A stretch of DNA of 64,000 nt, from the IMG/VR virus record IMGVR_UViG_3300030202_003905; one strand, written 5' to 3'. Below, piece by piece: positions 1 to 64,000 of the stretch (positions are counted from its first letter, which is position 1; every line of letters begins with the position of its first letter). The notes under the pieces are model-generated. The model saw nothing but the letters and a program-made list of their open reading frames with translations. It ran no database searches and had not been told where the DNA came from. A program made the translations under genes and the position numbers. This DNA is from an uncultured virus (IMG/VR IMGVR_UViG_3300030202_003905). Lineage: Duplodnaviria > Heunggongvirae > Uroviricota > Caudoviricetes.

Positions 1-120
1 ATAGATGCTAACGAGTTAGTTGTTGACATTTATTTGAAACCGGTTAGAGCAGCAGAGTTTATCTTAGTTAACTTTTATGCTACAAGAACAGGTCAAGACT
101 TTAGCGAAATTGTTGGGTAA
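1..120 (+). CDS. gp18: Tail sheath protein, C-terminal fragment (T4 gp18-like), truncated by window start
   Basis: Frame +1 reads IDANELVVDIYLKPVRAAEFILVNFYATRTGQDFSEIVG*, the typical C-terminus of T4-like sheath proteins; it precedes the tail tube gene. Confidence 0.92.
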   Translation: MDANELVVDIYLKPVRAAEFILVNFYATRTGQDFSEIVG

Positions 121-158
121 TAACCTTAACAGCTGGCGAAACTTGCCTGAGTATAAAC

Positions 159-184
159 AAACCCCGATTTTTTCGGGGTTTTTC
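159..184 (+). terminator. Rho-independent terminator after tail sheath
   Basis: AAACCCCGA-TTTTT-TCGGGGTTT stem followed by a T run. Confidence 0.8.
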
Positions 185-206
185 TTTGTTTAGATTAAAT
201 ACTATT

Positions 207-752
207 ATGCCAGATGTACAGCAAACGATTTCTGATTTTTACAGAGTAGCAACTGAAAGAGATTTTGCAAGAGATTTTCAGTTTAGAGTGTTATCAATAG
301 ACTCAGGCGGTGCAAGTTCACAAACATTCGATGAAGATGATTTAGTATATTGTACAGCCGGGTCATTACCAGCAAGAGAAATAACAAACGTACCAGTGCC
401 TTATATGGGCCTGAATTTTAACTTACCTGGTAATGCAACATATCCTGATAGTCAGGGGTATTCATTACAATTTTATTGTGATCAAAATTCACAAATAAGA
501 CAAAAGTTCGAAGATATGTCTAGAGACATATTTGATGATGCAACAAGCACGGGTAATTATTTTACACCACGAGCATCTGCAAGTATTAATTTAGTACAGT
601 TAGACACACAGTTAGATGAAGTAGCAGGTTATAAATTAGTTGGTGCTTCGGTAAGAAACGTCGGTGCTATAGAATACAATATATCAGGTGGTCAGGGGAA
701 TCAAGTTACCTTCGGAGCAACTATGGCTTATCATTACTTTCAACGTAATTGA
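207..752 (+). CDS. gp19: Tail tube protein (T4 gp19-like)
   Basis: LPAREITNVPVPYMG...PGNATY motif and position after the sheath; ATG at 207 lies 5 nt after TAAATA (ORF track start 186 is probably too early). Confidence 0.85.
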   Translation: MPDVQQTISDFYRVATERDFARDFQFRVLSIDSGGASSQTFDEDDLVYCTAGSLPAREITNVPVPYMGLNFNLPGNATYPDSQGYSLQFYCDQNSQIRQKFEDMSRDIFDDATSTGNYFTPRASASINLVQLDTQLDEVAGYKLVGASVRNVGAIEYNISGGQGNQVTFGATMAYHYFQRN

Positions 753-1138
753 TTTATAACCATTTTTGGTTAATTTCTTTTGTGAAGTTTAAAACCAAAC
801 CTAAAGTAAGGGTCACTAAAAACGATCGACGTGAAAACGTAAATTTTATTCTTCATCGCGTTAACAGATATAGAGACACAGAAATAGGAAATCTAGAAAT
901 AGATATGTCTCAAGAAAAATACTTCGTTGTTTCTGCTCACGTAAATGACACATATAGAGGTAATGGTTTTGGAAAAGTTCTTTATGAATATGCTATAAAA
1001 GATTTAGGTAAACTAAAAACACATTATTATGATGCAAGTGAAGAAGCTCAATGGGTATGGGTGTCATTACATAAAAAATACAAATCAAGGAAAAACTTTT
1101 TCAACGGGACGCTAACAATATACAACAAACTTAAATAA
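749..1138 (+). CDS. GNAT-family acetyltransferase
   Basis: V..TYRGNGFGKVLY acetyl-CoA-binding motif A followed by S.EA..VW. Confidence 0.75.
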   Translation: MIYNHFWLISFVKFKTKPKVRVTKNDRRENVNFILHRVNRYRDTEIGNLEIDMSQEKYFVVSAHVNDTYRGNGFGKVLYEYAIKDLGKLKTHYYDASEEAQWVWVSLHKKYKSRKNFFNGTLTIYNKLK

Positions 1139-1143
1139 TAACA

Positions 1144-2019
1144 GTGAACAATCCTTTCTCAGAATTAATAAGAGGTCTCGGAGACAATGTAAGTGGTTTA
1201 CTAACTGGTAAAAATCCTTTATCTCAACCTTCTATTACTTCTCTTTTTGGCTTTACTGTACCTGGTACACCTTTAATTAGTTCGAGAGACTTTTTTTTAT
1301 CTCAAATGGAATCTTGGTTCACTACTATTCCAATGCGGACGCAATGGATGGTTTTAATAGAAAGCTACCCTGCTTTATTACAAACTTCTGTAATACAAAA
1401 CTTAGAAAGAACAGAAGGTAATTTTAACAATTTCGATATAAGTCAGGCTGTAAGCATATTAAAATCTTATCCTTTAAACAGAGTAGTTGGTTGTATATTT
1501 GCTCAAGGAGCTGATATACCTCAATTAGAAGTTTTAGAAACAGGTAGAGATAAAATATTCAATCAACAACAAAGAGGGTTTATTCCAGGTGTTATTTCAA
1601 ACGGTAGATCACCTTTTACCGACTTAACTATACAATTTAGAGAAACAAATACAAGTTTTGTAGACTTTGTTGTAAGACCTTGGACTATGTTAGCAGAACA
1701 TTTCGGTATGATAGCTAGACCAGCTGGAGATGAAAGAAACGTTAGCACGACAATTAAAATATTGCAGTTTACAAGAACATATCAAGAGCTAGCTCAGATA
1801 CCAAGAAAAATATGGACCTTTTATAATTGTATGCCAGTTTCTGTAGCTAGCTCGAACTTAACCTATGATCAAGAAGCTATGGACATAGCTAACACGACAT
1901 GGGCGTTTTCAAATTATTGTGTTGAGAATAATTTATATTTACCGTTACCTGATATTATTAATAAGATTAACAAGAATGGTTTCAAAAGCTTGATACCCAA
2001 AATATCACCATTCCAGTAG
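1144..2019 (+). CDS. Tail tube-like baseplate/tube initiator protein (gp54/gp48-like)
   Basis: LTIQFRETNTSFVDFVVRPW and KIWTFYNCMPVSV resemble the tube fold; TAAATA precedes the GTG start. Confidence 0.6.
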   Translation: MNNPFSELIRGLGDNVSGLLTGKNPLSQPSITSLFGFTVPGTPLISSRDFFLSQMESWFTTIPMRTQWMVLIESYPALLQTSVIQNLERTEGNFNNFDISQAVSILKSYPLNRVVGCIFAQGADIPQLEVLETGRDKIFNQQQRGFIPGVISNGRSPFTDLTIQFRETNTSFVDFVVRPWTMLAEHFGMIARPAGDERNVSTTIKILQFTRTYQELAQIPRKIWTFYNCMPVSVASSNLTYDQEAMDIANTTWAFSNYCVENNLYLPLPDIINKINKNGFKSLIPKISPFQ

Positions 2020-2049
2020 AATAACGACATTCCAATCTTAAGTCTTTAC

Positions 2050-2922
2050 GTGGGTATTAACGATTATAAGTTTCCTATAATGATAACAAACTCTAGGGAG
2101 GTATACTGTAAAGAATTAAAAAATATCCATTATAAAAACATATTAAAATATATACAAAATAGTGATGACGATAATCTTTGCAAATATTTTGAATTATTAA
2201 TAAATGATCTTTGTGAAACTGACGAAATTTTAAACTATATAGACAAATTTTTAATATTAATAGCTATAAGAATGGTTTGTATAAACAATATATTACAGAT
2301 TGAAACACCTTCAAAAATAAAAAACACTTTAAACATAGGCGATATGTCTAAAACAATAATAGAAAATTTTTCACCTAATACAAGAACCATAAATTGTCAA
2401 AAAGATATAAAAGTAGAGATAGGTTATCCAAATATTATTAGTAATAGAGATATTATTTTTAATAAAATTCATTCAATAGAAGTTAGCAACGAAAAAGTTA
2501 TGTTTGGTAATTTATCGGAAAAAGAAAAAGATGAAATATTATCAGTATTACCCGCTTCTCTTTCAAAGGATACATTCAAAGAGATAAAAAAATCAGAGAT
2601 ATATAAAGAAATAAAATTATTTTCATACTATTATGAAGAAGGTGAAAAAACAGACTTTTATTTTTCTTTTGATTCCACTAAAAACTTTCAATTATTAAAA
2701 TCTCTATATACTGAAAATTTAAATAATATATATTACTATGAATATATTTGTATATCTAAACTTCATATGTCTTTAAGTGATTTTTTATTCAATATGACAC
2801 CTGTAGAAACAGTATTACAGGTAACTACCCTATCTAAGGAAATACAAGAACAAAATAAATCTAAGTCTGCCGCTACTAATAAAAATCAATCACCTACACC
2901 TGGATTAGGATCACCAAGGTAA
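2050..2922 (+). CDS. Putative baseplate hub assembly protein (gp26-like)
   Basis: LNYIDKFLILIAIRMVC motif and location in the tail/baseplate block. Confidence 0.5.
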   Translation: MGINDYKFPIMITNSREVYCKELKNIHYKNILKYIQNSDDDNLCKYFELLINDLCETDEILNYIDKFLILIAIRMVCINNILQIETPSKIKNTLNIGDMSKTIIENFSPNTRTINCQKDIKVEIGYPNIISNRDIIFNKIHSIEVSNEKVMFGNLSEKEKDEILSVLPASLSKDTFKEIKKSEIYKEIKLFSYYYEEGEKTDFYFSFDSTKNFQLLKSLYTENLNNIYYYEYICISKLHMSLSDFLFNMTPVETVLQVTTLSKEIQEQNKSKSAATNKNQSPTPGLGSPR

Positions 2923-2933
2923 TAAATTATAGT

Positions 2934-3143
2934 ATGAATGAAACAGAGGTCCGGAAGATTAATGATCTATACAAACAACTTGATGAAAAAGATCTCAAGT
3001 TACAGAGTGTAGAAAACAATTTAGTTACTGCACAGAATACAGTTAACTTTCTTAATAGTACTGTAGAAACTTTTAATGAAAAATTCGATAAGTTAACTTT
3101 AGCAGTCGACACGTTAACTAAGAAGTGTTCAGCTAAGAAGTAA
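2934..3143 (+). CDS. Small coiled-coil hypothetical protein
   Basis: 69-aa ORF with heptad pattern filling the intergenic space. Confidence 0.6.
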   Translation: MNETEVRKINDLYKQLDEKDLKLQSVENNLVTAQNTVNFLNSTVETFNEKFDKLTLAVDTLTKKCSAKK

Positions 3144-3154
3144 TAAATACTTCT

Positions 3155-3379
3155 ATGGCTAACAACGTAACAGTTGACTTACATAATGACCATACGATAA
3201 AATCATTTGACGCTGAAACGGGTGTCATTAAACACATTAGGCAAGTTGGGGGAAAAATAGTAAGCGGTCCTATTATTTCCGGAAATACTGTGTCAGTAAC
3301 AGTTCAAGAACCTCAAGGTAAAAAAATAAAACTTTACAGATTACCTAACTTAATTATATTTAGAACCACGTCTACATAA
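3155..3379 (+). CDS. Hypothetical protein
   Basis: 74-aa ORF; TAAATA 5 nt before ATG. Confidence 0.65.
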   Translation: MANNVTVDLHNDHTIKSFDAETGVIKHIRQVGGKIVSGPIISGNTVSVTVQEPQGKKIKLYRLPNLIIFRTTST

Positions 3380-3414
3380 CTGGATTTTACAAAAAGGTAT
3401 TATAAAATTTTAAT

Positions 3415-3948
3415 ATGAATATGGTACCTAGTATATTGTTAGACAAAGAGCTACGAGTTTCAGACTTTAAACTATCATCAGAATATTTTAAAAATTTCTC
3501 TTTTCTTTTTTATGGTTTTGAACTTAAATCTGAATATGACGAACAACGATATCGAATTCATAAATCTTTAAAACCTAAAAAATTTGCACACCTAGTTAAA
3601 ACAAAAGAAGGTATGAGGTTCAAATACTTTTATGGTATTATTATACCCGGTAATAAAAAATACAATAAAATTGCGAAACAATTAGCTTTTGCTTCTCATA
3701 AAGAAGAATATACTTTAAGCTTTAAAAATTACGAACACATGATGTCTGAATTTAATATAGAAACCTCATGTAGTTATGGTAAGTATGCAGTAGGTGTTTA
3801 CCCTTTTGATAATATTTCTGATATGTGCGATAAACAAATAGATCAAAATAAATTTTTTGCTAATAAAAATATACCTATGTTTCAACGGCTTGGAGGATTA
3901 AGTTCTTATATCATATGTAATACAGAAAATCTTATCAAATACCTATAG
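3415..3948 (+). CDS. Hypothetical protein
   Basis: 177-aa ORF; TATAAA -10-like element shortly upstream. Confidence 0.65.
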   Translation: MNMVPSILLDKELRVSDFKLSSEYFKNFSFLFYGFELKSEYDEQRYRIHKSLKPKKFAHLVKTKEGMRFKYFYGIIIPGNKKYNKIAKQLAFASHKEEYTLSFKNYEHMMSEFNIETSCSYGKYAVGVYPFDNISDMCDKQIDQNKFFANKNIPMFQRLGGLSSYIICNTENLIKYL

Positions 3949-4109
3949 TATTTAATCTTTTTTGTCTTATTTTCTTATTTCCGTAAGGTAAATCGTTTGA
4001 AACTAACTAACCCCCAGGGGTCGTCTTTACTTTACCCAAAAAAACCCAAAAATAATTGTAAAAACTGGTGTGAAACCACGGTTGGTAGCTTAAATTATTA
4101 TCTACGAAG

Positions 4110-5966
4110 ATGGATATTTCAACGAAGATACTCTCTGATATAACGGTGCATAACAAGTATGCAAAATACATTTCAAAAAATGAAAGACGTGAAACCTGGA
4201 ATGAAATTGTTTCCAGGAATAAGAAAATGCATATTAAGAAGTATCCAGATCTAAAAGATGAAATAACTAGCGTATATAAGTTAGTAACAAATAAGAAAGT
4301 ATTACCTTCTATGAGATCTCTACAATTTGGTGGTGCACCTATTGATAGAAACCCATCTAAGATTTTTAATTGTGCATATTTGCCTTGCGATGATTACCGT
4401 TCTTTTGCAGAAGCAATGTTTTTATTGTTAGGTGGTACTGGTGTGGGTTATTCAGTACAAAAACATCACGTTGACGCATTACCTGAAATTAATAAACCAA
4501 ATCGAGATAGAACAAGAAGATATTTGATTGGTGATTCTATTGAAGGTTGGGCTGATTCAGTAAAAGTATTAATGGAATGTTACTTTAAAGGTTTATCTAA
4601 AATTCGTTTTGACTATAGTGATATTAGACCAAAAGGAGCAATGCTTATTACATCAGGGGGTAAAGCTCCTGGTCCTCAACCACTCAGAGAATGCCTTGTG
4701 AAAGTGGAAGGTATTTTATCGCAAAAAGCTGATAACAGTAAACTTACTTCTATAGAATGTCATGATATTATGTGTCACATGGCTGATGCAGTATTAGCGG
4801 GTGGTATAAGAAGAGCAGCTATGATTTCTCTCTTCTCCGCTGATGATGATGAAATGATTGCATGTAAGGCAGATAACTGGTGGGAGAATAATGCACAAAG
4901 AGGGAGAGCTAATAATTCTGCTGTTCTTATGCGTCATAAAATTACAAAAGAGTATTTTTTAAACCTATGGGAGAGGGTTGAAGCATCTGGCTCAGGTGAA
5001 CCTGGTTTTTACTTCTCAAATGATAAAGATTGGGGTACTAATCCTTGTTGTGAAATTGGATTAAGACCTTATCAGTTTTGTAACTTAACTGAAATTAATG
5101 CAAGTAATGTAACTACACAAGAAGATTTAGAAGAGAGAGCTAAAGCTGCTGCATTTATAGGAACGTTACAAGCTTCATATACAGACTTTCATTATCTTCG
5201 TCCTGTATGGCAAAGAACTACTGAAAAAGACGCTCTGTTAGGTGTTAGTATGACAGGTATTGGTTCAGGTGCAGTATTAGATTTAGATCTTAAAAAAGCA
5301 GCAACCGTTGTTAAAAAAGAAAATGAACGGGTTGCTAAAATTATCGGTATTAATAAAGCTGCTAGAACAACATGCGTAAAACCAGCTGGTACGACTTCTT
5401 TAGTTTTAGGTACTTCATCTGGTATCCATGCATGGCATGCTGATCATTATATTAGAAGAATACGTGTTGGTAAAAATGAAGCATTATATGATTATCTACA
5501 CTCGAATCATAAAGCTTTGGTAGAAGATGAATATTTTAGACCTCACGATACTGCAGTTATTGGTGTACCTCAAAGAGCACCAGCTGGTGCAATATATAGA
5601 ACGGAATCAGCACTACATTTATTAACAAGAATTAAAAAAATTACTGATGAGTGGGTATCAACCGGTCATAGAAAAGGTGCAAATAAACATAATGTTTCAG
5701 CTACCGTTTCTATTAGAGATAGTGAGTGGGCTGATGTAGGAGAGTGGATGTGGGAAAATACAGATTCATTTAATGGGTTGTCTGTTCTTCCTTATGATGG
5801 TGGTTCATACAAACAAGCTCCTTTTGAAGATTGTTCTAAAGAAACTTATGAAGCGTTAGTTAGTTCTTTAAAGAATGTTGACTTAACGCTAATTAAAGAA
5901 AAAGCTGATGATACAGACCTTTCTGGCGAAATAGCATGTGCTGGAGGGGCTTGTGAAATTTCGTAA
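4110..5966 (+). CDS. nrdJ: Class II adenosylcobalamin-dependent ribonucleotide reductase (monomeric RTPR type)
   Basis: FNCAY, GTGVGYSV, GGIRRAAMISL, TNPCCEI, FCNLTE, TCVKPAGTTS and C-terminal CAGGACEI; no small subunit adjacent. Confidence 0.93.
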   Translation: MDISTKILSDITVHNKYAKYISKNERRETWNEIVSRNKKMHIKKYPDLKDEITSVYKLVTNKKVLPSMRSLQFGGAPIDRNPSKIFNCAYLPCDDYRSFAEAMFLLLGGTGVGYSVQKHHVDALPEINKPNRDRTRRYLIGDSIEGWADSVKVLMECYFKGLSKIRFDYSDIRPKGAMLITSGGKAPGPQPLRECLVKVEGILSQKADNSKLTSIECHDIMCHMADAVLAGGIRRAAMISLFSADDDEMIACKADNWWENNAQRGRANNSAVLMRHKITKEYFLNLWERVEASGSGEPGFYFSNDKDWGTNPCCEIGLRPYQFCNLTEINASNVTTQEDLEERAKAAAFIGTLQASYTDFHYLRPVWQRTTEKDALLGVSMTGIGSGAVLDLDLKKAATVVKKENERVAKIIGINKAARTTCVKPAGTTSLVLGTSSGIHAWHADHYIRRIRVGKNEALYDYLHSNHKALVEDEYFRPHDTAVIGVPQRAPAGAIYRTESALHLLTRIKKITDEWVSTGHRKGANKHNVSATVSIRDSEWADVGEWMWENTDSFNGLSVLPYDGGSYKQAPFEDCSKETYEALVSSLKNVDLTLIKEKADDTDLSGEIACAGGACEIS

Positions 5967-6171
5967 ATGTCCTATTTGTGAAAGTGAAGTGCAGTATTGG
6001 GAAGAAGATAATACCATTAACTGCACTTCATGCACCTTTAAAGTAATTGGTGAAAATACCTACGGTACAACATATCTCAGAGGCCACGTAAAATATGCTC
6101 CGTTATCTAGAGAATTTTTACTTCAAAGAGGTTCTTGTTGTAACAGTGGATGTAAAGAATGTCCATATTAA
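5938..6171 (+). CDS. Cys-rich zinc-ribbon protein with DUF5522-like C-terminus
   Basis: CPIC...CTSC plus LLQRGSCCNSGCKECPY; true start may be GTG at 5953. Confidence 0.65.
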   Translation: MLEGLVKFRKCPICESEVQYWEEDNTINCTSCTFKVIGENTYGTTYLRGHVKYAPLSREFLLQRGSCCNSGCKECPY

Positions 6172-6180
6172 AATCAATTA

Positions 6181-7230
6181 ATGGATAAAACCATAAAAAT
6201 TTCCTACTACAATAATGGTGTAGGTGAAACTAAAGATTGTAATTTACTTGTAGAGTTATTAAAAGATGATTTTAAAATAATTGTCAACGACGTCTTACGT
6301 GATTTGCATAGTATTTATGTTAACGGTAAAAAGAGTTATCAAGTAGAAAGAATTGAAGGAGAACAAGTTGATATAGGCATATATAGTAATTGTTATTATC
6401 ATGATACAGACGACGTAAAAATAAAAATATTAATTTTAAATGAAGAGTGGCTTAATTTAATTGATCATATCCACCTTCGTACTTTTGATATAATTATAGT
6501 TAAATCAAAATATGCAGAAAATATTTTAAAAGGTACCCACCCAAATATTAAAACGCTATATTTTTGGTCTGAAGATAGATTTGACCCAACAGTAAAAGAA
6601 GAAAAAGAAATTTTACATCTTTCGGGTATGTCAATTCAAAAGGGTACAGAATCATTAGTTAATAGAGAAGATATTACAATCTTAGATGGTAAAAACAATT
6701 TTAAAGGTTGTAGAAGCAATTATATAAATGGTTATCAATCTGATGTAGATATAACAAAATATATGAACAAATGCAATCTTCATGTTTGCCCGTCTTTGTA
6801 CGAAGCTCATGGACATTATATGTTCGAAGGGTTATCTTGCGGTAAAAGTATTGTTTGTACTAGAATACCTGTTTGGGAAGAATCAGTACCTGATGATATA
6901 GTCACTTATGTGGATGTAGAAGAATATGCGTCGCAATATTTTGGACATAATCCGTGGAATTATATTACCGACCATGTTTTAGATTTATCTGATTCACAAT
7001 ATCATTTTAATCAAAAATATAAAAACAAAAAACATTGGAGAAATGGACCCTATGCTGGGTTTGATAAACACCCCTTTCGAAAATCATTTACTTTTGATGA
7101 AGAAGAACTTTATGCAAAAATCGAAGAACGTAAAAATGACTCTTTTAGTGAGAAAAGAAGAAATTTTTGTTTAGATTTGAATAAAAAAAGAAGTGAAGAC
7201 TTCCGAAATTTTATAGTTGATTTACTATAA
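6181..7230 (+). CDS. GT-B glycosyltransferase (GT4-like)
   Basis: HVCPSLYEAHGHYMFEGLSCG matches the E-x7-E motif; QKGT upstream. Confidence 0.8.
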   Translation: MDKTIKISYYNNGVGETKDCNLLVELLKDDFKIIVNDVLRDLHSIYVNGKKSYQVERIEGEQVDIGIYSNCYYHDTDDVKIKILILNEEWLNLIDHIHLRTFDIIIVKSKYAENILKGTHPNIKTLYFWSEDRFDPTVKEEKEILHLSGMSIQKGTESLVNREDITILDGKNNFKGCRSNYINGYQSDVDITKYMNKCNLHVCPSLYEAHGHYMFEGLSCGKSIVCTRIPVWEESVPDDIVTYVDVEEYASQYFGHNPWNYITDHVLDLSDSQYHFNQKYKNKKHWRNGPYAGFDKHPFRKSFTFDEEELYAKIEERKNDSFSEKRRNFCLDLNKKRSEDFRNFIVDLL

Positions 7231-7245
7231 CGGATTACCTATAAT
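7217..7245 (+). promoter_or_regulatory. Sigma70-type promoter (TTGATT-17-TATAAT), 7 nt before ATG
   Basis: Direct match to -35/-10 consensus. Confidence 0.7.
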
Positions 7246-7252
7246 AGAGTGA

Positions 7253-7801
7253 ATGGATCTACGAGAATATCAATTACATAACGTAACTACTAGAACCAAA
7301 TTCACTGAACTGGTGAAGAAAATGGGGGGTTGGGAAAGAGAGTATTGTGAAAAAGATATTTTACCTTATTGGGATAAAAATGACTGGTGGGATTATAGTA
7401 ATACTGCTAATATCTTAATGAAAGTGTCTAATGGGGGCTCCGGTGAGGTTGTTGCAGGGTGCGCATATAAGACTATAAACAACAAGCTTCATATAAAAAG
7501 ACTCTTTACTAGCACTCATTGGAGAAAGCAAGGTCATGCATATGATCTTTTAAAGCATGCTTGGCGAACGGATTTCGAAAGCGCTAGGTTTATGAGGATG
7601 TATTGTGATGAAGAAGCTATTCCTTTTTATGAAAAATTGGGATTTAGAATGATGGGGACAAATGCAGAAGGTTATGGATACGTGCTTCAACCAATGTTAT
7701 TTCGTGATATGGATTTTACTTTAAAGCACTGCGAAAATTTCCAGCTGGATTATCTTCTAGATGAACAGGATAAGACGTTTATTTCTTACGATTTTATATA
7801 A
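7253..7801 (+). CDS. GNAT-family acetyltransferase
   Basis: LFTSTHWRKQGHA motif A and AIPFYEKLGF motif B. Confidence 0.85.
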   Translation: MDLREYQLHNVTTRTKFTELVKKMGGWEREYCEKDILPYWDKNDWWDYSNTANILMKVSNGGSGEVVAGCAYKTINNKLHIKRLFTSTHWRKQGHAYDLLKHAWRTDFESARFMRMYCDEEAIPFYEKLGFRMMGTNAEGYGYVLQPMLFRDMDFTLKHCENFQLDYLLDEQDKTFISYDFI

Positions 7802-7804
7802 ATA
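7797..7804 (+). promoter_or_regulatory. T4-type late promoter TATAAATA
   Basis: Exact T4 gp55 consensus, followed by a long hairpin rather than a start codon. Confidence 0.65.
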
Positions 7805-7810
7805 GATTTG

Positions 7811-7890
7811 AAGGCGCATAAACCTATTGGTTCAAGGCGGTGGGTTGGCGGGAATATTTATATTACTTGAATTCCTGGGTTTATGAGCTT
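7811..7890 (+). ncRNA. Candidate structured RNA or hsp20 leader hairpin
   Basis: GCGCATAAACCTA/TGGGTTTATGAGC and TTCAAG/CTTGAA nested inverted repeats right after TATAAATA. Confidence 0.35.
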
Positions 7891-7903
7891 AAATATTGTT
7901 GTC

Positions 7904-8323
7904 ATGAATAACTTATTAAATAAATTGACAACAAGTCCACGGGCGGGACGGTACAGCCCAATATTCGAAATTTTTAATGATTTCGATCGCATTCTTACCC
8001 CTGAATCTTTTTCTAACGACAATATTCGTTTTAATGAAAGTAAAGAAAGCTTTCATGTAGAGATTGATCTCCCGGGTGTGAAGAAAAAAGATCTTAAGGT
8101 CACATACAATGAGGATACAAACGTTGCATATGTTGAAGCTAAGCGTACCATTACTTCTAAAACTGGTTCAAAAGAAGAAACATATACAAGGTCATTCCGA
8201 TTAAACCCTTCGGATTTTGATGTAGACAAGTTCGTTTCAAAACTTTCCGATGGGGTCTTAACTATAACAGCTCCTCGAAAAAAGGAGAAGGAACACAAAG
8301 TTATAGACGTTCAAATCGACTAA
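7904..8323 (+). CDS. hsp20: Small heat shock protein (Hsp20/alpha-crystallin)
   Basis: VEIDLPGVKKKDLKV and LSDGVLTITAP motifs; start placed at ATG 7904 (track start 7883). Confidence 0.92.
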   Translation: MNNLLNKLTTSPRAGRYSPIFEIFNDFDRILTPESFSNDNIRFNESKESFHVEIDLPGVKKKDLKVTYNEDTNVAYVEAKRTITSKTGSKEETYTRSFRLNPSDFDVDKFVSKLSDGVLTITAPRKKEKEHKVIDVQID

Positions 8324-8337
8324 TAATTAGGTTTATC

Positions 8338-8361
8338 AAGGCGGCCTACGGGCCGCCTTTT
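8338..8361 (+). terminator. Rho-independent terminator
   Basis: AAGGCGGCC-TACG-GGCCGCCTT followed by Ts. Confidence 0.85.
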
Positions 8362-8397
8362 CCTTGATTTTCACTGGATTTAACATATATTATTTTA

Positions 8398-9312
8398 ATG
8401 ATCGACACTATTGTCACCGCAGTAGAAGAAGTTGAAACCTATACCCCCGATGGGTGTGCTTCCACTTTAACACGAAACTTTACACCAGACCATTATATCA
8501 CTGGAATTAAAGCTTTATGCGATCTACACAAACCAATTATTGTTTATTGCAATCCCAAAATTGAACAATTAATTTGCGAAAATTTACAAGGAAAGGTGGA
8601 TAGGTTGCCAATTTTTAAAAATAAATCTACCCGGGAAATACACCCGTTATATAAAGAAATCCTTGATTATAGTAAAAAAATAATTGATACTAACCCCACT
8701 GGTGTGTATTGCTGGAACCCAATGATAACAACTGCAAAACTTTTCTTTATGCTTGATGCTATGTCATTAGATACAAAAAATGTTTTATGGGTAGATGCCG
8801 GTCTTTGCAATGAATCTTACATTCCTGAAGATTTAGGTGGTGCATGGCATGACATAAAGAGGCAAGATTGGAATAAGATGTACCCGGAAAATAAAGATGC
8901 AGTGTTCAACCCACAACTAGGCAAGCAATTGTTTAATCTTTTAGGTTCAACAGACGGGTTTATCACTGGTATACCATATATTGGTATTGAACCCGGAAAA
9001 TTTATTGAAAATTATTGGGATGAAAAAATACCATATTGGTCTGCGTCACCATGCATTATTGGTTTCGTAAAAGAAAAATTAGAACGCATAAAAGATAGTT
9101 ATATATCAGCTATAAAACACTATATCGACAATTATGATCGTATTTTTACTGATATAGAAATTTTTACTTTCTTGAATGTGTATTTTAATTTTAGTAAGAT
9201 AACTTTCTCAAAATTTGACCCTACACCTGACGAAGGTACCATTTATCATACATTAAAAAATAATATTAAACATGACAAAATACGCTTTAATCATACCTAC
9301 ATTCGAAAATAA
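8398..9312 (+). CDS. HtrL/WlaTC-like glycosyltransferase
   Basis: TIVTA start, NPM...AKLFFMLDA and WVDAG; similar to the middle domain of 38614-41235. Confidence 0.65.
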   Translation: MIDTIVTAVEEVETYTPDGCASTLTRNFTPDHYITGIKALCDLHKPIIVYCNPKIEQLICENLQGKVDRLPIFKNKSTREIHPLYKEILDYSKKIIDTNPTGVYCWNPMITTAKLFFMLDAMSLDTKNVLWVDAGLCNESYIPEDLGGAWHDIKRQDWNKMYPENKDAVFNPQLGKQLFNLLGSTDGFITGIPYIGIEPGKFIENYWDEKIPYWSASPCIIGFVKEKLERIKDSYISAIKHYIDNYDRIFTDIEIFTFLNVYFNFSKITFSKFDPTPDEGTIYHTLKNNIKHDKIRFNHTYIRK

Positions 9313-9958
9313 TGTTGGTTATAAAATAGCTGCTTTAAACTCATTTTTGAAGCACACACCTAAAAATATGGACATATTTTTTGTTTATGGTGGTAACCAA
9401 AATACATCAAAACATAACAGTTTAAATGGAGTACCCTTTACAGATGTCTATTTGAAGACACCAGATGCAATTTATAACGTTCATAAAAAAATATTCGGTG
9501 TATTGAAAAAAATTGTTAACAAAGATTATACCCATGTATTAAAAATTGATGACGATACATTTCTATATAACATAGATACATTTTTAGATCACAAGATTTC
9601 AGGTGATTATGTAGGTGAAAAGATTATTGTTGAAGATGAAGAAGCTACTCGAAAAATTCTTCTTCATAAAAAGAATTACAAAGTAAGAGATGAATATACA
9701 GGAGAAATTCCTACACAATATTGTTCGGGTGAATGTGTTATTTTGAGTAAAAAAGCCGTGGAGTGCTTGGTAGATTATAAAGGCAAAGAGAAATATGCAA
9801 AGTTTGGGGTGGAGGATATCATAATTGGAAATATTTTACTTTCAAATGGATTCAAAATTAATCCAAATAAATTTTTAAATTACGAACACCCTGTTAAGTT
9901 AGAGCGTTTTCATAAACTTTATGATACTCATTATGAAAAAGATCTTGTATTATCTTAG
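9272..9958 (+). CDS. GT31 galactosyltransferase/fringe-like glycosyltransferase
   Basis: VLKIDDDTF DxD motif, YCSG, EDIIIG. Confidence 0.75.
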   Translation: MTKYALIIPTFENNVGYKIAALNSFLKHTPKNMDIFFVYGGNQNTSKHNSLNGVPFTDVYLKTPDAIYNVHKKIFGVLKKIVNKDYTHVLKIDDDTFLYNIDTFLDHKISGDYVGEKIIVEDEEATRKILLHKKNYKVRDEYTGEIPTQYCSGECVILSKKAVECLVDYKGKEKYAKFGVEDIIIGNILLSNGFKINPNKFLNYEHPVKLERFHKLYDTHYEKDLVLS

Positions 9959-9976
9959 CTTGAAATAAATATTTTT

Positions 9977-10057
9977 GACCAAGCAGGCTGTTTGGTGGGG
10001 CTGCGATGTATGTGGTGGTACTTGTAGCTTTGTAGGTAAGCCTGCTTGGTTTTTTTT
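9977..10057 (+). ncRNA. Candidate ~80-nt late small RNA hairpin
   Basis: Perfect 12-bp ACCAAGCAGGCT/AGCCTGCTTGGT stem with an inner G-U-rich stem, TAAATA at 9966-9971 and a T8 tail. Confidence 0.45.
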
Positions 10058-10079
10058 GGAATGATGTTATAATATGAGT

Positions 10080-10253
10080 ATGATGTCTAATAAAGACTTA
10101 GCAACATGGTTAAACACATCAGGAATGCTACTACAAATTTTAGAAGAGTTTAATGATGAAAACGAGCAGTTAAACATGGCTTCTGAATCAGGAAGACTAA
10201 TTTTAGCAGAGTTTATTATTGAAAAAATTAAAGATACCGTCAATAAAAAATGA
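10080..10253 (+). CDS. Small hypothetical protein (57 aa, not in ORF track)
   Basis: MMSNKDLATWL...NMASESGRLILAEFI; TATAAT 6 nt upstream; ATGA overlap with rmlA. Confidence 0.65.
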   Translation: MMSNKDLATWLNTSGMLLQILEEFNDENEQLNMASESGRLILAEFIIEKIKDTVNKK

Positions 10254-11125
10254 AAGGTATAATTTTAGCAGGTGGGACAGGTTCGAGAGTTTACCCTTCA
10301 ACCACCACTGTTTCAAAACAGCTCCTACCTGTCTATGATAAACCTACTATCTATTACCCATTAAGCACTTTAATTAAATTGGGTATTAAAGATATAATGA
10401 TTATTACTAATGGGTTAAGTTACCCAAATTTATTAACATTATTCAAACAAGCAGACGGTAAAGGTAAACCATATCTTGGATTAAATTTTACATTTAAAGT
10501 TCAAATCCAACCTAAAGGTATAGCAGAGGCTCTAATAATAGCAGAAAAATGGCAAGGTGCAGAAGATGTTTGTTTGATATTGGGTGATAATATTTTCACA
10601 GGTATTCAGCCTTTTGAATGGTCAAAAGATTGTGGGGCTCATGTAGTGGGGTATAAAGTTTCAAATCCTTCAGATTACGGGGTAATAGAAACCAAACAAG
10701 TCGGTAGTAAAAAAATGGTAAAATCTATCGAAGAAAAACCAGACTGCCCTATGAGTAATATTGCGGCAACAGGTATATATTTTTACGACGAAACAGCAGG
10801 AGAACGAGCAAGAAATTTAAAGCCATCTAATAGGGGAGAATTAGAAATAACAGATTTAAATAAGAGTTATTTGAAAGAAGATTTGCTTTGTTACAGTGAG
10901 TTAGATAGTCATTTCGCATGGTTTGATACAGGCAACCCTGATGAAATGTTTGCTGCAAGTATGTATGTGAAATCTATACAAGACAGAACCCAAACAATGA
11001 TTGGTTGTATTGAAGGTGAAGCTTACAAGGAAGGGTTTATTAGTAGAGATGAGTTAAGTAAAATAAAAGATAAAATGCCTTCATGTCAATACAAAACAAA
11101 TTTAACAATGAGTTACTTAATATGA
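10250..11125 (+). CDS. rmlA: Glucose-1-phosphate thymidylyltransferase
   Basis: KGIILAGGTGSR, SKQLLPVYDKP, LILGDNIF, EEKP, RGELEITD, WFDTG. Confidence 0.93.
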   Translation: MKGIILAGGTGSRVYPSTTTVSKQLLPVYDKPTIYYPLSTLIKLGIKDIMIITNGLSYPNLLTLFKQADGKGKPYLGLNFTFKVQIQPKGIAEALIIAEKWQGAEDVCLILGDNIFTGIQPFEWSKDCGAHVVGYKVSNPSDYGVIETKQVGSKKMVKSIEEKPDCPMSNIAATGIYFYDETAGERARNLKPSNRGELEITDLNKSYLKEDLLCYSELDSHFAWFDTGNPDEMFAASMYVKSIQDRTQTMIGCIEGEAYKEGFISRDELSKIKDKMPSCQYKTNLTMSYLI

Positions 11126-11919
11126 ATAAAAAAATATTAGTAATAGGCGACTTATGTACAGATACATTCATTTACGGGAAAGCAACTAGATTGTGTCCCG
11201 ACGTTCCAGCGCCAATATTAATACCATCTAAAACTGTAGTTGATATGGGTATGGCTGGTAATGTTGTAAAGAATTTTCGGTCTTTAGGTGTAGATGTAGA
11301 TTTTATTCACAATACAGAAAAAGAAATGAATAAAATTAGATATGTAGATGAGCAAACCAATCATACGTTTTTAAGAGTAGATGAAGGTGATGAATCAGAG
11401 AAAGGATGTGTTGCTGGGAGTTGTTGGCACGATCCAAAAGATTATGATGCAATAGTAATATCAGATTATTGTAAAGGGTTTGTAACGGAGTCAATTATTA
11501 GACATTGTTGTGAAAAAAATCCAAACGTCTTTATCGATACGAAAAAGGTTCTTGGAGACTTTTGCAAAAAAGCAAAAGCTATAAAAATTAACGAACCTGA
11601 ATATAATGCTTTAGAAGGTAAAATAAACGAAGAAGAGTGGGAAGAAAATTTAATTGTTACGCTAGGTAAACAAGGCTGTAGATGGAAAGGGTGTGTCTAT
11701 GCAGCTTTTGAAGTAGAGGTGTTTGATCTTTGTGGGGCGGGGGATTCATTTCTTGCAGCTTTGGTTTATAAGTACTTGGAAACTGACTGTATGATGGAAT
11801 CAATAATATTTGCAAATGATATGGCAAGTCAAGTTGTACAAAAGAGGGGCGTGGTAGCATGCTTTTCACGCACCAACGACGTTGGGGAAGAAGAATTAGT
11901 TAAAAAGATAAATGCTTAA
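11122..11919 (+). CDS. PfkB-family heptose-7-phosphate kinase (HldE/RfaE domain I-like)
   Basis: ILVIGD..D.FIYG...RLCPDVPAP, G.AGNV, SDY.KG, DLCGAGDSF. Confidence 0.82.
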   Translation: MNKKILVIGDLCTDTFIYGKATRLCPDVPAPILIPSKTVVDMGMAGNVVKNFRSLGVDVDFIHNTEKEMNKIRYVDEQTNHTFLRVDEGDESEKGCVAGSCWHDPKDYDAIVISDYCKGFVTESIIRHCCEKNPNVFIDTKKVLGDFCKKAKAIKINEPEYNALEGKINEEEWEENLIVTLGKQGCRWKGCVYAAFEVEVFDLCGAGDSFLAALVYKYLETDCMMESIIFANDMASQVVQKRGVVACFSRTNDVGEEELVKKINA

Positions 11920-12145
11920 AGTTAAAAAAGGCAATCTTATTCAGTTTACTAATTTAGTAAATGAATGCTGTGAACTGATTGATGATAGTATGGTAGAAGA
12001 GTTTTTAACAACCCCTCATGGTTATTTTAATAATACTTCACCCTTGGAGGAATTTAACGAACATGGTCCTTCAAAAATTTTAAGACTTCTTTATTTCATT
12101 GATATTGGTGAAGCAGATATTTTTGATAAAAAGACCATTGACTGA
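11912..12145 (+). CDS. Small protein resembling the Xre/MbcA/ParS antitoxin C-terminal domain
   Basis: EEFLTTPHGYFNNTSPLE resembles the W/F-L..P...F.G..PL pattern. Confidence 0.45.
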   Translation: MLKVKKGNLIQFTNLVNECCELIDDSMVEEFLTTPHGYFNNTSPLEEFNEHGPSKILRLLYFIDIGEADIFDKKTID

Positions 12146-12165
12146 AATAAGGATTAAATTATAAT
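12138..12165 (+). promoter_or_regulatory. Sigma70-type promoter (TTGACT-16-TATAAT) for the tRNA cluster
   Basis: Near-consensus hexamers; ATG 6 nt downstream. Confidence 0.75.
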
Positions 12166-12171
12166 ATACGC

Positions 12172-12261
12172 ATGAGCACAACGTTGCATATAATGAAAGA
12201 GTTAGCTAAGGACGATATTTGGTTTATATTATTTCTTAATTTGCTAGTGTGGTGTCTCTAA
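12172..12261 (+). CDS. 29-aa hydrophobic peptide
   Basis: MSTTLHIMKELAKDDIWFILFLNLLVWCL*; start 6 nt after TATAAT. Confidence 0.45.
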   Translation: MSTTLHIMKELAKDDIWFILFLNLLVWCL

Positions 12262-12265
12262 TTAA

Positions 12266-12352
12266 GCCGATGTGGTGGAATTGGTAGACACGGCAGACTT
12301 AAAATCTGCTTCCTGCGGAGGAGTAACGGTTCGAGTCCGTTCATCGGTACCA
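12266..12352 (+). tRNA. tRNA-Leu(TAA)
   Basis: Cloverleaf with GCAGA-CTTAAAA-TCTGC anticodon arm, long variable arm, GGTTCGAGTCC and encoded CCA. Confidence 0.95.
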
Positions 12353-12356
12353 TTTT

Positions 12357-12446
12357 ATGACAAAAAAACAAAAAATCTATTGGTGGGTGACTATTGCAAT
12401 TATCGTAGTATTGAATTGCGTTGTTGCTAGCCTAACCTTGGTGTAA
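12357..12446 (+). CDS. 29-aa single-pass membrane peptide between tRNAs
   Basis: MTKKQKIYWWVTIAIIVVLNCVVASLTLV* fills the spacer almost exactly. Confidence 0.45.
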   Translation: MTKKQKIYWWVTIAIIVVLNCVVASLTLV

Positions 12447-12447
12447 T

Positions 12448-12524
12448 GCTCCAGTAGCTCAATTGGATAGAGCATCTGCCTTCTAAGCAGAGGGTTACTG
12501 GTTCGAGTCCAGTCTGGAGTACCA
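12448..12524 (+). tRNA. tRNA-Arg(TCT)
   Basis: TCTGC-CTTCTAA-GCAGA anticodon arm, GTTCGAGTC T-loop, CCA end. Confidence 0.95.
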
Positions 12525-12537
12525 TAAGTATTTTTAA

Positions 12538-12614
12538 GCCAGCTTAGCTCAGCCCGGCAGAGCAACGGTTTTGTAAACCGTCGGTCCTCGGTTCGAATCC
12601 GAGAGCTGGCTCCA
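12538..12614 (+). tRNA. tRNA-Thr(TGT)
   Basis: ACGGT-TTTGTAA-ACCGT anticodon arm, GGTTCGAATCC, CCA end. Confidence 0.95.
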
Positions 12615-12805
12615 CTTTTTATTTCAAGATAATTTACCAATTAACTGGTAAAGATAGGTAATTGCTCGTTGTATCCGTTGTTCTCCCGGTAGTCTTTTAA
12701 TATTATTTGATGGTATAACGGGGTGCTTTATTATATCATCTTTCTAAAGAGATAAGAATGGTTTATTTAACTTGAATTTCCAAAGTTAACCGCTATAATA
12801 AATTC

Positions 12806-12982
12806 ATGAGCGATAAGATTCCATACTCTCAAGTTAATAAAACTGTCAAACCTGCTGCTAATTCAAAAGCAAAACCTGGTAAAATTACCACCGGGGGTAA
12901 TAGCTCAGCAGGAAAAGGGGACACTCCAAGACACGAGTTAAAAGCGTATGCCGATAACTACGATGATATAAAATGGGATTAA
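12806..12982 (+). CDS. Small hypothetical protein (58 aa, not in ORF track)
   Basis: MSDKIPYSQ...AGKGDTPRHELKAYADNYDDIKWD*; TTGAAT-16-TATAAT 6 nt upstream. Confidence 0.7.
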   Translation: MSDKIPYSQVNKTVKPAANSKAKPGKITTGGNSSAGKGDTPRHELKAYADNYDDIKWD

Positions 12983-12983
12983 T

Positions 12984-13448
12984 ATGCCAAAGCAGTCACA
13001 GTTAGACGAAACATATTTACGAATGGCCAACATTTGGAGTTTATTATCCAAAGCAAAAAGAAAAAAGGTTGGTTGTTTGATAGTAAAAAACGGTCAAATT
13101 ATTTCAGATGGGTATAATGGTACTCCTGCAGGTTTTGATAACGCTTGTGAGTTTGTAAATGAAGGTTTCTTAGACCGAGCTGAAAATAAATTACAAACTA
13201 AACCTGAAGTACTTCATGCAGAATCTAATGCATTAATGAAGTTAGCTAAGAGTACAAACAGTAGCGACGGGTGTACAATTTATCTAACTATGAGCCCCTG
13301 TTTCGACTGTGCTAAATTAATTATACAGGCAGGCGTAAAAAGAGTAGTTTATTCAGAAGCATATAGAAATACTAGTGGTGTAGATTTTTTAAGAAAAAAT
13401 AACATCAAATGTAAGAAATTAACTGTAACAGACGTGGTAAGAATATGA
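12984..13448 (+). CDS. dCMP deaminase
   Basis: SDGYNGTP, HAESNA and SPCFDC zinc motifs. Confidence 0.92.
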   Translation: MPKQSQLDETYLRMANIWSLLSKAKRKKVGCLIVKNGQIISDGYNGTPAGFDNACEFVNEGFLDRAENKLQTKPEVLHAESNALMKLAKSTNSSDGCTIYLTMSPCFDCAKLIIQAGVKRVVYSEAYRNTSGVDFLRKNNIKCKKLTVTDVVRI

Positions 13449-13726
13449 ATGAACCATTAGTAATGTTTTTTGGAGCAATGATGTCTTTAAGCTTTGCTAT
13501 TTGTTTTGCTCCACAAGTTTATAAAATTTATAAAAATAAAAGTTCTAAAAATGTTTCCTGTGCAATGTGTGTTTTACAAATAGCGGGTAACGTTGGCGGT
13601 TTGGGATTAGCATTTTCACAAGAATCCGATTTTTGGTTTAAACTAAATTACGGTTTTGGTTTAACTATGTCAATAGCATTGACTTACTTTTGGTGGACAT
13701 ATCGTATAAATACTAGATATGCCTAA
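13445..13726 (+). CDS. SemiSWEET/PQ-loop family transporter
   Basis: Three hydrophobic helices and FAPQVYKIYKNKSSKNVS PQ-loop. Confidence 0.75.
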   Translation: MNEPLVMFFGAMMSLSFAICFAPQVYKIYKNKSSKNVSCAMCVLQIAGNVGGLGLAFSQESDFWFKLNYGFGLTMSIALTYFWWTYRINTRYA

Positions 13727-14012
13727 TACAGAAACAAAAGTATCCTTTAACAACCTGGATACCTTTTTAAAATTAGCACCAATTATAGGTTTAGCAGTTC
13801 TAGCTTATTTACAAACTCTTTTTCCATCAAAAGATGACTTTTCCAAAATTCATGATACAATGCACGAAGTAGAAAAACAAGTTATTCTTCTTACTGCTAT
13901 GCAAAATACAGTAAATCAAAACGCAAGGAATATTAATGATGTACAAAAAGCCATAACACAGATACAAATTGACATGGTAAAAATAGAAAATAAATCATCA
14001 TCAAACCCTTGA
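13719..14012 (+). CDS. Membrane-anchored coiled-coil protein (possible lysis accessory)
   Basis: One TM segment followed by a coiled coil; TATAAATA 6 nt before ATG. Confidence 0.55.
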   Translation: MPNTETKVSFNNLDTFLKLAPIIGLAVLAYLQTLFPSKDDFSKIHDTMHEVEKQVILLTAMQNTVNQNARNINDVQKAITQIQIDMVKIENKSSSNP

Positions 14013-14042
14013 TCTCTTATTAGTTTACTCTAATATAGAGAC

Positions 14043-14180
14043 ATGGCGAAAAGTAGTTCTACAACAAAAATAACATTTGGAAAACCTCCAAAAAAGAGAA
14101 AAGGTCAAGTTTCAAAAAATTGGTCAACCAATAAAAAATCAAAACTTTATAAAAAGCCTTATAAAGGGCAAGGCAAATAA
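14043..14180 (+). CDS. Small basic protein (45 aa, not in ORF track)
   Basis: MAKSSSTTKITFGKPPKKRKG...KKPYKGQGK*; stop overlaps the next ATG. Confidence 0.65.
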   Translation: MAKSSSTTKITFGKPPKKRKGQVSKNWSTNKKSKLYKKPYKGQGK

Positions 14181-14965
14181 TGAGTGATTTTTGTGTAGGG
14201 ACCACCGTTATTCATAGCGAGTGGGTTGAGGAGTATAATAAGAACTTTTTTGATCTTTCTGATAGATTAAAAAACGTTGAATTTTTCTGCGTTACTAATA
14301 AACCAGAAGATATTATTAAAAAAGATAATATTAAAGTGGTTGATATTAAAAAATATACAGACACTTCCTTTACAAAAAATTATAACTTAGATACTGGATT
14401 TGCCACTATTCTACAAGCTACCAGATACGGGTTACATGAAGCTTATGAAGCTGGTTATACAAAAGTTTTACATCTTCAAACTGATATTATGTATCATCAT
14501 GATGATGTCGAAAAAATAAATCAAGAATCATTAAGCAAACATTTTAGAAAAGGAGTATATTTTGAACTTGGTGGTAATCTTTTAAATCTTCTATACGGGA
14601 AAGATAAAAAAGCAAAAGAATTAGTAAACAAATACGATCTTAAACGTAAAATGGAAAGAATTTCTGTTGGTGACGATCCTATTGTATTTTTAAAATTAAA
14701 TGATAAGGACCATTTCAAACAATTTTTAGATAATTTAGAAATTTTATGTGAAGAAACTATTAAACACGAGCCATATACAACAGGATTGTCAGTAGAGCTT
14801 GCAATTGCAATGTATCAAACCGGAACAAAATCCTATTATAATTACCATAGCCCTGTACATTTAAATGTAGAAAGATTCTTTGATGTAGATAATAATTTTT
14901 TACATGTTAGACATTATGAAGATAGAGACCCAGAAATGGCTAGAAATCTCGGCATTACAGTATAA
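14180..14965 (+). CDS. Putative glycosyltransferase-like protein
   Basis: FFCVTNKPED and VLHLQTD weakly resemble a GT-A fold. Confidence 0.45.
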   Translation: MSDFCVGTTVIHSEWVEEYNKNFFDLSDRLKNVEFFCVTNKPEDIIKKDNIKVVDIKKYTDTSFTKNYNLDTGFATILQATRYGLHEAYEAGYTKVLHLQTDIMYHHDDVEKINQESLSKHFRKGVYFELGGNLLNLLYGKDKKAKELVNKYDLKRKMERISVGDDPIVFLKLNDKDHFKQFLDNLEILCEETIKHEPYTTGLSVELAIAMYQTGTKSYYNYHSPVHLNVERFFDVDNNFLHVRHYEDRDPEMARNLGITV

Positions 14966-14974
14966 AATAAATTA

Positions 14975-15229
14975 ATGAACAGTACTGCTGATAAATTTGT
15001 AAAAGGTATCTATTCAGAATATGTTGGTAAACGTAGCCAGGTATTAGCTGAAATAGAAGTATATCTCAACTCCCCAGTAGGGGTAGGAGAACACAGTAAA
15101 ATTTCTGTTGAAATTAAAAACAGATTAGAAGAATTGGCTCAAGTAGATGATGTTGTTAACACAATTGAAAAACATTTTGATGTTAAGCCAGCTATTGCAG
15201 AGCCAAACGTAGATCAAACTGGAGAATAA
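14975..15229 (+). CDS. Hypothetical phage protein
   Basis: IEVYLNSPVGVGEH motif, which I recall from T4-like phages. Confidence 0.65.
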   Translation: MNSTADKFVKGIYSEYVGKRSQVLAEIEVYLNSPVGVGEHSKISVEIKNRLEELAQVDDVVNTIEKHFDVKPAIAEPNVDQTGE

Positions 15230-15915
15230 TGCAAACGATTATCGTATCTGCAACAGCTAAGGAATTTTACACTGACACCGATCTTTATAAAAGTTTAGTA
15301 CACCATAAACTTGTTGACATGTATGCACGTCCTGGATTAATAGACGTGTTAAACATAAAAACGGAAAATAAAGAAGGTCTCACGTCAGTATATAATAATT
15401 TTTTAGACAAATACCAAGATAAAGATACGATAATTTTTGCCCACGATGATATAGCAATTGATTCTGTCAATTTTATAGAAACGGTGAACTCCTTTTTGCA
15501 TGAAAAGGAGTTTGCTGTTGCTGGGTTGGCAGGAGGAAGTAAAATACAAAAAAGAAAACCGTTTTTATGGCATTTAATAACCAAAAAAGATACACAAAGC
15601 GGCATTGTTTTTCATCCTCATGGGGAGTATAATTACCCTACAACATTTGGACCAACCCCAAAAGAGGTAGCCGTACTAGATGGGTGCTTTTTAGCAGTTA
15701 ATGTTAAAAAGTTAAAAGAAAAAAATGTTAGATTCGACGAAAATATAAAAGGCTTCCATCAATATGATATGAAATTTTGTATTGATTGTAAAAAAGCAGG
15801 TCTAAGACTTACTACAATGCCTATTAATACTATTCATAATTCTCCAGGGCTTAGTAATGTAAAAGACAAAGGCTTTTTGGAGTGTCAAGATTACATTTTA
15901 AAATCTATTTCTTAA
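15229..15915 (+). CDS. GT-A glycosyltransferase (GT2-like)
   Basis: SVYN, IFAHDD, LDGCFLAV, FDE...FHQYD. Confidence 0.8.
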   Translation: MQTIIVSATAKEFYTDTDLYKSLVHHKLVDMYARPGLIDVLNIKTENKEGLTSVYNNFLDKYQDKDTIIFAHDDIAIDSVNFIETVNSFLHEKEFAVAGLAGGSKIQKRKPFLWHLITKKDTQSGIVFHPHGEYNYPTTFGPTPKEVAVLDGCFLAVNVKKLKEKNVRFDENIKGFHQYDMKFCIDCKKAGLRLTTMPINTIHNSPGLSNVKDKGFLECQDYILKSIS

Positions 15916-18110
15916 CATTTGCAAGTGGCTTGGCAGGATAAGTAAATGGGTTTTCATTATTTTTTCCATCTATTCTTACTTCCTTATTATCATCTTTTAA
16001 GTCTAAAGGCAGATTAGAAAATTTATGAGAGTGTTGATAGGTCGCTATGCAGTTTGGAACCATAGAACCCATAACTGGATATATACCAGAAGATGACCCC
16101 CGTGTAATAGAAACTCTACCAATAACAGAAGCTGCGTCTGTTGTACCATATACCATAGTACCTTCTGTTTCTTGAATTTCTTTTGGTGCTGTTATATGAT
16201 TAATTGAAAGTTCTCCATCAACATGTAACCCTCCTTTAATAATTACATTTCCATTTACACCGAAATTAGAATCAACCAATACTTGACCACCTTGTTTATT
16301 TTTAATTGTTACAATATCTGCTTGTAGACTTAATCTTTTCCCACCTGATATATTTGTTTCAAATTCAGAAGAAAGATTTAATTGTTCTCCTGCAACATTA
16401 GTAATAGTTCCTGAAACATCTACAGTACCATATGATTTCATACTTATGCCTCCCGACCCTACAGTAACATTAAAACGATTTGCGACATTTAAAGAATAAG
16501 AACCACCTGGCATATCATCTACATGAACATATTCAAACATAGGGCTTTCTTTCATACTAACAAAAGCGCCAAGAGGATCGAGAGCTATAGAGCTATTTGT
16601 AATTTTACCCACACTATCAACTCTAACATTACCAAAATCGTTCATTACCAACCCTATTGTTTCGACTTTATTTTTAGTCACATCAACAATATAGTTACCA
16701 CCAAGACCCATTTTCTTCTCAATATCAGCTAATTTTACTATTTGTTTTTTATATTCGGTTCTATATGCATCTATAGTTTTTCTTGGATCANNNNNNNNNN
16801 GTTTTAGTAGCGCCTTTACCTACCCCTGGTGGTAATACCGCGAGATCGGGGATTATACCGGTCAATGCAGTGGCTAGTTTTATTGTAGCGCCTATCGGAT
16901 TAAATCGCGCTGCTTTATTATTAGTTACTAGGTATTCTTTACCTGTACTACACACAGGACAAGGACCAAAATTACCGTCTCTTTCTTGCAAAGTAGAAGT
17001 TAATTTTAAAAATTGACCCCCTTCTAATACTTCAGCTCTTTTAGTTTCGAATAACTGTTTTATATTTGCTATACTTGCAACTATAGTATGCCATTCTTTA
17101 AAACATTCTTCTTTAAGATTTCCTGTTTTAAAATAATAATCACCTCTTACAATATAATCTAAATCTCTTTCCGTGTATATATTTCGAAAACCTCTTACTG
17201 TGTCATATTGATCTTGTAAAACTAATTTTTGATCATCGTGAGTAGCTAACTCAACATTTGTTTTAAGTGCGAATTGTTTAAAAGAGCCATTGTACCCAGA
17301 GATCTTAAGACTTTCTCTATAATCAGAATTTACAAATTCTATGGTCCCTCCTTTTTGGTTTATAATATATTTGTTTTTATAGTAATCTATATCAGATTCG
17401 TTAGATGCAGATAAGCTTGTATTTTCAAAACCACCAGGATAATCATATCCCGATTTACCACCATACATTTGATCCCAATCAAATTGACCATAACTAGCAG
17501 CAAAGTAAACAGGAAATAGAGGATCACCATCATGAAAAAATACCCATACATGAGCACCCACAGAAGGAACAGCAAAAGAACCTTTTACTTTATTAGAGTA
17601 AACGCTAGGCGTATAATCAAACGAATTAATGTTTACATTGTTTACATTATTTTCTGAACTATCAAAAGCATCATTAACTTTAAATCTATATTTTTCGTAT
17701 ACGTTACCTTCTTTTTCACCTATAAGATCGATATTCTGTTGTCCGGATTCTGAACTATTATCTTTATTTGTAATAGGGTCTGCTTCAAATCCGCTTATAC
17801 CAGAAAAACTACTATCTGATGATGAAGCATAATTTGGAAAAGCATTTAATCTCCCTGAACTCATTTCACCTGTGATAGGAGAAGCACAGATACTCCACGG
17901 AAGCATCTTTTTTAAATCTTCATATATGTTGTTTAAATCACTATCGATATTTGCACCTAGAAATTTAAACTTTTTATCTTCTGGTATTTCATTCCAGTTT
18001 TTATATACCGTAGGAGACACATGAGGTACAAAAATTTTAACACGACCTCTACCTAAAGGGTCGTTGTTTTGAATTATTATACCTAAATAATTTCCGTAAT
18101 ATTCTTTCAT
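15905..18110 (-). CDS. gp5: Baseplate hub/needle protein (gp5/VgrG OB-fold), one gene spanning the N-gap
   Basis: YLGIIIQNNDPLGRGRVKIFVP and PSVGAHVWVFFHDGDPLFPVYFA; beta-helix-like C-terminus; frame open on both sides of the gap. Confidence 0.75.
16791..16800. other. Assembly gap (10 N)
   Basis: Run of n in the sequence. Confidence 1.
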
Positions 18111-18111
18111 T

Positions 18112-19173
18112 TTAATCTGGGGTATCGGATTCTTCTGTTTCGTATACTTTTCGTTCTATAGATATAATTTCATCTGGTGTTATCGAAACATCTAAATCAT
18201 ATGGTCCCATTACATATGGTTCTTGTCTATTTTTAAATTTTTGTTTTAACCCACGTTGAATGTCTTCAAATGAATTACCTTCTTTTGAAAATTTACCTGT
18301 TCTAAGTCCTACTTCTTTTACTGAAGCATCACCTAAAGCTTGTTTTGATATTTGTACATTTGTATCTGTTAATGTTTCTATTATCCCTGGGTTTTTTCTT
18401 ATATCAACTTTATCTCTTTTTGTTAAATTTATATCAGTTTCACACCCTAAGAATTTTGAAAGAGTTAATCTTCCAAGTTCTTGTTGATTATTCATATTTA
18501 AAAATTTTAAAGACAGAGCATCTTCTATACCGTTTAATGTACCTGTAATGGTATTCTGTATATCAGATAATGTTTTTTCAAAAGCTTCACTTATACTATC
18601 CCCAATACCCGTTAAAGGAGGTACCTTAAATTGATCTAAAGTAGGTATACCTAAACTTACCGAAAAAATGCCTAACAAATCTTTTAACTTATCTCCTATA
18701 CAATCAACAATTTGAGGTAAGTTCATATCTATAGCAGAACTTCTTTTAACACTAGCTAAATCAATTGGTATAGCATTACCAGCGGCATCAATAAAATTTT
18801 TAGAAGTTAACTTATCTGTGTTTAATAAATTTACCGTTTCAGTAGGAAGTTTTGCTGTATTTTGAACAGCCGTAGAAAGATTTCCTTTTAATTCTTCTAC
18901 CCGTTTAAAAGGATCTGTTATTCCAGAAATCGTACTGGTTATAGAATTAGATACACCCGAAAAAATACCTGATGACGTATTAGTTACAACTTTTCCTAAA
19001 CCTGCAAAATCACCTGTTGCTAAAGCTTTAGTAAAATCAAAAGCACCGCCAATGGCACCTGTAGCTGTAGATATGGTACCACTAATAAAATTGGTCACCC
19101 CACCTGCAGCAGACTGAAAAACTTTTTGAACACCAGATAGAGTATTTGTATTCCCTATAAATGGAATGGCCAT
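18112..19173 (-). CDS. Hypothetical virion/baseplate-associated protein
   Basis: G/S/T-rich amphipathic N-terminus; TAAATA 5 nt before ATG 19173; coupled to gp5. Confidence 0.55.
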   Translation of the reverse strand: MAIPFIGNTNTLSGVQKVFQSAAGGVTNFISGTISTATGAIGGAFDFTKALATGDFAGLGKVVTNTSSGIFSGVSNSITSTISGITDPFKRVEELKGNLSTAVQNTAKLPTETVNLLNTDKLTSKNFIDAAGNAIPIDLASVKRSSAIDMNLPQIVDCIGDKLKDLLGIFSVSLGIPTLDQFKVPPLTGIGDSISEAFEKTLSDIQNTITGTLNGIEDALSLKFLNMNNQQELGRLTLSKFLGCETDINLTKRDKVDIRKNPGIIETLTDTNVQISKQALGDASVKEVGLRTGKFSKEGNSFEDIQRGLKQKFKNRQEPYVMGPYDLDVSITPDEIISIERKVYETEESDTPD

Positions 19174-19241
19174 TAAATTATTTAATTGGTAAATCATATA
19201 AACAAGCTTGATATTTTAGGTATAAACATTATAATATTCAT

Positions 19242-19991
19242 ATGCGTTTATGCGTTATTCCGGATCTTCATAACAGAATACAACCTGCCTGGGACATCAT
19301 TAATAAAGAGGAAAGTGAAGTAGACGAGTTTGTTATGCTCGGAGACTATTTCGACCACTATCATGATACCCCAGAAGATGTTAAAGAAACAGCAGAATTT
19401 TTAAAAGAAATATATGGTAGAGGAAATTTTAAATTTCTAATCGGTAACCACGATTTACATTATATATTAAATCATAGATCGTGGCGATCATCTACTTGGT
19501 CTCAAGATAAATTTGATGCCGTAAATAGTGTAATCGATCAAGATATGTGGTCAGACTTTTTATGGTCATATCATAAAGACAATTGGTTGTTTTCACATGC
19601 TGGTATAAACATGGAAAATTACAGTTCTGATGAATTAGACAATAAACTTAATTCACATATTGAAGATGTAATAGAAAATGATTTAGATCGATCCGAACAG
19701 TTTTCTCCTTGGGGTGAGTTTTGGTTAAAATATCTATCTAATAACACCCCTTATGCTGCTATTGATGGTAAACCGCTCAATCAAATGTGCGGTCATACAG
19801 TTTTAGCTAATTGGAACATGGTTCAACAAGTCGGTTATAGAATGTATTGGATAGATACATGTACTCAACACTATGCAATAATTGATCTTGAAGAAAACAC
19901 TGTTAATATCAAGAGAAGTACATATAATCATATGTATCACCCCGGTGAAATAAAATGGCTGAACAGAATAAAACAAATCCGAAATTTATAG
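19242..19991 (+). CDS. Calcineurin-like metallophosphoesterase
   Basis: DLH, GDYFD, GNHD, SHAG, GHT; TTGATA-16-TATAAT 6 nt upstream. Confidence 0.9.
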   Translation: MRLCVIPDLHNRIQPAWDIINKEESEVDEFVMLGDYFDHYHDTPEDVKETAEFLKEIYGRGNFKFLIGNHDLHYILNHRSWRSSTWSQDKFDAVNSVIDQDMWSDFLWSYHKDNWLFSHAGINMENYSSDELDNKLNSHIEDVIENDLDRSEQFSPWGEFWLKYLSNNTPYAAIDGKPLNQMCGHTVLANWNMVQQVGYRMYWIDTCTQHYAIIDLEENTVNIKRSTYNHMYHPGEIKWLNRIKQIRNL

Positions 19992-20551
19992 CTTTTACAG
20001 GACCAGGATGTTCTGGTAAAACTACTTTAATAAAGAGTTTAAACTTTAATAAATTTTTAACTGGTGAAGTAAAAAATATTGATTCTCATACAAGAGAATT
20101 AAAAAGTAAAGGGTATCCTATTAATAATGAGGGTAGTGATGATACTCAAATAATGATAACTTATGGTCATTATATGAATATAAAAAATGGATTAGGGTGT
20201 AATTGTATATTTGATAGATGTGTTTTAGATGGGTTTATATATACAAAATGGTTATGTCGACTTGATCAAGTATCTTCATACGTTAAAGCGTTTGCTGAAG
20301 GAATATTTTTAAAGAACATAACTAGATATGATCATATATTTTATTGTGTTCCGGATTTTGAATATAAAAAAGATAAAGATAGGAAAGCAAATAAAAAGGA
20401 TGAAGAAATGATCAGATCATTATATGATAATGAAATAAGAGTTTTAGAGAATGTATTACATATGCATCACGGTAAAAATGTTATAACAAAACTTACCGGG
20501 TCAGTTAAAGAAAGAAAAAAAGTAGTTGAAAAGCAGCTGAAAAGATTATAA
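19955..20551 (+). CDS. P-loop nucleotide/nucleoside kinase (AAA_28/NadR/dNMP kinase-like)
   Basis: GPGCSGKTT Walker A and FDRCVLD. Confidence 0.8.
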   Translation: MAEQNKTNPKFIAFTGPGCSGKTTLIKSLNFNKFLTGEVKNIDSHTRELKSKGYPINNEGSDDTQIMITYGHYMNIKNGLGCNCIFDRCVLDGFIYTKWLCRLDQVSSYVKAFAEGIFLKNITRYDHIFYCVPDFEYKKDKDRKANKKDEEMIRSLYDNEIRVLENVLHMHHGKNVITKLTGSVKERKKVVEKQLKRL

Positions 20552-20558
20552 TAATATT

Positions 20559-21467
20559 ATGGCGTTACAAGAATTAGATAATTCAAATATTGATACTCAT
20601 TTAGGTCAAACAAGTTCATATACTGGTGAATATGATAAAGGTTTATTAGTAAGAGAACCAAGATCAAGTAATCGAGAATATCTCGAAATCAGTGAAGATT
20701 CATTACCGTTTCATGGTTGTGATGTTTGGAATGGTTATGAAGTATCTGCATTAACAAACAAAGGCAAACCAGTTGCAGCAATTGCTAAAGTCATCTATCC
20801 TTGTAATAGCAAATATATTGTTGAATCTAAATCAATGAAATTATATTGGAATAGTTTCAATATGACAAAAATGGGTGATAATGATGATGAAGTAATGAAT
20901 AACATTGCAAAGAGAGCTATCGAAGACTTGGGTGAATTGTTAGAAACCGGTATTAGTGTTCAATTGTTTTTTCCAGATGAAACAGCTCATGAATTGACTA
21001 TTGACTCAAAAGAGCATACTCATTTAGAAATATCTGCAAGTGAAGATATAGTGTTTGATACATATAACGAAAGTCCAGATCTTTTAGAATTTGAAGAAAC
21101 GGTAGACGAGGTTAGTGAATTAAGAAAATTTAAGTCTAATATATTAAAATCTAATTGCAGAGTAACATCTCAACCTGATTGGGGTGATGTTTTTATTAGT
21201 ATTAAAGGCAAAAAGATACCTACTATTGATAGCTTGTTGAAGTATATTGTATCGTTTAGAGATGAATGCCATTTTCATGAAGAGATATGTGAATGCATAT
21301 ATAAGAGACTTTGGGATCTTTGTTCTCCCGATGAATTGGTAGTAACTTGTTTATATGTTAGACGAGGGGGGTGGGACATCAATCCACATAGAGTCTCACA
21401 TGAATATCTATATAATAATCAGCTAGCTGATGTTGGTGTAATGTTTACAAAACAACCTAGACAGTAG
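20559..21467 (+). CDS. queF: NADPH-dependent 7-cyano-7-deazaguanine (preQ0) reductase, bimodular type
   Basis: DVWNGYEVS, IVESKSMKLY.NSFN, LKSNCRVTSQPDWG, FHEEICE, RRGGWDINP. Confidence 0.92.
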   Translation: MALQELDNSNIDTHLGQTSSYTGEYDKGLLVREPRSSNREYLEISEDSLPFHGCDVWNGYEVSALTNKGKPVAAIAKVIYPCNSKYIVESKSMKLYWNSFNMTKMGDNDDEVMNNIAKRAIEDLGELLETGISVQLFFPDETAHELTIDSKEHTHLEISASEDIVFDTYNESPDLLEFEETVDEVSELRKFKSNILKSNCRVTSQPDWGDVFISIKGKKIPTIDSLLKYIVSFRDECHFHEEICECIYKRLWDLCSPDELVVTCLYVRRGGWDINPHRVSHEYLYNNQLADVGVMFTKQPRQ

Positions 21468-21468
21468 G

Positions 21469-22191
21469 GTGATCGTATCACATAAATTAAAAGTAATTTT
21501 TATTAAAACTAAAAAGGTTGCTGGTACATCTTTTGAAATTGCTTTATCAAAATATTGTGGTGAACGTGATATTATAACCCCCATATCTGACGATGATGAA
21601 CATATTCGAAAAGATATGGGGTATGTATGTGCTCAAAATTATGAAAAATCACAATGGAATGTACCTAATTTAAATTTTCTTGTTTCAGAACCATTTTATA
21701 ATCATATGGATGCTTTATCTATTAAAAATTTAGTACCGTCTGATATATGGGATAATTACTTAAAAATTTCAATTTCTAGAGATCCTTGTGATGTTATTAT
21801 ATCACGATATTTTTATGATCTTTCTTATAATCAATCTCTATTACAACCTCTCCCTCGAGGCAAAATGTTATCAATTGATGGAAAACCAGTTAAATTACCT
21901 GAAGGGGTAATATCTTTTAGAGATTATGTTTATAGTTGTTCTGATGAAATTTTATCTGAAAATAATTTTATTACCCATATAAAGGGTGTTAACGTAATAG
22001 ATTATATGATAAAGTATGAAAATCTGCAACAAGATATTTCTTTGTTAGAAAAGAAAATTAACGCACCTGGGTTATATCAAACATTTAAAAGAATGAACGC
22101 AAAAGGTAACATTAGACCACAAAATGCTAACGTGAATACAATGTTTACGGAGGAATTAAAAGACTATGTACAAAAAAAAGCCCGCCTTTAA
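21469..22191 (+). CDS. Sulfotransferase family 2 protein
   Basis: MIVSHKLKVIFIKTKKVAGTS 5'-PSB motif, RDP...IS.YF, KYENL. Confidence 0.8.
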   Translation: MIVSHKLKVIFIKTKKVAGTSFEIALSKYCGERDIITPISDDDEHIRKDMGYVCAQNYEKSQWNVPNLNFLVSEPFYNHMDALSIKNLVPSDIWDNYLKISISRDPCDVIISRYFYDLSYNQSLLQPLPRGKMLSIDGKPVKLPEGVISFRDYVYSCSDEILSENNFITHIKGVNVIDYMIKYENLQQDISLLEKKINAPGLYQTFKRMNAKGNIRPQNANVNTMFTEELKDYVQKKARL

Positions 22192-22200
22192 CAGCGGGCT
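22172..22200 (-). terminator. Terminator between convergent genes
   Basis: AGCCCGC/GCGGGCT stem with an A8 run (U tract on the minus strand). Confidence 0.75.
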
Positions 22201-22222
22201 AATTTCACTCAAACAACACGAA

Positions 22223-22756
22223 TTAAACGTAACCTAACATTTTCTTTCTTCTTAAGTTTGGACCAGTGCCTTTATATCCAGACGATACAGGATGTAACGT
22301 CGATGTACCGGCTCCTGCAGAACTTAAGTGATAATAAACTGTCAAATTATTAGAATCAATAGTAGCAATAACTGTGTTTGCTGATCTAACGGATGGTAAC
22401 TTACATGTAATAGTTGAACTTGTACCGTTATATGCTGGCTCTAAATGAACTGCTGACATAGTATGTAAAGCGGTTGTACTGTCTCTATTATAAAGCACAC
22501 CAACGATTTCTGCATTACCACCATGAGGGTTATTCGTACCCTGATCACCTAATCTTCTAACAACTATATCTTCATTCTGTCCTGACAGAGTATAGTTAAG
22601 ATTATAAAAGTTTGCTGGTGATCCTTTAGAGAGAGGAAAGCCACTTAATGGGCTAAAAGGAGATGGGGGTGGTACGATTTTGTCAACCGTTGTACCTTCA
22701 CCTGCACCGTAGCAACTATGAGAAAAAGGAATAATTTCGTTCGTGTCAAAAGCCAT
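22223..22756 (-). CDS. Putative capsid-associated (decoration) protein
   Basis: Own TAAATA and terminator, directly downstream of gp23; beta-rich; ends LRRKKMLGYV. Confidence 0.5.
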   Translation of the reverse strand: MAFDTNEIIPFSHSCYGAGEGTTVDKIVPPPSPFSPLSGFPLSKGSPANFYNLNYTLSGQNEDIVVRRLGDQGTNNPHGGNAEIVGVLYNRDSTTALHTMSAVHLEPAYNGTSSTITCKLPSVRSANTVIATIDSNNLTVYYHLSSAGAGTSTLHPVSSGYKGTGPNLRRKKMLGYV

Positions 22757-22794
22757 GTAATTATTTATTCATCTAAGTTAATTTTTTCGTAAAC

Positions 22795-22822
22795 AAAAAA
22801 AAAGCCCTCCGAAGAGGGCTTT
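22795..22822 (-). terminator. T4-style cUUCGg terminator after the major capsid gene
   Basis: Minus strand AAAGCCCTC-TTCG-GAGGGC followed by T9. Confidence 0.9.
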
Positions 22823-22841
22823 GCAATTGTTGTTATTTCTC

Positions 22842-24392
22842 TTAGAAATAAACGGCTTGTGAGCCTGGCGTGAACGCATCGCCCAAGTTCTTCAAGATCA
22901 CAACGTGATAATACAAGTTAGCACCGAAGATGTTGTCAACAACACCATAACGGGTTAACAAGCCAACACGTGGCGAGAAGTCGTTAGGACCAATTGTTCT
23001 CTGAACCATAACAGGAATGTATGGACAGTAGATGATACCTGTGTCATAAAACTCAGGACCTTTATATCCAAGCAATGTATACTCAACACGAGTCGCACGA
23101 ACCTGGTTCGTAACGGTTGTGTAAGGTGTATACGTGCCTTGATCAGGCTGTGAAATATAACCAGCGTTCTGCTCGAACTGAGCTTCCGTTCTGGTATCAC
23201 GATAAACGTTAAAACGACCACCGAGGTTACCAACTTTAGCAACACCGACTGGCTGTGTATTAACATTACCCTGTACCGGTACCCATTGGAACTCAGGTAA
23301 CATCTCGAGAATAGCAGCTGCACGAGGTGTTGCAACAATAAAGTTAGCTGCACCACGGCGGTTTCTAATCGCGATTCTGTTTGCCTGAATAATGAGTCTC
23401 TGATAGAAGTCTCTGTTACGCTCTACTAACCAGCGACCATCCGCTGACTGAGGAGCCCAGATTGAATAACCATTACCAGTTCCGTTGTCAAGAGCGACCT
23501 GGATCATTCTCATCAACATTTCACGGTCGATCTCAGCCTGTAACTCATACGACATAGCGTTTGTGAGCTCAGTATCGATATCAATACCATTCATGTTCTT
23601 AAGATCCTGCTCTAATTCAACAGACCAACGAGCTGCTAATCTACGAGTACCAGCTTCAACAGCCGTTTTCTCGAAACTAACGAGCACCTGAGGAATCTTA
23701 CCTGTTAACTCGAAGTTAGCAAGCAATCTTGCAACACCAGCATCCTGATCAGCACCTGGGAAGTCGGTTGCAACACCGCCTAAACCAGACAACTTACCAG
23801 AAGATGTACCGGTGAAACGGGTATCTAACATCTGATAACCGAGTTCCTTGTTTTGGATACCGCCAGTGGCGTCACCCTTAGGAATACCAGAACCAGTAGT
23901 TGCGTTCTGAACTGCAGTAGATGTTGGGATACCATCAATACCGTTACCTAGGGCATCGGTATCATACTTGTAACGCAAAGCAAATGCTAAGCCTACAGGT
24001 CCGCTCATTGGCTGAACACCAACGATTTCGTTAGTGATCAACTCTGGGAATGTACGACGAATCATCGGGATGAGAATCTTAGGCAAGCGGTAGTCACCAG
24101 TTGCATAAGTATCACCCTGTGTATAGGAGTTAGGGATCTGATTACCTTGAGCGCCGATGTTAACACCGCCGTTAGATAAAACAGAACCTGTACCGCCCGA
24201 TACGTTATTCGCCTCATTCAAACACCATGCTTCCTGGTTTTCCAGGAGCATTGCCGTATTAAGACGAGTGTGGTCGTCTTCGATAGCCGACACGTTATCA
24301 GAAGAGTAATCCAAAACTGGAGTCCACTTCTCTAACAATGCCTTGGCTCTATCTTGATCGATATAAGCCTGTGTGGGTTTGATAGATTTCAT
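22842..24392 (-). CDS. gp23: Major capsid protein
   Basis: LLENQE, IVGVQPMSGPVGLAFALR, RRLAARWSVELEQDLK, YCPYIP, GLLTRYG; high-expression codon bias. Confidence 0.97.
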   Translation of the reverse strand: MKSIKPTQAYIDQDRAKALLEKWTPVLDYSSDNVSAIEDDHTRLNTAMLLENQEAWCLNEANNVSGGTGSVLSNGGVNIGAQGNQIPNSYTQGDTYATGDYRLPKILIPMIRRTFPELITNEIVGVQPMSGPVGLAFALRYKYDTDALGNGIDGIPTSTAVQNATTGSGIPKGDATGGIQNKELGYQMLDTRFTGTSSGKLSGLGGVATDFPGADQDAGVARLLANFELTGKIPQVLVSFEKTAVEAGTRRLAARWSVELEQDLKNMNGIDIDTELTNAMSYELQAEIDREMLMRMIQVALDNGTGNGYSIWAPQSADGRWLVERNRDFYQRLIIQANRIAIRNRRGAANFIVATPRAAAILEMLPEFQWVPVQGNVNTQPVGVAKVGNLGGRFNVYRDTRTEAQFEQNAGYISQPDQGTYTPYTTVTNQVRATRVEYTLLGYKGPEFYDTGIIYCPYIPVMVQRTIGPNDFSPRVGLLTRYGVVDNIFGANLYYHVVILKNLGDAFTPGSQAVYF

Positions 24393-24464
24393 AATAATTT
24401 ATATCTATGTGGGTTTTTAGTACAATATGTACTAGAAATTCTTATTTTTAGAAATTTATACGTT

Positions 24465-25340
24465 TTAATATTTGCCAAGCTCGCCCATATAAGTCCTTAA
24501 TGGTGCATGACCATTATATTCTTCCTTAGGAGATTGAACGCTCTCTTCGATAACTGGACGATCTACGTCTTTAGTTACAGTGTTCTGTGTTTTAGCTTGC
24601 TCGTGCAAAACTTCAAGATGCTCTTCGTGATTTTTATCAAACATCTTCAACGTATAATCGAAGTTTTCATTAATAAATCTTTGTGATTTACCAGTTAAAA
24701 CCTTCTTACAAAATGCTGCTTTATCTTCTGGTAGATCAGCTGTCGCTTCTTCTAAAGTTAATCTACTCTTTAAGATTGCATTTTCTCTTTGTAAACGTTC
24801 TACAATTGCTGTAGATTCGCTTAATCTTTCAACAGAATTGTCAATTCTTGTCTTACCATCTAAGATTGCAGACTTAATGCTATCCTTTTGTAAGGCTGCA
24901 TCAACTGCTAATACTCTTCTCATTTCATGTAAGACTTTATTAGACTTTCTATTCCTTACCGCTTCGTTAATATTACGTTGCGGTATCAATTTCTCAAGAT
25001 ATAAATCAAGGTATTTACTAACTCTTCCTACCAAGTCATTCTTGAAAGTATGTGCTTCCTCATTAATGGCTCTGCTATACTTCTCAACCACTGAGATTAA
25101 CTTATCTCCGTGATTCTTATCAATGGCACCAATAACCTTATCCAGCTTGCTTGTGTGGTCAACGTCAATGGCTTCGAGCAAATGCTCGAGCTTAGCACTG
25201 TATTCGTCGTCCTGCTTTACTAATGCCGATTCAACGTGAAGGGCAACCTTCTTATTAAATGCATGTTCAATACGCTTTAATGTATCCTCTGTAAGAATAT
25301 CATTGGCTTTTTCTTGGAGTATATCAGTTATTTTGTCCAT
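24465..25340 (-). CDS. gp22: Prohead core scaffolding protein
   Basis: Helical charged protein immediately upstream of gp23; VSKYLDLY motif. Confidence 0.8.
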   Translation of the reverse strand: MDKITDILQEKANDILTEDTLKRIEHAFNKKVALHVESALVKQDDEYSAKLEHLLEAIDVDHTSKLDKVIGAIDKNHGDKLISVVEKYSRAINEEAHTFKNDLVGRVSKYLDLYLEKLIPQRNINEAVRNRKSNKVLHEMRRVLAVDAALQKDSIKSAILDGKTRIDNSVERLSESTAIVERLQRENAILKSRLTLEEATADLPEDKAAFCKKVLTGKSQRFINENFDYTLKMFDKNHEEHLEVLHEQAKTQNTVTKDVDRPVIEESVQSPKEEYNGHAPLRTYMGELGKY

Positions 25341-25346
25341 TTTAAA

Positions 25347-25490
25347 TTAAAAAATTCGTTGTTTAGCAGCTTTTTTAATCTTCTGCCTGATTTTATCTTC
25401 AACAACCGTCCGTAAATTTCCATGTGCATTTTTATACTCTCCTATTGAGACATTTTTTAAAAATTTACCAATTGCTTTACGTTGTGACAT
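25347..25490 (-). CDS. Small prohead core protein (gp67/68-like, 47 aa, not in ORF track)
   Basis: MSQRKAIGKFLKNVSIGEYKNAHGNLRTVVEDKIRQKI...; lies between gp21 and gp22 with TAAATA upstream. Confidence 0.55.
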   Translation of the reverse strand: MSQRKAIGKFLKNVSIGEYKNAHGNLRTVVEDKIRQKIKKAAKQRIF

Positions 25491-25501
25491 ATATCTATTA
25501 T

Positions 25502-26182
25502 TTATGCTTTAGAGCCAATTTTATCTAAAAAGGTAAGAACCTGTTCACCTAAATAAGCATCTAACTCTTTTGTAGGCAGGGTTTCTAAACTTTTTTCAAA
25601 TGTACTATAAGCTTCTTCAAACTTTCCATCTTTATTCATAATGAATTGTTTGCTTTCTAATATACCATTTACAAAAGCTTTAGGACAAGACGGATCGGAT
25701 ACACAATCGACTGCTACTAACTTCATATCGGTAACTTTACTAACACCTGTTTTTTCTTTTATCGGTGTTAATTGTCCTAATGCTCGAGAACTCATACCAA
25801 CTTTTACCCCGTCGTTAATTAAACTTTTTACAATTTGTCCACAAGGGGTAGATAGTACTTTAGACTTGCCATAAAACATGTTTCCTTCTTGCCATATATC
25901 TGTTACAATATGACAAGCGCGCTCCAAGTCAACTTCAGCAGTAGTTGGGTGATTCAGTTCCCCCATACTTCTGTTTTCGTTAATCATATCTGATTTATAA
26001 CGCGCGATTTCTCTTTTTAATTCATCTGTCGGGTAATAACGTTTGTTACGATTAACCTCTTCAGCCATCATATATGGACCTTTAATAAAAAGATTTTTCT
26101 TTCCGTCTTTACTAGACTCTTCTAGAACGTATTCGAATTCCTCTTTTGAAGCAGGTGTTTCTACTAATAGTTTATAAGACAT
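25502..26182 (-). CDS. gp21: Prohead protease
   Basis: NRNKRYY, GELNHP, TPCGQIV, VGMSSRALG, DCVSDPS. Confidence 0.95.
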   Translation of the reverse strand: MSYKLLVETPASKEEFEYVLEESSKDGKKNLFIKGPYMMAEEVNRNKRYYPTDELKREIARYKSDMINENRSMGELNHPTTAEVDLERACHIVTDIWQEGNMFYGKSKVLSTPCGQIVKSLINDGVKVGMSSRALGQLTPIKEKTGVSKVTDMKLVAVDCVSDPSCPKAFVNGILESKQFIMNKDGKFEEAYSTFEKSLETLPTKELDAYLGEQVLTFLDKIGSKA

Positions 26183-26203
26183 GTCTGATATTATTTATAC
26201 TTT

Positions 26204-26824
26204 TTAAGATTTTTTAACGTAAAATGCATCACCCCACGACATCCCGGCCCATGATGTTTCTTTTCTTTCAAATCCGTATAAACCAAGATATGCATCTACT
26301 TCTTCAACTCTAGCACAGTTTTCATATAATTCATCTCTGTTTACTTCAGCAATAATATAATCAATAGTATTAAGAGTTTTCTTTGCTCCAATGAAAACAT
26401 TAAGCTCAAAACCCTGTACGTCGATATTAATTAAATTAAATTTTTTAGAAGGTTCATATCTATCTAAAGGGTCAAAATCTATTTCTATTTCTTCATCAAA
26501 TACTATATGGGGGTATTGTCTTGCATGTAAATCAGGTTTCATTAAAGAATTACTTTGACCTAAATTATCTTTACTTCTATAAAAGGTAGTTTTACCTCTA
26601 AACGGTCCTAAAGCTTTGTTAACTAAAATAACGTCTTCATCCCCTTTTACTTTTTCTGATAATACGTTAAAACTATCTTTATCTGGTTCAAAGAAAAGAA
26701 TGTGTTTTATTGAATCATATTTTTTGTAACTATCGTATTCTGCTCCGTGATGCCCACCTATGTGAATAACGCCGGTAACATTCATTTCATATTTTTTAAC
26801 TAATTCGTCGTAATCTAATAACAT
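26204..26824 (-). CDS. FkbM-family methyltransferase
   Basis: GVIHIGGHHG, FEP, IDVQGFEL, WGDAFY. Confidence 0.9.
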   Translation of the reverse strand: MLLDYDELVKKYEMNVTGVIHIGGHHGAEYDSYKKYDSIKHILFFEPDKDSFNVLSEKVKGDEDVILVNKALGPFRGKTTFYRSKDNLGQSNSLMKPDLHARQYPHIVFDEEIEIDFDPLDRYEPSKKFNLINIDVQGFELNVFIGAKKTLNTIDYIIAEVNRDELYENCARVEEVDAYLGLYGFERKETSWAGMSWGDAFYVKKS

Positions 26825-27267
26825 TATATACCTAACTCTTTTTCGGTTAAAATTTTAAATTCTACCCCTTTTTTCTTTGCCCATTTTTCTGCAGCATCCC
26901 ATTTAGCTCTATTTTGAACATACGTTTTTTGTTCATAAATTGTTGTTGCTTTCTTTTGATACTTTTTTGATTTTGGAGGTTGCGTTTGTTTAGATGGTTT
27001 AATTTCTATCAAATAAGTTTTTGGTCCATTTGTTTCATTTATAGTTACCAACCCATCTACAAAATATCTTTGTACCTTTTTTGTTAAAGGATTCAAATAA
27101 GGTATTATAACGCACTCACTATCCCAAGCTGTTACGTTTTCATTCAAATCACACCACCTAAAAAATTTTAGCTCCCAACCTGAACGGTATATTGGCAAAG
27201 CTTTGCCTCTATATTTGTCCCTATTTCTTGGAGTAAATACCCCTTGTCTAAATTTACCTTTAGGCAT
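26824..27267 (-). CDS. gp4: Head completion nuclease (TnsA-like)
   Basis: YRSGWELKF, RYFVD, LIEIKP, N.AKW.AA, FKILTE. Confidence 0.9.
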   Translation of the reverse strand: MPKGKFRQGVFTPRNRDKYRGKALPIYRSGWELKFFRWCDLNENVTAWDSECVIIPYLNPLTKKVQRYFVDGLVTINETNGPKTYLIEIKPSKQTQPPKSKKYQKKATTIYEQKTYVQNRAKWDAAEKWAKKKGVEFKILTEKELGI

Positions 27268-27280
27268 AATTTTATTTAAA

Positions 27281-28057
27281 TTACTTACACTTTAATACAA
27301 CCTGTTCGGGAAACTCATATCCAAACTTCTGTCCCAACTTAACTACTTCTTGTAATAAAGGTTTATTAACTTTTGGTAACATTTCTCTTACAAAAATTTG
27401 CATCTCTTCATCTTCAGAAGGCCTACCCATTGATTTTCTTCTAGATCCTGTATTGTGTTGAACTGAAGTATCTAATTTTGCTGTATTTTTACATTGGGTT
27501 TTATCTTTCAAAAAATCATAAATTTCATTTTGAAACTTCTCAACTTGTATTGTTATATCTGGTTTTTTCTCAAGGATTAACTGATGCCATTTTACCCAAA
27601 AATCTAAAACGAACTCTATTTGATTTAACGGTTTTCCTTGCCATGGAGGGTTCATAATATCCCAATTGGCTCCTTTCAATGCTTTAAACACCCCACGACG
27701 CATAATATTAAAATATGCTTCTTCTAATCCCTTTTTTACTGTGGTCATTTCTTCCTTTAAGCAAGGAATAGATTTAAATGGGTGTCTAGTATAGTGAATA
27801 ACATAATCATATGTATGTCTTGCCCACTTATAATTTTTATCATATAATTCTTCAGGGGGATTTTTAACATTATCAGGTAATGATGCATCATATCCCGGGG
27901 CGAATGCCCACATAACTAAACTTTGACCTGGGTGTATTTGTTCTATGTCACATTTATTACCCATTTCATTCATTACATGGTTTATGAAATGAGAACCACC
28001 ACAAGGGGAACCTACACACAAAAATGTACTATTACGAAAACACAAGAACTGTGGCAC
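27281..28057 (-). CDS. Putative sulfotransferase-like protein
   Basis: VGSPCGGSHFI (5'-PSB-like), RHPFKSI, KFGY near the C-terminus. Confidence 0.5.
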   Translation of the reverse strand: MPQFLCFRNSTFLCVGSPCGGSHFINHVMNEMGNKCDIEQIHPGQSLVMWAFAPGYDASLPDNVKNPPEELYDKNYKWARHTYDYVIHYTRHPFKSIPCLKEEMTTVKKGLEEAYFNIMRRGVFKALKGANWDIMNPPWQGKPLNQIEFVLDFWVKWHQLILEKKPDITIQVEKFQNEIYDFLKDKTQCKNTAKLDTSVQHNTGSRRKSMGRPSEDEEMQIFVREMLPKVNKPLLQEVVKLGQKFGYEFPEQVVLKCK

Positions 28058-28072
28058 ACAGCTATTTAGAAA

Positions 28073-29098
28073 TTAGCCAATCAAAAACAATGGAGGTTCT
28101 GCATCGCTCAATCCTGGAGACGCACCTGTGTATAATTCTTGTTCTAATTTTTCTTTTTCTTCTCTTCCTTCTTGCAACATATCATAATTCAATACACCAC
28201 CACCAAATAATTGTATGTTACTATACTTGCCTCTAACTCTTCCCAAGTTAATTTTAGTTAAAGCTAATGCATATTGATAAACCCAAGGTTCTTTTATTAC
28301 CCATTGAATTGGTTGTTCAACATAACACTCTAATATACCCCAGAATCTTTCAGTTCCTGGTTCCGGGTACATTTGCATATATTGTGTGCGTTGATTAAAA
28401 TTAACGCTTTTACGTAACGCTAAAACATGCTCTCTTGTATCTAACCAGTTCTTTAACACATACCAACTAACTAAATCAAAGCCATAATTACCCATGGAAT
28501 AACTAAAATAAGTTTGCTGTGCTAATGTTTGTTCTATGGTAAAAAGAGTATTTACCCCGTCAGAAGAACCAACTTCAAACCCCCTAATATCTATAACCTT
28601 TCTATAATCATCTAAAAGATAATCAAATGATTCGTTTAGATATAATTGATCAGGTTTAAGGTTTTCACCTACTTCAAAAATATATGGATTTGCTGTTTCA
28701 CCTATAACCATTTTACCTATACCATATAAAGGAGCGAAACTAGTTCCGCATTTATCAGGATAAAGATAAGAAAAATTATCATTTAATAGTGTGTCGTTAT
28801 CTAATAACCCTTCTGTTCTTTTAGCGGAAAATAAAACATCTAATCTTATTCCAGGGCCTCTTTCATAAAGAGCAGAATCAAACACTAAATATTCTCTCGT
28901 ATAACCAGCGAACTTAGTAAACATTTCAACAGCTATACCTATATTTTCATACAAGTTATCTTGATGAACTTCAATGTTAATTAACGGGGCACCTAAAGTT
29001 CTAGATATTCTTTGAGCTAATCTATCATAACTACATATCTTGCTATTAAGATTAGTTGAATAAAAAGAACTTACAGGTAGTACTGTTGAACAATCCAT
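28073..29098 (-). CDS. gp13: Neck protein
   Basis: LGAPLINIEV, WVYQYALALTK..LG..RGKY..IQLFGGG, PPLFLIG. Confidence 0.9.
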   Translation of the reverse strand: MDCSTVLPVSSFYSTNLNSKICSYDRLAQRISRTLGAPLINIEVHQDNLYENIGIAVEMFTKFAGYTREYLVFDSALYERGPGIRLDVLFSAKRTEGLLDNDTLLNDNFSYLYPDKCGTSFAPLYGIGKMVIGETANPYIFEVGENLKPDQLYLNESFDYLLDDYRKVIDIRGFEVGSSDGVNTLFTIEQTLAQQTYFSYSMGNYGFDLVSWYVLKNWLDTREHVLALRKSVNFNQRTQYMQMYPEPGTERFWGILECYVEQPIQWVIKEPWVYQYALALTKINLGRVRGKYSNIQLFGGGVLNYDMLQEGREEKEKLEQELYTGASPGLSDAEPPLFLIG

Positions 29099-29108
29099 TT
29101 AATATTAT

Positions 29109-30116
29109 TTATACAAAAGACTCAACTGTCATGGAAATAGAAGTTGTTTCTAGTGTTGCTCCTGGCACGAGCGGTGGTCCCGTGTCACCATCATATGAAG
29201 GTAAAGGTAGTCTTACGATTTTAGAATTTTCTATATCGATCTCTAACTGAACTTTATATTCAGACGTATCAACATCGAGCGAATTGCCTGCAGATTCTTT
29301 TTGGTATGTACCTGAGACCGGAAACCAAAGATCACCTATTATATAAGTTTTGGTATTATACTGTAAAGGTAGGATGGTAGGAGATTTAGTTGGGCCTACT
29401 GGTGAAGGGTATTGACCTATTGCACATGCTTTAACAGATTTGGTACCTCCTCTATCCCAAAAAATTATAATCTTATGTTGACAAACATCAAAAGCATTAT
29501 TACCCGTGGGGTCGTTTCTTCCTTGGGTATATGTTATAACAGTCTTTTTATAAGATGAATATGATTTATCAAAAAAACTAGTCCATGAACCAATTGTACC
29601 ACCAATAACGGTGGCCGCTTGTACAGACTCAACTGTTTTATCTATATAACCTTGCCACTCTTTACTGGGAGGAGTTGAAAGAAAAGATCCTGCTATTGTA
29701 TCAACAACTTTTTCATTGCCTGAAGTTTTTTCTAAATCTGTTACCATCCCATATTCATTAAATGTTAAGGAAGAAACATTTGGAAAATCCACGGTACTTT
29801 CAAAAACTGAAGATTTTATATTACCGGGGTTAAAATAATTGTCTGTTAGTTGGTATGTATTTCTACATCTAAAATATTTGCAAAACTGATTAACAGTAAT
29901 GTGGTTATTTGTCATAACATAATCTGACTCCCTAACCTTATTAGTATCATCATCAGGATTGTCTTTAACTAAATCGGCAACGACAGCATTAATTGTGTCA
30001 ATAGTATTTTGATCTATACTGTATTTGATAGGTCTAAGACCAGCTTGCAAAATTAAATCATCAGGCGTAATCTCTCTATTTTCTGCTTGAGTTAATTGTG
30101 ATATTTTTTTGCTCAT
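29109..30116 (-). CDS. Virion fibre/structural protein
   Basis: KKISQL N-terminus; FNEYG.V strand motif shared with the neighbour. Confidence 0.55.
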   Translation of the reverse strand: MSKKISQLTQAENREITPDDLILQAGLRPIKYSIDQNTIDTINAVVADLVKDNPDDDTNKVRESDYVMTNNHITVNQFCKYFRCRNTYQLTDNYFNPGNIKSSVFESTVDFPNVSSLTFNEYGMVTDLEKTSGNEKVVDTIAGSFLSTPPSKEWQGYIDKTVESVQAATVIGGTIGSWTSFFDKSYSSYKKTVITYTQGRNDPTGNNAFDVCQHKIIIFWDRGGTKSVKACAIGQYPSPVGPTKSPTILPLQYNTKTYIIGDLWFPVSGTYQKESAGNSLDVDTSEYKVQLEIDIENSKIVRLPLPSYDGDTGPPLVPGATLETTSISMTVESFV

Positions 30117-31093
30117 GTACTTGTTATCACAGCGTTAACTGCTATAGATTGATTTGTAATTACATTATTAGCTGTGTCAATAATAGTATAAATAGGTAAC
30201 CCTCTGATCTTTTTGTTTACACCATCAATTAATATTTTAGGAATACATAACTTATTAGTAGCTCCTTGGATTAACCCTTCAACAACTACACTACCCGCTG
30301 GGATAGGGGTTGTGGTCCATATAACTGGAAAATTTATTGCACCTTCAGTCGAACTATAAAAAGGAAACGACCCGGTACCTTTAACTGTACTATTTTTCCA
30401 ATCCACTTCAATAGTTGCACTCCCTGGTTGTGGTTGATAATCGGTATCAGAATCTGAATAAGAATAATATAACTCTACTGTGGTTGAATCATACGTATTA
30501 TAAGATTGATTAAACAAATGCGACCAGTTATGATCATTAGAAGTACCATCAGAGTAGTTAACTAAAGTTGCATATTTGTCTGTGGGGTAATAATATGTAT
30601 CACTATTAAAATAACCCCCAACGTTTCTATTAATAGGGGTATTTACATTGTCGTAAGAAGAAGGTCCTGGTTCTGATGTATCTGAAATGTTGCCTTTATA
30701 AAAACCTGCGGCTGTACCGCTTGCAAGTAATATATTATTTGAACTTGCTTCTGTAGTTAAATCCCAAATACGACCGTATTTGTCAAATTTAACAGAGCTG
30801 ATGTCAGCAATATTAACCGTTTTATTACTAACCGTGTTAGCTATTTCTCTACTTTGATTACTAACACCATTAATCTCTAAACCATAAGCTGTTGTTTCTA
30901 TAAACGTGGGTTGAAAACTAATCGGAAACACCGAAGATTGATCTCTAAGAAAAGTATTAAATTGTTCAATTGTTATCTTCTTGTTTATTTCTGTGATGAC
31001 AGTTTCTGATGAATCTACCAATGTAATTAAATCACCATCAACAATTTGATCTGACAAAATTGTACTAAGTTCTGATATTTTTTTTCCTGCCAT
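30113..31093 (-). CDS. Virion fibre/structural protein, paralog of 29109-30116
   Basis: KKISEL...D.ITLVD...NKKIT N-terminus; VKFDKYGRI. Confidence 0.6.
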   Translation of the reverse strand: MAGKKISELSTILSDQIVDGDLITLVDSSETVITEINKKITIEQFNTFLRDQSSVFPISFQPTFIETTAYGLEINGVSNQSREIANTVSNKTVNIADISSVKFDKYGRIWDLTTEASSNNILLASGTAAGFYKGNISDTSEPGPSSYDNVNTPINRNVGGYFNSDTYYYPTDKYATLVNYSDGTSNDHNWSHLFNQSYNTYDSTTVELYYSYSDSDTDYQPQPGSATIEVDWKNSTVKGTGSFPFYSSTEGAINFPVIWTTTPIPAGSVVVEGLIQGATNKLCIPKILIDGVNKKIRGLPIYTIIDTANNVITNQSIAVNAVITST

Positions 31094-31105
31094 ATTATTA
31101 TTTAT

Positions 31106-34100
31106 CTACGGTGTGACTTTCTTCTTTTCATCTTTTACATTCTTCTCCGATCCATTACCTTGTGATGCTGATTGACCTGTAAATGGATTTATAAACCCAT
31201 CACCGTCTGCATTCTGCACACCGATAACCGACAAATCAAAATCTGGATCATGCTCTAATTGCTCTTGCATATCTTTAAGATCTTGTGGGTCAATTATGAC
31301 CCCAGGTTTAATTATACCCCCTGATTGCCCTTTGTTGACTACCGGCTTGTCAGTCCCTGGCTTGGTTTCCGGTTCGGGTTCCGCTATTTGTTTTGTTATT
31401 TCTATGTTAGGCTTTACTAAACCATAAAGTATACAACCGTTTACATCGTAAACGTTACCTTCAACAGAATAACCAGCTTGCAGCACAACATTTTTTTCAT
31501 CCTTCCCGGTTTTTGCTTCTGATTGAGTCCATGTTATTCCATTAATAGTGATAGAATCAACTGCTTTACCATTAGTTGACGGGCTATCGTCCCACTCCAA
31601 CTCTATGCTAACTGAGCTGTTTCCTGTAATAAAGTTTCCATCTGCAGAAAAAGTCGCATCCCCAGAATTAATTGTAAAAGTTGTATCTAAAGAATCGCTA
31701 CCACTATCATATAGTTTAATTTGTTTTCTATCACTTGATACCTCTATTTTTTCGTTACTTGCATTAAGGTTGGAATATATTAATTCATAAGTATTGTTTA
31801 CTGTTAACTCAGGATCCATGAATTGATCTAATAGTTGTTCTTTAGTTAGTTGTGGTGGTGTAATATTATTTGCTCCGGGAACGGTAAAAAAGTCAAAATA
31901 GACAAAAAAGTCTTTTTGTTCTGCAGAAATACAATTTTTATTTACATTGTAGTAAAAGTGGGTGACATCTATACCAACATAATCCCATGACCCTATAAAT
32001 CTCTCAGGAACAGGTACCCTCCACATCATAAATATGGTATCATCAACCCGGTGCTGATTATTATAATTTAAAGTTTCAAAAGATTTACGACCAATAGACG
32101 TTACATTACCAAAATAATTTACAGCATCTTCATTAAGAGAAAGGTATGCCAGAACACCAAACTGTTTACTAATATCCAATTTATGGATTATATCTCTAGA
32201 GTTTCGTTGGACTGTGTTGCCTTGTTTATTGGGGTTGGTCCAGGTAAACGAGCTCACACCTAGTGCCGCTGGTGCACCACCGGGGGTTTGCACCGATACC
32301 TCAAACTCGTTTCCGTCTGAATTATCTTCTTCACACTTTCCAGCTAGTTCTACTTGTTCTTGATTAAAATATATTGCTTCTTTAACCCAAGTTGTACCCA
32401 AAGCCATTGATCCTAAATCTGGCCCGACGGTGCTACCTTCTTCATAAGTTTTAAACTGACCCCAACCATATGGGGTTATGTTCAGATCTAAAAGAGCTTG
32501 GTCGACTAGTCCGTCATCAGAATTTCTTATGTAATTAGCTAATACACCACCACTAACGGTTTCTAACTGTATCTTATATAATCTATCGTTAATTGTAACT
32601 TCTCTAACGCTGTCATGATTAAAACGACTTGAAGCTAATTGAATTTGAGATATTCTTTTCCACCCTATAATATATTGAGTTTCACCACCACCGGTTCTTT
32701 CACCACCTGTATCGCCTTCTGTCTCGTATATAGGTTCAAACCACCCTGGTTCACAAAGATTTGTTTCTGTTACTATTGTTTCTGTATACATCCCATCCAA
32801 GTCAATCAAATCATAAGGAGGAAGACATACTTCTTCACTAAACATACAATCAGTAGTAAAAGGTGTAACAAAACAATCACATTCTACTATTTCTTCTACT
32901 ATTGTCGGTGGTACAGCACAATCATTAAGCCCGGGTGGCATTATCGGTACTTGTTCTAAGACTTTGTTTTCTAATAAAATAATATCTCTATTATCAACTA
33001 AATTTTCTAATGGATTTACATCAACACCAGTAACATCATGCCCATGAAAGACCGCCGAAAGGTCCGGGTTCTCTTCCAAGGACGCTTGTATAGCAGTACC
33101 GGTTTCAAGTCTATAATAACCATTAGCATTACCAGGAAAATCTTCAAGCATTAAAGCGTCTAATGTAGGGGATAAAATATTAACTTGTGAAGGTGGTGGT
33201 GTTACTTTATTCTCAAAAAGAGAAACTAGAAGTAGTTGGTAATCGTATATTTTTTCTAATACCCTATTTGCTACTGATCTAGAAAATATTTCATTGGTAC
33301 CAATATAATTATCTAAAGTAGGTTCATAATCTAAAACAGCTAAATCATCTTCTGTAAAATATGAAATACCGTCATAATTTATACCACCATCTCTTAAAAG
33401 AGATACCGTAACAACATTAGTAATAAAATTCTTTAATTGTAAATTGTTACCTAAAAGTTTTATTATACTTTTATTATATGAAAAGTTTGAAACAAATTCA
33501 TTTTTTTCTACTTTAATTTCATCAACACTATAAACGTCAAAATTGTAGTTAGAAAGTAAATTTTCGTAAGCATTAGCTTCAGAAAATACTAAAATCGCAC
33601 CAAATTCATTTTTCCTTACATAAACAAAAAGTTTACTTACACCCTCTACATCTAGTAGAGTCATAAAATTAATATCAATGTTTCTTATGTTAGATTTTGA
33701 TAAGTCAAATCTACCAACATAATTAATATTATTAAAAAAGTATTTGTATATATTTTGTTTTGTTGCAACAAACATAGTGTTATCAGATTCATTAACAACA
33801 AAATCAATAAAAACTTCTGAATTTTCAAAACTATAAAGCTGCTTTTGTGATATAGGATTTAGTTTATTATCTAAAATATGAAATACACCACTAGTGGTTA
33901 ACCAATAAAATTTGTCATCTATAAGTTTTACGGTAGCAGGGGGGTTATTTTTCGTAAATGCGGATTTTCTAATATTCCTAACATACCCTAAATCTTTGTC
34001 GTATACTTTAATACAATAATTTCCTTGATCGAAAACATAAAGTTCGTCTTTATAAAATTGTAATATTTTAGGATTATTAAATGAATAATTATCTCTAACT

Positions 34101-35236
34101 CCACCTAACCCTCCAATAATTTCTGTTTCATAAAAATTTGGAGTTGGAAAACTTCTTATATTATCTTCTTTTACAAACCCATTTACGTTAATTCTATATA
34201 CGCCATTTGTGGCAGAATCAGAAACATATAGAGAGCTATTAGAAGATGCTGATCCATTTAATCCAACGAAGGCTAACTCATTATTTACCCCAACACTAGA
34301 CGTTATATTAACAAATGTATAATCTGCGGATAACGAAGAGGATGTATTAGCGCTTAAAGCTGATATATGTCGAGAGCTAATACAGAAAAAAGATTTGTAC
34401 CCCGATAGCGTACCCTCTTCAACAGACAAAGAAGTAAGATAATTAAAATATTTCGACTCTACGGGATGTTCACTAACGTATTGAATATTTCTTGTATCAC
34501 TATTAGGCCATAATTTAAATAATTCTGCTGTTGTACCTTGTTGGTATTTTACTGCAGCAGGTGATTGGGCCAATAAACTTCCAAATGTGTTAAAAGATTG
34601 CCCACCAAAAAATAGACCACCTGGGGTAAATGTCGATAATTCTAACACCGGCCAAGCATTCGTCCCACCATAAACGTCGTTCCATCGATATGAATTAACT
34701 TGAAAATATGCACTTAATGCTTGTTGTGTTGCATATACAGCTAGAAAATCACCACCATATTCTCCTTTTGTTAAATCTATTCTTATCGTATTACCTCTAC
34801 GATTTTCTGCTGAAGGGTTAATACCAAAATAATCATACGCTATTGTAAATGTTTTATTATTTTCATCTTCTACATAAAAATATGGCATTTCATCCAAATT
34901 TTCATTAGCGTGTGCTGTAACAGCTAAAGAGTAGGGGGTTAAATTTTTTAATATTACTTCTGTTTTTTGAGTTGCGTATGCTGCTTTACCAATAAACCCT
35001 TCATATAATTTTGGAAGGTTGGGTTGAGCAATTTTAGATACAGAATATAGATACATTAAGTTTGATTGAAGCTTGTTAATGCTTGAATTAAAGTTATACC
35101 CATTTACTAATTCATTAACCCCTAATAATACTTCGTCTTTTGTATGGGGTAATTGTATTACAGAACTTAAACTTCTGTTGAACGTATATCCATAATCGGT
35201 AAATTCTGTTGAAATGTTTATCATTCTATTTCCCAA
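31106..35236 (-). CDS. Large virion/baseplate protein with NHL beta-propeller
   Basis: FNNPK...LYVFDQGNYCIKVYD NHL repeat; LMLED/ILLEN motifs; start may be ATG 35224. Confidence 0.6.
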   Translation of the reverse strand: MGNRMINISTEFTDYGYTFNRSLSSVIQLPHTKDEVLLGVNELVNGYNFNSSINKLQSNLMYLYSVSKIAQPNLPKLYEGFIGKAAYATQKTEVILKNLTPYSLAVTAHANENLDEMPYFYVEDENNKTFTIAYDYFGINPSAENRRGNTIRIDLTKGEYGGDFLAVYATQQALSAYFQVNSYRWNDVYGGTNAWPVLELSTFTPGGLFFGGQSFNTFGSLLAQSPAAVKYQQGTTAELFKLWPNSDTRNIQYVSEHPVESKYFNYLTSLSVEEGTLSGYKSFFCISSRHISALSANTSSSLSADYTFVNITSSVGVNNELAFVGLNGSASSNSSLYVSDSATNGVYRINVNGFVKEDNIRSFPTPNFYETEIIGGLGGVRDNYSFNNPKILQFYKDELYVFDQGNYCIKVYDKDLGYVRNIRKSAFTKNNPPATVKLIDDKFYWLTTSGVFHILDNKLNPISQKQLYSFENSEVFIDFVVNESDNTMFVATKQNIYKYFFNNINYVGRFDLSKSNIRNIDINFMTLLDVEGVSKLFVYVRKNEFGAILVFSEANAYENLLSNYNFDVYSVDEIKVEKNEFVSNFSYNKSIIKLLGNNLQLKNFITNVVTVSLLRDGGINYDGISYFTEDDLAVLDYEPTLDNYIGTNEIFSRSVANRVLEKIYDYQLLLVSLFENKVTPPPSQVNILSPTLDALMLEDFPGNANGYYRLETGTAIQASLEENPDLSAVFHGHDVTGVDVNPLENLVDNRDIILLENKVLEQVPIMPPGLNDCAVPPTIVEEIVECDCFVTPFTTDCMFSEEVCLPPYDLIDLDGMYTETIVTETNLCEPGWFEPIYETEGDTGGERTGGGETQYIIGWKRISQIQLASSRFNHDSVREVTINDRLYKIQLETVSGGVLANYIRNSDDGLVDQALLDLNITPYGWGQFKTYEEGSTVGPDLGSMALGTTWVKEAIYFNQEQVELAGKCEEDNSDGNEFEVSVQTPGGAPAALGVSSFTWTNPNKQGNTVQRNSRDIIHKLDISKQFGVLAYLSLNEDAVNYFGNVTSIGRKSFETLNYNNQHRVDDTIFMMWRVPVPERFIGSWDYVGIDVTHFYYNVNKNCISAEQKDFFVYFDFFTVPGANNITPPQLTKEQLLDQFMDPELTVNNTYELIYSNLNASNEKIEVSSDRKQIKLYDSGSDSLDTTFTINSGDATFSADGNFITGNSSVSIELEWDDSPSTNGKAVDSITINGITWTQSEAKTGKDEKNVVLQAGYSVEGNVYDVNGCILYGLVKPNIEITKQIAEPEPETKPGTDKPVVNKGQSGGIIKPGVIIDPQDLKDMQEQLEHDPDFDLSVIGVQNADGDGFINPFTGQSASQGNGSEKNVKDEKKKVTP

Positions 35237-38200
35237 TCAACTTTATTTAACTTAGTGTTAGCAGGAATCACGTCTTTAATTTGTTCTATTATATTATTTG
35301 ATATATCTGCTTGTAAACTTTCTTCTGTAATTCCTGTATCAAGTAATTTTACGTTGAATAAATTGCTCTTTCTTCCTGGTAGCTTAAACTTAAATGTTCT
35401 TTCTATATTTTCAATATAATTTCTTTTACCTGTAGGTAGTTCAAAATATAAATCCTCGATCTTATTTCTTGATCTTATTATATTAGCTACATCATACAAA
35501 TAAAGCGGTGTATTATATATGTAAAAATCTTTAATCTTAAAATTACCGTAATTATAATAATTTACATCTTGTAAATTTTCGTTGAGTTTGTTGTTACCGT
35601 AACTTGCTTCAGTTCCAATATAAAATATATTATCAAATATAGTACCATAGCTATATTTTGAATTTTGAAAAGCGTATGTATCAACGATTAACCCGTCTAC
35701 ATAAAAGTTAAATAATCCTTTTGTTGTATCTAATGAAGTTGTAAAATTATGATAACCAGGACTAATATTAGAAAGAGGGTAACTTAAAGTTGCTTCTTCA
35801 TATGTCTGTACATTATATATGTTAGGTAATCTTAATTTAACATCTAGTGTATTACCTGCATTGTAATTGTTTAAAACGTAATTATAGTTGTTTATATTTC
35901 TAACTAAGCCAAAGGAAGTAGAATCTTCTTTAACAACGTTAATTGTAGAACTACTTATCTCTGCAAAATTTGTTTTTGTTCTAGTTATAAAAGGAAGGCA
36001 AACATCTGTCGATGGTGAACTTGAATTACAACTCAAACTAAAAATAGTAAGATAATCGTCTACTAATTCACCATTATACCATTCACTAATAAGATCTAAA
36101 TTTTTTCCCAAAGTACCCTGATTTTTTGTTATATTAGAAAGAGGTACTGATAAATCACCTTCGTTTGCAGATAAGCCAGAAAATGTATCGGTTATGTTTG
36201 TATCATATTGATCAATAACCGTAAATCTATCTTGATCAAAAATAGCATAAAATATTCCATTATTATCAAACGTATAATCATTAAGAACTTCTACCTCAAT
36301 TTTATCATTAAGGGTATTATCCGTAATATTAAAATATTTTAAAATCTTTTCTGCATAAAAATATACATCGTTGTTTACAAATTTAGGATTAAAACCAGAC
36401 AACAAACAAACCGTATTTTCATGAACAGCAATACTGTTGTAAACATCACCAAGTTTTTTAACCGTATAACTTAATTCAGAACTATGTTTAAGTTCTAAAC
36501 TAGTAGAATCTAATCTATACCAATCAGTACCGTTTAAAATGAAAACATATTTACCATAAGAATAAAAATTAACGATTTTGAAATTATTAATTTCACTAAT
36601 ATATTTTTTCTCTAATTTTGTACCAATATAATTATATTTGCTAACATGAGCAGTAGAATCAAATACTAAAAATTCGCCATTAGGTTCTAATTTTTGAACG
36701 TTTATAATAATGTCATCATGTTTTAAGGTTCTTAATAACGTTCCAAAAGAATTATAAATGTATATATCTCGTAAGTCAAATGTTACGGTATGAGGAGTAA
36801 TTCGTCTGTAGTTAAATATACCATACCCTCTATTTGTATAATTACCAACTATTTGAGATCCAAAAGGCTTAGACCAATCATCATTAAACATTTCAAAAGT
36901 AACAGAGAAATTATCAAAAGTTGATACATCGTCTAAACTCTTATCCATTGCTTTAGCAAAATAATTACCATCAAAAGATATTTCATTTATAAAATCTTGT
37001 TTAATATAAAATTTATCAAAATATCTTTTAAAATTGTCAAATATAATATTGCCTGATAACCCGTTAACAAAAGACTCGCTATTTTCGTTTCCAATATGAT
37101 GATAAGCATATAAAGCTCCTTCTTCAAAAGTTAAATCACTTATCGTATCATACATATCGTAGTCTTGATTATCAAACCCTACATTAGAACTAATTTGGTC
37201 AAAATTGGTATTAGGGAATAAAGCTGTTGAACTTTCTGTTAAAGCATCATAATAAGATACGTTAGCAGGATTATAATATCTGTCAACCCACAAGCCTGGC
37301 ATATTAGGGTCATCACCACCTGATAACCACGTACACAAATAAGCTCCTGTCTGCGTGTCAGATACATTACCAAACGGAGAACTAGATAAGTAGTCATTTA
37401 ATGTTTTAAAAATCTTATCTGAATAGTAAGGAGTATCACTAGGTATTGCTCCTGATACCACCAAAGAAGAATCATTTACGTTTAATTGTTGATAAGGGTA
37501 AATATTAAAAGGTATATGAAAATAGTTTAAACTATCCTTATATAAGATTTTTGAAATCGAATAACCAGCGTAACCTAACCCGATATTATAATTACCTTTT
37601 TCTTGATTTACCCCGGTGAAAAGAGAATCATAATATCTATGTTTAAAAGCCGGTTCATTAATAAAGACACCACCTTCTGACTGTTCATTGTTTACAGTCT
37701 TTTCATTTTTAAGATTAATCAGATTAAGATTTAAATTTGCTTCTTTATATGGTTTAATAGAATAAAATTCATTATTGAATAAGAAGTTAGAATTATAATC
37801 CGCAGTACTTTTTAGTGTATCGACTTGAAGTTGTGTTTTGTCTAAAGATTGTTTGTAAACATAATTTGAACTACAAAGAATATTTTGAAACGTATAGTAG
37901 TCTTTTCTTAGTCTGAATATGTTTTTATATCTGAAAGGAGTAATTGATATTGTTGATAATGCATTCCTAAAGGAAAGTAAATCATTGGCTTGATCATAAT
38001 ACAAATAGTTTACTTTATCATAAAGCTTTTTATAGAAAACAATTTGTTGGTTATCTTGATCATAAACGTAACTAAATTCACTTATATTTTCATTTTTACT
38101 TGATAGAAAAACAAATTTACTACTTACATAATCAAATCCCAAATATCTCTTTACATTATATGAATTCGATATATAGCACGTTTCATTATCAAAATCAAAC

Positions 38201-38586
38201 TCTACTAAAAAGTAAGAATTATCAGATAAAGAATCAGTAAATGTAACATTTGCTGAATTTTTGCAAGTTGAACATAAATCGCTACCAACTGCTAAATATG
38301 TAGCAGGGGCTTCTGATACCATTATATGCGTTACAAATTTATAATTTTCTGGTACCTCCAGTTGATCTAAAGTAAGAATGTTTCTGTATCTGTCGCTGTT
38401 AGATAAGTAAAAGTTTGAATATTTGTTAGTCGAGGTATCTTTAGTTGCAGATAAGCATGTATCTAGTGTTAAATCTATTCCATGATAACTTGATTTCGAG
38501 CTTTTTAAAAAGTTAACTTGCTGGTCTAGATCATAATTAGCACTTAAACTGACTAAGTTATTGCTGGTAAGTACCTTAACATCCAT
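35221..38586 (-). CDS. Large virion/baseplate protein with LamG/ConA-like domain
   Basis: GYHNFTT...FYVDG...FYIG...IKDFYIYNTPL pattern; WVDRYY. Confidence 0.6.
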   Translation of the reverse strand: MDVKVLTSNNLVSLSANYDLDQQVNFLKSSKSSYHGIDLTLDTCLSATKDTSTNKYSNFYLSNSDRYRNILTLDQLEVPENYKFVTHIMVSEAPATYLAVGSDLCSTCKNSANVTFTDSLSDNSYFLVEFDFDNETCYISNSYNVKRYLGFDYVSSKFVFLSSKNENISEFSYVYDQDNQQIVFYKKLYDKVNYLYYDQANDLLSFRNALSTISITPFRYKNIFRLRKDYYTFQNILCSSNYVYKQSLDKTQLQVDTLKSTADYNSNFLFNNEFYSIKPYKEANLNLNLINLKNEKTVNNEQSEGGVFINEPAFKHRYYDSLFTGVNQEKGNYNIGLGYAGYSISKILYKDSLNYFHIPFNIYPYQQLNVNDSSLVVSGAIPSDTPYYSDKIFKTLNDYLSSSPFGNVSDTQTGAYLCTWLSGGDDPNMPGLWVDRYYNPANVSYYDALTESSTALFPNTNFDQISSNVGFDNQDYDMYDTISDLTFEEGALYAYHHIGNENSESFVNGLSGNIIFDNFKRYFDKFYIKQDFINEISFDGNYFAKAMDKSLDDVSTFDNFSVTFEMFNDDWSKPFGSQIVGNYTNRGYGIFNYRRITPHTVTFDLRDIYIYNSFGTLLRTLKHDDIIINVQKLEPNGEFLVFDSTAHVSKYNYIGTKLEKKYISEINNFKIVNFYSYGKYVFILNGTDWYRLDSTSLELKHSSELSYTVKKLGDVYNSIAVHENTVCLLSGFNPKFVNNDVYFYAEKILKYFNITDNTLNDKIEVEVLNDYTFDNNGIFYAIFDQDRFTVIDQYDTNITDTFSGLSANEGDLSVPLSNITKNQGTLGKNLDLISEWYNGELVDDYLTIFSLSCNSSSPSTDVCLPFITRTKTNFAEISSSTINVVKEDSTSFGLVRNINNYNYVLNNYNAGNTLDVKLRLPNIYNVQTYEEATLSYPLSNISPGYHNFTTSLDTTKGLFNFYVDGLIVDTYAFQNSKYSYGTIFDNIFYIGTEASYGNNKLNENLQDVNYYNYGNFKIKDFYIYNTPLYLYDVANIIRSRNKIEDLYFELPTGKRNYIENIERTFKFKLPGRKSNLFNVKLLDTGITEESLQADISNNIIEQIKDVIPANTKLNKVDWEIE

Positions 38587-38613
38587 TAGAAATATTTAAT
38601 AAGGAAACATTTT

Positions 38614-41235
38614 TTAGTTTTCTCTTCTTTCAGATGCTTCGTAGTAATCGAACCTTTCATGGAAACAAGGCGTTGCCAGCAAAATTGCAGGATTTATGTT
38701 GCCTTTAACGGTTTCTTGAAAAATATATGACATCCAAGTTTGTTCGAAGGGTGCTGCCCACGTTTCTTCAAGAAACATTTTTTTGTTTCCTTCACGAGAT
38801 ACAATTTGTGGCCAATTACAATAAAAGATCTCCCCATCTGCATACGCTAACCCCTTTTCGTTTTTAATTGATTTAAAATTTGTTAAAGGTGCATTAGGAT
38901 CTAATCCATTTGCTGGTAAAAATTTCTTTTCAGGCCAATGCCTTTCTCTTAATTCTTGAGGTACATTATACCAAGCCCATTGAACCCTGTTATCACCAAA
39001 GAATTCAGTAAAGCAAAACTTAAGAAAATCGTAACCTTCTCTTTCCATAATGGTATGCGTTTTATCATATAGGTCTTTAATATATGTAGCAAACCCATTT
39101 GGACAAGTACCTTTCCAATCAGTATGAACGTACATATCATCTTCTAAAAAGATATAATAATCACCATCTGTTTGTTCAAAATGTTCTGCTACCCATTGAC
39201 GACCTCCGCAAATACCAATATTGTCTTTTTTAATTTGAGTAAAGTCCCAAGTTTCACATATTCTGTCATATTCTGCTTGAGTGGATTCATCAGTAGAATT
39301 GTTCAATACAACCTTTTTAGTATTATATAAAAACTTTTCTCTTTCTGCCCAATTCTCGCAAAGCTTTTCAAACTGTGAAGGAGAATTATAGGTAATAACA
39401 TAAAGGTATGTTTTAAGGTCATCTATAGATCTGATTTTCTTAGTAGTGATTAAATCTACAGTATCATTTTTTAGATTTTCAAAAAAGCATTCAATTAAAC
39501 CATCATCTCTTATCATTACACGATCAATCATATCGTCGTGCTTATACGATAAAATGGTGAATATTGATTCTTCTGTCCCCATTTGTTCTTCATCCAAAGA
39601 AGCTTTTAAGTAGTCATAATACAAACTATTAACATCACTAATATAGTCTTTATGCCCACCAAATATACCAGCTCTTGCAACATATGTTGTTTTATCGACA
39701 TTACAATACTCTCTTAATTTATCATGATCAAATCCGTGAATTTCATGATTCTCGTAAGGGAAACATATAAACAAAAACTTTTGTAAGTAATGATGAATTT
39801 TGTTTATTACTTTATCGTGTGTAAAGTATCCTTGATGTATTGTGTTGGTTATGGCACCGTCTACCCATAAGAAATAATCAGTATCAAAAGGGTTAGATAT
39901 TTTTGCATCATTTAGCATAAACATCTTAGACATTACCATAGGATTATAAAGCTCTAACCCAGCTTGAGTACTTTCGGGGAGCCAGGATGCTTTGTTATAC
40001 CATTCCGGGTTAGAGCGAATCTTTTGAACTTGATCGAAAAATTCGAACCAAGTTTTAAATTCTTCTGCAGGTTTTACTATAACCTGAGTATTTTCTTGAG
40101 AACGATGTTCCCACACTAATTCTTCATACTCCGGGTCTATATAAACAATCATCGGAGTATCTGTTTTTAAAAGTTCTACTAATTTATCTGTATAATGAGA
40201 GAATGGTCTATTAAAACTCTCCGCTAAGGTATCCCTCTTTAAATCCCAAATACCGGTTACTATAGTAGTCTTGCTCGGTCCTTCATTAGAGTAAACCTGA
40301 GCCGGCTTCTCCGGTACGTTATCGAGTTGATATGCTTCTGGTTGAGGTTCTTTATAATCATCATCCCCTGCTTCAACATTTTCTGGAGCATCTACATAAT
40401 TACCGTCTTTATCTAATCTATACCCGGTATTTTCAATACATAAACCTAGCTTTTCTACTTCTGACCATCTTTTATTATTTTTAATAAACTCTAAATGTTC
40501 ATTTTCAAAAGCCATTATATCACAACCCTCTTGATTGCATAAAGTATAACCAGCTGTTATCAGTCTCGTAAATAATTTGTCAAGGTTACCATCTTCACTA
40601 TTAAACAATTCGAACTTTATAACTTTAGGTCTATACTTTTCTAAATCAAATCCTTCAAATACCCAATAGTCGTGTCCTTCAGTATCAACTGTAACATAAT
40701 CAATTCTTTCTATGTTGTGTTTTTCTAGTAAACTATCCAAAACAACAACCGGTACTTCACACATTTCACCATGTTCATCTAAAAGTGCTTTACTTTTAGG
40801 ATCAGAATCAAACCCATTAACCGGAGGAATAAAACTAGCCATGCCTTTTAAAGGGTAATCTAATTCTAAATTGTCAATTTTATCCCATGGAATATAGCAC
40901 ATGGTTTCAATTTTCATTTCGTTAGATACTGCTACATTCTCTAATATAACTTTATCGTTTTTTAATACCTCTATATAATAGTTTGATAACGCTTTAAATG
41001 CATCTGGTAAGGGCTCAATAAACAACCCACCCCATCTATATAGCGATATATAACCAGCCATAGTGTCATGAAAATGACCATCCATTGCACCAACAGAAAG
41101 ACAAAAAACTTCATTATCTTTTTTTCTTCCAGCATTATGAAGAGAAATATCAAACATTCTCTCTACTTGCCAAGTGTTATATGGTGTTAATTTTTCTTGT
41201 AATTTGTTATCTAGTTCTCTATCACTCATTATCAA
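38614..41235 (-). CDS. Multidomain FkbM methyltransferase / HtrL-WlaTC-like GT / GT-A fusion
   Basis: VGAMDG...IEP...VDTEGHD; then TTIVTGIWD, YNPMVMSKMFML, WVDG, MGTEE; then LYVITYN, NIGICGGR, FLEDD. Confidence 0.8.
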   Translation of the reverse strand: MIMSDRELDNKLQEKLTPYNTWQVERMFDISLHNAGRKKDNEVFCLSVGAMDGHFHDTMAGYISLYRWGGLFIEPLPDAFKALSNYYIEVLKNDKVILENVAVSNEMKIETMCYIPWDKIDNLELDYPLKGMASFIPPVNGFDSDPKSKALLDEHGEMCEVPVVVLDSLLEKHNIERIDYVTVDTEGHDYWVFEGFDLEKYRPKVIKFELFNSEDGNLDKLFTRLITAGYTLCNQEGCDIMAFENEHLEFIKNNKRWSEVEKLGLCIENTGYRLDKDGNYVDAPENVEAGDDDYKEPQPEAYQLDNVPEKPAQVYSNEGPSKTTIVTGIWDLKRDTLAESFNRPFSHYTDKLVELLKTDTPMIVYIDPEYEELVWEHRSQENTQVIVKPAEEFKTWFEFFDQVQKIRSNPEWYNKASWLPESTQAGLELYNPMVMSKMFMLNDAKISNPFDTDYFLWVDGAITNTIHQGYFTHDKVINKIHHYLQKFLFICFPYENHEIHGFDHDKLREYCNVDKTTYVARAGIFGGHKDYISDVNSLYYDYLKASLDEEQMGTEESIFTILSYKHDDMIDRVMIRDDGLIECFFENLKNDTVDLITTKKIRSIDDLKTYLYVITYNSPSQFEKLCENWAEREKFLYNTKKVVLNNSTDESTQAEYDRICETWDFTQIKKDNIGICGGRQWVAEHFEQTDGDYYIFLEDDMYVHTDWKGTCPNGFATYIKDLYDKTHTIMEREGYDFLKFCFTEFFGDNRVQWAWYNVPQELRERHWPEKKFLPANGLDPNAPLTNFKSIKNEKGLAYADGEIFYCNWPQIVSREGNKKMFLEETWAAPFEQTWMSYIFQETVKGNINPAILLATPCFHERFDYYEASERREN

Positions 41236-42580
41236 AAATCCCGTTTACTACTTCATATTTCGATCTTGGGGTCCTTAAATCATTTGGACCTATCCTATCT
41301 AACCAACCTTTACTTTTACTATGTGGTAATACTGCCCAAGATCTCGGCTCTTTGTCAGAGCAAAACTTCAAGAAAAAGCTTGCATTGTCTTTTGCTTTTT
41401 CTTCACCTAATCTCCATTCATTTAAATCTTCTCTATATATCTCTTCACCATCTTTATCGTGAGCTGTAACAGCCCAAAAATCACAATCTTCGTGTTCTGG
41501 TGTTTTAATTTGATCACCTGATATCCAAATATCTACACACCAATTTCTTCCGAAATCATTTAACCAATCTTCTTTAGTTGCATACATTTCAGGATTATCA
41601 ACGTAATTTGGTGTAGGTGGTTCTTGTCTTTGAGGCCAAGTATACTCCATAACCCCTCTTCTATCAAATTTAATTCCGGCATATCTTTCATAGTCTTCTA
41701 AAGTTCTTTCTTTACCAAAACCAAACTTACCAAAATCTATAGAATCAGGGTCTGAATCATCCATACCAAACAAAGTTCTATTTCTAAAATGACATGCATT
41801 GTTAACTGAAATCCAACCTGCTGTTCCATCAGAATCTACATCATGATCTTCCCAATGTTTATCTCTTCCTTCTCTCGTATATTCATGCCAACAAATCGTT
41901 TTATGAGGATGAAATAAATCGTAACCGTGAGTAAATGCTCTTACTGCAATGCTAATTTCTTCACCATGAAAATAATAATCTGGATCATGTGGGACTTCTT
42001 CACAAAATTTACCTAAAGTAAAACAAAAATGAGCTGAATAAAATCTTGATCTCATAGGCTCGACTCTGGTCATCCAATCTGGAATAGTAGAAGGTAAAAA
42101 GAAAATAGCTCCTTCAGGAATAAATCTATCATACTCCATAAACCACGGGTCTTTTTCTCTTCCATCTGGATCATTTGATGGTTTATAAGATGGTATATAC
42201 GCTGTTAATAAAGGCTTTTCATGACCCTTTTTTTGTAATTGATTCATCATATCAATACAAAGCGTATCCCACCCCGGGGCAAATCTATGATGTGAATCTA
42301 ATTGTAAAGTATATGTTTCGCCATCGTATTCATTTTGTACAATATTTCTAGCCCAACATACCCCTTTAGCTTCTTTCCAAGGTACATTAACCACTCTAAA
42401 TCTAGCATCATTTTCATACTCTGGAATATCATCAAATAGATCCCCTTCTTTAAATTGTCTACATATACCAAATCTTAAATTTTCTGGTTTATGAGCATTA
42501 TCTATACAACTCTTTAAAGTAATAGGTAGTTCTGGGTCTCTATACGAGGCAATTTGAATAAAAATAGTTTCGTCTTTCAT
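41222..42580 (-). CDS. GT60-type polypeptide/hydroxyproline alpha-GlcNAc transferase
   Basis: IFIQIASYRDPEL, GVCWAR, LQLDSHHRF, FHGEEISIAVRAFTHGYDLFHP. Confidence 0.85.
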   Translation of the reverse strand: MKDETIFIQIASYRDPELPITLKSCIDNAHKPENLRFGICRQFKEGDLFDDIPEYENDARFRVVNVPWKEAKGVCWARNIVQNEYDGETYTLQLDSHHRFAPGWDTLCIDMMNQLQKKGHEKPLLTAYIPSYKPSNDPDGREKDPWFMEYDRFIPEGAIFFLPSTIPDWMTRVEPMRSRFYSAHFCFTLGKFCEEVPHDPDYYFHGEEISIAVRAFTHGYDLFHPHKTICWHEYTREGRDKHWEDHDVDSDGTAGWISVNNACHFRNRTLFGMDDSDPDSIDFGKFGFGKERTLEDYERYAGIKFDRRGVMEYTWPQRQEPPTPNYVDNPEMYATKEDWLNDFGRNWCVDIWISGDQIKTPEHEDCDFWAVTAHDKDGEEIYREDLNEWRLGEEKAKDNASFFLKFCSDKEPRSWAVLPHSKSKGWLDRIGPNDLRTPRSKYEVVNGIFDNE

Positions 42581-42602
42581 AGCATCCTGTTAATAATTTA
42601 CT

Positions 42603-44147
42603 TTACTTCAAGTTTGGATCCAGTTGTTTCTCAATCTTTTCCAGCCATCCTACATCTTTAACGCTCGGTATAACCGTATAACTTGTAGGTCTTGCATCGC
42701 AAACCAAACCTATTGGGAATCTTGCAGCATGTGGATCTTGTCTTTCGTCGTAAATTTCTTGAATTTTATCTATAGAAAAATCTTCTCTTACTAGTTCGTT
42801 TCCATCTTCGTCATGAACACCAACATACCAAAATTCAGTATCGTCATACGATTCGGGTAATTCTTCCCAAGGAATAAAAAAGTCAATACACCAATTTTTT
42901 AACCATTTAACGTCTTCATAAGGCGTACCGTCATTTGGATATACCGGATTAACCCCGTCTTTTACTTCTTGAGTAATAGCTCTTTTTCTAAAATGAATAC
43001 CTGAATAGTGTTGATATTCTTCTACTGTTCTAATATTACCGAAACCATATTCATCACCAAAATTTATTTGATTAGGATCTTCACCATCCATACCAAATAA
43101 AATACGATTTCTTTTATGGCACATTTCATTTACTTCCCACCAATCGTGTTTACGACCTTGTTTTTTATTACAATCATCCCAATGATGAGGTCTTCCTTTT
43201 CGAGTATACTCATGGTAAGCAATTATTTTGTTAGGGTGAAATAAATCATAACCATGTGTATATGCTCTTACTGCAATGCTAATTTCTTCTCCGTGGAAAT
43301 AATAATTAGGATCATGAGGTACTTCTTTACAAAACTGACCACTTGTAAAACAGAAATGAGCGGAATAAAATCTAGAAGGAATTGGTTCTCTTAATTCTTC
43401 ATCAAACATAGAAGTAGGTAAAAAGAAAATAGCTCCTTCAGGAATAAATCTATCAAATACCATCTTCCATGGGTCTGTTTCAAATCCATTTTCTATAGAA
43501 TACTCACCAGAATCATCACTATTTTCTAACCAAGGCTTATAACTTGTTATGTATCCTGTTAATAGAGGTTTCGGGTGACCTTTTTGTTGCAAGTAATAAT
43601 ACATGCTTTTCAATTTAGAATCCCAACCAGGAACAAATCGATGGTGAGAATCAATTGCTAAAGTAAATTCTTCTTCACAATACAAATGTTGAATAGAATG
43701 CCTTGCCCAACATGTACCATGACCTCTTTTATTATCTACGTCTATAATTTGGAATCTTTCATCCTTCATATAATCGTACATTTCTTTATCAAAATCATCT
43801 TCCATGTTATGTTGCCAGCAAATGCCAAACCTTAAATTTTCAGGGTTATCTGCATTATCTATCATACTAACTAAAGTTGGAATAAGTTCTGGGTCTCTAT
43901 ATGCAGCAATTTGAATGAATATTTGTTGATTACCTTTTAAATGGGAGGGAAAGTCTTCATAATAATTATCGCCTACAATATCTTCGTTTGTTAGAACATA
44001 TGGTTGTGGATCCTTTTCTGGTATTGAAACTACCCCTGAACTTCTTTCATGTTCAGAATGATCTACTTCTGATACTTCAGTGGTAGTTGTTTTTTCGGTA
44101 TTTTTATTTTTTAACCTACTCTTACGATAGATTTTTATTCCTGGCAT
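42603..44147 (-). CDS. GT60-type polypeptide/hydroxyproline alpha-GlcNAc transferase, tandem paralog
   Basis: IFIQIAAYRDPEL, GTCWAR, IDSHHRF, FHGEEISIAVRAYTHGYDLFHP. Confidence 0.85.
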   Translation of the reverse strand: MPGIKIYRKSRLKNKNTEKTTTTEVSEVDHSEHERSSGVVSIPEKDPQPYVLTNEDIVGDNYYEDFPSHLKGNQQIFIQIAAYRDPELIPTLVSMIDNADNPENLRFGICWQHNMEDDFDKEMYDYMKDERFQIIDVDNKRGHGTCWARHSIQHLYCEEEFTLAIDSHHRFVPGWDSKLKSMYYYLQQKGHPKPLLTGYITSYKPWLENSDDSGEYSIENGFETDPWKMVFDRFIPEGAIFFLPTSMFDEELREPIPSRFYSAHFCFTSGQFCKEVPHDPNYYFHGEEISIAVRAYTHGYDLFHPNKIIAYHEYTRKGRPHHWDDCNKKQGRKHDWWEVNEMCHKRNRILFGMDGEDPNQINFGDEYGFGNIRTVEEYQHYSGIHFRKRAITQEVKDGVNPVYPNDGTPYEDVKWLKNWCIDFFIPWEELPESYDDTEFWYVGVHDEDGNELVREDFSIDKIQEIYDERQDPHAARFPIGLVCDARPTSYTVIPSVKDVGWLEKIEKQLDPNLK

Positions 44148-44154
44148 CAAAAAT

Positions 44155-44182
44155 ATTTTACTAGTTTCCCCGGGGAGTTCAA
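44155..44182 (-). promoter_or_regulatory. Sigma70-type promoter of the GT60 operon (TTGAAC-16-TAAAAT) with a palindrome in the spacer
   Basis: Hexamers 7 nt upstream of ATG 44147; TCCCCGGGGA at 44167-44176. Confidence 0.55.
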
Positions 44183-44185
44183 CTG

Positions 44186-47100
44186 TTATACGTAAGTCAT
44201 GTTAATAGAATCTACACAAATATCTCCTTGATATGTATAAATTGTACTTCCAGATGTATAAAAGAAGGATATATATTGAGCTACAGTGGAAGGGTTAGAG
44301 TATGAAAAGGTTTTCTTAATCCACGACTGCGAACGACTCCCTTGCTGCGCACCTGTTAAGGTAGTGCTTCCTCTAGATGTAAATGAACTCGTACTAGGTG
44401 ATGACCCACCTGTAACTTCTAACGTACCTACATTACCTCCAAACATATAATACCAGAAACCACATGTAACTGTTTTACCGCTTGGACAACTATTACTTCT
44501 CATAATTATACCAAAAGATACACTAGGATAGTTTGGTGATGATGTTTCACAATAGATAAACCTATAACTACTGGAACTATTTTGAGTTCCAGATGTTGCC
44601 ATGGAACTTGAATCATTAACACCACCTGTTTGAACCCCGGTACCACCACTAGGTGTATTACCATAATCGCACATCCAACTTCTTGTTGTAGATGTTTTAC
44701 TACTACCAGTAGATACTCGATATGCACCAACATAATAACTACTACTTGGACCGGTTGATGGTGCTTGTAATGAAACTGCTCCTGATGAAGACGTTGTTGT
44801 AGGTGAATTGTTTACATTTTGAAATAATATAGTTGTGGCTGATACAGGACCACCTGATGGCGATTTAGTAGGCGTTCTTGTTTTAGTAGATGTTTTTGTT
44901 TTTGTTTTAGTACTCGTAGGTGTTCGTGTTTTACTTTTAGTAATAGATTTTGTTCTTGTAGGAGTACTCGTAGGAGTTTTTGTTTTGCTTTGCGTTATAG
45001 ACTTCGTTCTTGTTGGTGTTCTAGTTTTAGTTTTAGTACTAGTTGCTGTGTATGTAGGAGTACGTGTTTTACTTTGGGTGATTGATTTTGTACGCGTAGG
45101 TGTTCGTGTTTTACTTTGTGTGATTGATTTCGTTCTCGTAGGAGTGCGTGTTTTACTTTGTGTAATAGATTTAGTTCTTGTAGGTGTTCTGGTTTTACTT
45201 TGGGTGATTGATTTTGTTCTAGTAGGTGATACTGTTTTGGTTTGTGTGATAGATTTCGTTCTGGTCTGTGTGATAGATTTAGTTCTAGTAGGCGAAACGG
45301 TTCTTGTTGGCGTTCTAGTTTTAGTTTTAGTTTGGGTAATAGATTTTGTTCTAGTAGGTGAAACGGATCTTGTTGGTGTTCTAGTTTTAGTTTTAGTTTG
45401 TGTAATTGATTTCGTTCTCGTAGGAGTAACGGTACGTGTCGGGGTACGTGTTTTAGTTCTAGTGTTCGTAGACGTTCTTGTATATGTAGGTGTTCTTGTT
45501 CTTGTAGGTGTTCTTGTTCTCGTTCTCGTATATGTAGGTGATTGTGTTCTTGTGCGAGTAGGTGATTGTGTTCTGGTTTTTGTTTTGGTCTTCGTATACG
45601 TAGGTGATTGCGTTCTTGTAGGTGTTTGTGTTCTAGTTCTTGTAGGTGTTTGTGTTCTGGTTTTTGTTCTTGTAGGAGTACGTGTTTTACTTTGTGTAAT
45701 AGATTTCGTTCTCGTTGGTGTTCTGGTTTTAGTTTTCGTACTAGTTGCTGTGTATGTAGGAGATTGTGTTCTTGTTCTTGTTCTTGTAGGTGTTCGTGTT
45801 TTGCTTTGTGTGATAGATTTTGTTCTCGTTGGTGTTCGTGTTTTACTTTGTGTAATAGATTTCGTTCTCGTAGGTGTTCTGGTTTTAGTTTTCGTACTAG
45901 TAGGTGTTTGCGTTCTTGTATTTGTTGGTGATACGGATCTTGTAGGTGTTTGTGTTCTTGTTCTTGTAGGTGATTGCGTCCTCGTTCTTGTTTGTGTAGG
46001 GGTTCTCGTACGAGTAGGTGTTTGTGTTCTAGTTCTCGTTACTGTATTTGTAGGTGTTTGTGTAGGTGTTCTCGTTCTAGTTCTCGTTACTGTATTTGTA
46101 GGTGTTTGTGTTCTTGTGCGAGTAGGTGATTGTGATCTAGTAGGTGTTTGTGTTCTGGTTTTAGTTTGTGTAATTGATTTGGTTCTTGTGGGGGTGCGTG
46201 TTCTAGTAGGTGTTTGCGTTCTGGTTTTAGTTTGTGTAATTGATTTTGTTCTAGTAGGTGTTTGTGTGCGTGTTGCTGTTTGCGTTATAGATTTTGTACG
46301 CGTAGGTGTTTTTGTTCTTGTTCTTGTTCTAGTAGGTGTTTGAGATTGTGTTGGTGTTTGTGTTCGAGTAGGGGTTTGTGTTCTGGTTTTAGTTTGTGTA
46401 GGGGTTCTTGTTCTCGTAGGCGTTTGTGTTCTCGTCCTTGTTTGTGTTGGTGTTTGTGTTCTTGTTCTAGTAGGAGTTTGTGTCCTAGTTTTTGTATTTG
46501 TAGGTGTTTGAGTTATAGTTTGTGTAGGTGTTTGAGTTCTAGTTTTTGTTGGTGTTTGTGATCTCGTGGGTGTTTGCGTTCTGGTTTTAGTTTGTGTAAT
46601 CGATTTAGTTCTTGTAGGTGTCTGTGTACGTGTAGATGTTTGTGTTGGTGTTCTTGTTTGTGTAGATGTTTGAGTTTGAGAAGGTGTTCTTGTTCTTGAT
46701 CTTGTTTGTGTTTGAGTTTGTGTTTGTGATGGTGTTCTAGTCCTCGTTGATCCAGGTGTATCCGTTCTGGTAATTGTTCTAGTGCTTGTTGGTGTTTGTG
46801 TCCTGGTTTTAGTCTGTGTCGGTGTTTGTGTTGGTGTCTGTGTTCTAGTTTTAGTTTGTGTTCTTGTAGGTGTTTGTGTTCTAGTTTTAGTTTGTGTCCT
46901 TGTTCTAGTCTGCGTCGGTGTTTGTGTTGGTGTTTGTGTTCTGGTTCTCGTTGGAGTTTGTGTTCTTGTTTGGGTAGATGTTTGAGTTTGAGAAGGTGTT
47001 CTTGTTCTTGTAGGCGTTTGCGTTCTGGTTTGTGTTGGCGTTTGTGTTCTAGTTTGTGTAGGTGATTGTGTTCTAGTAGGTGTTTGTGTTCTTGTTTTAG

Positions 47101-50100
47101 TTTGTGTAGGTGTTCTTGTTTGTGTCGGTGTTCTTGTTCTTGTAGGCGTTTGTGTTCTAGTTTTGGTTCTTGTAGCAGTTCGTGTACTAGTTTTAGTGCG
47201 CGTTTGTGTAGGTGTCTGAGTCCGTGTTTTAGTTTGTGTAGCTGTTCTGGTTGCTGATGGCGTTCTAGTTCTTGTAACAGTTTGAGTAGGAGTTTGAGTT
47301 CTGGTTTGTGTTGGTGTCTGAGTTCTGGTTTGTGTTGGTGTTTGTGTCCTAGTTCTGGTTTGAGTAGGTGTTCTGGTTCGAGTAGGGGTTTGTGTTCTTG
47401 TTCTTGTTCTTGTAGGTGATTGTGATCTAGTAGGTGTTTGCGTTCTGGTTCTAGTTTGGGTTCTGGTTCTTGTTTGCGTCTTTGTTTGTGTAGGTGTTTG
47501 TGTTTGTGAAGGTGTTCTTGTTCTAGTTACCGTTTGTGATCTAGTTGGTGTTTGCGTTCTCGTCCTTGTTTGTGAAGGTGTTCTTGTTCTAGTTACAGTA
47601 GGCGTTTGTGTTTGAGTTTGTGTTTGTGTAGGTGTCTGCGTTCGTGTAGATGTTTGTGTAGATGTTCTAGTTTGTGTTGGTGTTTGTGTTCTTGTAGGTG
47701 TCTGTGTTCTGGTTTTAGTTTGTGTGGGTGTTCTAGTCTGCGTTCTTGTTCTTGTTGTTGTAGGAGTTTGTGTTCTCGTCCTTGTTTGTGTAGGTGTTCT
47801 AGTCTGAGTTTGTGTTTGTGTTTGAGAAGGTGTTCTCGTTTGTGTTGGTGTTCTGGTTCTAGTTGGTGTTTCAGTTCTAGTATTAGTAGGTGTTTGTGTA
47901 GGTGTTCTTGTTCTGGTTCTAGTAACGGTGCTAGTAGCAGTCCTACTTTGAGTAGGGGTTCTCGTTCTAGTTGGAGATTGTGTACGTGTTTGAGTCTGTG
48001 TAGGTGTTTGTGTCCTAGTTTTAGTTTGTGTAGGTGTTCTTGTTTGCGTCGGTGTTCTTGTTTGTGTGCGTGTTTGAGTCTGGGTAGGAGTTTGTGTCCT
48101 GGTTTTTGTTTGTGTTCTAGATTGTGTAGGTGTCTGTGTTCTGGTTTTAGTTTGTGTAGGTGTTCTTGTTTGAGTAGATGTTTGTGTTTGCGTTGGCGTT
48201 CTTGTTCTTGTAGGTGTTTGTGTTCTAGTTTTAGTTTGCGTTCTAGTTCTAGTCTGTGTACTAGTTCTTGTAATAGTTTTTGTAGCAGTTTGAGTAGGTG
48301 TTTGAGTTCTGGTTTTAGTATTAGTAGGTGTTCTAGTTTGTGTAGGTGTTTGTGTTTGCGTCGGTGTTTGAGTCTGTGTAGCTGTTTGAGTCGGTGTTTG
48401 TGTTTGTGAAGGTGTTCTAGTACGTGTTGCAGTCTGTGTAGTTGTTCTTGTTTGAGTAGTTGTTCTTGTTTGAGTAGGAGTTTGTGTACGAGTACCTGTT
48501 TGTGTGGTCGTTGGAGATTGTGTTCTAGTTTTGGTTTGAGTAGCCGTTCTAGTAGGCGTTCTCGTTTTCGTTTTTGTCTGGGTTGGTGTCTGGGTTGGTG
48601 ATAAAGATCTAGTAGGTGTTTGCGTTCTAGTTTGTGTTGGTGTCTGGGTTCTTGTACGAGTAGGTGATTGTGTTCTAGTTTGTGTTTGTGTTGCTGTTCT
48701 AGTTTGCGTGGGTGTCTGTGTTCGTGAAGCTGTTTGTGTTGGTGTTCTTGATTGAGTAGGTGTTTGTGTTCTTGTTTTAGTTTGTGTAGGTGTTCTTGTT
48801 TGTGTTGCCGTCCTAGTTCTTGTAACGGTATTAGTTGGAGTTTGAGTTTGTGTTTGAGTTGGTGACTGAGTCGGTGTTTGTGTACGCGTTTTAGTTTGCG
48901 TTGGTGTTCTTGTAGATGTTTGAGTAGGGGTACGTGTTCTGGTTTTCGTCTTGGTTGCTGTAGCTGTTTGAGAAGGTGTTCGTGTTGGTGTAGATCCAGG
49001 CGTATCCGTTCTTGTTATAGTTCTGGTTTGTGTAGGTGTTTGTGTTCGTGTCGCTGTTTGAGATTGAGTAGGAGTTTGTGTTCTCGTTGTAGTTTGAGTA
49101 GGTGTCTGAGTTGGTGTTTGTGTTCTTGTTCTCGTAGGTGTTTGGGTTCTGGTTCTAGTTTGTGTAGTTGTTTGTGTAGATGTTTGAGTAGGTGTTCTTG
49201 ATTGAGTAGGTGTTTGCGTTCTGGTTCTAGTTTGTGTAATTGATTTTGTAACTGTTGGTGTTCTTGTTTGTGTAGGTGTTTGTGTTCGAGTTTTAGTCTG
49301 CGTTCTAGTTTGTGTTTGAGATGGTGTTCTAGTTTGTGTGGCTGTTCTTGTTCTTGTTCTTGTTTGTGTAGGTGTTCTAGTTTGAGTTGTAGTTCTTGTC
49401 TGTGTTTGTGTTGGTGTTTGTGTAGGTGTTTGCGTTCTAGTGGCTGTTTGAGATGGTGTTCTTGTATTAGTAGGTGTTTGTGTTCTGGTTTTAGTTTGTG
49501 TTCTTGTTCTTGTACTTGTGGCTGTTCTAGATAGTGTAGGTGTTTGAGTCCTAGTTGGTGTTTGTGTTCTTGTTTTAGTTTGAGTAGCCGTTCTAGTTTG
49601 AGTTATAGATTTAGTCCTAGTCTGGGTTGGTGTCTGGGTTGGTGAAAGCGTTCTAGTTATTGTTTGTGTAGGTGTTCTTGTTTGTGTAGACGTCTTTGTA
49701 GTTGTTTGAGTAGCTGTTTGCGTTCTTGTTCTTGTCTGTGTTTTAGTTTGTGTTGGTGTTCTTGTTTGTGTAGAAGTTTTTGTACTAGTTTGGGTTGGTG
49801 TTTGTGTTTGGGTAGCTGTTTGTGATGGTGTTTGTGTCCTCGTTTGTGTTGGTGTTTGTGTTTGAGTAGCTGTTCTACTTGGTGTAACAGATTGAGTAAT
49901 TGATTTTGTTACTGTTTGTGTTGTTGTTTGTGTTGGTGTTTGTGTACGTGTTTTTGTAGGTGTTTGTGATCTTGTAGATGTTTTTGTTGGTGTTGCACCT
50001 TGCGTTTGGGTTTGAGTAATTGATTTTGTTACTGTTTGTGTAGTGGTTTGAGTCTGTGAAGGAGATTGTGTTCTCGTCTTTGTTTGTGTAGGAGTTCTTG

Positions 50101-52441
50101 TAGAAGTTTGGGTAGGGGTTCTTGTTTGAGTAGATGTTCTTGTAGGAGTTTGTGTACTTGTTTTAGTTTGGGTTGCTGTTCTACTTGGTGTAACAGATTG
50201 AGTAATTGATTTTGTTACTGTTTGAGATGGTGTTCTTGTATTAGTAGGTGTTTGTGTCTGTGTTTGAGTCTGTGTAGCCGTTCTAGTTGACGTTCTCGTT
50301 CTTGTTTGTGTAGGTGTTCTACTTTGTGTAGGCGTTTGTGTAGGTGTCTGTGTTTGTGTCCTGGTTGGAGATTGAGATCTTGTTGGTGTTTGTGTTCTAG
50401 TTCTAGTTGCTGTCCTTGTAGGTGATTGCGTTCTAGTTTGTGTTTGAGATGGAGTTCTACTACTTGTTACTGTATTTGTAGGTGTTTGTGTTGGTGTCTG
50501 CGTTCTTGTTTTTGTTTGTGTGGGTGTTTGAGTTTGTGTTTGAGTGCTCGTTTGTGTTGGTGTTTGTGTTTGAGTACCTGTTTGTGTTGACGTTCTTGAT
50601 TGCGTTGGTGTTTGTGTTCTGGTAGATGATTGCGTTGGTGTTCTTGTTTCTGTTGGTGTTCGTGTGCTTGTCGCTGTTTGAGTCGGTGTTCGTGTGCTCG
50701 TCGCTGTTGGAGATTGAGTTGGTGTTTGTGTTCTCGTTCTTGTAGGTGTTTGTGTTTGGGTTGGTGTTTGAGTAATAGATTTTGTAGGTGTTTGTGTTTG
50801 TGTACTCGTTTGTGTTGGTGTCTGGGTTGGTGTTTGTGTTGGTGTTTGTGTTCTTGTTTTTGTTTGTGATGGGGTTCTGGTAGCTGTTGCTCCTTGAGTT
50901 TCAGTTTGTGATGGTGTTCTGGTACTTGTTGGGGTACGTGTTTGTGTAGCTGTCTGTGTCGGGGTTTGTGTTTGTGATGAGGTTCTTGTATTTGTAGCTG
51001 TCTGTGTCGGTGTCTGAGTTCTAGTTTTGGTTGGTGTTTGGGTTCTAGTCTGGGTTCTTGTTCTTGTATTTGTAGGTGATTGAGTAGGTGTTTGTGTTTG
51101 AGATGCTGTTCTAGATTGTGTAGCTGTTCTAGATGCTGTTACTGTATTGGTTGGTGTTTGAGTTCTAGTCTGGGTAGGTGTTTGGGTTCTTGTCTGGGTA
51201 GACGTTTGTGTTGGTGTCGCTCCTTGTGTCTCTGTTCTGGTTTGAGTAGACGTTCTAGTAGTTGTACGCGTAGAGGTTTGAGTTTGTGTCTGTGTTTGAG
51301 TAGATGTTCTAGTCTGAGTTGGTGTCTGTGTTTGAGTAGCTGTTCTACTCTGAGTAGCTGTTCTAGATTGGGTTGTTGTCTGTGTAGGTGTTTGAGTTCT
51401 GGTTTTAGTATTAGTAGGTGTTCTGGTCTGAGTAGGTGTTTGAGTTTGTGTTACTGATTGAGTTGGTGTTTGTGATCTGGTAGATGTTTGAGTTTGTGTT
51501 CTAGTCTGAGTAGGTGTTCTTGAATTTGTCGCTGTTTGAGTTGGTGTTTGAGTTGGTGTTGCTCCTGGAGTATCTGTAGGTGTTTGTGTTCTCGTTTGAG
51601 TCTGTGTAGCTGTTTGAGTCGGCGTTTGTGTTTGTGTACGCGTTCTTGTTTGTGTTGCCGTCCTAGATTGTGTAGCAGTATTTGATGGTGTTAATGTTTG
51701 AGTAGGAGACTGTGTAGGTGTTTTTGTTTGTGTTGTTGTTCGTGTTTGTGTTTGAGTGGGTGTCTGTGTAGACGTTTTTGTAGGTGTTGTTGATCTCGTA
51801 GGGGTAGGTGTAGGTGTAACAGAACTATCATAAATCTTCATCGGCAAAAAGCCTTCTAATGCAGACCCCGCTGATAATGCTTGATTTTTAAAAAAGGCAA
51901 TATAACTGCTATTTTGTTTTATTAATGTAAAACCTTGAAGAAACTCAGGTGCTCCGGGTTGATATACTGCATAACTAGGTGATGTTAAATCGTCATTTGC
52001 TGCAACCAAAAATACTCTATTTGTGTAATTGGAAGCGCTTAATACTGCAAACGCAGACGTTACAAGCCCGGTTCCTGTAAAAATATTAGGTTCACCTGCT
52101 GTAGTTGACGTAAAAAACGAAACCCCTGTTTTAAGAATTAATTGTTCATCATCGTTATCATCAGAAGGTGGTATAAAGTCCACACTAGTAGCACCACTTA
52201 AAGGTAACGATGATGTACCTCTAACAAACATCATATAGGAACTACCAGGAATAAATTGCGTAAATCCTTGCAAGAATTCCGGTGCACCTGGAGTGTATTT
52301 TATCAAAGAAGCGTTTGTAATAGCTTCACCCGCAAACATTGAATTAATGTTAGAAGCGGCAGCGAATAAAGTATCGGAAACAGTTAATTCTGTATTGCCT
52401 ACATATCTGCTTACTTGACCGGTATAAAATACTTGCCCCAT
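44186..52441 (-). CDS. Giant mucin-like protein (2751 aa): N-terminal duplicated domain, ~2300-aa Thr-X repeat stalk, C-terminal MAM domain
   Basis: Uninterrupted frame; (TQ/TP/TR/TK)n; C-terminal TPSGGTG, FIYCETS, FWYYMFGGNVGTLEV, QG...W, GDICVDSI. Confidence 0.85.
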   Translation of the reverse strand: MGQVFYTGQVSRYVGNTELTVSDTLFAAASNINSMFAGEAITNASLIKYTPGAPEFLQGFTQFIPGSSYMMFVRGTSSLPLSGATSVDFIPPSDDNDDEQLILKTGVSFFTSTTAGEPNIFTGTGLVTSAFAVLSASNYTNRVFLVAANDDLTSPSYAVYQPGAPEFLQGFTLIKQNSSYIAFFKNQALSAGSALEGFLPMKIYDSSVTPTPTPTRSTTPTKTSTQTPTQTQTRTTTQTKTPTQSPTQTLTPSNTATQSRTATQTRTRTQTQTPTQTATQTQTRTQTPTDTPGATPTQTPTQTATNSRTPTQTRTQTQTSTRSQTPTQSVTQTQTPTQTRTPTNTKTRTQTPTQTTTQSRTATQSRTATQTQTPTQTRTSTQTQTQTQTSTRTTTRTSTQTRTETQGATPTQTSTQTRTQTPTQTRTQTPTNTVTASRTATQSRTASQTQTPTQSPTNTRTRTQTRTQTPTKTRTQTPTQTATNTRTSSQTQTPTQTATQTRTPTSTRTPSQTETQGATATRTPSQTKTRTQTPTQTPTQTPTQTSTQTQTPTKSITQTPTQTQTPTRTRTQTPTQSPTATSTRTPTQTATSTRTPTETRTPTQSSTRTQTPTQSRTSTQTGTQTQTPTQTSTQTQTQTPTQTKTRTQTPTQTPTNTVTSSRTPSQTQTRTQSPTRTATRTRTQTPTRSQSPTRTQTQTPTQTPTQSRTPTQTRTRTSTRTATQTQTQTQTPTNTRTPSQTVTKSITQSVTPSRTATQTKTSTQTPTRTSTQTRTPTQTSTRTPTQTKTRTQSPSQTQTTTQTVTKSITQTQTQGATPTKTSTRSQTPTKTRTQTPTQTTTQTVTKSITQSVTPSRTATQTQTPTQTRTQTPSQTATQTQTPTQTSTKTSTQTRTPTQTKTQTRTRTQTATQTTTKTSTQTRTPTQTITRTLSPTQTPTQTRTKSITQTRTATQTKTRTQTPTRTQTPTLSRTATSTRTRTQTKTRTQTPTNTRTPSQTATRTQTPTQTPTQTQTRTTTQTRTPTQTRTRTRTATQTRTPSQTQTRTQTKTRTQTPTQTRTPTVTKSITQTRTRTQTPTQSRTPTQTSTQTTTQTRTRTQTPTRTRTQTPTQTPTQTTTRTQTPTQSQTATRTQTPTQTRTITRTDTPGSTPTRTPSQTATATKTKTRTRTPTQTSTRTPTQTKTRTQTPTQSPTQTQTQTPTNTVTRTRTATQTRTPTQTKTRTQTPTQSRTPTQTASRTQTPTQTRTATQTQTRTQSPTRTRTQTPTQTRTQTPTRSLSPTQTPTQTKTKTRTPTRTATQTKTRTQSPTTTQTGTRTQTPTQTRTTTQTRTTTQTATRTRTPSQTQTPTQTATQTQTPTQTQTPTQTRTPTNTKTRTQTPTQTATKTITRTSTQTRTRTQTKTRTQTPTRTRTPTQTQTSTQTRTPTQTKTRTQTPTQSRTQTKTRTQTPTQTQTRTQTRTPTQTRTPTQTKTRTQTPTQTQTRTQSPTRTRTPTQSRTATSTVTRTRTRTPTQTPTNTRTETPTRTRTPTQTRTPSQTQTQTQTRTPTQTRTRTQTPTTTRTRTQTRTPTQTKTRTQTPTRTQTPTQTRTSTQTSTRTQTPTQTQTQTQTPTVTRTRTPSQTRTRTQTPTRSQTVTRTRTPSQTQTPTQTKTQTRTRTQTRTRTQTPTRSQSPTRTRTRTQTPTRTRTPTQTRTRTQTPTQTRTQTPTQTRTQTPTQTVTRTRTPSATRTATQTKTRTQTPTQTRTKTSTRTATRTKTRTQTPTRTRTPTQTRTPTQTKTRTQTPTRTQSPTQTRTQTPTQTRTQTPTRTRTPSQTQTSTQTRTQTPTRTRTQTPTQTPTQTRTRTQTKTRTQTPTRTQTKTRTQTPTQTPTQTKTRTQTPTSTRTITRTDTPGSTRTRTPSQTQTQTQTRSRTRTPSQTQTSTQTRTPTQTSTRTQTPTRTKSITQTKTRTQTPTRSQTPTKTRTQTPTQTITQTPTNTKTRTQTPTRTRTQTPTQTRTRTQTPTRTRTPTQTKTRTQTPTRTQTPTQSQTPTRTRTRTKTPTRTKSITQTATRTQTPTRTKSITQTKTRTQTPTRTRTPTRTKSITQTKTRTQTPTRSQSPTRTRTQTPTNTVTRTRTRTPTQTPTNTVTRTRTQTPTRTRTPTQTRTRTQSPTRTRTQTPTRSVSPTNTRTQTPTSTKTKTRTPTRTKSITQSKTRTPTRTKSITQSKTRTPTRTRTRTQSPTYTATSTKTKTRTPTRTKSITQSKTRTPTRTKTRTQTPTRTRTQTPTRTQSPTYTKTKTKTRTQSPTRTRTQSPTYTRTRTRTPTRTRTPTYTRTSTNTRTKTRTPTRTVTPTRTKSITQTKTKTRTPTRSVSPTRTKSITQTKTKTRTPTRTVSPTRTKSITQTRTKSITQTKTVSPTRTKSITQSKTRTPTRTKSITQSKTRTPTRTKSITQSKTRTPTRTKSITQSKTRTPTYTATSTKTKTRTPTRTKSITQSKTKTPTSTPTRTKSITKSKTRTPTSTKTKTKTSTKTRTPTKSPSGGPVSATTILFQNVNNSPTTTSSSGAVSLQAPSTGPSSSYYVGAYRVSTGSSKTSTTRSWMCDYGNTPSGGTGVQTGGVNDSSSMATSGTQNSSSSYRFIYCETSSPNYPSVSFGIIMRSNSCPSGKTVTCGFWYYMFGGNVGTLEVTGGSSPSTSSFTSRGSTTLTGAQQGSRSQSWIKKTFSYSNPSTVAQYISFFYTSGSTIYTYQGDICVDSINMTYV
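44860..51820 (-). repeat. Degenerate 6-nt-period coding repeat (Thr-X dipeptides)
   Basis: Plus strand dominated by gtttgt/gtaggt/gttctt hexamers. Confidence 0.95.
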
Positions 52442-52457
52442 TGACTATATTTATTCT

Positions 52458-52736
52458 TTAGTTAAGATGTATATTGCTATTAGTCAACTTAAATGTATAT
52501 TCTTTAGAATTAGCTCTATCAAAGTAAGTAACATCAGCATCTTTATATTCATTATTACTCCAGTTTATGAAGCATTTTGGTTGGTTGTTAACATAAACAC
52601 CGGTACTATTAATACCAGCATCTCCTTCAACAATAGGTTTAAATTCTAATGTATCATCTTTACCTGCTTGAAAAGTAACACCATGTGAATTTACATGCGG
52701 TGCACCACCTGTTCCTATTAATTTTACTTTTTCCAT
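52458..52736 (-). CDS. 92-aa stand-alone paralog of the C-terminal domain of the upstream mucin-like protein
   Basis: LIGTGGAPHVNSHGVTFQ versus LTGTGGAPHPTQDSVTFQ; TAATG coupling. Confidence 0.75.
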   Translation of the reverse strand: MEKVKLIGTGGAPHVNSHGVTFQAGKDDTLEFKPIVEGDAGINSTGVYVNNQPKCFINWSNNEYKDADVTYFDRANSKEYTFKLTNSNIHLN

Positions 52737-54127
52737 TAGAAAGCTCTTGTTCCATCCAAGAATGTACTACTATAAAACGTACCAGCAATTTGAACTCTAA
52801 AGTTCTGACCGGTGTAGTTTGATATAGAATATGGTACAATAGATTTAATTACCCCACTAACTGTAATAGTCATTGAAGCTACTGTAGGTGTTCCAGTTCC
52901 GATACAATCATATTCAAATACATCACCACCAGCAGACTGGAATGTAACACTGTCTTGTGTTGGATGAGGTGCTCCACCTGTTCCGGTTAAAGCGCATGTA
53001 TATGAAGTAATTGGGGTACGTGTTTGTGTAGGTGTTTGTGTGGTTGTTGGTGATTGTGTTATAGATACTGAAATAGTAGATGTCTGAGTAGGTGTTTGTG
53101 TTGTTGTAGGTGACTGTGTAATAGATTTTGTTAGCGTAGGAGTAGTTGTTGGTGTCTGAGTTTGAGTTTGGGTAGGTGTCTGAGTTGGTGTCTGTGTCTG
53201 TGTTTGAGTTTGTGTAGGTGTAGGTGATTGAGTTTTTGATACAGAAATAGTGGATGTTTGTGTTGGTGTTTGAGTTTGTGATTGTGTAATAGACTTAGTT
53301 ACTGTCTGAGTAGGTGTTTGCGTAGGTGATTGAGTAATTGTTTTAGTTTGTGTTATAGATACTGAAATAGTAGATGTTTGTGTGGGTGTCTGAGTAGGTG
53401 TTTGAGTTTGTGATTGTGTTGGTGTTTGGGTTTGTGATTGCGTAGGGGTTTGTGTTGGTGATTGTGATATAGTTTTTGTTTGTGTAATTGATTTAGTTAC
53501 CGTTTGGGTAGGTGTCTGTGTTTGTGATTGTGTACGTGTTTGTGTAGGGGTTTGAGTTGCTGTTGCTGCTGCTGTTGCTGATCTTGTCTGTGTAGGTGTT
53601 CGTGTTCTTGTCTGGGTAGTTGTTTGTGTCGGTGTTTGTGTTGGCGATACAGCAGGTGAAGCTGATTGGGTAATTGATTTTGTAGGTGTTTGGGTAACTG
53701 TTTGTGTTGGTGTCTGAGTTAGAGTTTGGGTAGGTGTCTGTGATTGAGTAATTGATTTTGTTGGTGTTTGAGAAGCCGTATTTGTAATTGTTTGTGAAAC
53801 TGTTTGAGTCTGGGTTTTTGTCCTAGTTTGTGTGGGTGTTCTAGTTTTTGTAACGGTACTTGTAGGTGTGGTGCCCCGGGTATTAGAGACTGTAACTGTT
53901 TGAGTAGGAGTGGGTGACGCACCGTATCTCTCGGCAAAAGGTACTTTATGTTTCTTCTGAGGGAGACCTATAGGAATTAACCCACCTTGCATACTACTAC
54001 GTTGCGCTTGAGGGTTTGGATCGAAAATATTCGGATTTATAGATCGATTCCGATCAACTTTTCTTACAGGACCTTGATTTGGGTCAGATCTATCAAGGGG
54101 ACTTCCTCTGTCAAAATATTTAGCCAC
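52736..54127 (-). CDS. Mucin-like Thr-rich protein (463 aa) with C-terminal globular domain
   Basis: TQTP/TKSITQ repeats; GTG start 5 nt after TAAATA. Confidence 0.8.
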   Translation of the reverse strand: MAKYFDRGSPLDRSDPNQGPVRKVDRNRSINPNIFDPNPQAQRSSMQGGLIPIGLPQKKHKVPFAERYGASPTPTQTVTVSNTRGTTPTSTVTKTRTPTQTRTKTQTQTVSQTITNTASQTPTKSITQSQTPTQTLTQTPTQTVTQTPTKSITQSASPAVSPTQTPTQTTTQTRTRTPTQTRSATAAATATQTPTQTRTQSQTQTPTQTVTKSITQTKTISQSPTQTPTQSQTQTPTQSQTQTPTQTPTQTSTISVSITQTKTITQSPTQTPTQTVTKSITQSQTQTPTQTSTISVSKTQSPTPTQTQTQTQTPTQTPTQTQTQTPTTTPTLTKSITQSPTTTQTPTQTSTISVSITQSPTTTQTPTQTRTPITSYTCALTGTGGAPHPTQDSVTFQSAGGDVFEYDCIGTGTPTVASMTITVSGVIKSIVPYSISNYTGQNFRVQIAGTFYSSTFLDGTRAF

Positions 54128-54156
54128 AATATTATTTATTCAATTGTGGTCAATAA

Positions 54157-55281
54157 CTATGATGTTGTACCTGTTTGAGTTGGTGTTCTGGTTCTCGTCC
54201 TTGTTTGTGTAATAGATTTTGTTCTGGTTTGCGTCGGTGTTCTGGTTCTCGTTGCCGTCGCACTACTGTTCTGAGTAGGTGATACAGATGCAGTTACTGC
54301 AGGTGTTCCAGTATTTGTCTTTGATTTCGTTCTCGTTGGTGTTGCTGTTACACCAGCAGAAGGTGTTCCTGATCTTGAAACAGTTCTTGTTTGAGTTTGT
54401 GTAGATGTTCTCGTTGGTGTTTGTGTGGGTGTTTCGGTTGCTGTTTGTGTAGGTGTTTGAGTAGCTGTTCTAGACCTCGTTGCTGTCTGTGAAGGTGTTC
54501 TTGTTCTAGTTTGCGTTGATGTTTCGGTTTGAGATTTAGTTTGTGTGGGTGTTCTTGATCTTGTAGGGGTTTGCGTTCTCGTCTTTGTTTGTGTAGGCGT
54601 TTGGGTAGGCGTTTCGGTTGTTGTTTGTGTAGGTGTTCTTGTTTTAGTCCCTGTAGGGGATTGTGTTACAGTTTGTGTTGGTGTTCTTGTTCTTGTAGGT
54701 GTAGGTGTAACAGCAGTGGTGCCTGTTTTTGTTTTAGTTAGTGTAATTGATTTAGTTACTGTTTGTGTCTGTGTCTGAGTTTGTGTTTGTGTCTGTGTTT
54801 GAGTCTGTGTTTGCGTAGTTGTAGCTGTTTGTGAAACTGTTTGAGTCTGAGTTTTTGTCCTAGTAGGTGTTTGTGTTTGAGTTTGAGTGACACTTACTGT
54901 CACGGTAGGAGATACAGTAACTGTTTGGTCCTGTGTTGGAGTAGGTGTTGGAGATTCGTTTGGGGTTGATGTTGTTGTTCTCGTTTGAGTTGATGTAGGT
55001 GTAACGCTTTTCGTTACAGTAGGTGTCGGTGTGGGTGTTGCAAATGTTAGGGTTGCAAACGGAGTAGGGGTTCTTGTTTTTGTTTGGGTTTGTGAAGACG
55101 TTATTGTTGTTGTCGCGGTTGCTTCCGGTGTTCCTGTGACTGTTTTTGTAGTTGTAGCTTCAGGAGTAGAGGTAATTGATTGAGTAACCGTGGGTGTTTG
55201 AGTAACCGCTGGTGTTGGGGTAACAAATTGTTGTACCCCTAGGTTGACATAATCAATTACATTGCGTTTCTTTTGTGCCAC
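54157..55281 (-). CDS. Mucin-like Thr-rich protein (374 aa)
   Basis: ~20-aa unique N-terminus then Thr-X repeats to the end; GTG start 5 nt after TAAATA. Confidence 0.8.
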   Translation of the reverse strand: MAQKKRNVIDYVNLGVQQFVTPTPAVTQTPTVTQSITSTPEATTTKTVTGTPEATATTTITSSQTQTKTRTPTPFATLTFATPTPTPTVTKSVTPTSTQTRTTTSTPNESPTPTPTQDQTVTVSPTVTVSVTQTQTQTPTRTKTQTQTVSQTATTTQTQTQTQTQTQTQTQTQTVTKSITLTKTKTGTTAVTPTPTRTRTPTQTVTQSPTGTKTRTPTQTTTETPTQTPTQTKTRTQTPTRSRTPTQTKSQTETSTQTRTRTPSQTATRSRTATQTPTQTATETPTQTPTRTSTQTQTRTVSRSGTPSAGVTATPTRTKSKTNTGTPAVTASVSPTQNSSATATRTRTPTQTRTKSITQTRTRTRTPTQTGTTS

Positions 55282-55344
55282 AAATATATTTATTCTTCAC
55301 ACCCTATCTTCAACAGATGTGAAAAAGATAAAGGTGTATATTTA

Positions 55345-57267
55345 TCAAGGTGTAGCTGATGGTGTTCTTGTTCTGGTTCTTGTGTGTGATGCAGTTTGTG
55401 TAGGAGTATTTGTCTTTGATTTCGTTCTCGTTGGTGTTTGTGTAGCTGTTGGTGTTTGACTTCTAGTTCTCGTTCTCGTCCTTGTTTGAGTAATAGATTT
55501 TGTTCTTGTTTGTGTAGATGTTTGTGTAGGTGTTCTTGTTCTCGTAGGTGTTTGTGTTCTTGTAGATGTTTGTGTTTGAGTTGGTGTCTGTGTTGTTGAT
55601 TGTGTTTGTGTCTGTGTTGGAGTTGCATCTTGTGTTCCAGATGGTGTTCTCGTTCTAGTAACTGATTGTGTAATAGATTTTGTTCTGGTTTGTGTTTGTG
55701 ATTGCGTTGGTGTTTGTGTCGGAGTTGCACCTTGTGTTCCAGAAGGCGTTCTCGTTCTTGTAGGTGTTCCTGTAGCCGTTCTTGTTGTTGTAGCTGTTCT
55801 AGTTTTAGTATTTGTAGGTGTTACGGTAGGTGTTTGTGTTGGTGTTTGTGTTTGCGTCGGTGTTTGTGTAGGTGTTCCAGTTGGTGTTTCAGTTGGTGTT
55901 TGTGTTCTAGTTTGTGTAGGTGTTTGAGTTGGTGTGGATGTTTGTGTTTGCGTCGGTGTTTGTGTAGGACTAACCACTGGTGTTGGTGTTTCAGTTTGAG
56001 ATGGTGTCCTGGTTCTTGTAACAGTATTAGTAGGAGTTTGAGTCTGAGTCGGTGTTTGAGTTTGAGAAGATGTCTGCGTTGGAGTTCTAGATTGCGTTCT
56101 CGTTTGTGTTGGTGTTTCAGTTTGAGATGGTGTCCTGGTTCTAGTTTTTGATTGTGTTGGTGTTTGTGTTTGTGTAGCTGTTTGTGTCTGAGTCTGTGTT
56201 TGTGATTGTGTAGGTGACTGAGTTCTAGTTTGTGTAGGTGTTTGTGTTGGTGTTCTAGTTGGAGTAGACGATTGTGTCTTAGATTTAGTTACTGAAGGCG
56301 TAACTGTTTGTGATGGTGTTCTTGTTCTTGTTGGAGAAGCCGTTTTAGTAGAGGTTTGTGTTTGTGTAGATGTTCTAGTACGTGTTGCAGTCTGTGTTGC
56401 AGTCTGTGTTTGCGTTTGTGTCTGTGACTGAGTCTGTGTTTGTGTTTGAGAAGCTGTTCTCGTTTGTGTTGGTGTTTCAGTTTGAGATGGTGTTCTAGTT
56501 CTTGTAACTGATTGTGTAATAGATTTTGTTCTGGTTTGTGTCGGTGTCCGTGTACTTGTTTGTGTAGATGTTCTGGTTTGTGTTGGTGTTTGTGTTGGGG
56601 TAGCAGAACTCCCATAGGTTGCAGATACAGTTACTGATGGTGTTTGAGTTGGTGTTCTAGATCTCGTTGCTGTCTGAGTCTGTGTCTGAGTCTGAGTTTT
56701 TGATTGAGTAGGTGATTGTGTTGTAGTATTAGAAGGGGTTCTAGTTCTTGTTGTAGAAGGTGATTGAGTAGGTGTTTGTGTTTGTGTAACTGTTTGGGTA
56801 GGTGTTCTAGTTTGTGTGGGTGTTCTTGTGTAGGTGATTGTTTGTGTTTGTGTTTGTGATCTGGTTCTTGTTTGCGTAGCTGTTCGAGTGACCGTCCTTG
56901 TAGGTGTATTTGAACTAGTTGCTGTTTGTGATGGGGTTCTTGTTCTTGTTGGAGAAGATGTTTTAGTACATGTTGGCGTTCTCGTCTCTGTTGGTGTTTG
57001 TGTCTGTGTTTGAGTTTTAGTTTTTGTCTGGGTGGCTGACCTTGTGGGTGTTTGAGTAGTAGTTTGAGAAGGTGTCCTGCTTATTGTCGTTGTTTGAGTA
57101 GGTGTTCTTGAATTGGTAGGTGTTTGTGTAACCGTTCTTGTTTGTGTTGGTGTTTCGGATCTGGTTGGTGTAGCCCCAGCACCAAGAGGAAATTTACCTA
57201 TATCACTCTGAATAACCGGAATCGCCTTTCCGTATTGTTTAATTAATTCTGGTACTGTTATAGGCAC
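55345..57267 (-). CDS. Mucin-like Thr-rich protein (640 aa)
   Basis: ~30-aa unique N-terminus then Thr-X repeats; GTG start 5 nt after TAAATA. Confidence 0.8.
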
Positions 57268-57275
57268 TAAAATAT

Positions 57276-57635
57276 TTATTTAGAAAGCTTTGCAATAAAA
57301 GATAAAACTTCAGGATCAGTTTGATTATGTGTGACACTTGACAATGTATTGAAATCTGTAGTGCTAATAAATTTCTTTTTATTGTTTCCAAATATTATCT
57401 CTGTAATAAGATTTTCATCTAATTGTGGTAAATCGCTAATGGTATCTTCATCACACAATTTTTCTCTAACACTATCAATACTATTACCTAATCTTAATAG
57501 TTTTTTAGCTTCTTTGCATATATATGTTGAATGTAGTTTATCTTCGTCACCAGCTTTTTCTACTTTTTTCAGATAATATGAATTTGCTATGGTTAAAGTT
57601 CTACCACTAACGATGCACGAAAGTTTTTTTGCCAT
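57276..57635 (-). CDS. Hypothetical protein
   Basis: 119-aa ORF with CIVSG/YICKEAK; TTGAGT...TATAAT 7 nt upstream. Confidence 0.65.
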
Positions 57636-57683
57636 TAATCATATTATAGAATGGTTCTTTAATACTCAAGTATAAATATCTAT

Positions 57684-58370
57684 ATGGCAGATCAGATTAC
57701 AAAGATCTTAATAAGAAGTGGTACAACAGAAGAAAAAGATACAATCACTTTGGATGCCGCTGAATTAGGTTACGCAACAGATTCTAAAAAACTTTGGGTT
57801 GGGGATGGCGAGACTAAAGGCGGAAATATTGTTGGGCAAAAATTTTATATTAGTAACCTAAACACTGACCTTAACAAAACTAATACAATTCAATATGCAG
57901 TATCTGGTGATTTATGTTTTGATTTGCAAGACAATACCTTAAAAGCTCTATCTGGTTCAAATGCATTAACACCAGAAGAGTGGGCTATAGTTGCAAATGC
58001 TAGAGGAGATAGTGCAACAGAAGGAACAGTTACCGAAATATTTACAGGTAATGGGTTAATGATTAATGGTGATACATCTAATACAACAACACTTATGACT
58101 ACAGGAACGGTGGGTGTTAATATAGATAATATTTCAACCGGATCAAAACCAGAAATTCTTCAATTAAGTTTATCGGGAATAAGAGCTGACTGGGGTGTAC
58201 TATATCCTATAGGATCAGTTATATGGTCTAGTGATATTAATTATTCTAGCAACCCAACTGAGGTAGGTAATTGGTTAGAAGGATCTGGCCTAGTTTGGGC
58301 TCCAGCAGGTACGTCTGAAACATTAGGATCAGGTGCTTCATCACTATCTGCATGGAAACGTACCGGATAA
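57684..58370 (+). CDS. Virion fibre protein with hyaluronate-lyase/Mtd-type N-terminal domain
   Basis: ILIRSGT...LDAAELGYATDSKKLWVGDG; LYPIGSV; TATAAATA 5 nt before ATG. Confidence 0.7.
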   Translation: MADQITKILIRSGTTEEKDTITLDAAELGYATDSKKLWVGDGETKGGNIVGQKFYISNLNTDLNKTNTIQYAVSGDLCFDLQDNTLKALSGSNALTPEEWAIVANARGDSATEGTVTEIFTGNGLMINGDTSNTTTLMTTGTVGVNIDNISTGSKPEILQLSLSGIRADWGVLYPIGSVIWSSDINYSSNPTEVGNWLEGSGLVWAPAGTSETLGSGASSLSAWKRTG

Positions 58371-58384
58371 ACATAAATAACAAT

Positions 58385-59158
58385 ATGGCACGTTACGACG
58401 ATTTAATCAATAACCTTTTAGGTAAGTATATTATCGGAGAAGGCAACCGAGATGTAAGAGACAAAAAGAATAAACCCAAAAGATCCAAAGGCGCTCCGGA
58501 GCAGAAATTCGATAAAGACGAACCGGATGATGATGATACCACATTAAGGAAACATGGCCTTAAAGAAAATATTGAAGGTGTCGGTCTTGCAGGGATTATG
58601 GGAATGGGTGGTACTGGTGAAAAGTATGCACCTCCAGGATGGAGCTTTGTTCATGATGAAGATGCTGAAGAGCATGACAAAACAGGCCATCTTTCAGATA
58701 AAGAGCTATTAGCACAAGTTCGTAAAAGAGGAACAGCAGGTAAGGCTTTACTTGCACGTGCAAAAAGCGAAATCAGAAATCACAAAAGTATTACACCTGA
58801 AACAAGAGATGCATTAGCAAGAGATTTATATGCACCTTGGGCAGATGAAGATGAATCCCATAAAGAAAAGACTTTTGGCGGTAACAAAGGTGACAGAGTA
58901 CGTCGTTATAATAAAAAAACAGGACGTAAGAGCGAAGTAAGAGATTACGGTAGCGGTAGTCATCCTGAAGAGAGCGAAGAAAGACCTTCTGCGGGCCTGT
59001 CAAAAAAAAAGAAAAGCGCGGTAGCTAAGAAAGCCAGGGCTGGTGGCGACATAGGCAAAAAAGGAAAAGGTTTTGATAAAGTAGCTAAAGCAGCCGGTGG
59101 TGGTGAAAAAGGACAAAAGATAGCAGCTGCGGCAATGTGGAAAAACGTTAAGAGGTGA
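58385..59158 (+). CDS. Putative internal head protein, highly charged
   Basis: Late promoter 5 nt before ATG 58385; IIGE/LKE protease-site-like motifs; C-terminal KIAAAAMWKN. Confidence 0.55.
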   Translation: MARYDDLINNLLGKYIIGEGNRDVRDKKNKPKRSKGAPEQKFDKDEPDDDDTTLRKHGLKENIEGVGLAGIMGMGGTGEKYAPPGWSFVHDEDAEEHDKTGHLSDKELLAQVRKRGTAGKALLARAKSEIRNHKSITPETRDALARDLYAPWADEDESHKEKTFGGNKGDRVRRYNKKTGRKSEVRDYGSGSHPEESEERPSAGLSKKKKSAVAKKARAGGDIGKKGKGFDKVAKAAGGGEKGQKIAAAAMWKNVKR

Positions 59159-59517
59159 TATCGTTCGAAAAATTTTACCTAACAGAAGTAGGTAATGCAT
59201 CGGGGCATTTTGATAGAGTCAAAAATGGCCCCGATATTTTAGCTGTAGGTAGACCTCTAGGTAGTCTCAAAGCAGGGCAAGGAGGGTTTAAAGGAGGGGG
59301 AAATATTCACGTGCCAGATGTTTCTCAAATTAATATACCCACTGAATTATTAAAAGGTAAAAAATGTAAGCGTTGTGAAATGCTTAAAAAGAAGAAAAAT
59401 AAAAAGGATAGTGTAGCTCCTGATAAATTAGATGCACAAGCCGTAGTTGATGAACCAATGAAAAATACGCCTCAATTTATTTCTACTAATGCAGGAACCC
59501 AAGGCGGTTGGTATTAA
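59155..59517 (+). CDS. Putative internal head protein
   Basis: N-terminus MISFEKFYLTE resembles the T4 capsid-targeting sequence. Confidence 0.55.
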   Translation: MISFEKFYLTEVGNASGHFDRVKNGPDILAVGRPLGSLKAGQGGFKGGGNIHVPDVSQINIPTELLKGKKCKRCEMLKKKKNKKDSVAPDKLDAQAVVDEPMKNTPQFISTNAGTQGGWY

Positions 59518-60338
59518 GGTAAATTTAATTCTTGTCCAATTTGAAGTTTTTTAGGATTAACTCCAGGGTTAGCTTTTATTAAATCGTTTACATTAACTCT
59601 TTGAATATTTGCAATTTTAGTAAATGTATCGCCTTGTTTAACTATAACAGAAGTTTCTTCAGAATCTTTTTTGCCTTTAGATGGATCAACAAATTGTCTA
59701 TCTTTTAAAAATAAATCAAAGAACATTTTATTTCTTCTAGTTAACGGTTTACCTTGAGCAGATCTTTCATATTCTTTTACCATCCCATCAATATTATTAG
59801 CTAACGCTGCTCTCGTAAATTTCGGAAATTCTTTTACAAATTTAGGTCCTAAATTATATGCAAAATCTATAAACATTTGTTTTCTTTTCATATCTAGATT
59901 TTCATACTCTTTTCCTAATTTTTGCTTTACAATATTTTCAGCATTCATTAAATCTCTTTTAAGAAGATTTTCTGCATCACTATTAGATATTCCTTGAGAA
60001 TACCTTTCCGTTCTTCCAAGTTTATGACCATAAGCTATTGTATCTGTTCCGCCTTCATAGCTAGCATGTGGATACCACCTACCATTTTTAAAGCCTGTTT
60101 TACCGGCATTTTCTGCTGATTTAATATATTCAACAAATTCTCTATCCATTTTTGGATCCATCTCACCTATTGGTTTTTCTATAGCAGTATTGGCTACATC
60201 AGAAGCAGTTAAGTTATTAGCACCCACCATAGAACCTAAACCTATTGCTGCAGCTGCTCCAGCGCCTTTAATTATATCTTTCAATCCTTCTTCTTGAACT
60301 GTATAAGCTTCATAGATAAGATAATTATCTTTGTTCAT
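59514..60338 (-). CDS. GH24 (T4-lysozyme-like) muramidase with C-terminal LysM
   Basis: IKSAE...TIAYGH, DFAYNLG..FPKF, RRN; VKQGDTFTKIA...LIKANP...LQIGQELNLP. Confidence 0.85.
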   Translation of the reverse strand: MNKDNYLIYEAYTVQEEGLKDIIKGAGAAAAIGLGSMVGANNLTASDVANTAIEKPIGEMDPKMDREFVEYIKSAENAGKTGFKNGRWYPHASYEGGTDTIAYGHKLGRTERYSQGISNSDAENLLKRDLMNAENIVKQKLGKEYENLDMKRKQMFIDFAYNLGPKFVKEFPKFTRAALANNIDGMVKEYERSAQGKPLTRRNKMFFDLFLKDRQFVDPSKGKKDSEETSVIVKQGDTFTKIANIQRVNVNDLIKANPGVNPKKLQIGQELNLP

Positions 60339-60347
60339 TTAATATAT

Positions 60348-60827
60348 TTATTCCCACGGAAAGACTAACCATGATTTAGGATCAGTTATTTGAGAATAAT
60401 ATGTTGGTTTTACTCTTGGTTCATACGAATCATTCTTCTTCAAATATAGTACAGCAGTATCAAAATCGTAGGTAAGTTTGTTTCTATATTTGAGATATCC
60501 GAGGATCTTTTCTACTTCATATATTGTTTCTCCTCTATCTATTAGATCATCAATAACCAATATTCTTTTTCTGCCCTTTAAGTCACTCCAATTAATAGAT
60601 GTAATAAATTGAACATCATGAGCAAATTCATCAACATATGATTTTAATGATACTGTTAATACGTGTTTAATCTTTAAAGCTTTTGCTATTATGCAAGTAG
60701 GAACTAAACCACCATTTGCTATACCCAATATACAATCATAATCTTTTTCGGATGCTTTAATTTTTGATACTATATTGTCAGTATCTTTTTTAATATCGGT
60801 CCAAGTAAGTATAGTTTTTTCTGACAT
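60348..60827 (-). CDS. Type I phosphoribosyltransferase (xanthine-guanine PRT-like)
   Basis: IANGGLVP, ILVIDDLIDRGET, WLVFPWE; start set at 60827, 6 nt after TATCAT. Confidence 0.88.
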   Translation of the reverse strand: MSEKTILTWTDIKKDTDNIVSKIKASEKDYDCILGIANGGLVPTCIIAKALKIKHVLTVSLKSYVDEFAHDVQFITSINWSDLKGRKRILVIDDLIDRGETIYEVEKILGYLKYRNKLTYDFDTAVLYLKKNDSYEPRVKPTYYSQITDPKSWLVFPWE

Positions 60828-60831
60828 CAAC

Positions 60832-60978
60832 CTATGATAAAACACTAACCGGGGGTATCAAGACGTATTCTGGAGTTGTATCAAATTCATCTTTTGATTT
60901 GCAACCGGCAATTAATATTATCATAATTATCATTATACCTAAAATAATACCACACTCTTTTTTATCACATTTTTTCAT
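60832..60978 (-). CDS. Small lipoprotein (48 aa, not in ORF track)
   Basis: MKKCDKKECGIILGIMIIMIILIAGC lipobox; ATGA overlap with the upstream gene. Confidence 0.55.
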   Translation of the reverse strand: MKKCDKKECGIILGIMIIMIILIAGCKSKDEFDTTPEYVLIPPVSVLS

Positions 60979-61454
60979 ATCAACACAAAAAATATCGATT
61001 CTTTTTCGCTCTTGGATAGCTCTACTTCTTTGCCATCTTGAGGTTCTATAAATCTAACAGTTAGTTTATCGTCAACTTTTGTTACGATAATATTAATAGC
61101 ATGACCACCTCTTCCATCCCTTTCATACCAAATAACACCCACAGCTACAGATTGTTTTTTTGAATTGTCATCTTTATCAGTCTGAGCTTTAGAATGAACT
61201 ATTTGCATAAACACTCTAAAAGCTTCTGCGTAATTATCGCAATCGAATGTATGTCTCCATCCTAATATACCTCTCTTGAACAACCAATCTTTAAATCTTG
61301 AATATCCTTCGCCTTTAATATAGTCTAAAGAATAAAGAACATAATTGGCATCTGGAGCATGTATTATAGGAGTATTAATGCCTCCTTGTGCGTTGAGAAC
61401 TCGTGTGAGTTCTGATCTCGGTAATCTGGTCATTTCTGTATTAACTAATAACAA
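60975..61454 (-). CDS. Papain/transglutaminase-fold protein (MOA lectin C-terminal-like)
   Basis: FDCDNYA, GHAIN and FIEPQ give a Cys-His-Glu triad. Confidence 0.7.
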   Translation of the reverse strand: MLLVNTEMTRLPRSELTRVLNAQGGINTPIIHAPDANYVLYSLDYIKGEGYSRFKDWLFKRGILGWRHTFDCDNYAEAFRVFMQIVHSKAQTDKDDNSKKQSVAVGVIWYERDGRGGHAINIIVTKVDDKLTVRFIEPQDGKEVELSKSEKESIFFVLI

Positions 61455-61470
61455 ACTTTAAGTATTTAAT

Positions 61471-61496
61471 AAAAAAAGCGGCCATAAAGGCCGCTT
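61471..61496 (-). terminator. Rho-independent terminator
   Basis: AAGCGGCC/GGCCGCTT stem with an A7 run. Confidence 0.8.
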
Positions 61497-61517
61497 ACAA
61501 TATGATATGTACTATTA

Positions 61518-62036
61518 TTAGAGTGTAAAGTCTGTATAGCCTTTCAAAGGATTCTCTAAAGCATTTGTATCACCCGATACTGGATCAACACCAGCTTCAA
61601 TTCCAGCTGCTATAGCTTTTAAAACTTTAACTGCTTTGTCTTTATTTGCAATATTATCTTTAACATTAGCAGCATAAAAACCATTATATGCAGATAATCC
61701 TAAATCTAATGCACCAATAACAGCAGTATTAAAAGGTACAGGGACCTTTTCATTAATACCATCAGATAAATATTTTTTTACCACTGTAGGTTCTACTTTT
61801 CCGTCAGTTACTAAACCGTTAAGAATAGAAGCTGCGTCCGTAAAATACCCTCTTACTTTTTCTTTATCTTGAACTGTTGCAAGATAAGTTTTAGTAGAGA
61901 ATGTAACACCATTTTCAACAACAAGCAAAATAGTATTTAATTTTTTCTCCGCGGCTTGTTCGGGAGTTAAGTTTTCGTTGGAAGTACATCCAGTTAAAAA
62001 CAGAGCCAACAGGGGTAGTAAAAGTAAATTTCTCAT
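61518..62036 (-). CDS. Lipoprotein
   Basis: MRNLLLLPLLALFLTGC lipobox; late TAAATA upstream. Confidence 0.8.
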   Translation of the reverse strand: MRNLLLLPLLALFLTGCTSNENLTPEQAAEKKLNTILLVVENGVTFSTKTYLATVQDKEKVRGYFTDAASILNGLVTDGKVEPTVVKKYLSDGINEKVPVPFNTAVIGALDLGLSAYNGFYAANVKDNIANKDKAVKVLKAIAAGIEAGVDPVSGDTNALENPLKGYTDFTL

Positions 62037-62047
62037 ATCAAAAGTAT

Positions 62048-62353
62048 TTATCTAATATTGCTAGATAAACGCTGTTCTAGGTCAGCTAATTTAGATATCA
62101 CATTATCTATTTCAGCTGTATTCATACCTTTTTGTCTATGAGTTTTTAAAAATTCAATAATAGTTCCTGCGGTTGCCTTTTCTTTTGATATTGGTCCGTG
62201 GTCCTCTTCACCTTCTGAGGCTGCAGTGCTTCTATACTCTGCCGGAGTTAATCCTTGATTAGTATGCTGTTGGCTGTTACCCGTTTGCGCATCTTGGGTT
62301 TGTAAAGAATCAAACCCTTCTTGGTGGATAGTCCACAATTCGTCAAACTTCAT
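62048..62353 (-). CDS. Hypothetical protein, possibly internal head
   Basis: MKFDELW...E N-terminus; TAAATA upstream. Confidence 0.5.
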   Translation of the reverse strand: MKFDELWTIHQEGFDSLQTQDAQTGNSQQHTNQGLTPAEYRSTAASEGEEDHGPISKEKATAGTIIEFLKTHRQKGMNTAEIDNVISKLADLEQRLSSNIR

Positions 62354-63179
62354 AATTATATTTAGTCAAAGCACCATTAACAATCTTATCAAACATTTTA
62401 GTGTTATAGTTAATTGCATCCATTTGATCGTCAGTTATTTCAACATCAATTTGCTCAAATAGTTTTAATTTTGGTTTATCATCCATACCAAAATCACCAT
62501 TATAATAATTTTCTTCAATACCAACCGTAACCGGATTTGATGTATCAACAGATCTAATATTATAAATGTCATTCTTTCGATACCACGAAAACTCTCTTGC
62601 TAAAGAACAACCTAACAAGTGATGAGGTTTATCCCAATTCCAATGCCCTTCATCAATAAGTCTTTGCACTAGTTGTTGTCGTCCTGATGCGCATTTTTCT
62701 AGTATTGTTCTTCCCATACCTGTAACACCATACATACTAAAATCAAAACTAATTCCAATATAGTCAGCCCAAGTTGACATAAACTTATAACAATCTACTA
62801 CTTCTTGCCAACAGCTCCCTTGTACAACCCCAATAGCTTTACCCGGTACGTTATCAAAATTGGTCATAAAAGTTTCATACTTATGAATAGTAGAATAGCC
62901 ATCTTCTAAAACATCAGGTACAATATAAAAATTAGGTTTAATTATTCTAGCCCACTCTACATATTTTTCTGAATCAAAAGATTCACCTAACTCAAAAATT
63001 GAATTATCTAAAAGTATTTGACCATTAGGTCTTAGAGCTCTATATCTTTCAGTAAACCACTCTCTATATTTCTCTTGTTCTTCCAACAAGTGGACTAAAC
63101 AATATTGATAGTCATTAAACACTAACGACTCTTCTAAAATCGAAACTGGGCATTCATGTGAAACTAATGTTCTGTTCAT
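62343..63179 (-). CDS. TGT/DpdA-like TIM-barrel transglycosylase
   Basis: ILLDNSIFE, IVPDV, GVVQG, HHLLG and SVDTS line up with TGT-fold motifs; queF is in the same genome. Confidence 0.6.
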   Translation of the reverse strand: MNRTLVSHECPVSILEESLVFNDYQYCLVHLLEEQEKYREWFTERYRALRPNGQILLDNSIFELGESFDSEKYVEWARIIKPNFYIVPDVLEDGYSTIHKYETFMTNFDNVPGKAIGVVQGSCWQEVVDCYKFMSTWADYIGISFDFSMYGVTGMGRTILEKCASGRQQLVQRLIDEGHWNWDKPHHLLGCSLAREFSWYRKNDIYNIRSVDTSNPVTVGIEENYYNGDFGMDDKPKLKLFEQIDVEITDDQMDAINYNTKMFDKIVNGALTKYNYEV

Positions 63180-63209
63180 ACGTCTATTATAGATTAAAAC
63201 TGAATAACG

Positions 63210-63659
63210 TCAATTAGGAAAAGGCCATACATATTCTAGATCATCTTTTTCTTGAGGCCAAACTTGTCTATAAAAGTCAGGTTGTTTTTGAATTAGCCTA
63301 CTCCTATGCGATTGATGAATATCTTTTCTTCCTAACCATTTAGGGTATACATGGGGTTTATTTTTATTATAATGTGCACCTATTTTATGAAAACATGTGT
63401 CTTTATATCCTCTTTCTTTCCATGCTATACAAACATCTAATCCGTATTCTACTAAAGCATTAGAATAGTCGTGTTTATCTTTAATATACCACATATGTCT
63501 GCAAGGATGATTTTTCCATCCTTTGTAAGGTGTACCTTCCTTTGAAGCTTTGATTGAATTTAGGAGTTGTAAAACTTCAACTCTTTGTTTACCTAATCTT
63601 TTTTGATCAAGCACTTTAGCGCTTTTGTAAAAATTATTATAAGGCAAAAACGTTTGCAT
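63210..63659 (-). CDS. Pyrimidine dimer DNA glycosylase/endonuclease V-like (MSMEG_6728 family)
   Basis: MQTFLPY...LDQKRLGKQRVE, W.NHP...MW, HQSHRSRL..K. Confidence 0.85.
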   Translation of the reverse strand: MQTFLPYNNFYKSAKVLDQKRLGKQRVEVLQLLNSIKASKEGTPYKGWKNHPCRHMWYIKDKHDYSNALVEYGLDVCIAWKERGYKDTCFHKIGAHYNKNKPHVYPKWLGRKDIHQSHRSRLIQKQPDFYRQVWPQEKDDLEYVWPFPN

Positions 63660-63673
63660 TACCTTATTATAAA

Positions 63674-63994
63674 TTAATCCTCAAAATTTTCAATAGCATT
63701 CTGCTTCATGAATCTATTGTAAATTATTCTTCCTAGTTCCGCGGAGTATTTTCTAACTTTATATTCAGGTTCATCGAAAAAAAAGGCATGAGTAATTTCT
63801 TCAATAATAACGTTTAGTTTGCGCCTTTTTCCTAATGATTCGTCTACAATAATTTTTCTTTCGTTTGAAGAAGGATCATAACACCACCCATCCGCTCGTT
63901 CATCTATATCTATTGACTCAAAATAGATAGGTATTCTAATTCCATCCCATCTAGTAATATAATGTTGCGGCTTACGTTTCTTTTTTTTATTCAT
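63674..63994 (-). CDS. Zincin-fold-like small protein with degenerate HExxH
   Basis: ADGWC and VIIEEITHA, with Glu in place of the first His. Confidence 0.5.
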   Translation of the reverse strand: MNKKKKRKPQHYITRWDGIRIPIYFESIDIDERADGWCYDPSSNERKIIVDESLGKRRKLNVIIEEITHAFFFDEPEYKVRKYSAELGRIIYNRFMKQNAIENFED

Positions 63995-64000
63995 ACCCGA

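Follow-up and report, generated by a model that had tools for sequence, protein, structure and literature searches.

A 2751-residue protein of a T4-like phage with an alternating threonine stalk and a MAM-family tip, encoded beside two GT60-family glycosyltransferases

Trimeric tail fibres of the T4 type carry a distal, fast-evolving binding tip. A different layout is found in the serine-rich repeat adhesins (SRRPs) of Gram-positive bacteria, which, as described in the available part of PMC6973325, have hydroxyl residues at alternating positions, a length that varies between strains, and a binding region, and whose genes cluster with those of GtfA/GtfB, priming GlcNAc transferases that act inside the cell. 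The mucins of protists are primed by polypeptide alpha-GlcNAc transferases of the GT60 family, TcOGNT-2 in T. cruzi and Gnt2 in Dictyostelium (available portions of PMC8724618 and PMC3769586). While GT60 enzymes start mucin-type O-glycans in both of these organisms, the family also includes the Skp1 hydroxyproline transferase (PMC8724618, same portion), so that membership in GT60 does not fix the acceptor. In animals, zonadhesin combines MAM, mucin, and VWD regions in one protein (PMC1325057, in the part available).

Glycans have also been reported from phage particles. Mycobacteriophages bear them on the C-termini of capsid and tail-tube proteins (Freeman 2023, as cited in the available text of PMC12619734). 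For Xanthomonas phage XacN1, the accessible part of the original paper (PMC5852040) lists two glycosyltransferases, ORF334 being one, and reports that virions gave two or more Schiff-positive bands, which were not assigned to proteins, and that electron microscopy showed no tail fibres. In the literature we covered, which included few subscription journals, we found no description of a MAM-tipped Thr stalk or of a GT60 system in a phage. The word 'mucin' occurs zero times in the available portions of the Moraphage paper PMC12619734 and of the jumbo-phage review PMC7824862, and nothing relevant was found in the available portion of PMC12014285.

Here we analysed a stretch of 64,000 nucleotides from an uncultured virus (IMG/VR IMGVR_UViG_3300030202_003905), referred to as the window. 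It represents a T4-like myovirus, with matches to the major capsid protein gp23, the prohead protease, and head-closure, adaptor, and tail-tube proteins, the closest cultured capsid matches being only about 32% identical. Its minus strand contains a real gene (44186..52441(-)) that begins with ATG and encodes 2751 amino acids, as an earlier sequence-only reading of this DNA had stated. That reading had divided the product into an N-terminal domain of about 205 aa, a repeat of about 2300 aa, and a C-terminal domain of about 220 aa, and our analysis places the borders accordingly: aa 1-205 are non-repetitive (51827..52441(-)), aa 206-2529 form a repeat of 2324 aa (44855..51826(-)), and aa 2530-2751 make up a second non-repetitive region of 222 aa, most of which is taken by a MAM-family jelly-roll tip (aa 2539-2751; 44189..44827(-)). 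The protein contains no hydrophobic segment (maximum Kyte-Doolittle value of any 19-mer, 1.19). Like T4-type fibres, it has a distal, fast-evolving tip; unlike them, it gave no Pfam or PHROG match to fibre-repeat, trimerisation, or chaperone domains, and its stalk is predicted to be disordered or a bottle-brush. This layout of stalk and tip is in keeping with the earlier claim of a design distinct from trimeric tail fibres.

Because the stalk DNA is of low complexity, and because six homologous ORFs end inside the stalk (through frameshift errors or real truncations), its length might be suspected to be an expansion made during assembly. However, the longest exact DNA repeat within the stalk measures only 51 bp, and 6845 of its 6942 31-mers are distinct. 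Independent contigs also stay in frame: one (L001) aligns to aa 1-1505 with 7 codon differences, and two others (L002 and L004) contain the final 2220 and 2278 aa of variants. Moreover, 0.76-0.91 of the words sampled from positions 43000-52900 were present in 14 of the 24 listed sequencing runs. These runs come from 5 studies and bear mostly marine or seawater metagenome labels; one of them may be the source sample itself. Stalks of about 2100-3100 aa occur in eight complete homologues. We therefore consider the chance of an artefactual stalk length next to negligible.

The repeat proved to be a dipeptide, (T/S-X)n: of 1162 alternate positions, 1156 hold Thr or Ser, and X is mostly Q (346), R (301), P (225), and K (100). 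With totals of 1056 T, 160 S, and 225 P among 2324 aa, the stalk is Thr/Ser/Pro-rich in the manner of mucin-type regions. It is also polycationic, containing 401 R+K versus 7 D+E, and its Arg+Lys fraction climbs along the stalk, starting at 0.11 and reaching 0.25 near the tip. For a mucin, a net charge near +390 is unusual, which counts against the glycosylated tether that we favour below. The contour length of the stalk is 580-790 nm, and a worm-like chain with assumed persistence lengths of 1-30 nm would span 36-198 nm end to end. Thus, the earlier estimate of a projection of several hundred nm is correct for the contour length, which sets an upper bound, and the actual reach may be shorter.

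A periodicity of two residues also matches that of a beta strand, and the stalk might be a folded beta structure, either a fold-back ribbon or a Thr-faced solenoid, possibly binding ice or surfaces, rather than a mucin. A mirror arrangement of beta-hairpins was rejected, as the best mutual information of 0.069 compared with a mean of 0.061 and a maximum of 0.072 in 20 block shuffles; a solenoid of fixed period was discarded as well, there being no period signal. Pro, which accounts for about 10% of the stalk, recurs at irregular gaps of 4-16 residues with no dominant period, and the stalk varies freely in length and accepts inserted domains. All of this speaks against a beta stalk, which we regard as very improbable.

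The N-terminal domain is built of two units of about 100 aa that are 33% identical (E 4e-11). It belongs to an orphan family with no match in Pfam, PHROG, NCBIfam, a PDB profile search, or cultured phages; matches in the Atlas scored 0.79-0.90 and are leads only. An alignment search found the domain at 57 metagenome loci, the best segments being 38-100% identical, and we analysed 52 of these, leaving out five partial matches. A Thr tract follows the N-terminal domain in 46 of the 52; of the remainder, five run off the end of their contig and one has an early stop. Eight ORFs are complete including the tip, although some are near-copies of one another or of L002 or L004. These eight proteins comprise 2508-3519 aa, keep the alternating register at 0.99 or above, and all terminate in MAM: the seven tips that were scanned passed the PF00629 cut-off (27.9-46.9 bits), and the eighth is identical to a tip already scanned. 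The rise in Arg+Lys is retained in 9/9 full-length proteins, with fractions of 0.09-0.13 over the stalk's first quarter and 0.24-0.28 over its last. Distant homologues, whose N-terminal domains are about 40-48% identical, have LamG domains within the stalk (4/4 scanned), and one of them has a Cys-rich region. The comparison thus defines a family whose members share an orphan N-terminal domain that is conserved, a conserved charge gradient, a stalk of variable length, and swappable MAM/LamG tips. Given its conservation and position, we propose that the N-terminal domain may be the module that anchors or docks the protein to the virion.

To the C-terminal region the sequence-only reading had ascribed a MAM domain, and both Pfam and structure prediction bear this out. 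When scanned alone, the tip matched PF00629 with 27.7-28.0 bits (cut-off 26.4; E about 2e-6); no PF00629 match was shown when the full 2751 aa were scanned at once. An AlphaFold2 model based on a 24-row alignment, which included MAM homologues, attained a pLDDT of 84 and a pTM of 0.86; prediction from the single sequence, without the alignment, gave a pLDDT of 32 and a useless fold. MAM domains occupied Foldseek ranks 1-7 for the aligned model, and comparison with VIA yielded a Z of 15.7 and an rmsd of 2.7 over 164 residues to the MAM structure 8yt7. A second MAM structure followed with a Z of 14.1, with carbohydrate-binding modules, the best non-MAM matches, close behind at 12.9. The nearest matches of the model were the MAM domains of scavenger receptor C, enteropeptidase, and neuropilin. 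Single-sequence searches of the PDB with the tip and with GT60 returned 0 hits, and the tip had no match in cultured phages. Among 16 other large phage records, MAM was found in one, in a homologue of the 2751-aa gene. Four of the five MAM motifs quoted previously are present as written, whereas the fifth, 'QG..W', has five residues between G and W instead of two.

Animal MAM domains carry four conserved cysteines. In the phage tip, two of the five cysteines are lost in close phage homologues, and none is invariant across the 24 aligned rows. The tip belongs with Cys-poor MAM domains of the bacterial type; the labels 'bacterial-type' and 'animal-type' refer here to domain architecture and not to taxonomy. 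Several of 115 MAM matches occurred in bacterial-type architectures, and a T9SS sorting domain was present in one of these. A quick tree of 59 rows, built without bootstrap, joined the eight tips from phages with two rows resembling them (SH-aLRT 96) and placed this group within the Cys-poor domains of bacterial type, separate from multi-MAM proteins. Since MAM also exists in bacterial-type proteins, and since the phage tips group with those, the likeness to eukaryotic adhesins that had been suggested is weakened. The same applies to zonadhesin in particular. Compared with the available part of its description (PMC1325057), the parallel holds insofar as MAM and a mucin-like Thr/Ser/Pro-rich region share one chain. 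It fails in that zonadhesin requires VWD, which was absent from our Pfam scans; in addition, the phage protein has a single, C-terminal MAM with non-conserved cysteines, which stands apart from multi-MAM proteins, and with no signal or membrane segment (maximum hydropathy 1.19) it is not of the secreted or membrane type. As far as sequence comparison can tell, the resemblance is convergent.

The tip diverges much faster than its surroundings. Relative to L002, its dN/dS was 0.92 at a dS of 0.15, versus 0.02-0.08 at a dS of 0.12-0.17 for three neighbouring genes, and the non-synonymous/synonymous codon differences numbered 43/12 in the tip and 49/160 in the neighbours (Fisher p 1e-13). Relative to L004, the ratio was 0.40. 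In two further homologues (L321 and L322), the N-terminal domains are 100% identical, the stalks 98%, and the tips 75%. By these divergence data, the tip behaves like a ligand-binding domain, in keeping with the binding function claimed for it earlier. The pattern could reflect ligand binding, but relaxed selection or recombination fits equally, as does an arms race.

Upstream of the large gene lie three more genes with Thr tracts. They encode a 463-aa protein with a small C-terminal domain (52736..54127(-)), a 374-aa protein that is nearly all Thr tract after about 20 aa (54157..55281(-)), and a 640-aa protein that is nearly all Thr tract after about 30 aa (55345..57267(-)). The C-terminal domain of the 463-aa protein has a stand-alone paralogue of 92 aa (52458..52736(-); 35% over 60 aa, E 1e-10). 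An A/T motif of 7 nt is situated 13 nt before the start of the large gene (52448..52454(-)). The motif was derived from this gene itself; 12 of its 23 occurrences in the window fall 12-16 nt before a start, where about 3% would be expected. It is common to 12 genes, including those for the prohead protease and a neck protein and all four Thr-tract genes, and is absent upstream of the GT60 genes. We take the motif to resemble the T4 late promoter consensus; it could be late-promoter-like or, alternatively, a translation signal. None of six proteins tested has a hydrophobic segment, the large protein and the GT60 enzymes lacking a signal peptide and a membrane segment, and they are therefore expected to be made, and modified if at all, in the cytoplasm. 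One of two metatranscriptome runs gave four short contigs that were more than 99% alike on the GT60 genes and the tip. As DNA carry-over was uncontrolled and is possible, these contigs are no evidence of expression.

Rather than forming an outer appendage, the large protein might travel inside the head, where it would bind DNA or await ejection, or it might leave the cell at lysis and serve as a glycosylated decoy or as a gel, protecting or clumping the progeny. Its high positive charge would suit such roles, as would the two neighbouring Thr-tract proteins that lack any folded domain, the absence of a recognised capsid- or tail-binding domain, and the lack of visible fibres on XacN1. However, a variable jelly-roll tip with LamG substitutes suits an external ligand, the N-terminal domain is conserved, and negative staining would hardly show disordered chains in any case. 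We thus find an internal or released protein unlikely.

Two genes for glycosyltransferases of family PF11397, which we take to be CAZy GT60, lie downstream. The sequence-only reading had overlooked this pair as well as the three additional Thr-tract genes. Copy b (42603..44150(-)) starts 35 nt past the stop of the large gene and scored 232.5 bits against a cut-off of 21, with a dN/dS of 0.08; copy a (41222..42580(-)) scored 243.7 bits against the same cut-off of 21, with a dN/dS of 0.02. The residues D95-S96-H97 and H232 are conserved in both copies and in at least 98% of 118 aligned homologues, and may represent the metal/donor signature of GT60, a DxH-type motif plus a distal His. A GT60 gene directly follows the large gene in seven of the eight complete homologues, the eighth locus ending 61 nt past the stop. 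Next to the GT60 pair is a fusion of an FkbM methyltransferase, HtrL/YibB, and a weak GT2-like region whose match was below cut-off (38614..41235(-)), a candidate for extending or modifying glycans. The window holds more glycan genes, and a match to a sulfotransferase was below cut-off.

We then asked how regularly GT60 enzymes and Thr tracts occur together elsewhere. Tracts were present within 10 kb at 15 of 39 viral GT60 loci, and they carried many different tips. When whole contigs were considered for 38 of these loci, a 12-unit tract was found on 25/38, and on 11/11 contigs above 100 kb, although four of these eleven have only 3-10 matches, within the control range, and several of the contigs nearly duplicate one another. 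A PF11397 enzyme was found in only four of 50,697 phage records: Xoo-sp13, XacN1, CM1, and RAS14. Three GT60 phages that we tested had 516, 494, and 286 matches to the tract pattern versus 57, 41, and 14 in the reversed control; five large phages outside the four had 0, 3, 8, 0, and 0 matches to a stricter pattern, the listed ones being Ser-rich. In the reverse direction, PF11397 was present on 11 of 46 tract-bearing viral contigs, mostly fragments drawn from 50 of at least 145 scanned loci, including 5/11 above 100 kb and 2/10 that were near-complete. Relatives by capsid, nearly all of them fragments, carried PF11397 in 3/37 cases, and the sole complete record, G089, was without it. Judging from these surveys of sequence, the pairing of GT60 with Thr tracts is not obligatory.

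The protein might then be a virion tether that is hardly or not at all glycosylated, a disordered polycation that sticks electrostatically to anionic marine polysaccharides or cell surfaces while the GT60 enzymes act elsewhere. The 401 basic versus 7 acidic residues, the conserved increase in charge along the stalk (9/9 proteins), and the 35 of 46 tract-bearing contigs, mostly fragments, with no PF11397 would all agree with this. Yet charge alone needs no strict Thr/Ser register over 2000-3000 aa, a GT60 gene abuts the large gene in 7/8 complete homologues, and a naked disordered chain of 2300 aa would be open to proteases. An unglycosylated polycation therefore appears to us quite unlikely.

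In its construction, the phage protein is probably closer, by analogy, to an SRRP adhesin than to zonadhesin. It shares with SRRPs, as the available part of PMC6973325 presents them, a hydroxyl residue at alternate positions (1156/1162, though Thr-based here), a variable length, a variable binding region held off the putative anchor, and adjoining transferases of the priming type. Nevertheless, it falls outside the SRRPs. The stalk contains Thr instead of Ser, its X residues are cationic, and it belongs to a phage and not a cell; the polarity is reversed, with a conserved N-terminal domain and a C-terminal tip; and we found no signal peptide, LPXTG, or accessory Sec genes when the protein and its neighbours were scanned, PF11397 enzymes taking the place of GtfA/GtfB. 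With protist mucins, as covered by the available portions of PMC8724618 and PMC3769586, it has in common a Thr-rich domain together with an enzyme that Pfam assigns to the same family. In contrast to those systems, the phage GT60 enzymes have no membrane segment and a function that is predicted, and neither a Golgi nor a GPI anchor is involved.

Taken together, we lean slightly towards the large protein being a late, virion-attached, O-glycosylated mucin-like tether of a T4-like marine phage that brings its own glycosylation enzymes. The protein would be made late in the cytoplasm alongside head and neck proteins, where the soluble GT60 pair would add HexNAc to alternate Thr/Ser residues, at about 1200 sites, and neighbouring enzymes would extend or modify the stalk glycans. 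Glycosylation should turn the chain into a stiffer, protease-resistant bottle-brush. The conserved N-terminal domain would dock on the particle, and an exchangeable tip (MAM here, LamG or Cys-rich in distant homologues) would bind a variable ligand, most likely a polysaccharide of the host surface or of gels. Such a tether, with a likely reach of about 100-200 nm in still water and up to 0.6-0.8 um when stretched, may keep the phage near its host ahead of tail-driven infection.

In favour of the tether we counted its place in a structural module with gp23, protease, head-closure, adaptor, and tail-tube genes, the shared upstream motif, and the lack of signal or membrane segments; the N-terminal domain, register, and MAM kept in 8/8 homologues, the Arg/Lys gradient in 9/9, the tip divergence, and the LamG swaps; and the abutting GT60 in 7/8, the tract matches in GT60 phages, and the glycoprotein bands of XacN1. 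Against it we counted the N-terminal domain with no recognised fold, the non-obligatory pairing, the unassigned glycoprotein bands of XacN1, its second glycosyltransferase and its lack of visible fibres, the Skp1 transferase, the ambiguity of the motif, and the alternative explanations of dN/dS.

A broader proposal, which we put forward tentatively and consider on balance rather doubtful, is that these phages build a glycocalyx of their own. In the cytoplasm, the GT60 pair and modifying enzymes encoded nearby, perhaps including the weakly matched sulfotransferase, would act on polycationic Thr chains of 0.6-1 um, producing charge-graded bottle-brushes that dock through their N-terminal domains and fish for host or gel polysaccharides with swappable MAM/LamG tips. 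If so, a viral class of adhesins would have converged on bacterial SRRPs and animal mucin adhesins, one that is hard to see in negative-stain electron microscopy and that would give large phages a wider capture radius in dilute seawater.

Should the tether be real, large aquatic phages would run their own mucin-type O-glycosylation, and flexible glycoprotein tethers would serve host encounter beside rigid fibres, which would affect how often phages and hosts meet in dilute water and how phages stick to marine gels. It would also provide a role for a glycosyltransferase family for which we found at least 7,925 close metagenomic homologues. Synthetic mucins could then be made with the help of a soluble enzyme able to glycosylate Thr repeats densely in bacteria. 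What the window contributes is the family itself, with its conserved orphan N-terminal domain, its conserved charge gradient, its swappable MAM/LamG tips, and a measured excess of change in the tip, together with a cultured phage in which these ideas can be tested.

That test system is XacN1, which offers the enzyme, Thr-tract proteins, and virion glycoprotein bands that await an explanation. Phage-encoded glycosyltransferases are common to both phages, and the particles of XacN1 are glycosylated according to the available part of PMC5852040. XacN1 differs from our phage in having no MAM, and its Thr-tract ORFs, 180 and 190, have tracts of only 80-140 aa. Its ORF334 is a homologue of GT60, 46% identical to a GT60 enzyme of the window.

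Beside the gene for the 2751-aa MAM-tipped protein, the window carries further Thr-tract genes on the minus strand. The 374-aa and 640-aa proteins encoded at 54157-57267 each consist of a leader of 20-30 aa followed by nearly uninterrupted Thr tract, without a tip, and the A/T motif resembling the T4 late promoter is present separately before each of the two genes. The 463-aa Thr-tract protein ends in a C-terminal domain (52736-53020, minus strand) that has a free-standing paralogue in the adjoining 92-aa protein (35% over 60 aa), the product of an orphan gene at 52458-52736 on the same strand. The Thr-tract block is also adjoined by genes for an Mtd_N-domain protein (57684-58370, plus strand) and a lysozyme-LysM protein (59514-60338, minus strand).

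Among distant homologues of the 2751-aa protein in metagenome loci, the tip was found to be exchanged. A very Cys-rich region replaces it in L331 (17789-18931), and in L328, L338, L343 and L346 the tip is swapped and several LamG domains lie within the stalk. The homologous ORFs of six loci (L308, L313, L324, L332, L336 and L344) terminate within the stalk region, where the DNA has no N bases, reflecting either frameshift errors or real slippage variants; in L313, a MAM domain and a GT60 glycosyltransferase are still present downstream of the stop. Within the window itself, a 440-aa ORF (16788-18110) is interrupted by an assembly gap of ten N bases at 16791-16800.

We also examined Thr tracts in other phages encoding GT60. 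The contig records of two viral GT60 loci, G075 (L031) and G085 (L041), hold about 1900 tract matches apiece, all more than 10 kb away from the gene for GT60. Their very large Thr-tract content lies far from the enzyme. In the cultured phage XacN1, the Thr-tract proteins ORF180 and ORF190 (L293, 5435-9214 and 15915-16556) are candidate acceptors for its GT60.

Four other proteins matching the MAM profile (P0085, P0086, P0111 and P0101) are small, have MAM-like domains and look phage-like.

Elsewhere in the window, glycans could become anionic through two putative sulfotransferases: the product of 21469-22191 (plus strand) gave a weak match, under the cut-off, and that of 27281-28057 (minus strand) gave no sulfotransferase match, its start resembling that of the former by eye. 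A QueF-like gene (20559-21467, plus strand) provides a lead towards candidate 7-deazaguanine DNA modification. Scattered glycan genes at 6181-15915 (plus strand) comprise GT1-type, galactosyltransferase-like, GT2-like, nucleotidyltransferase and PfkB kinase genes.
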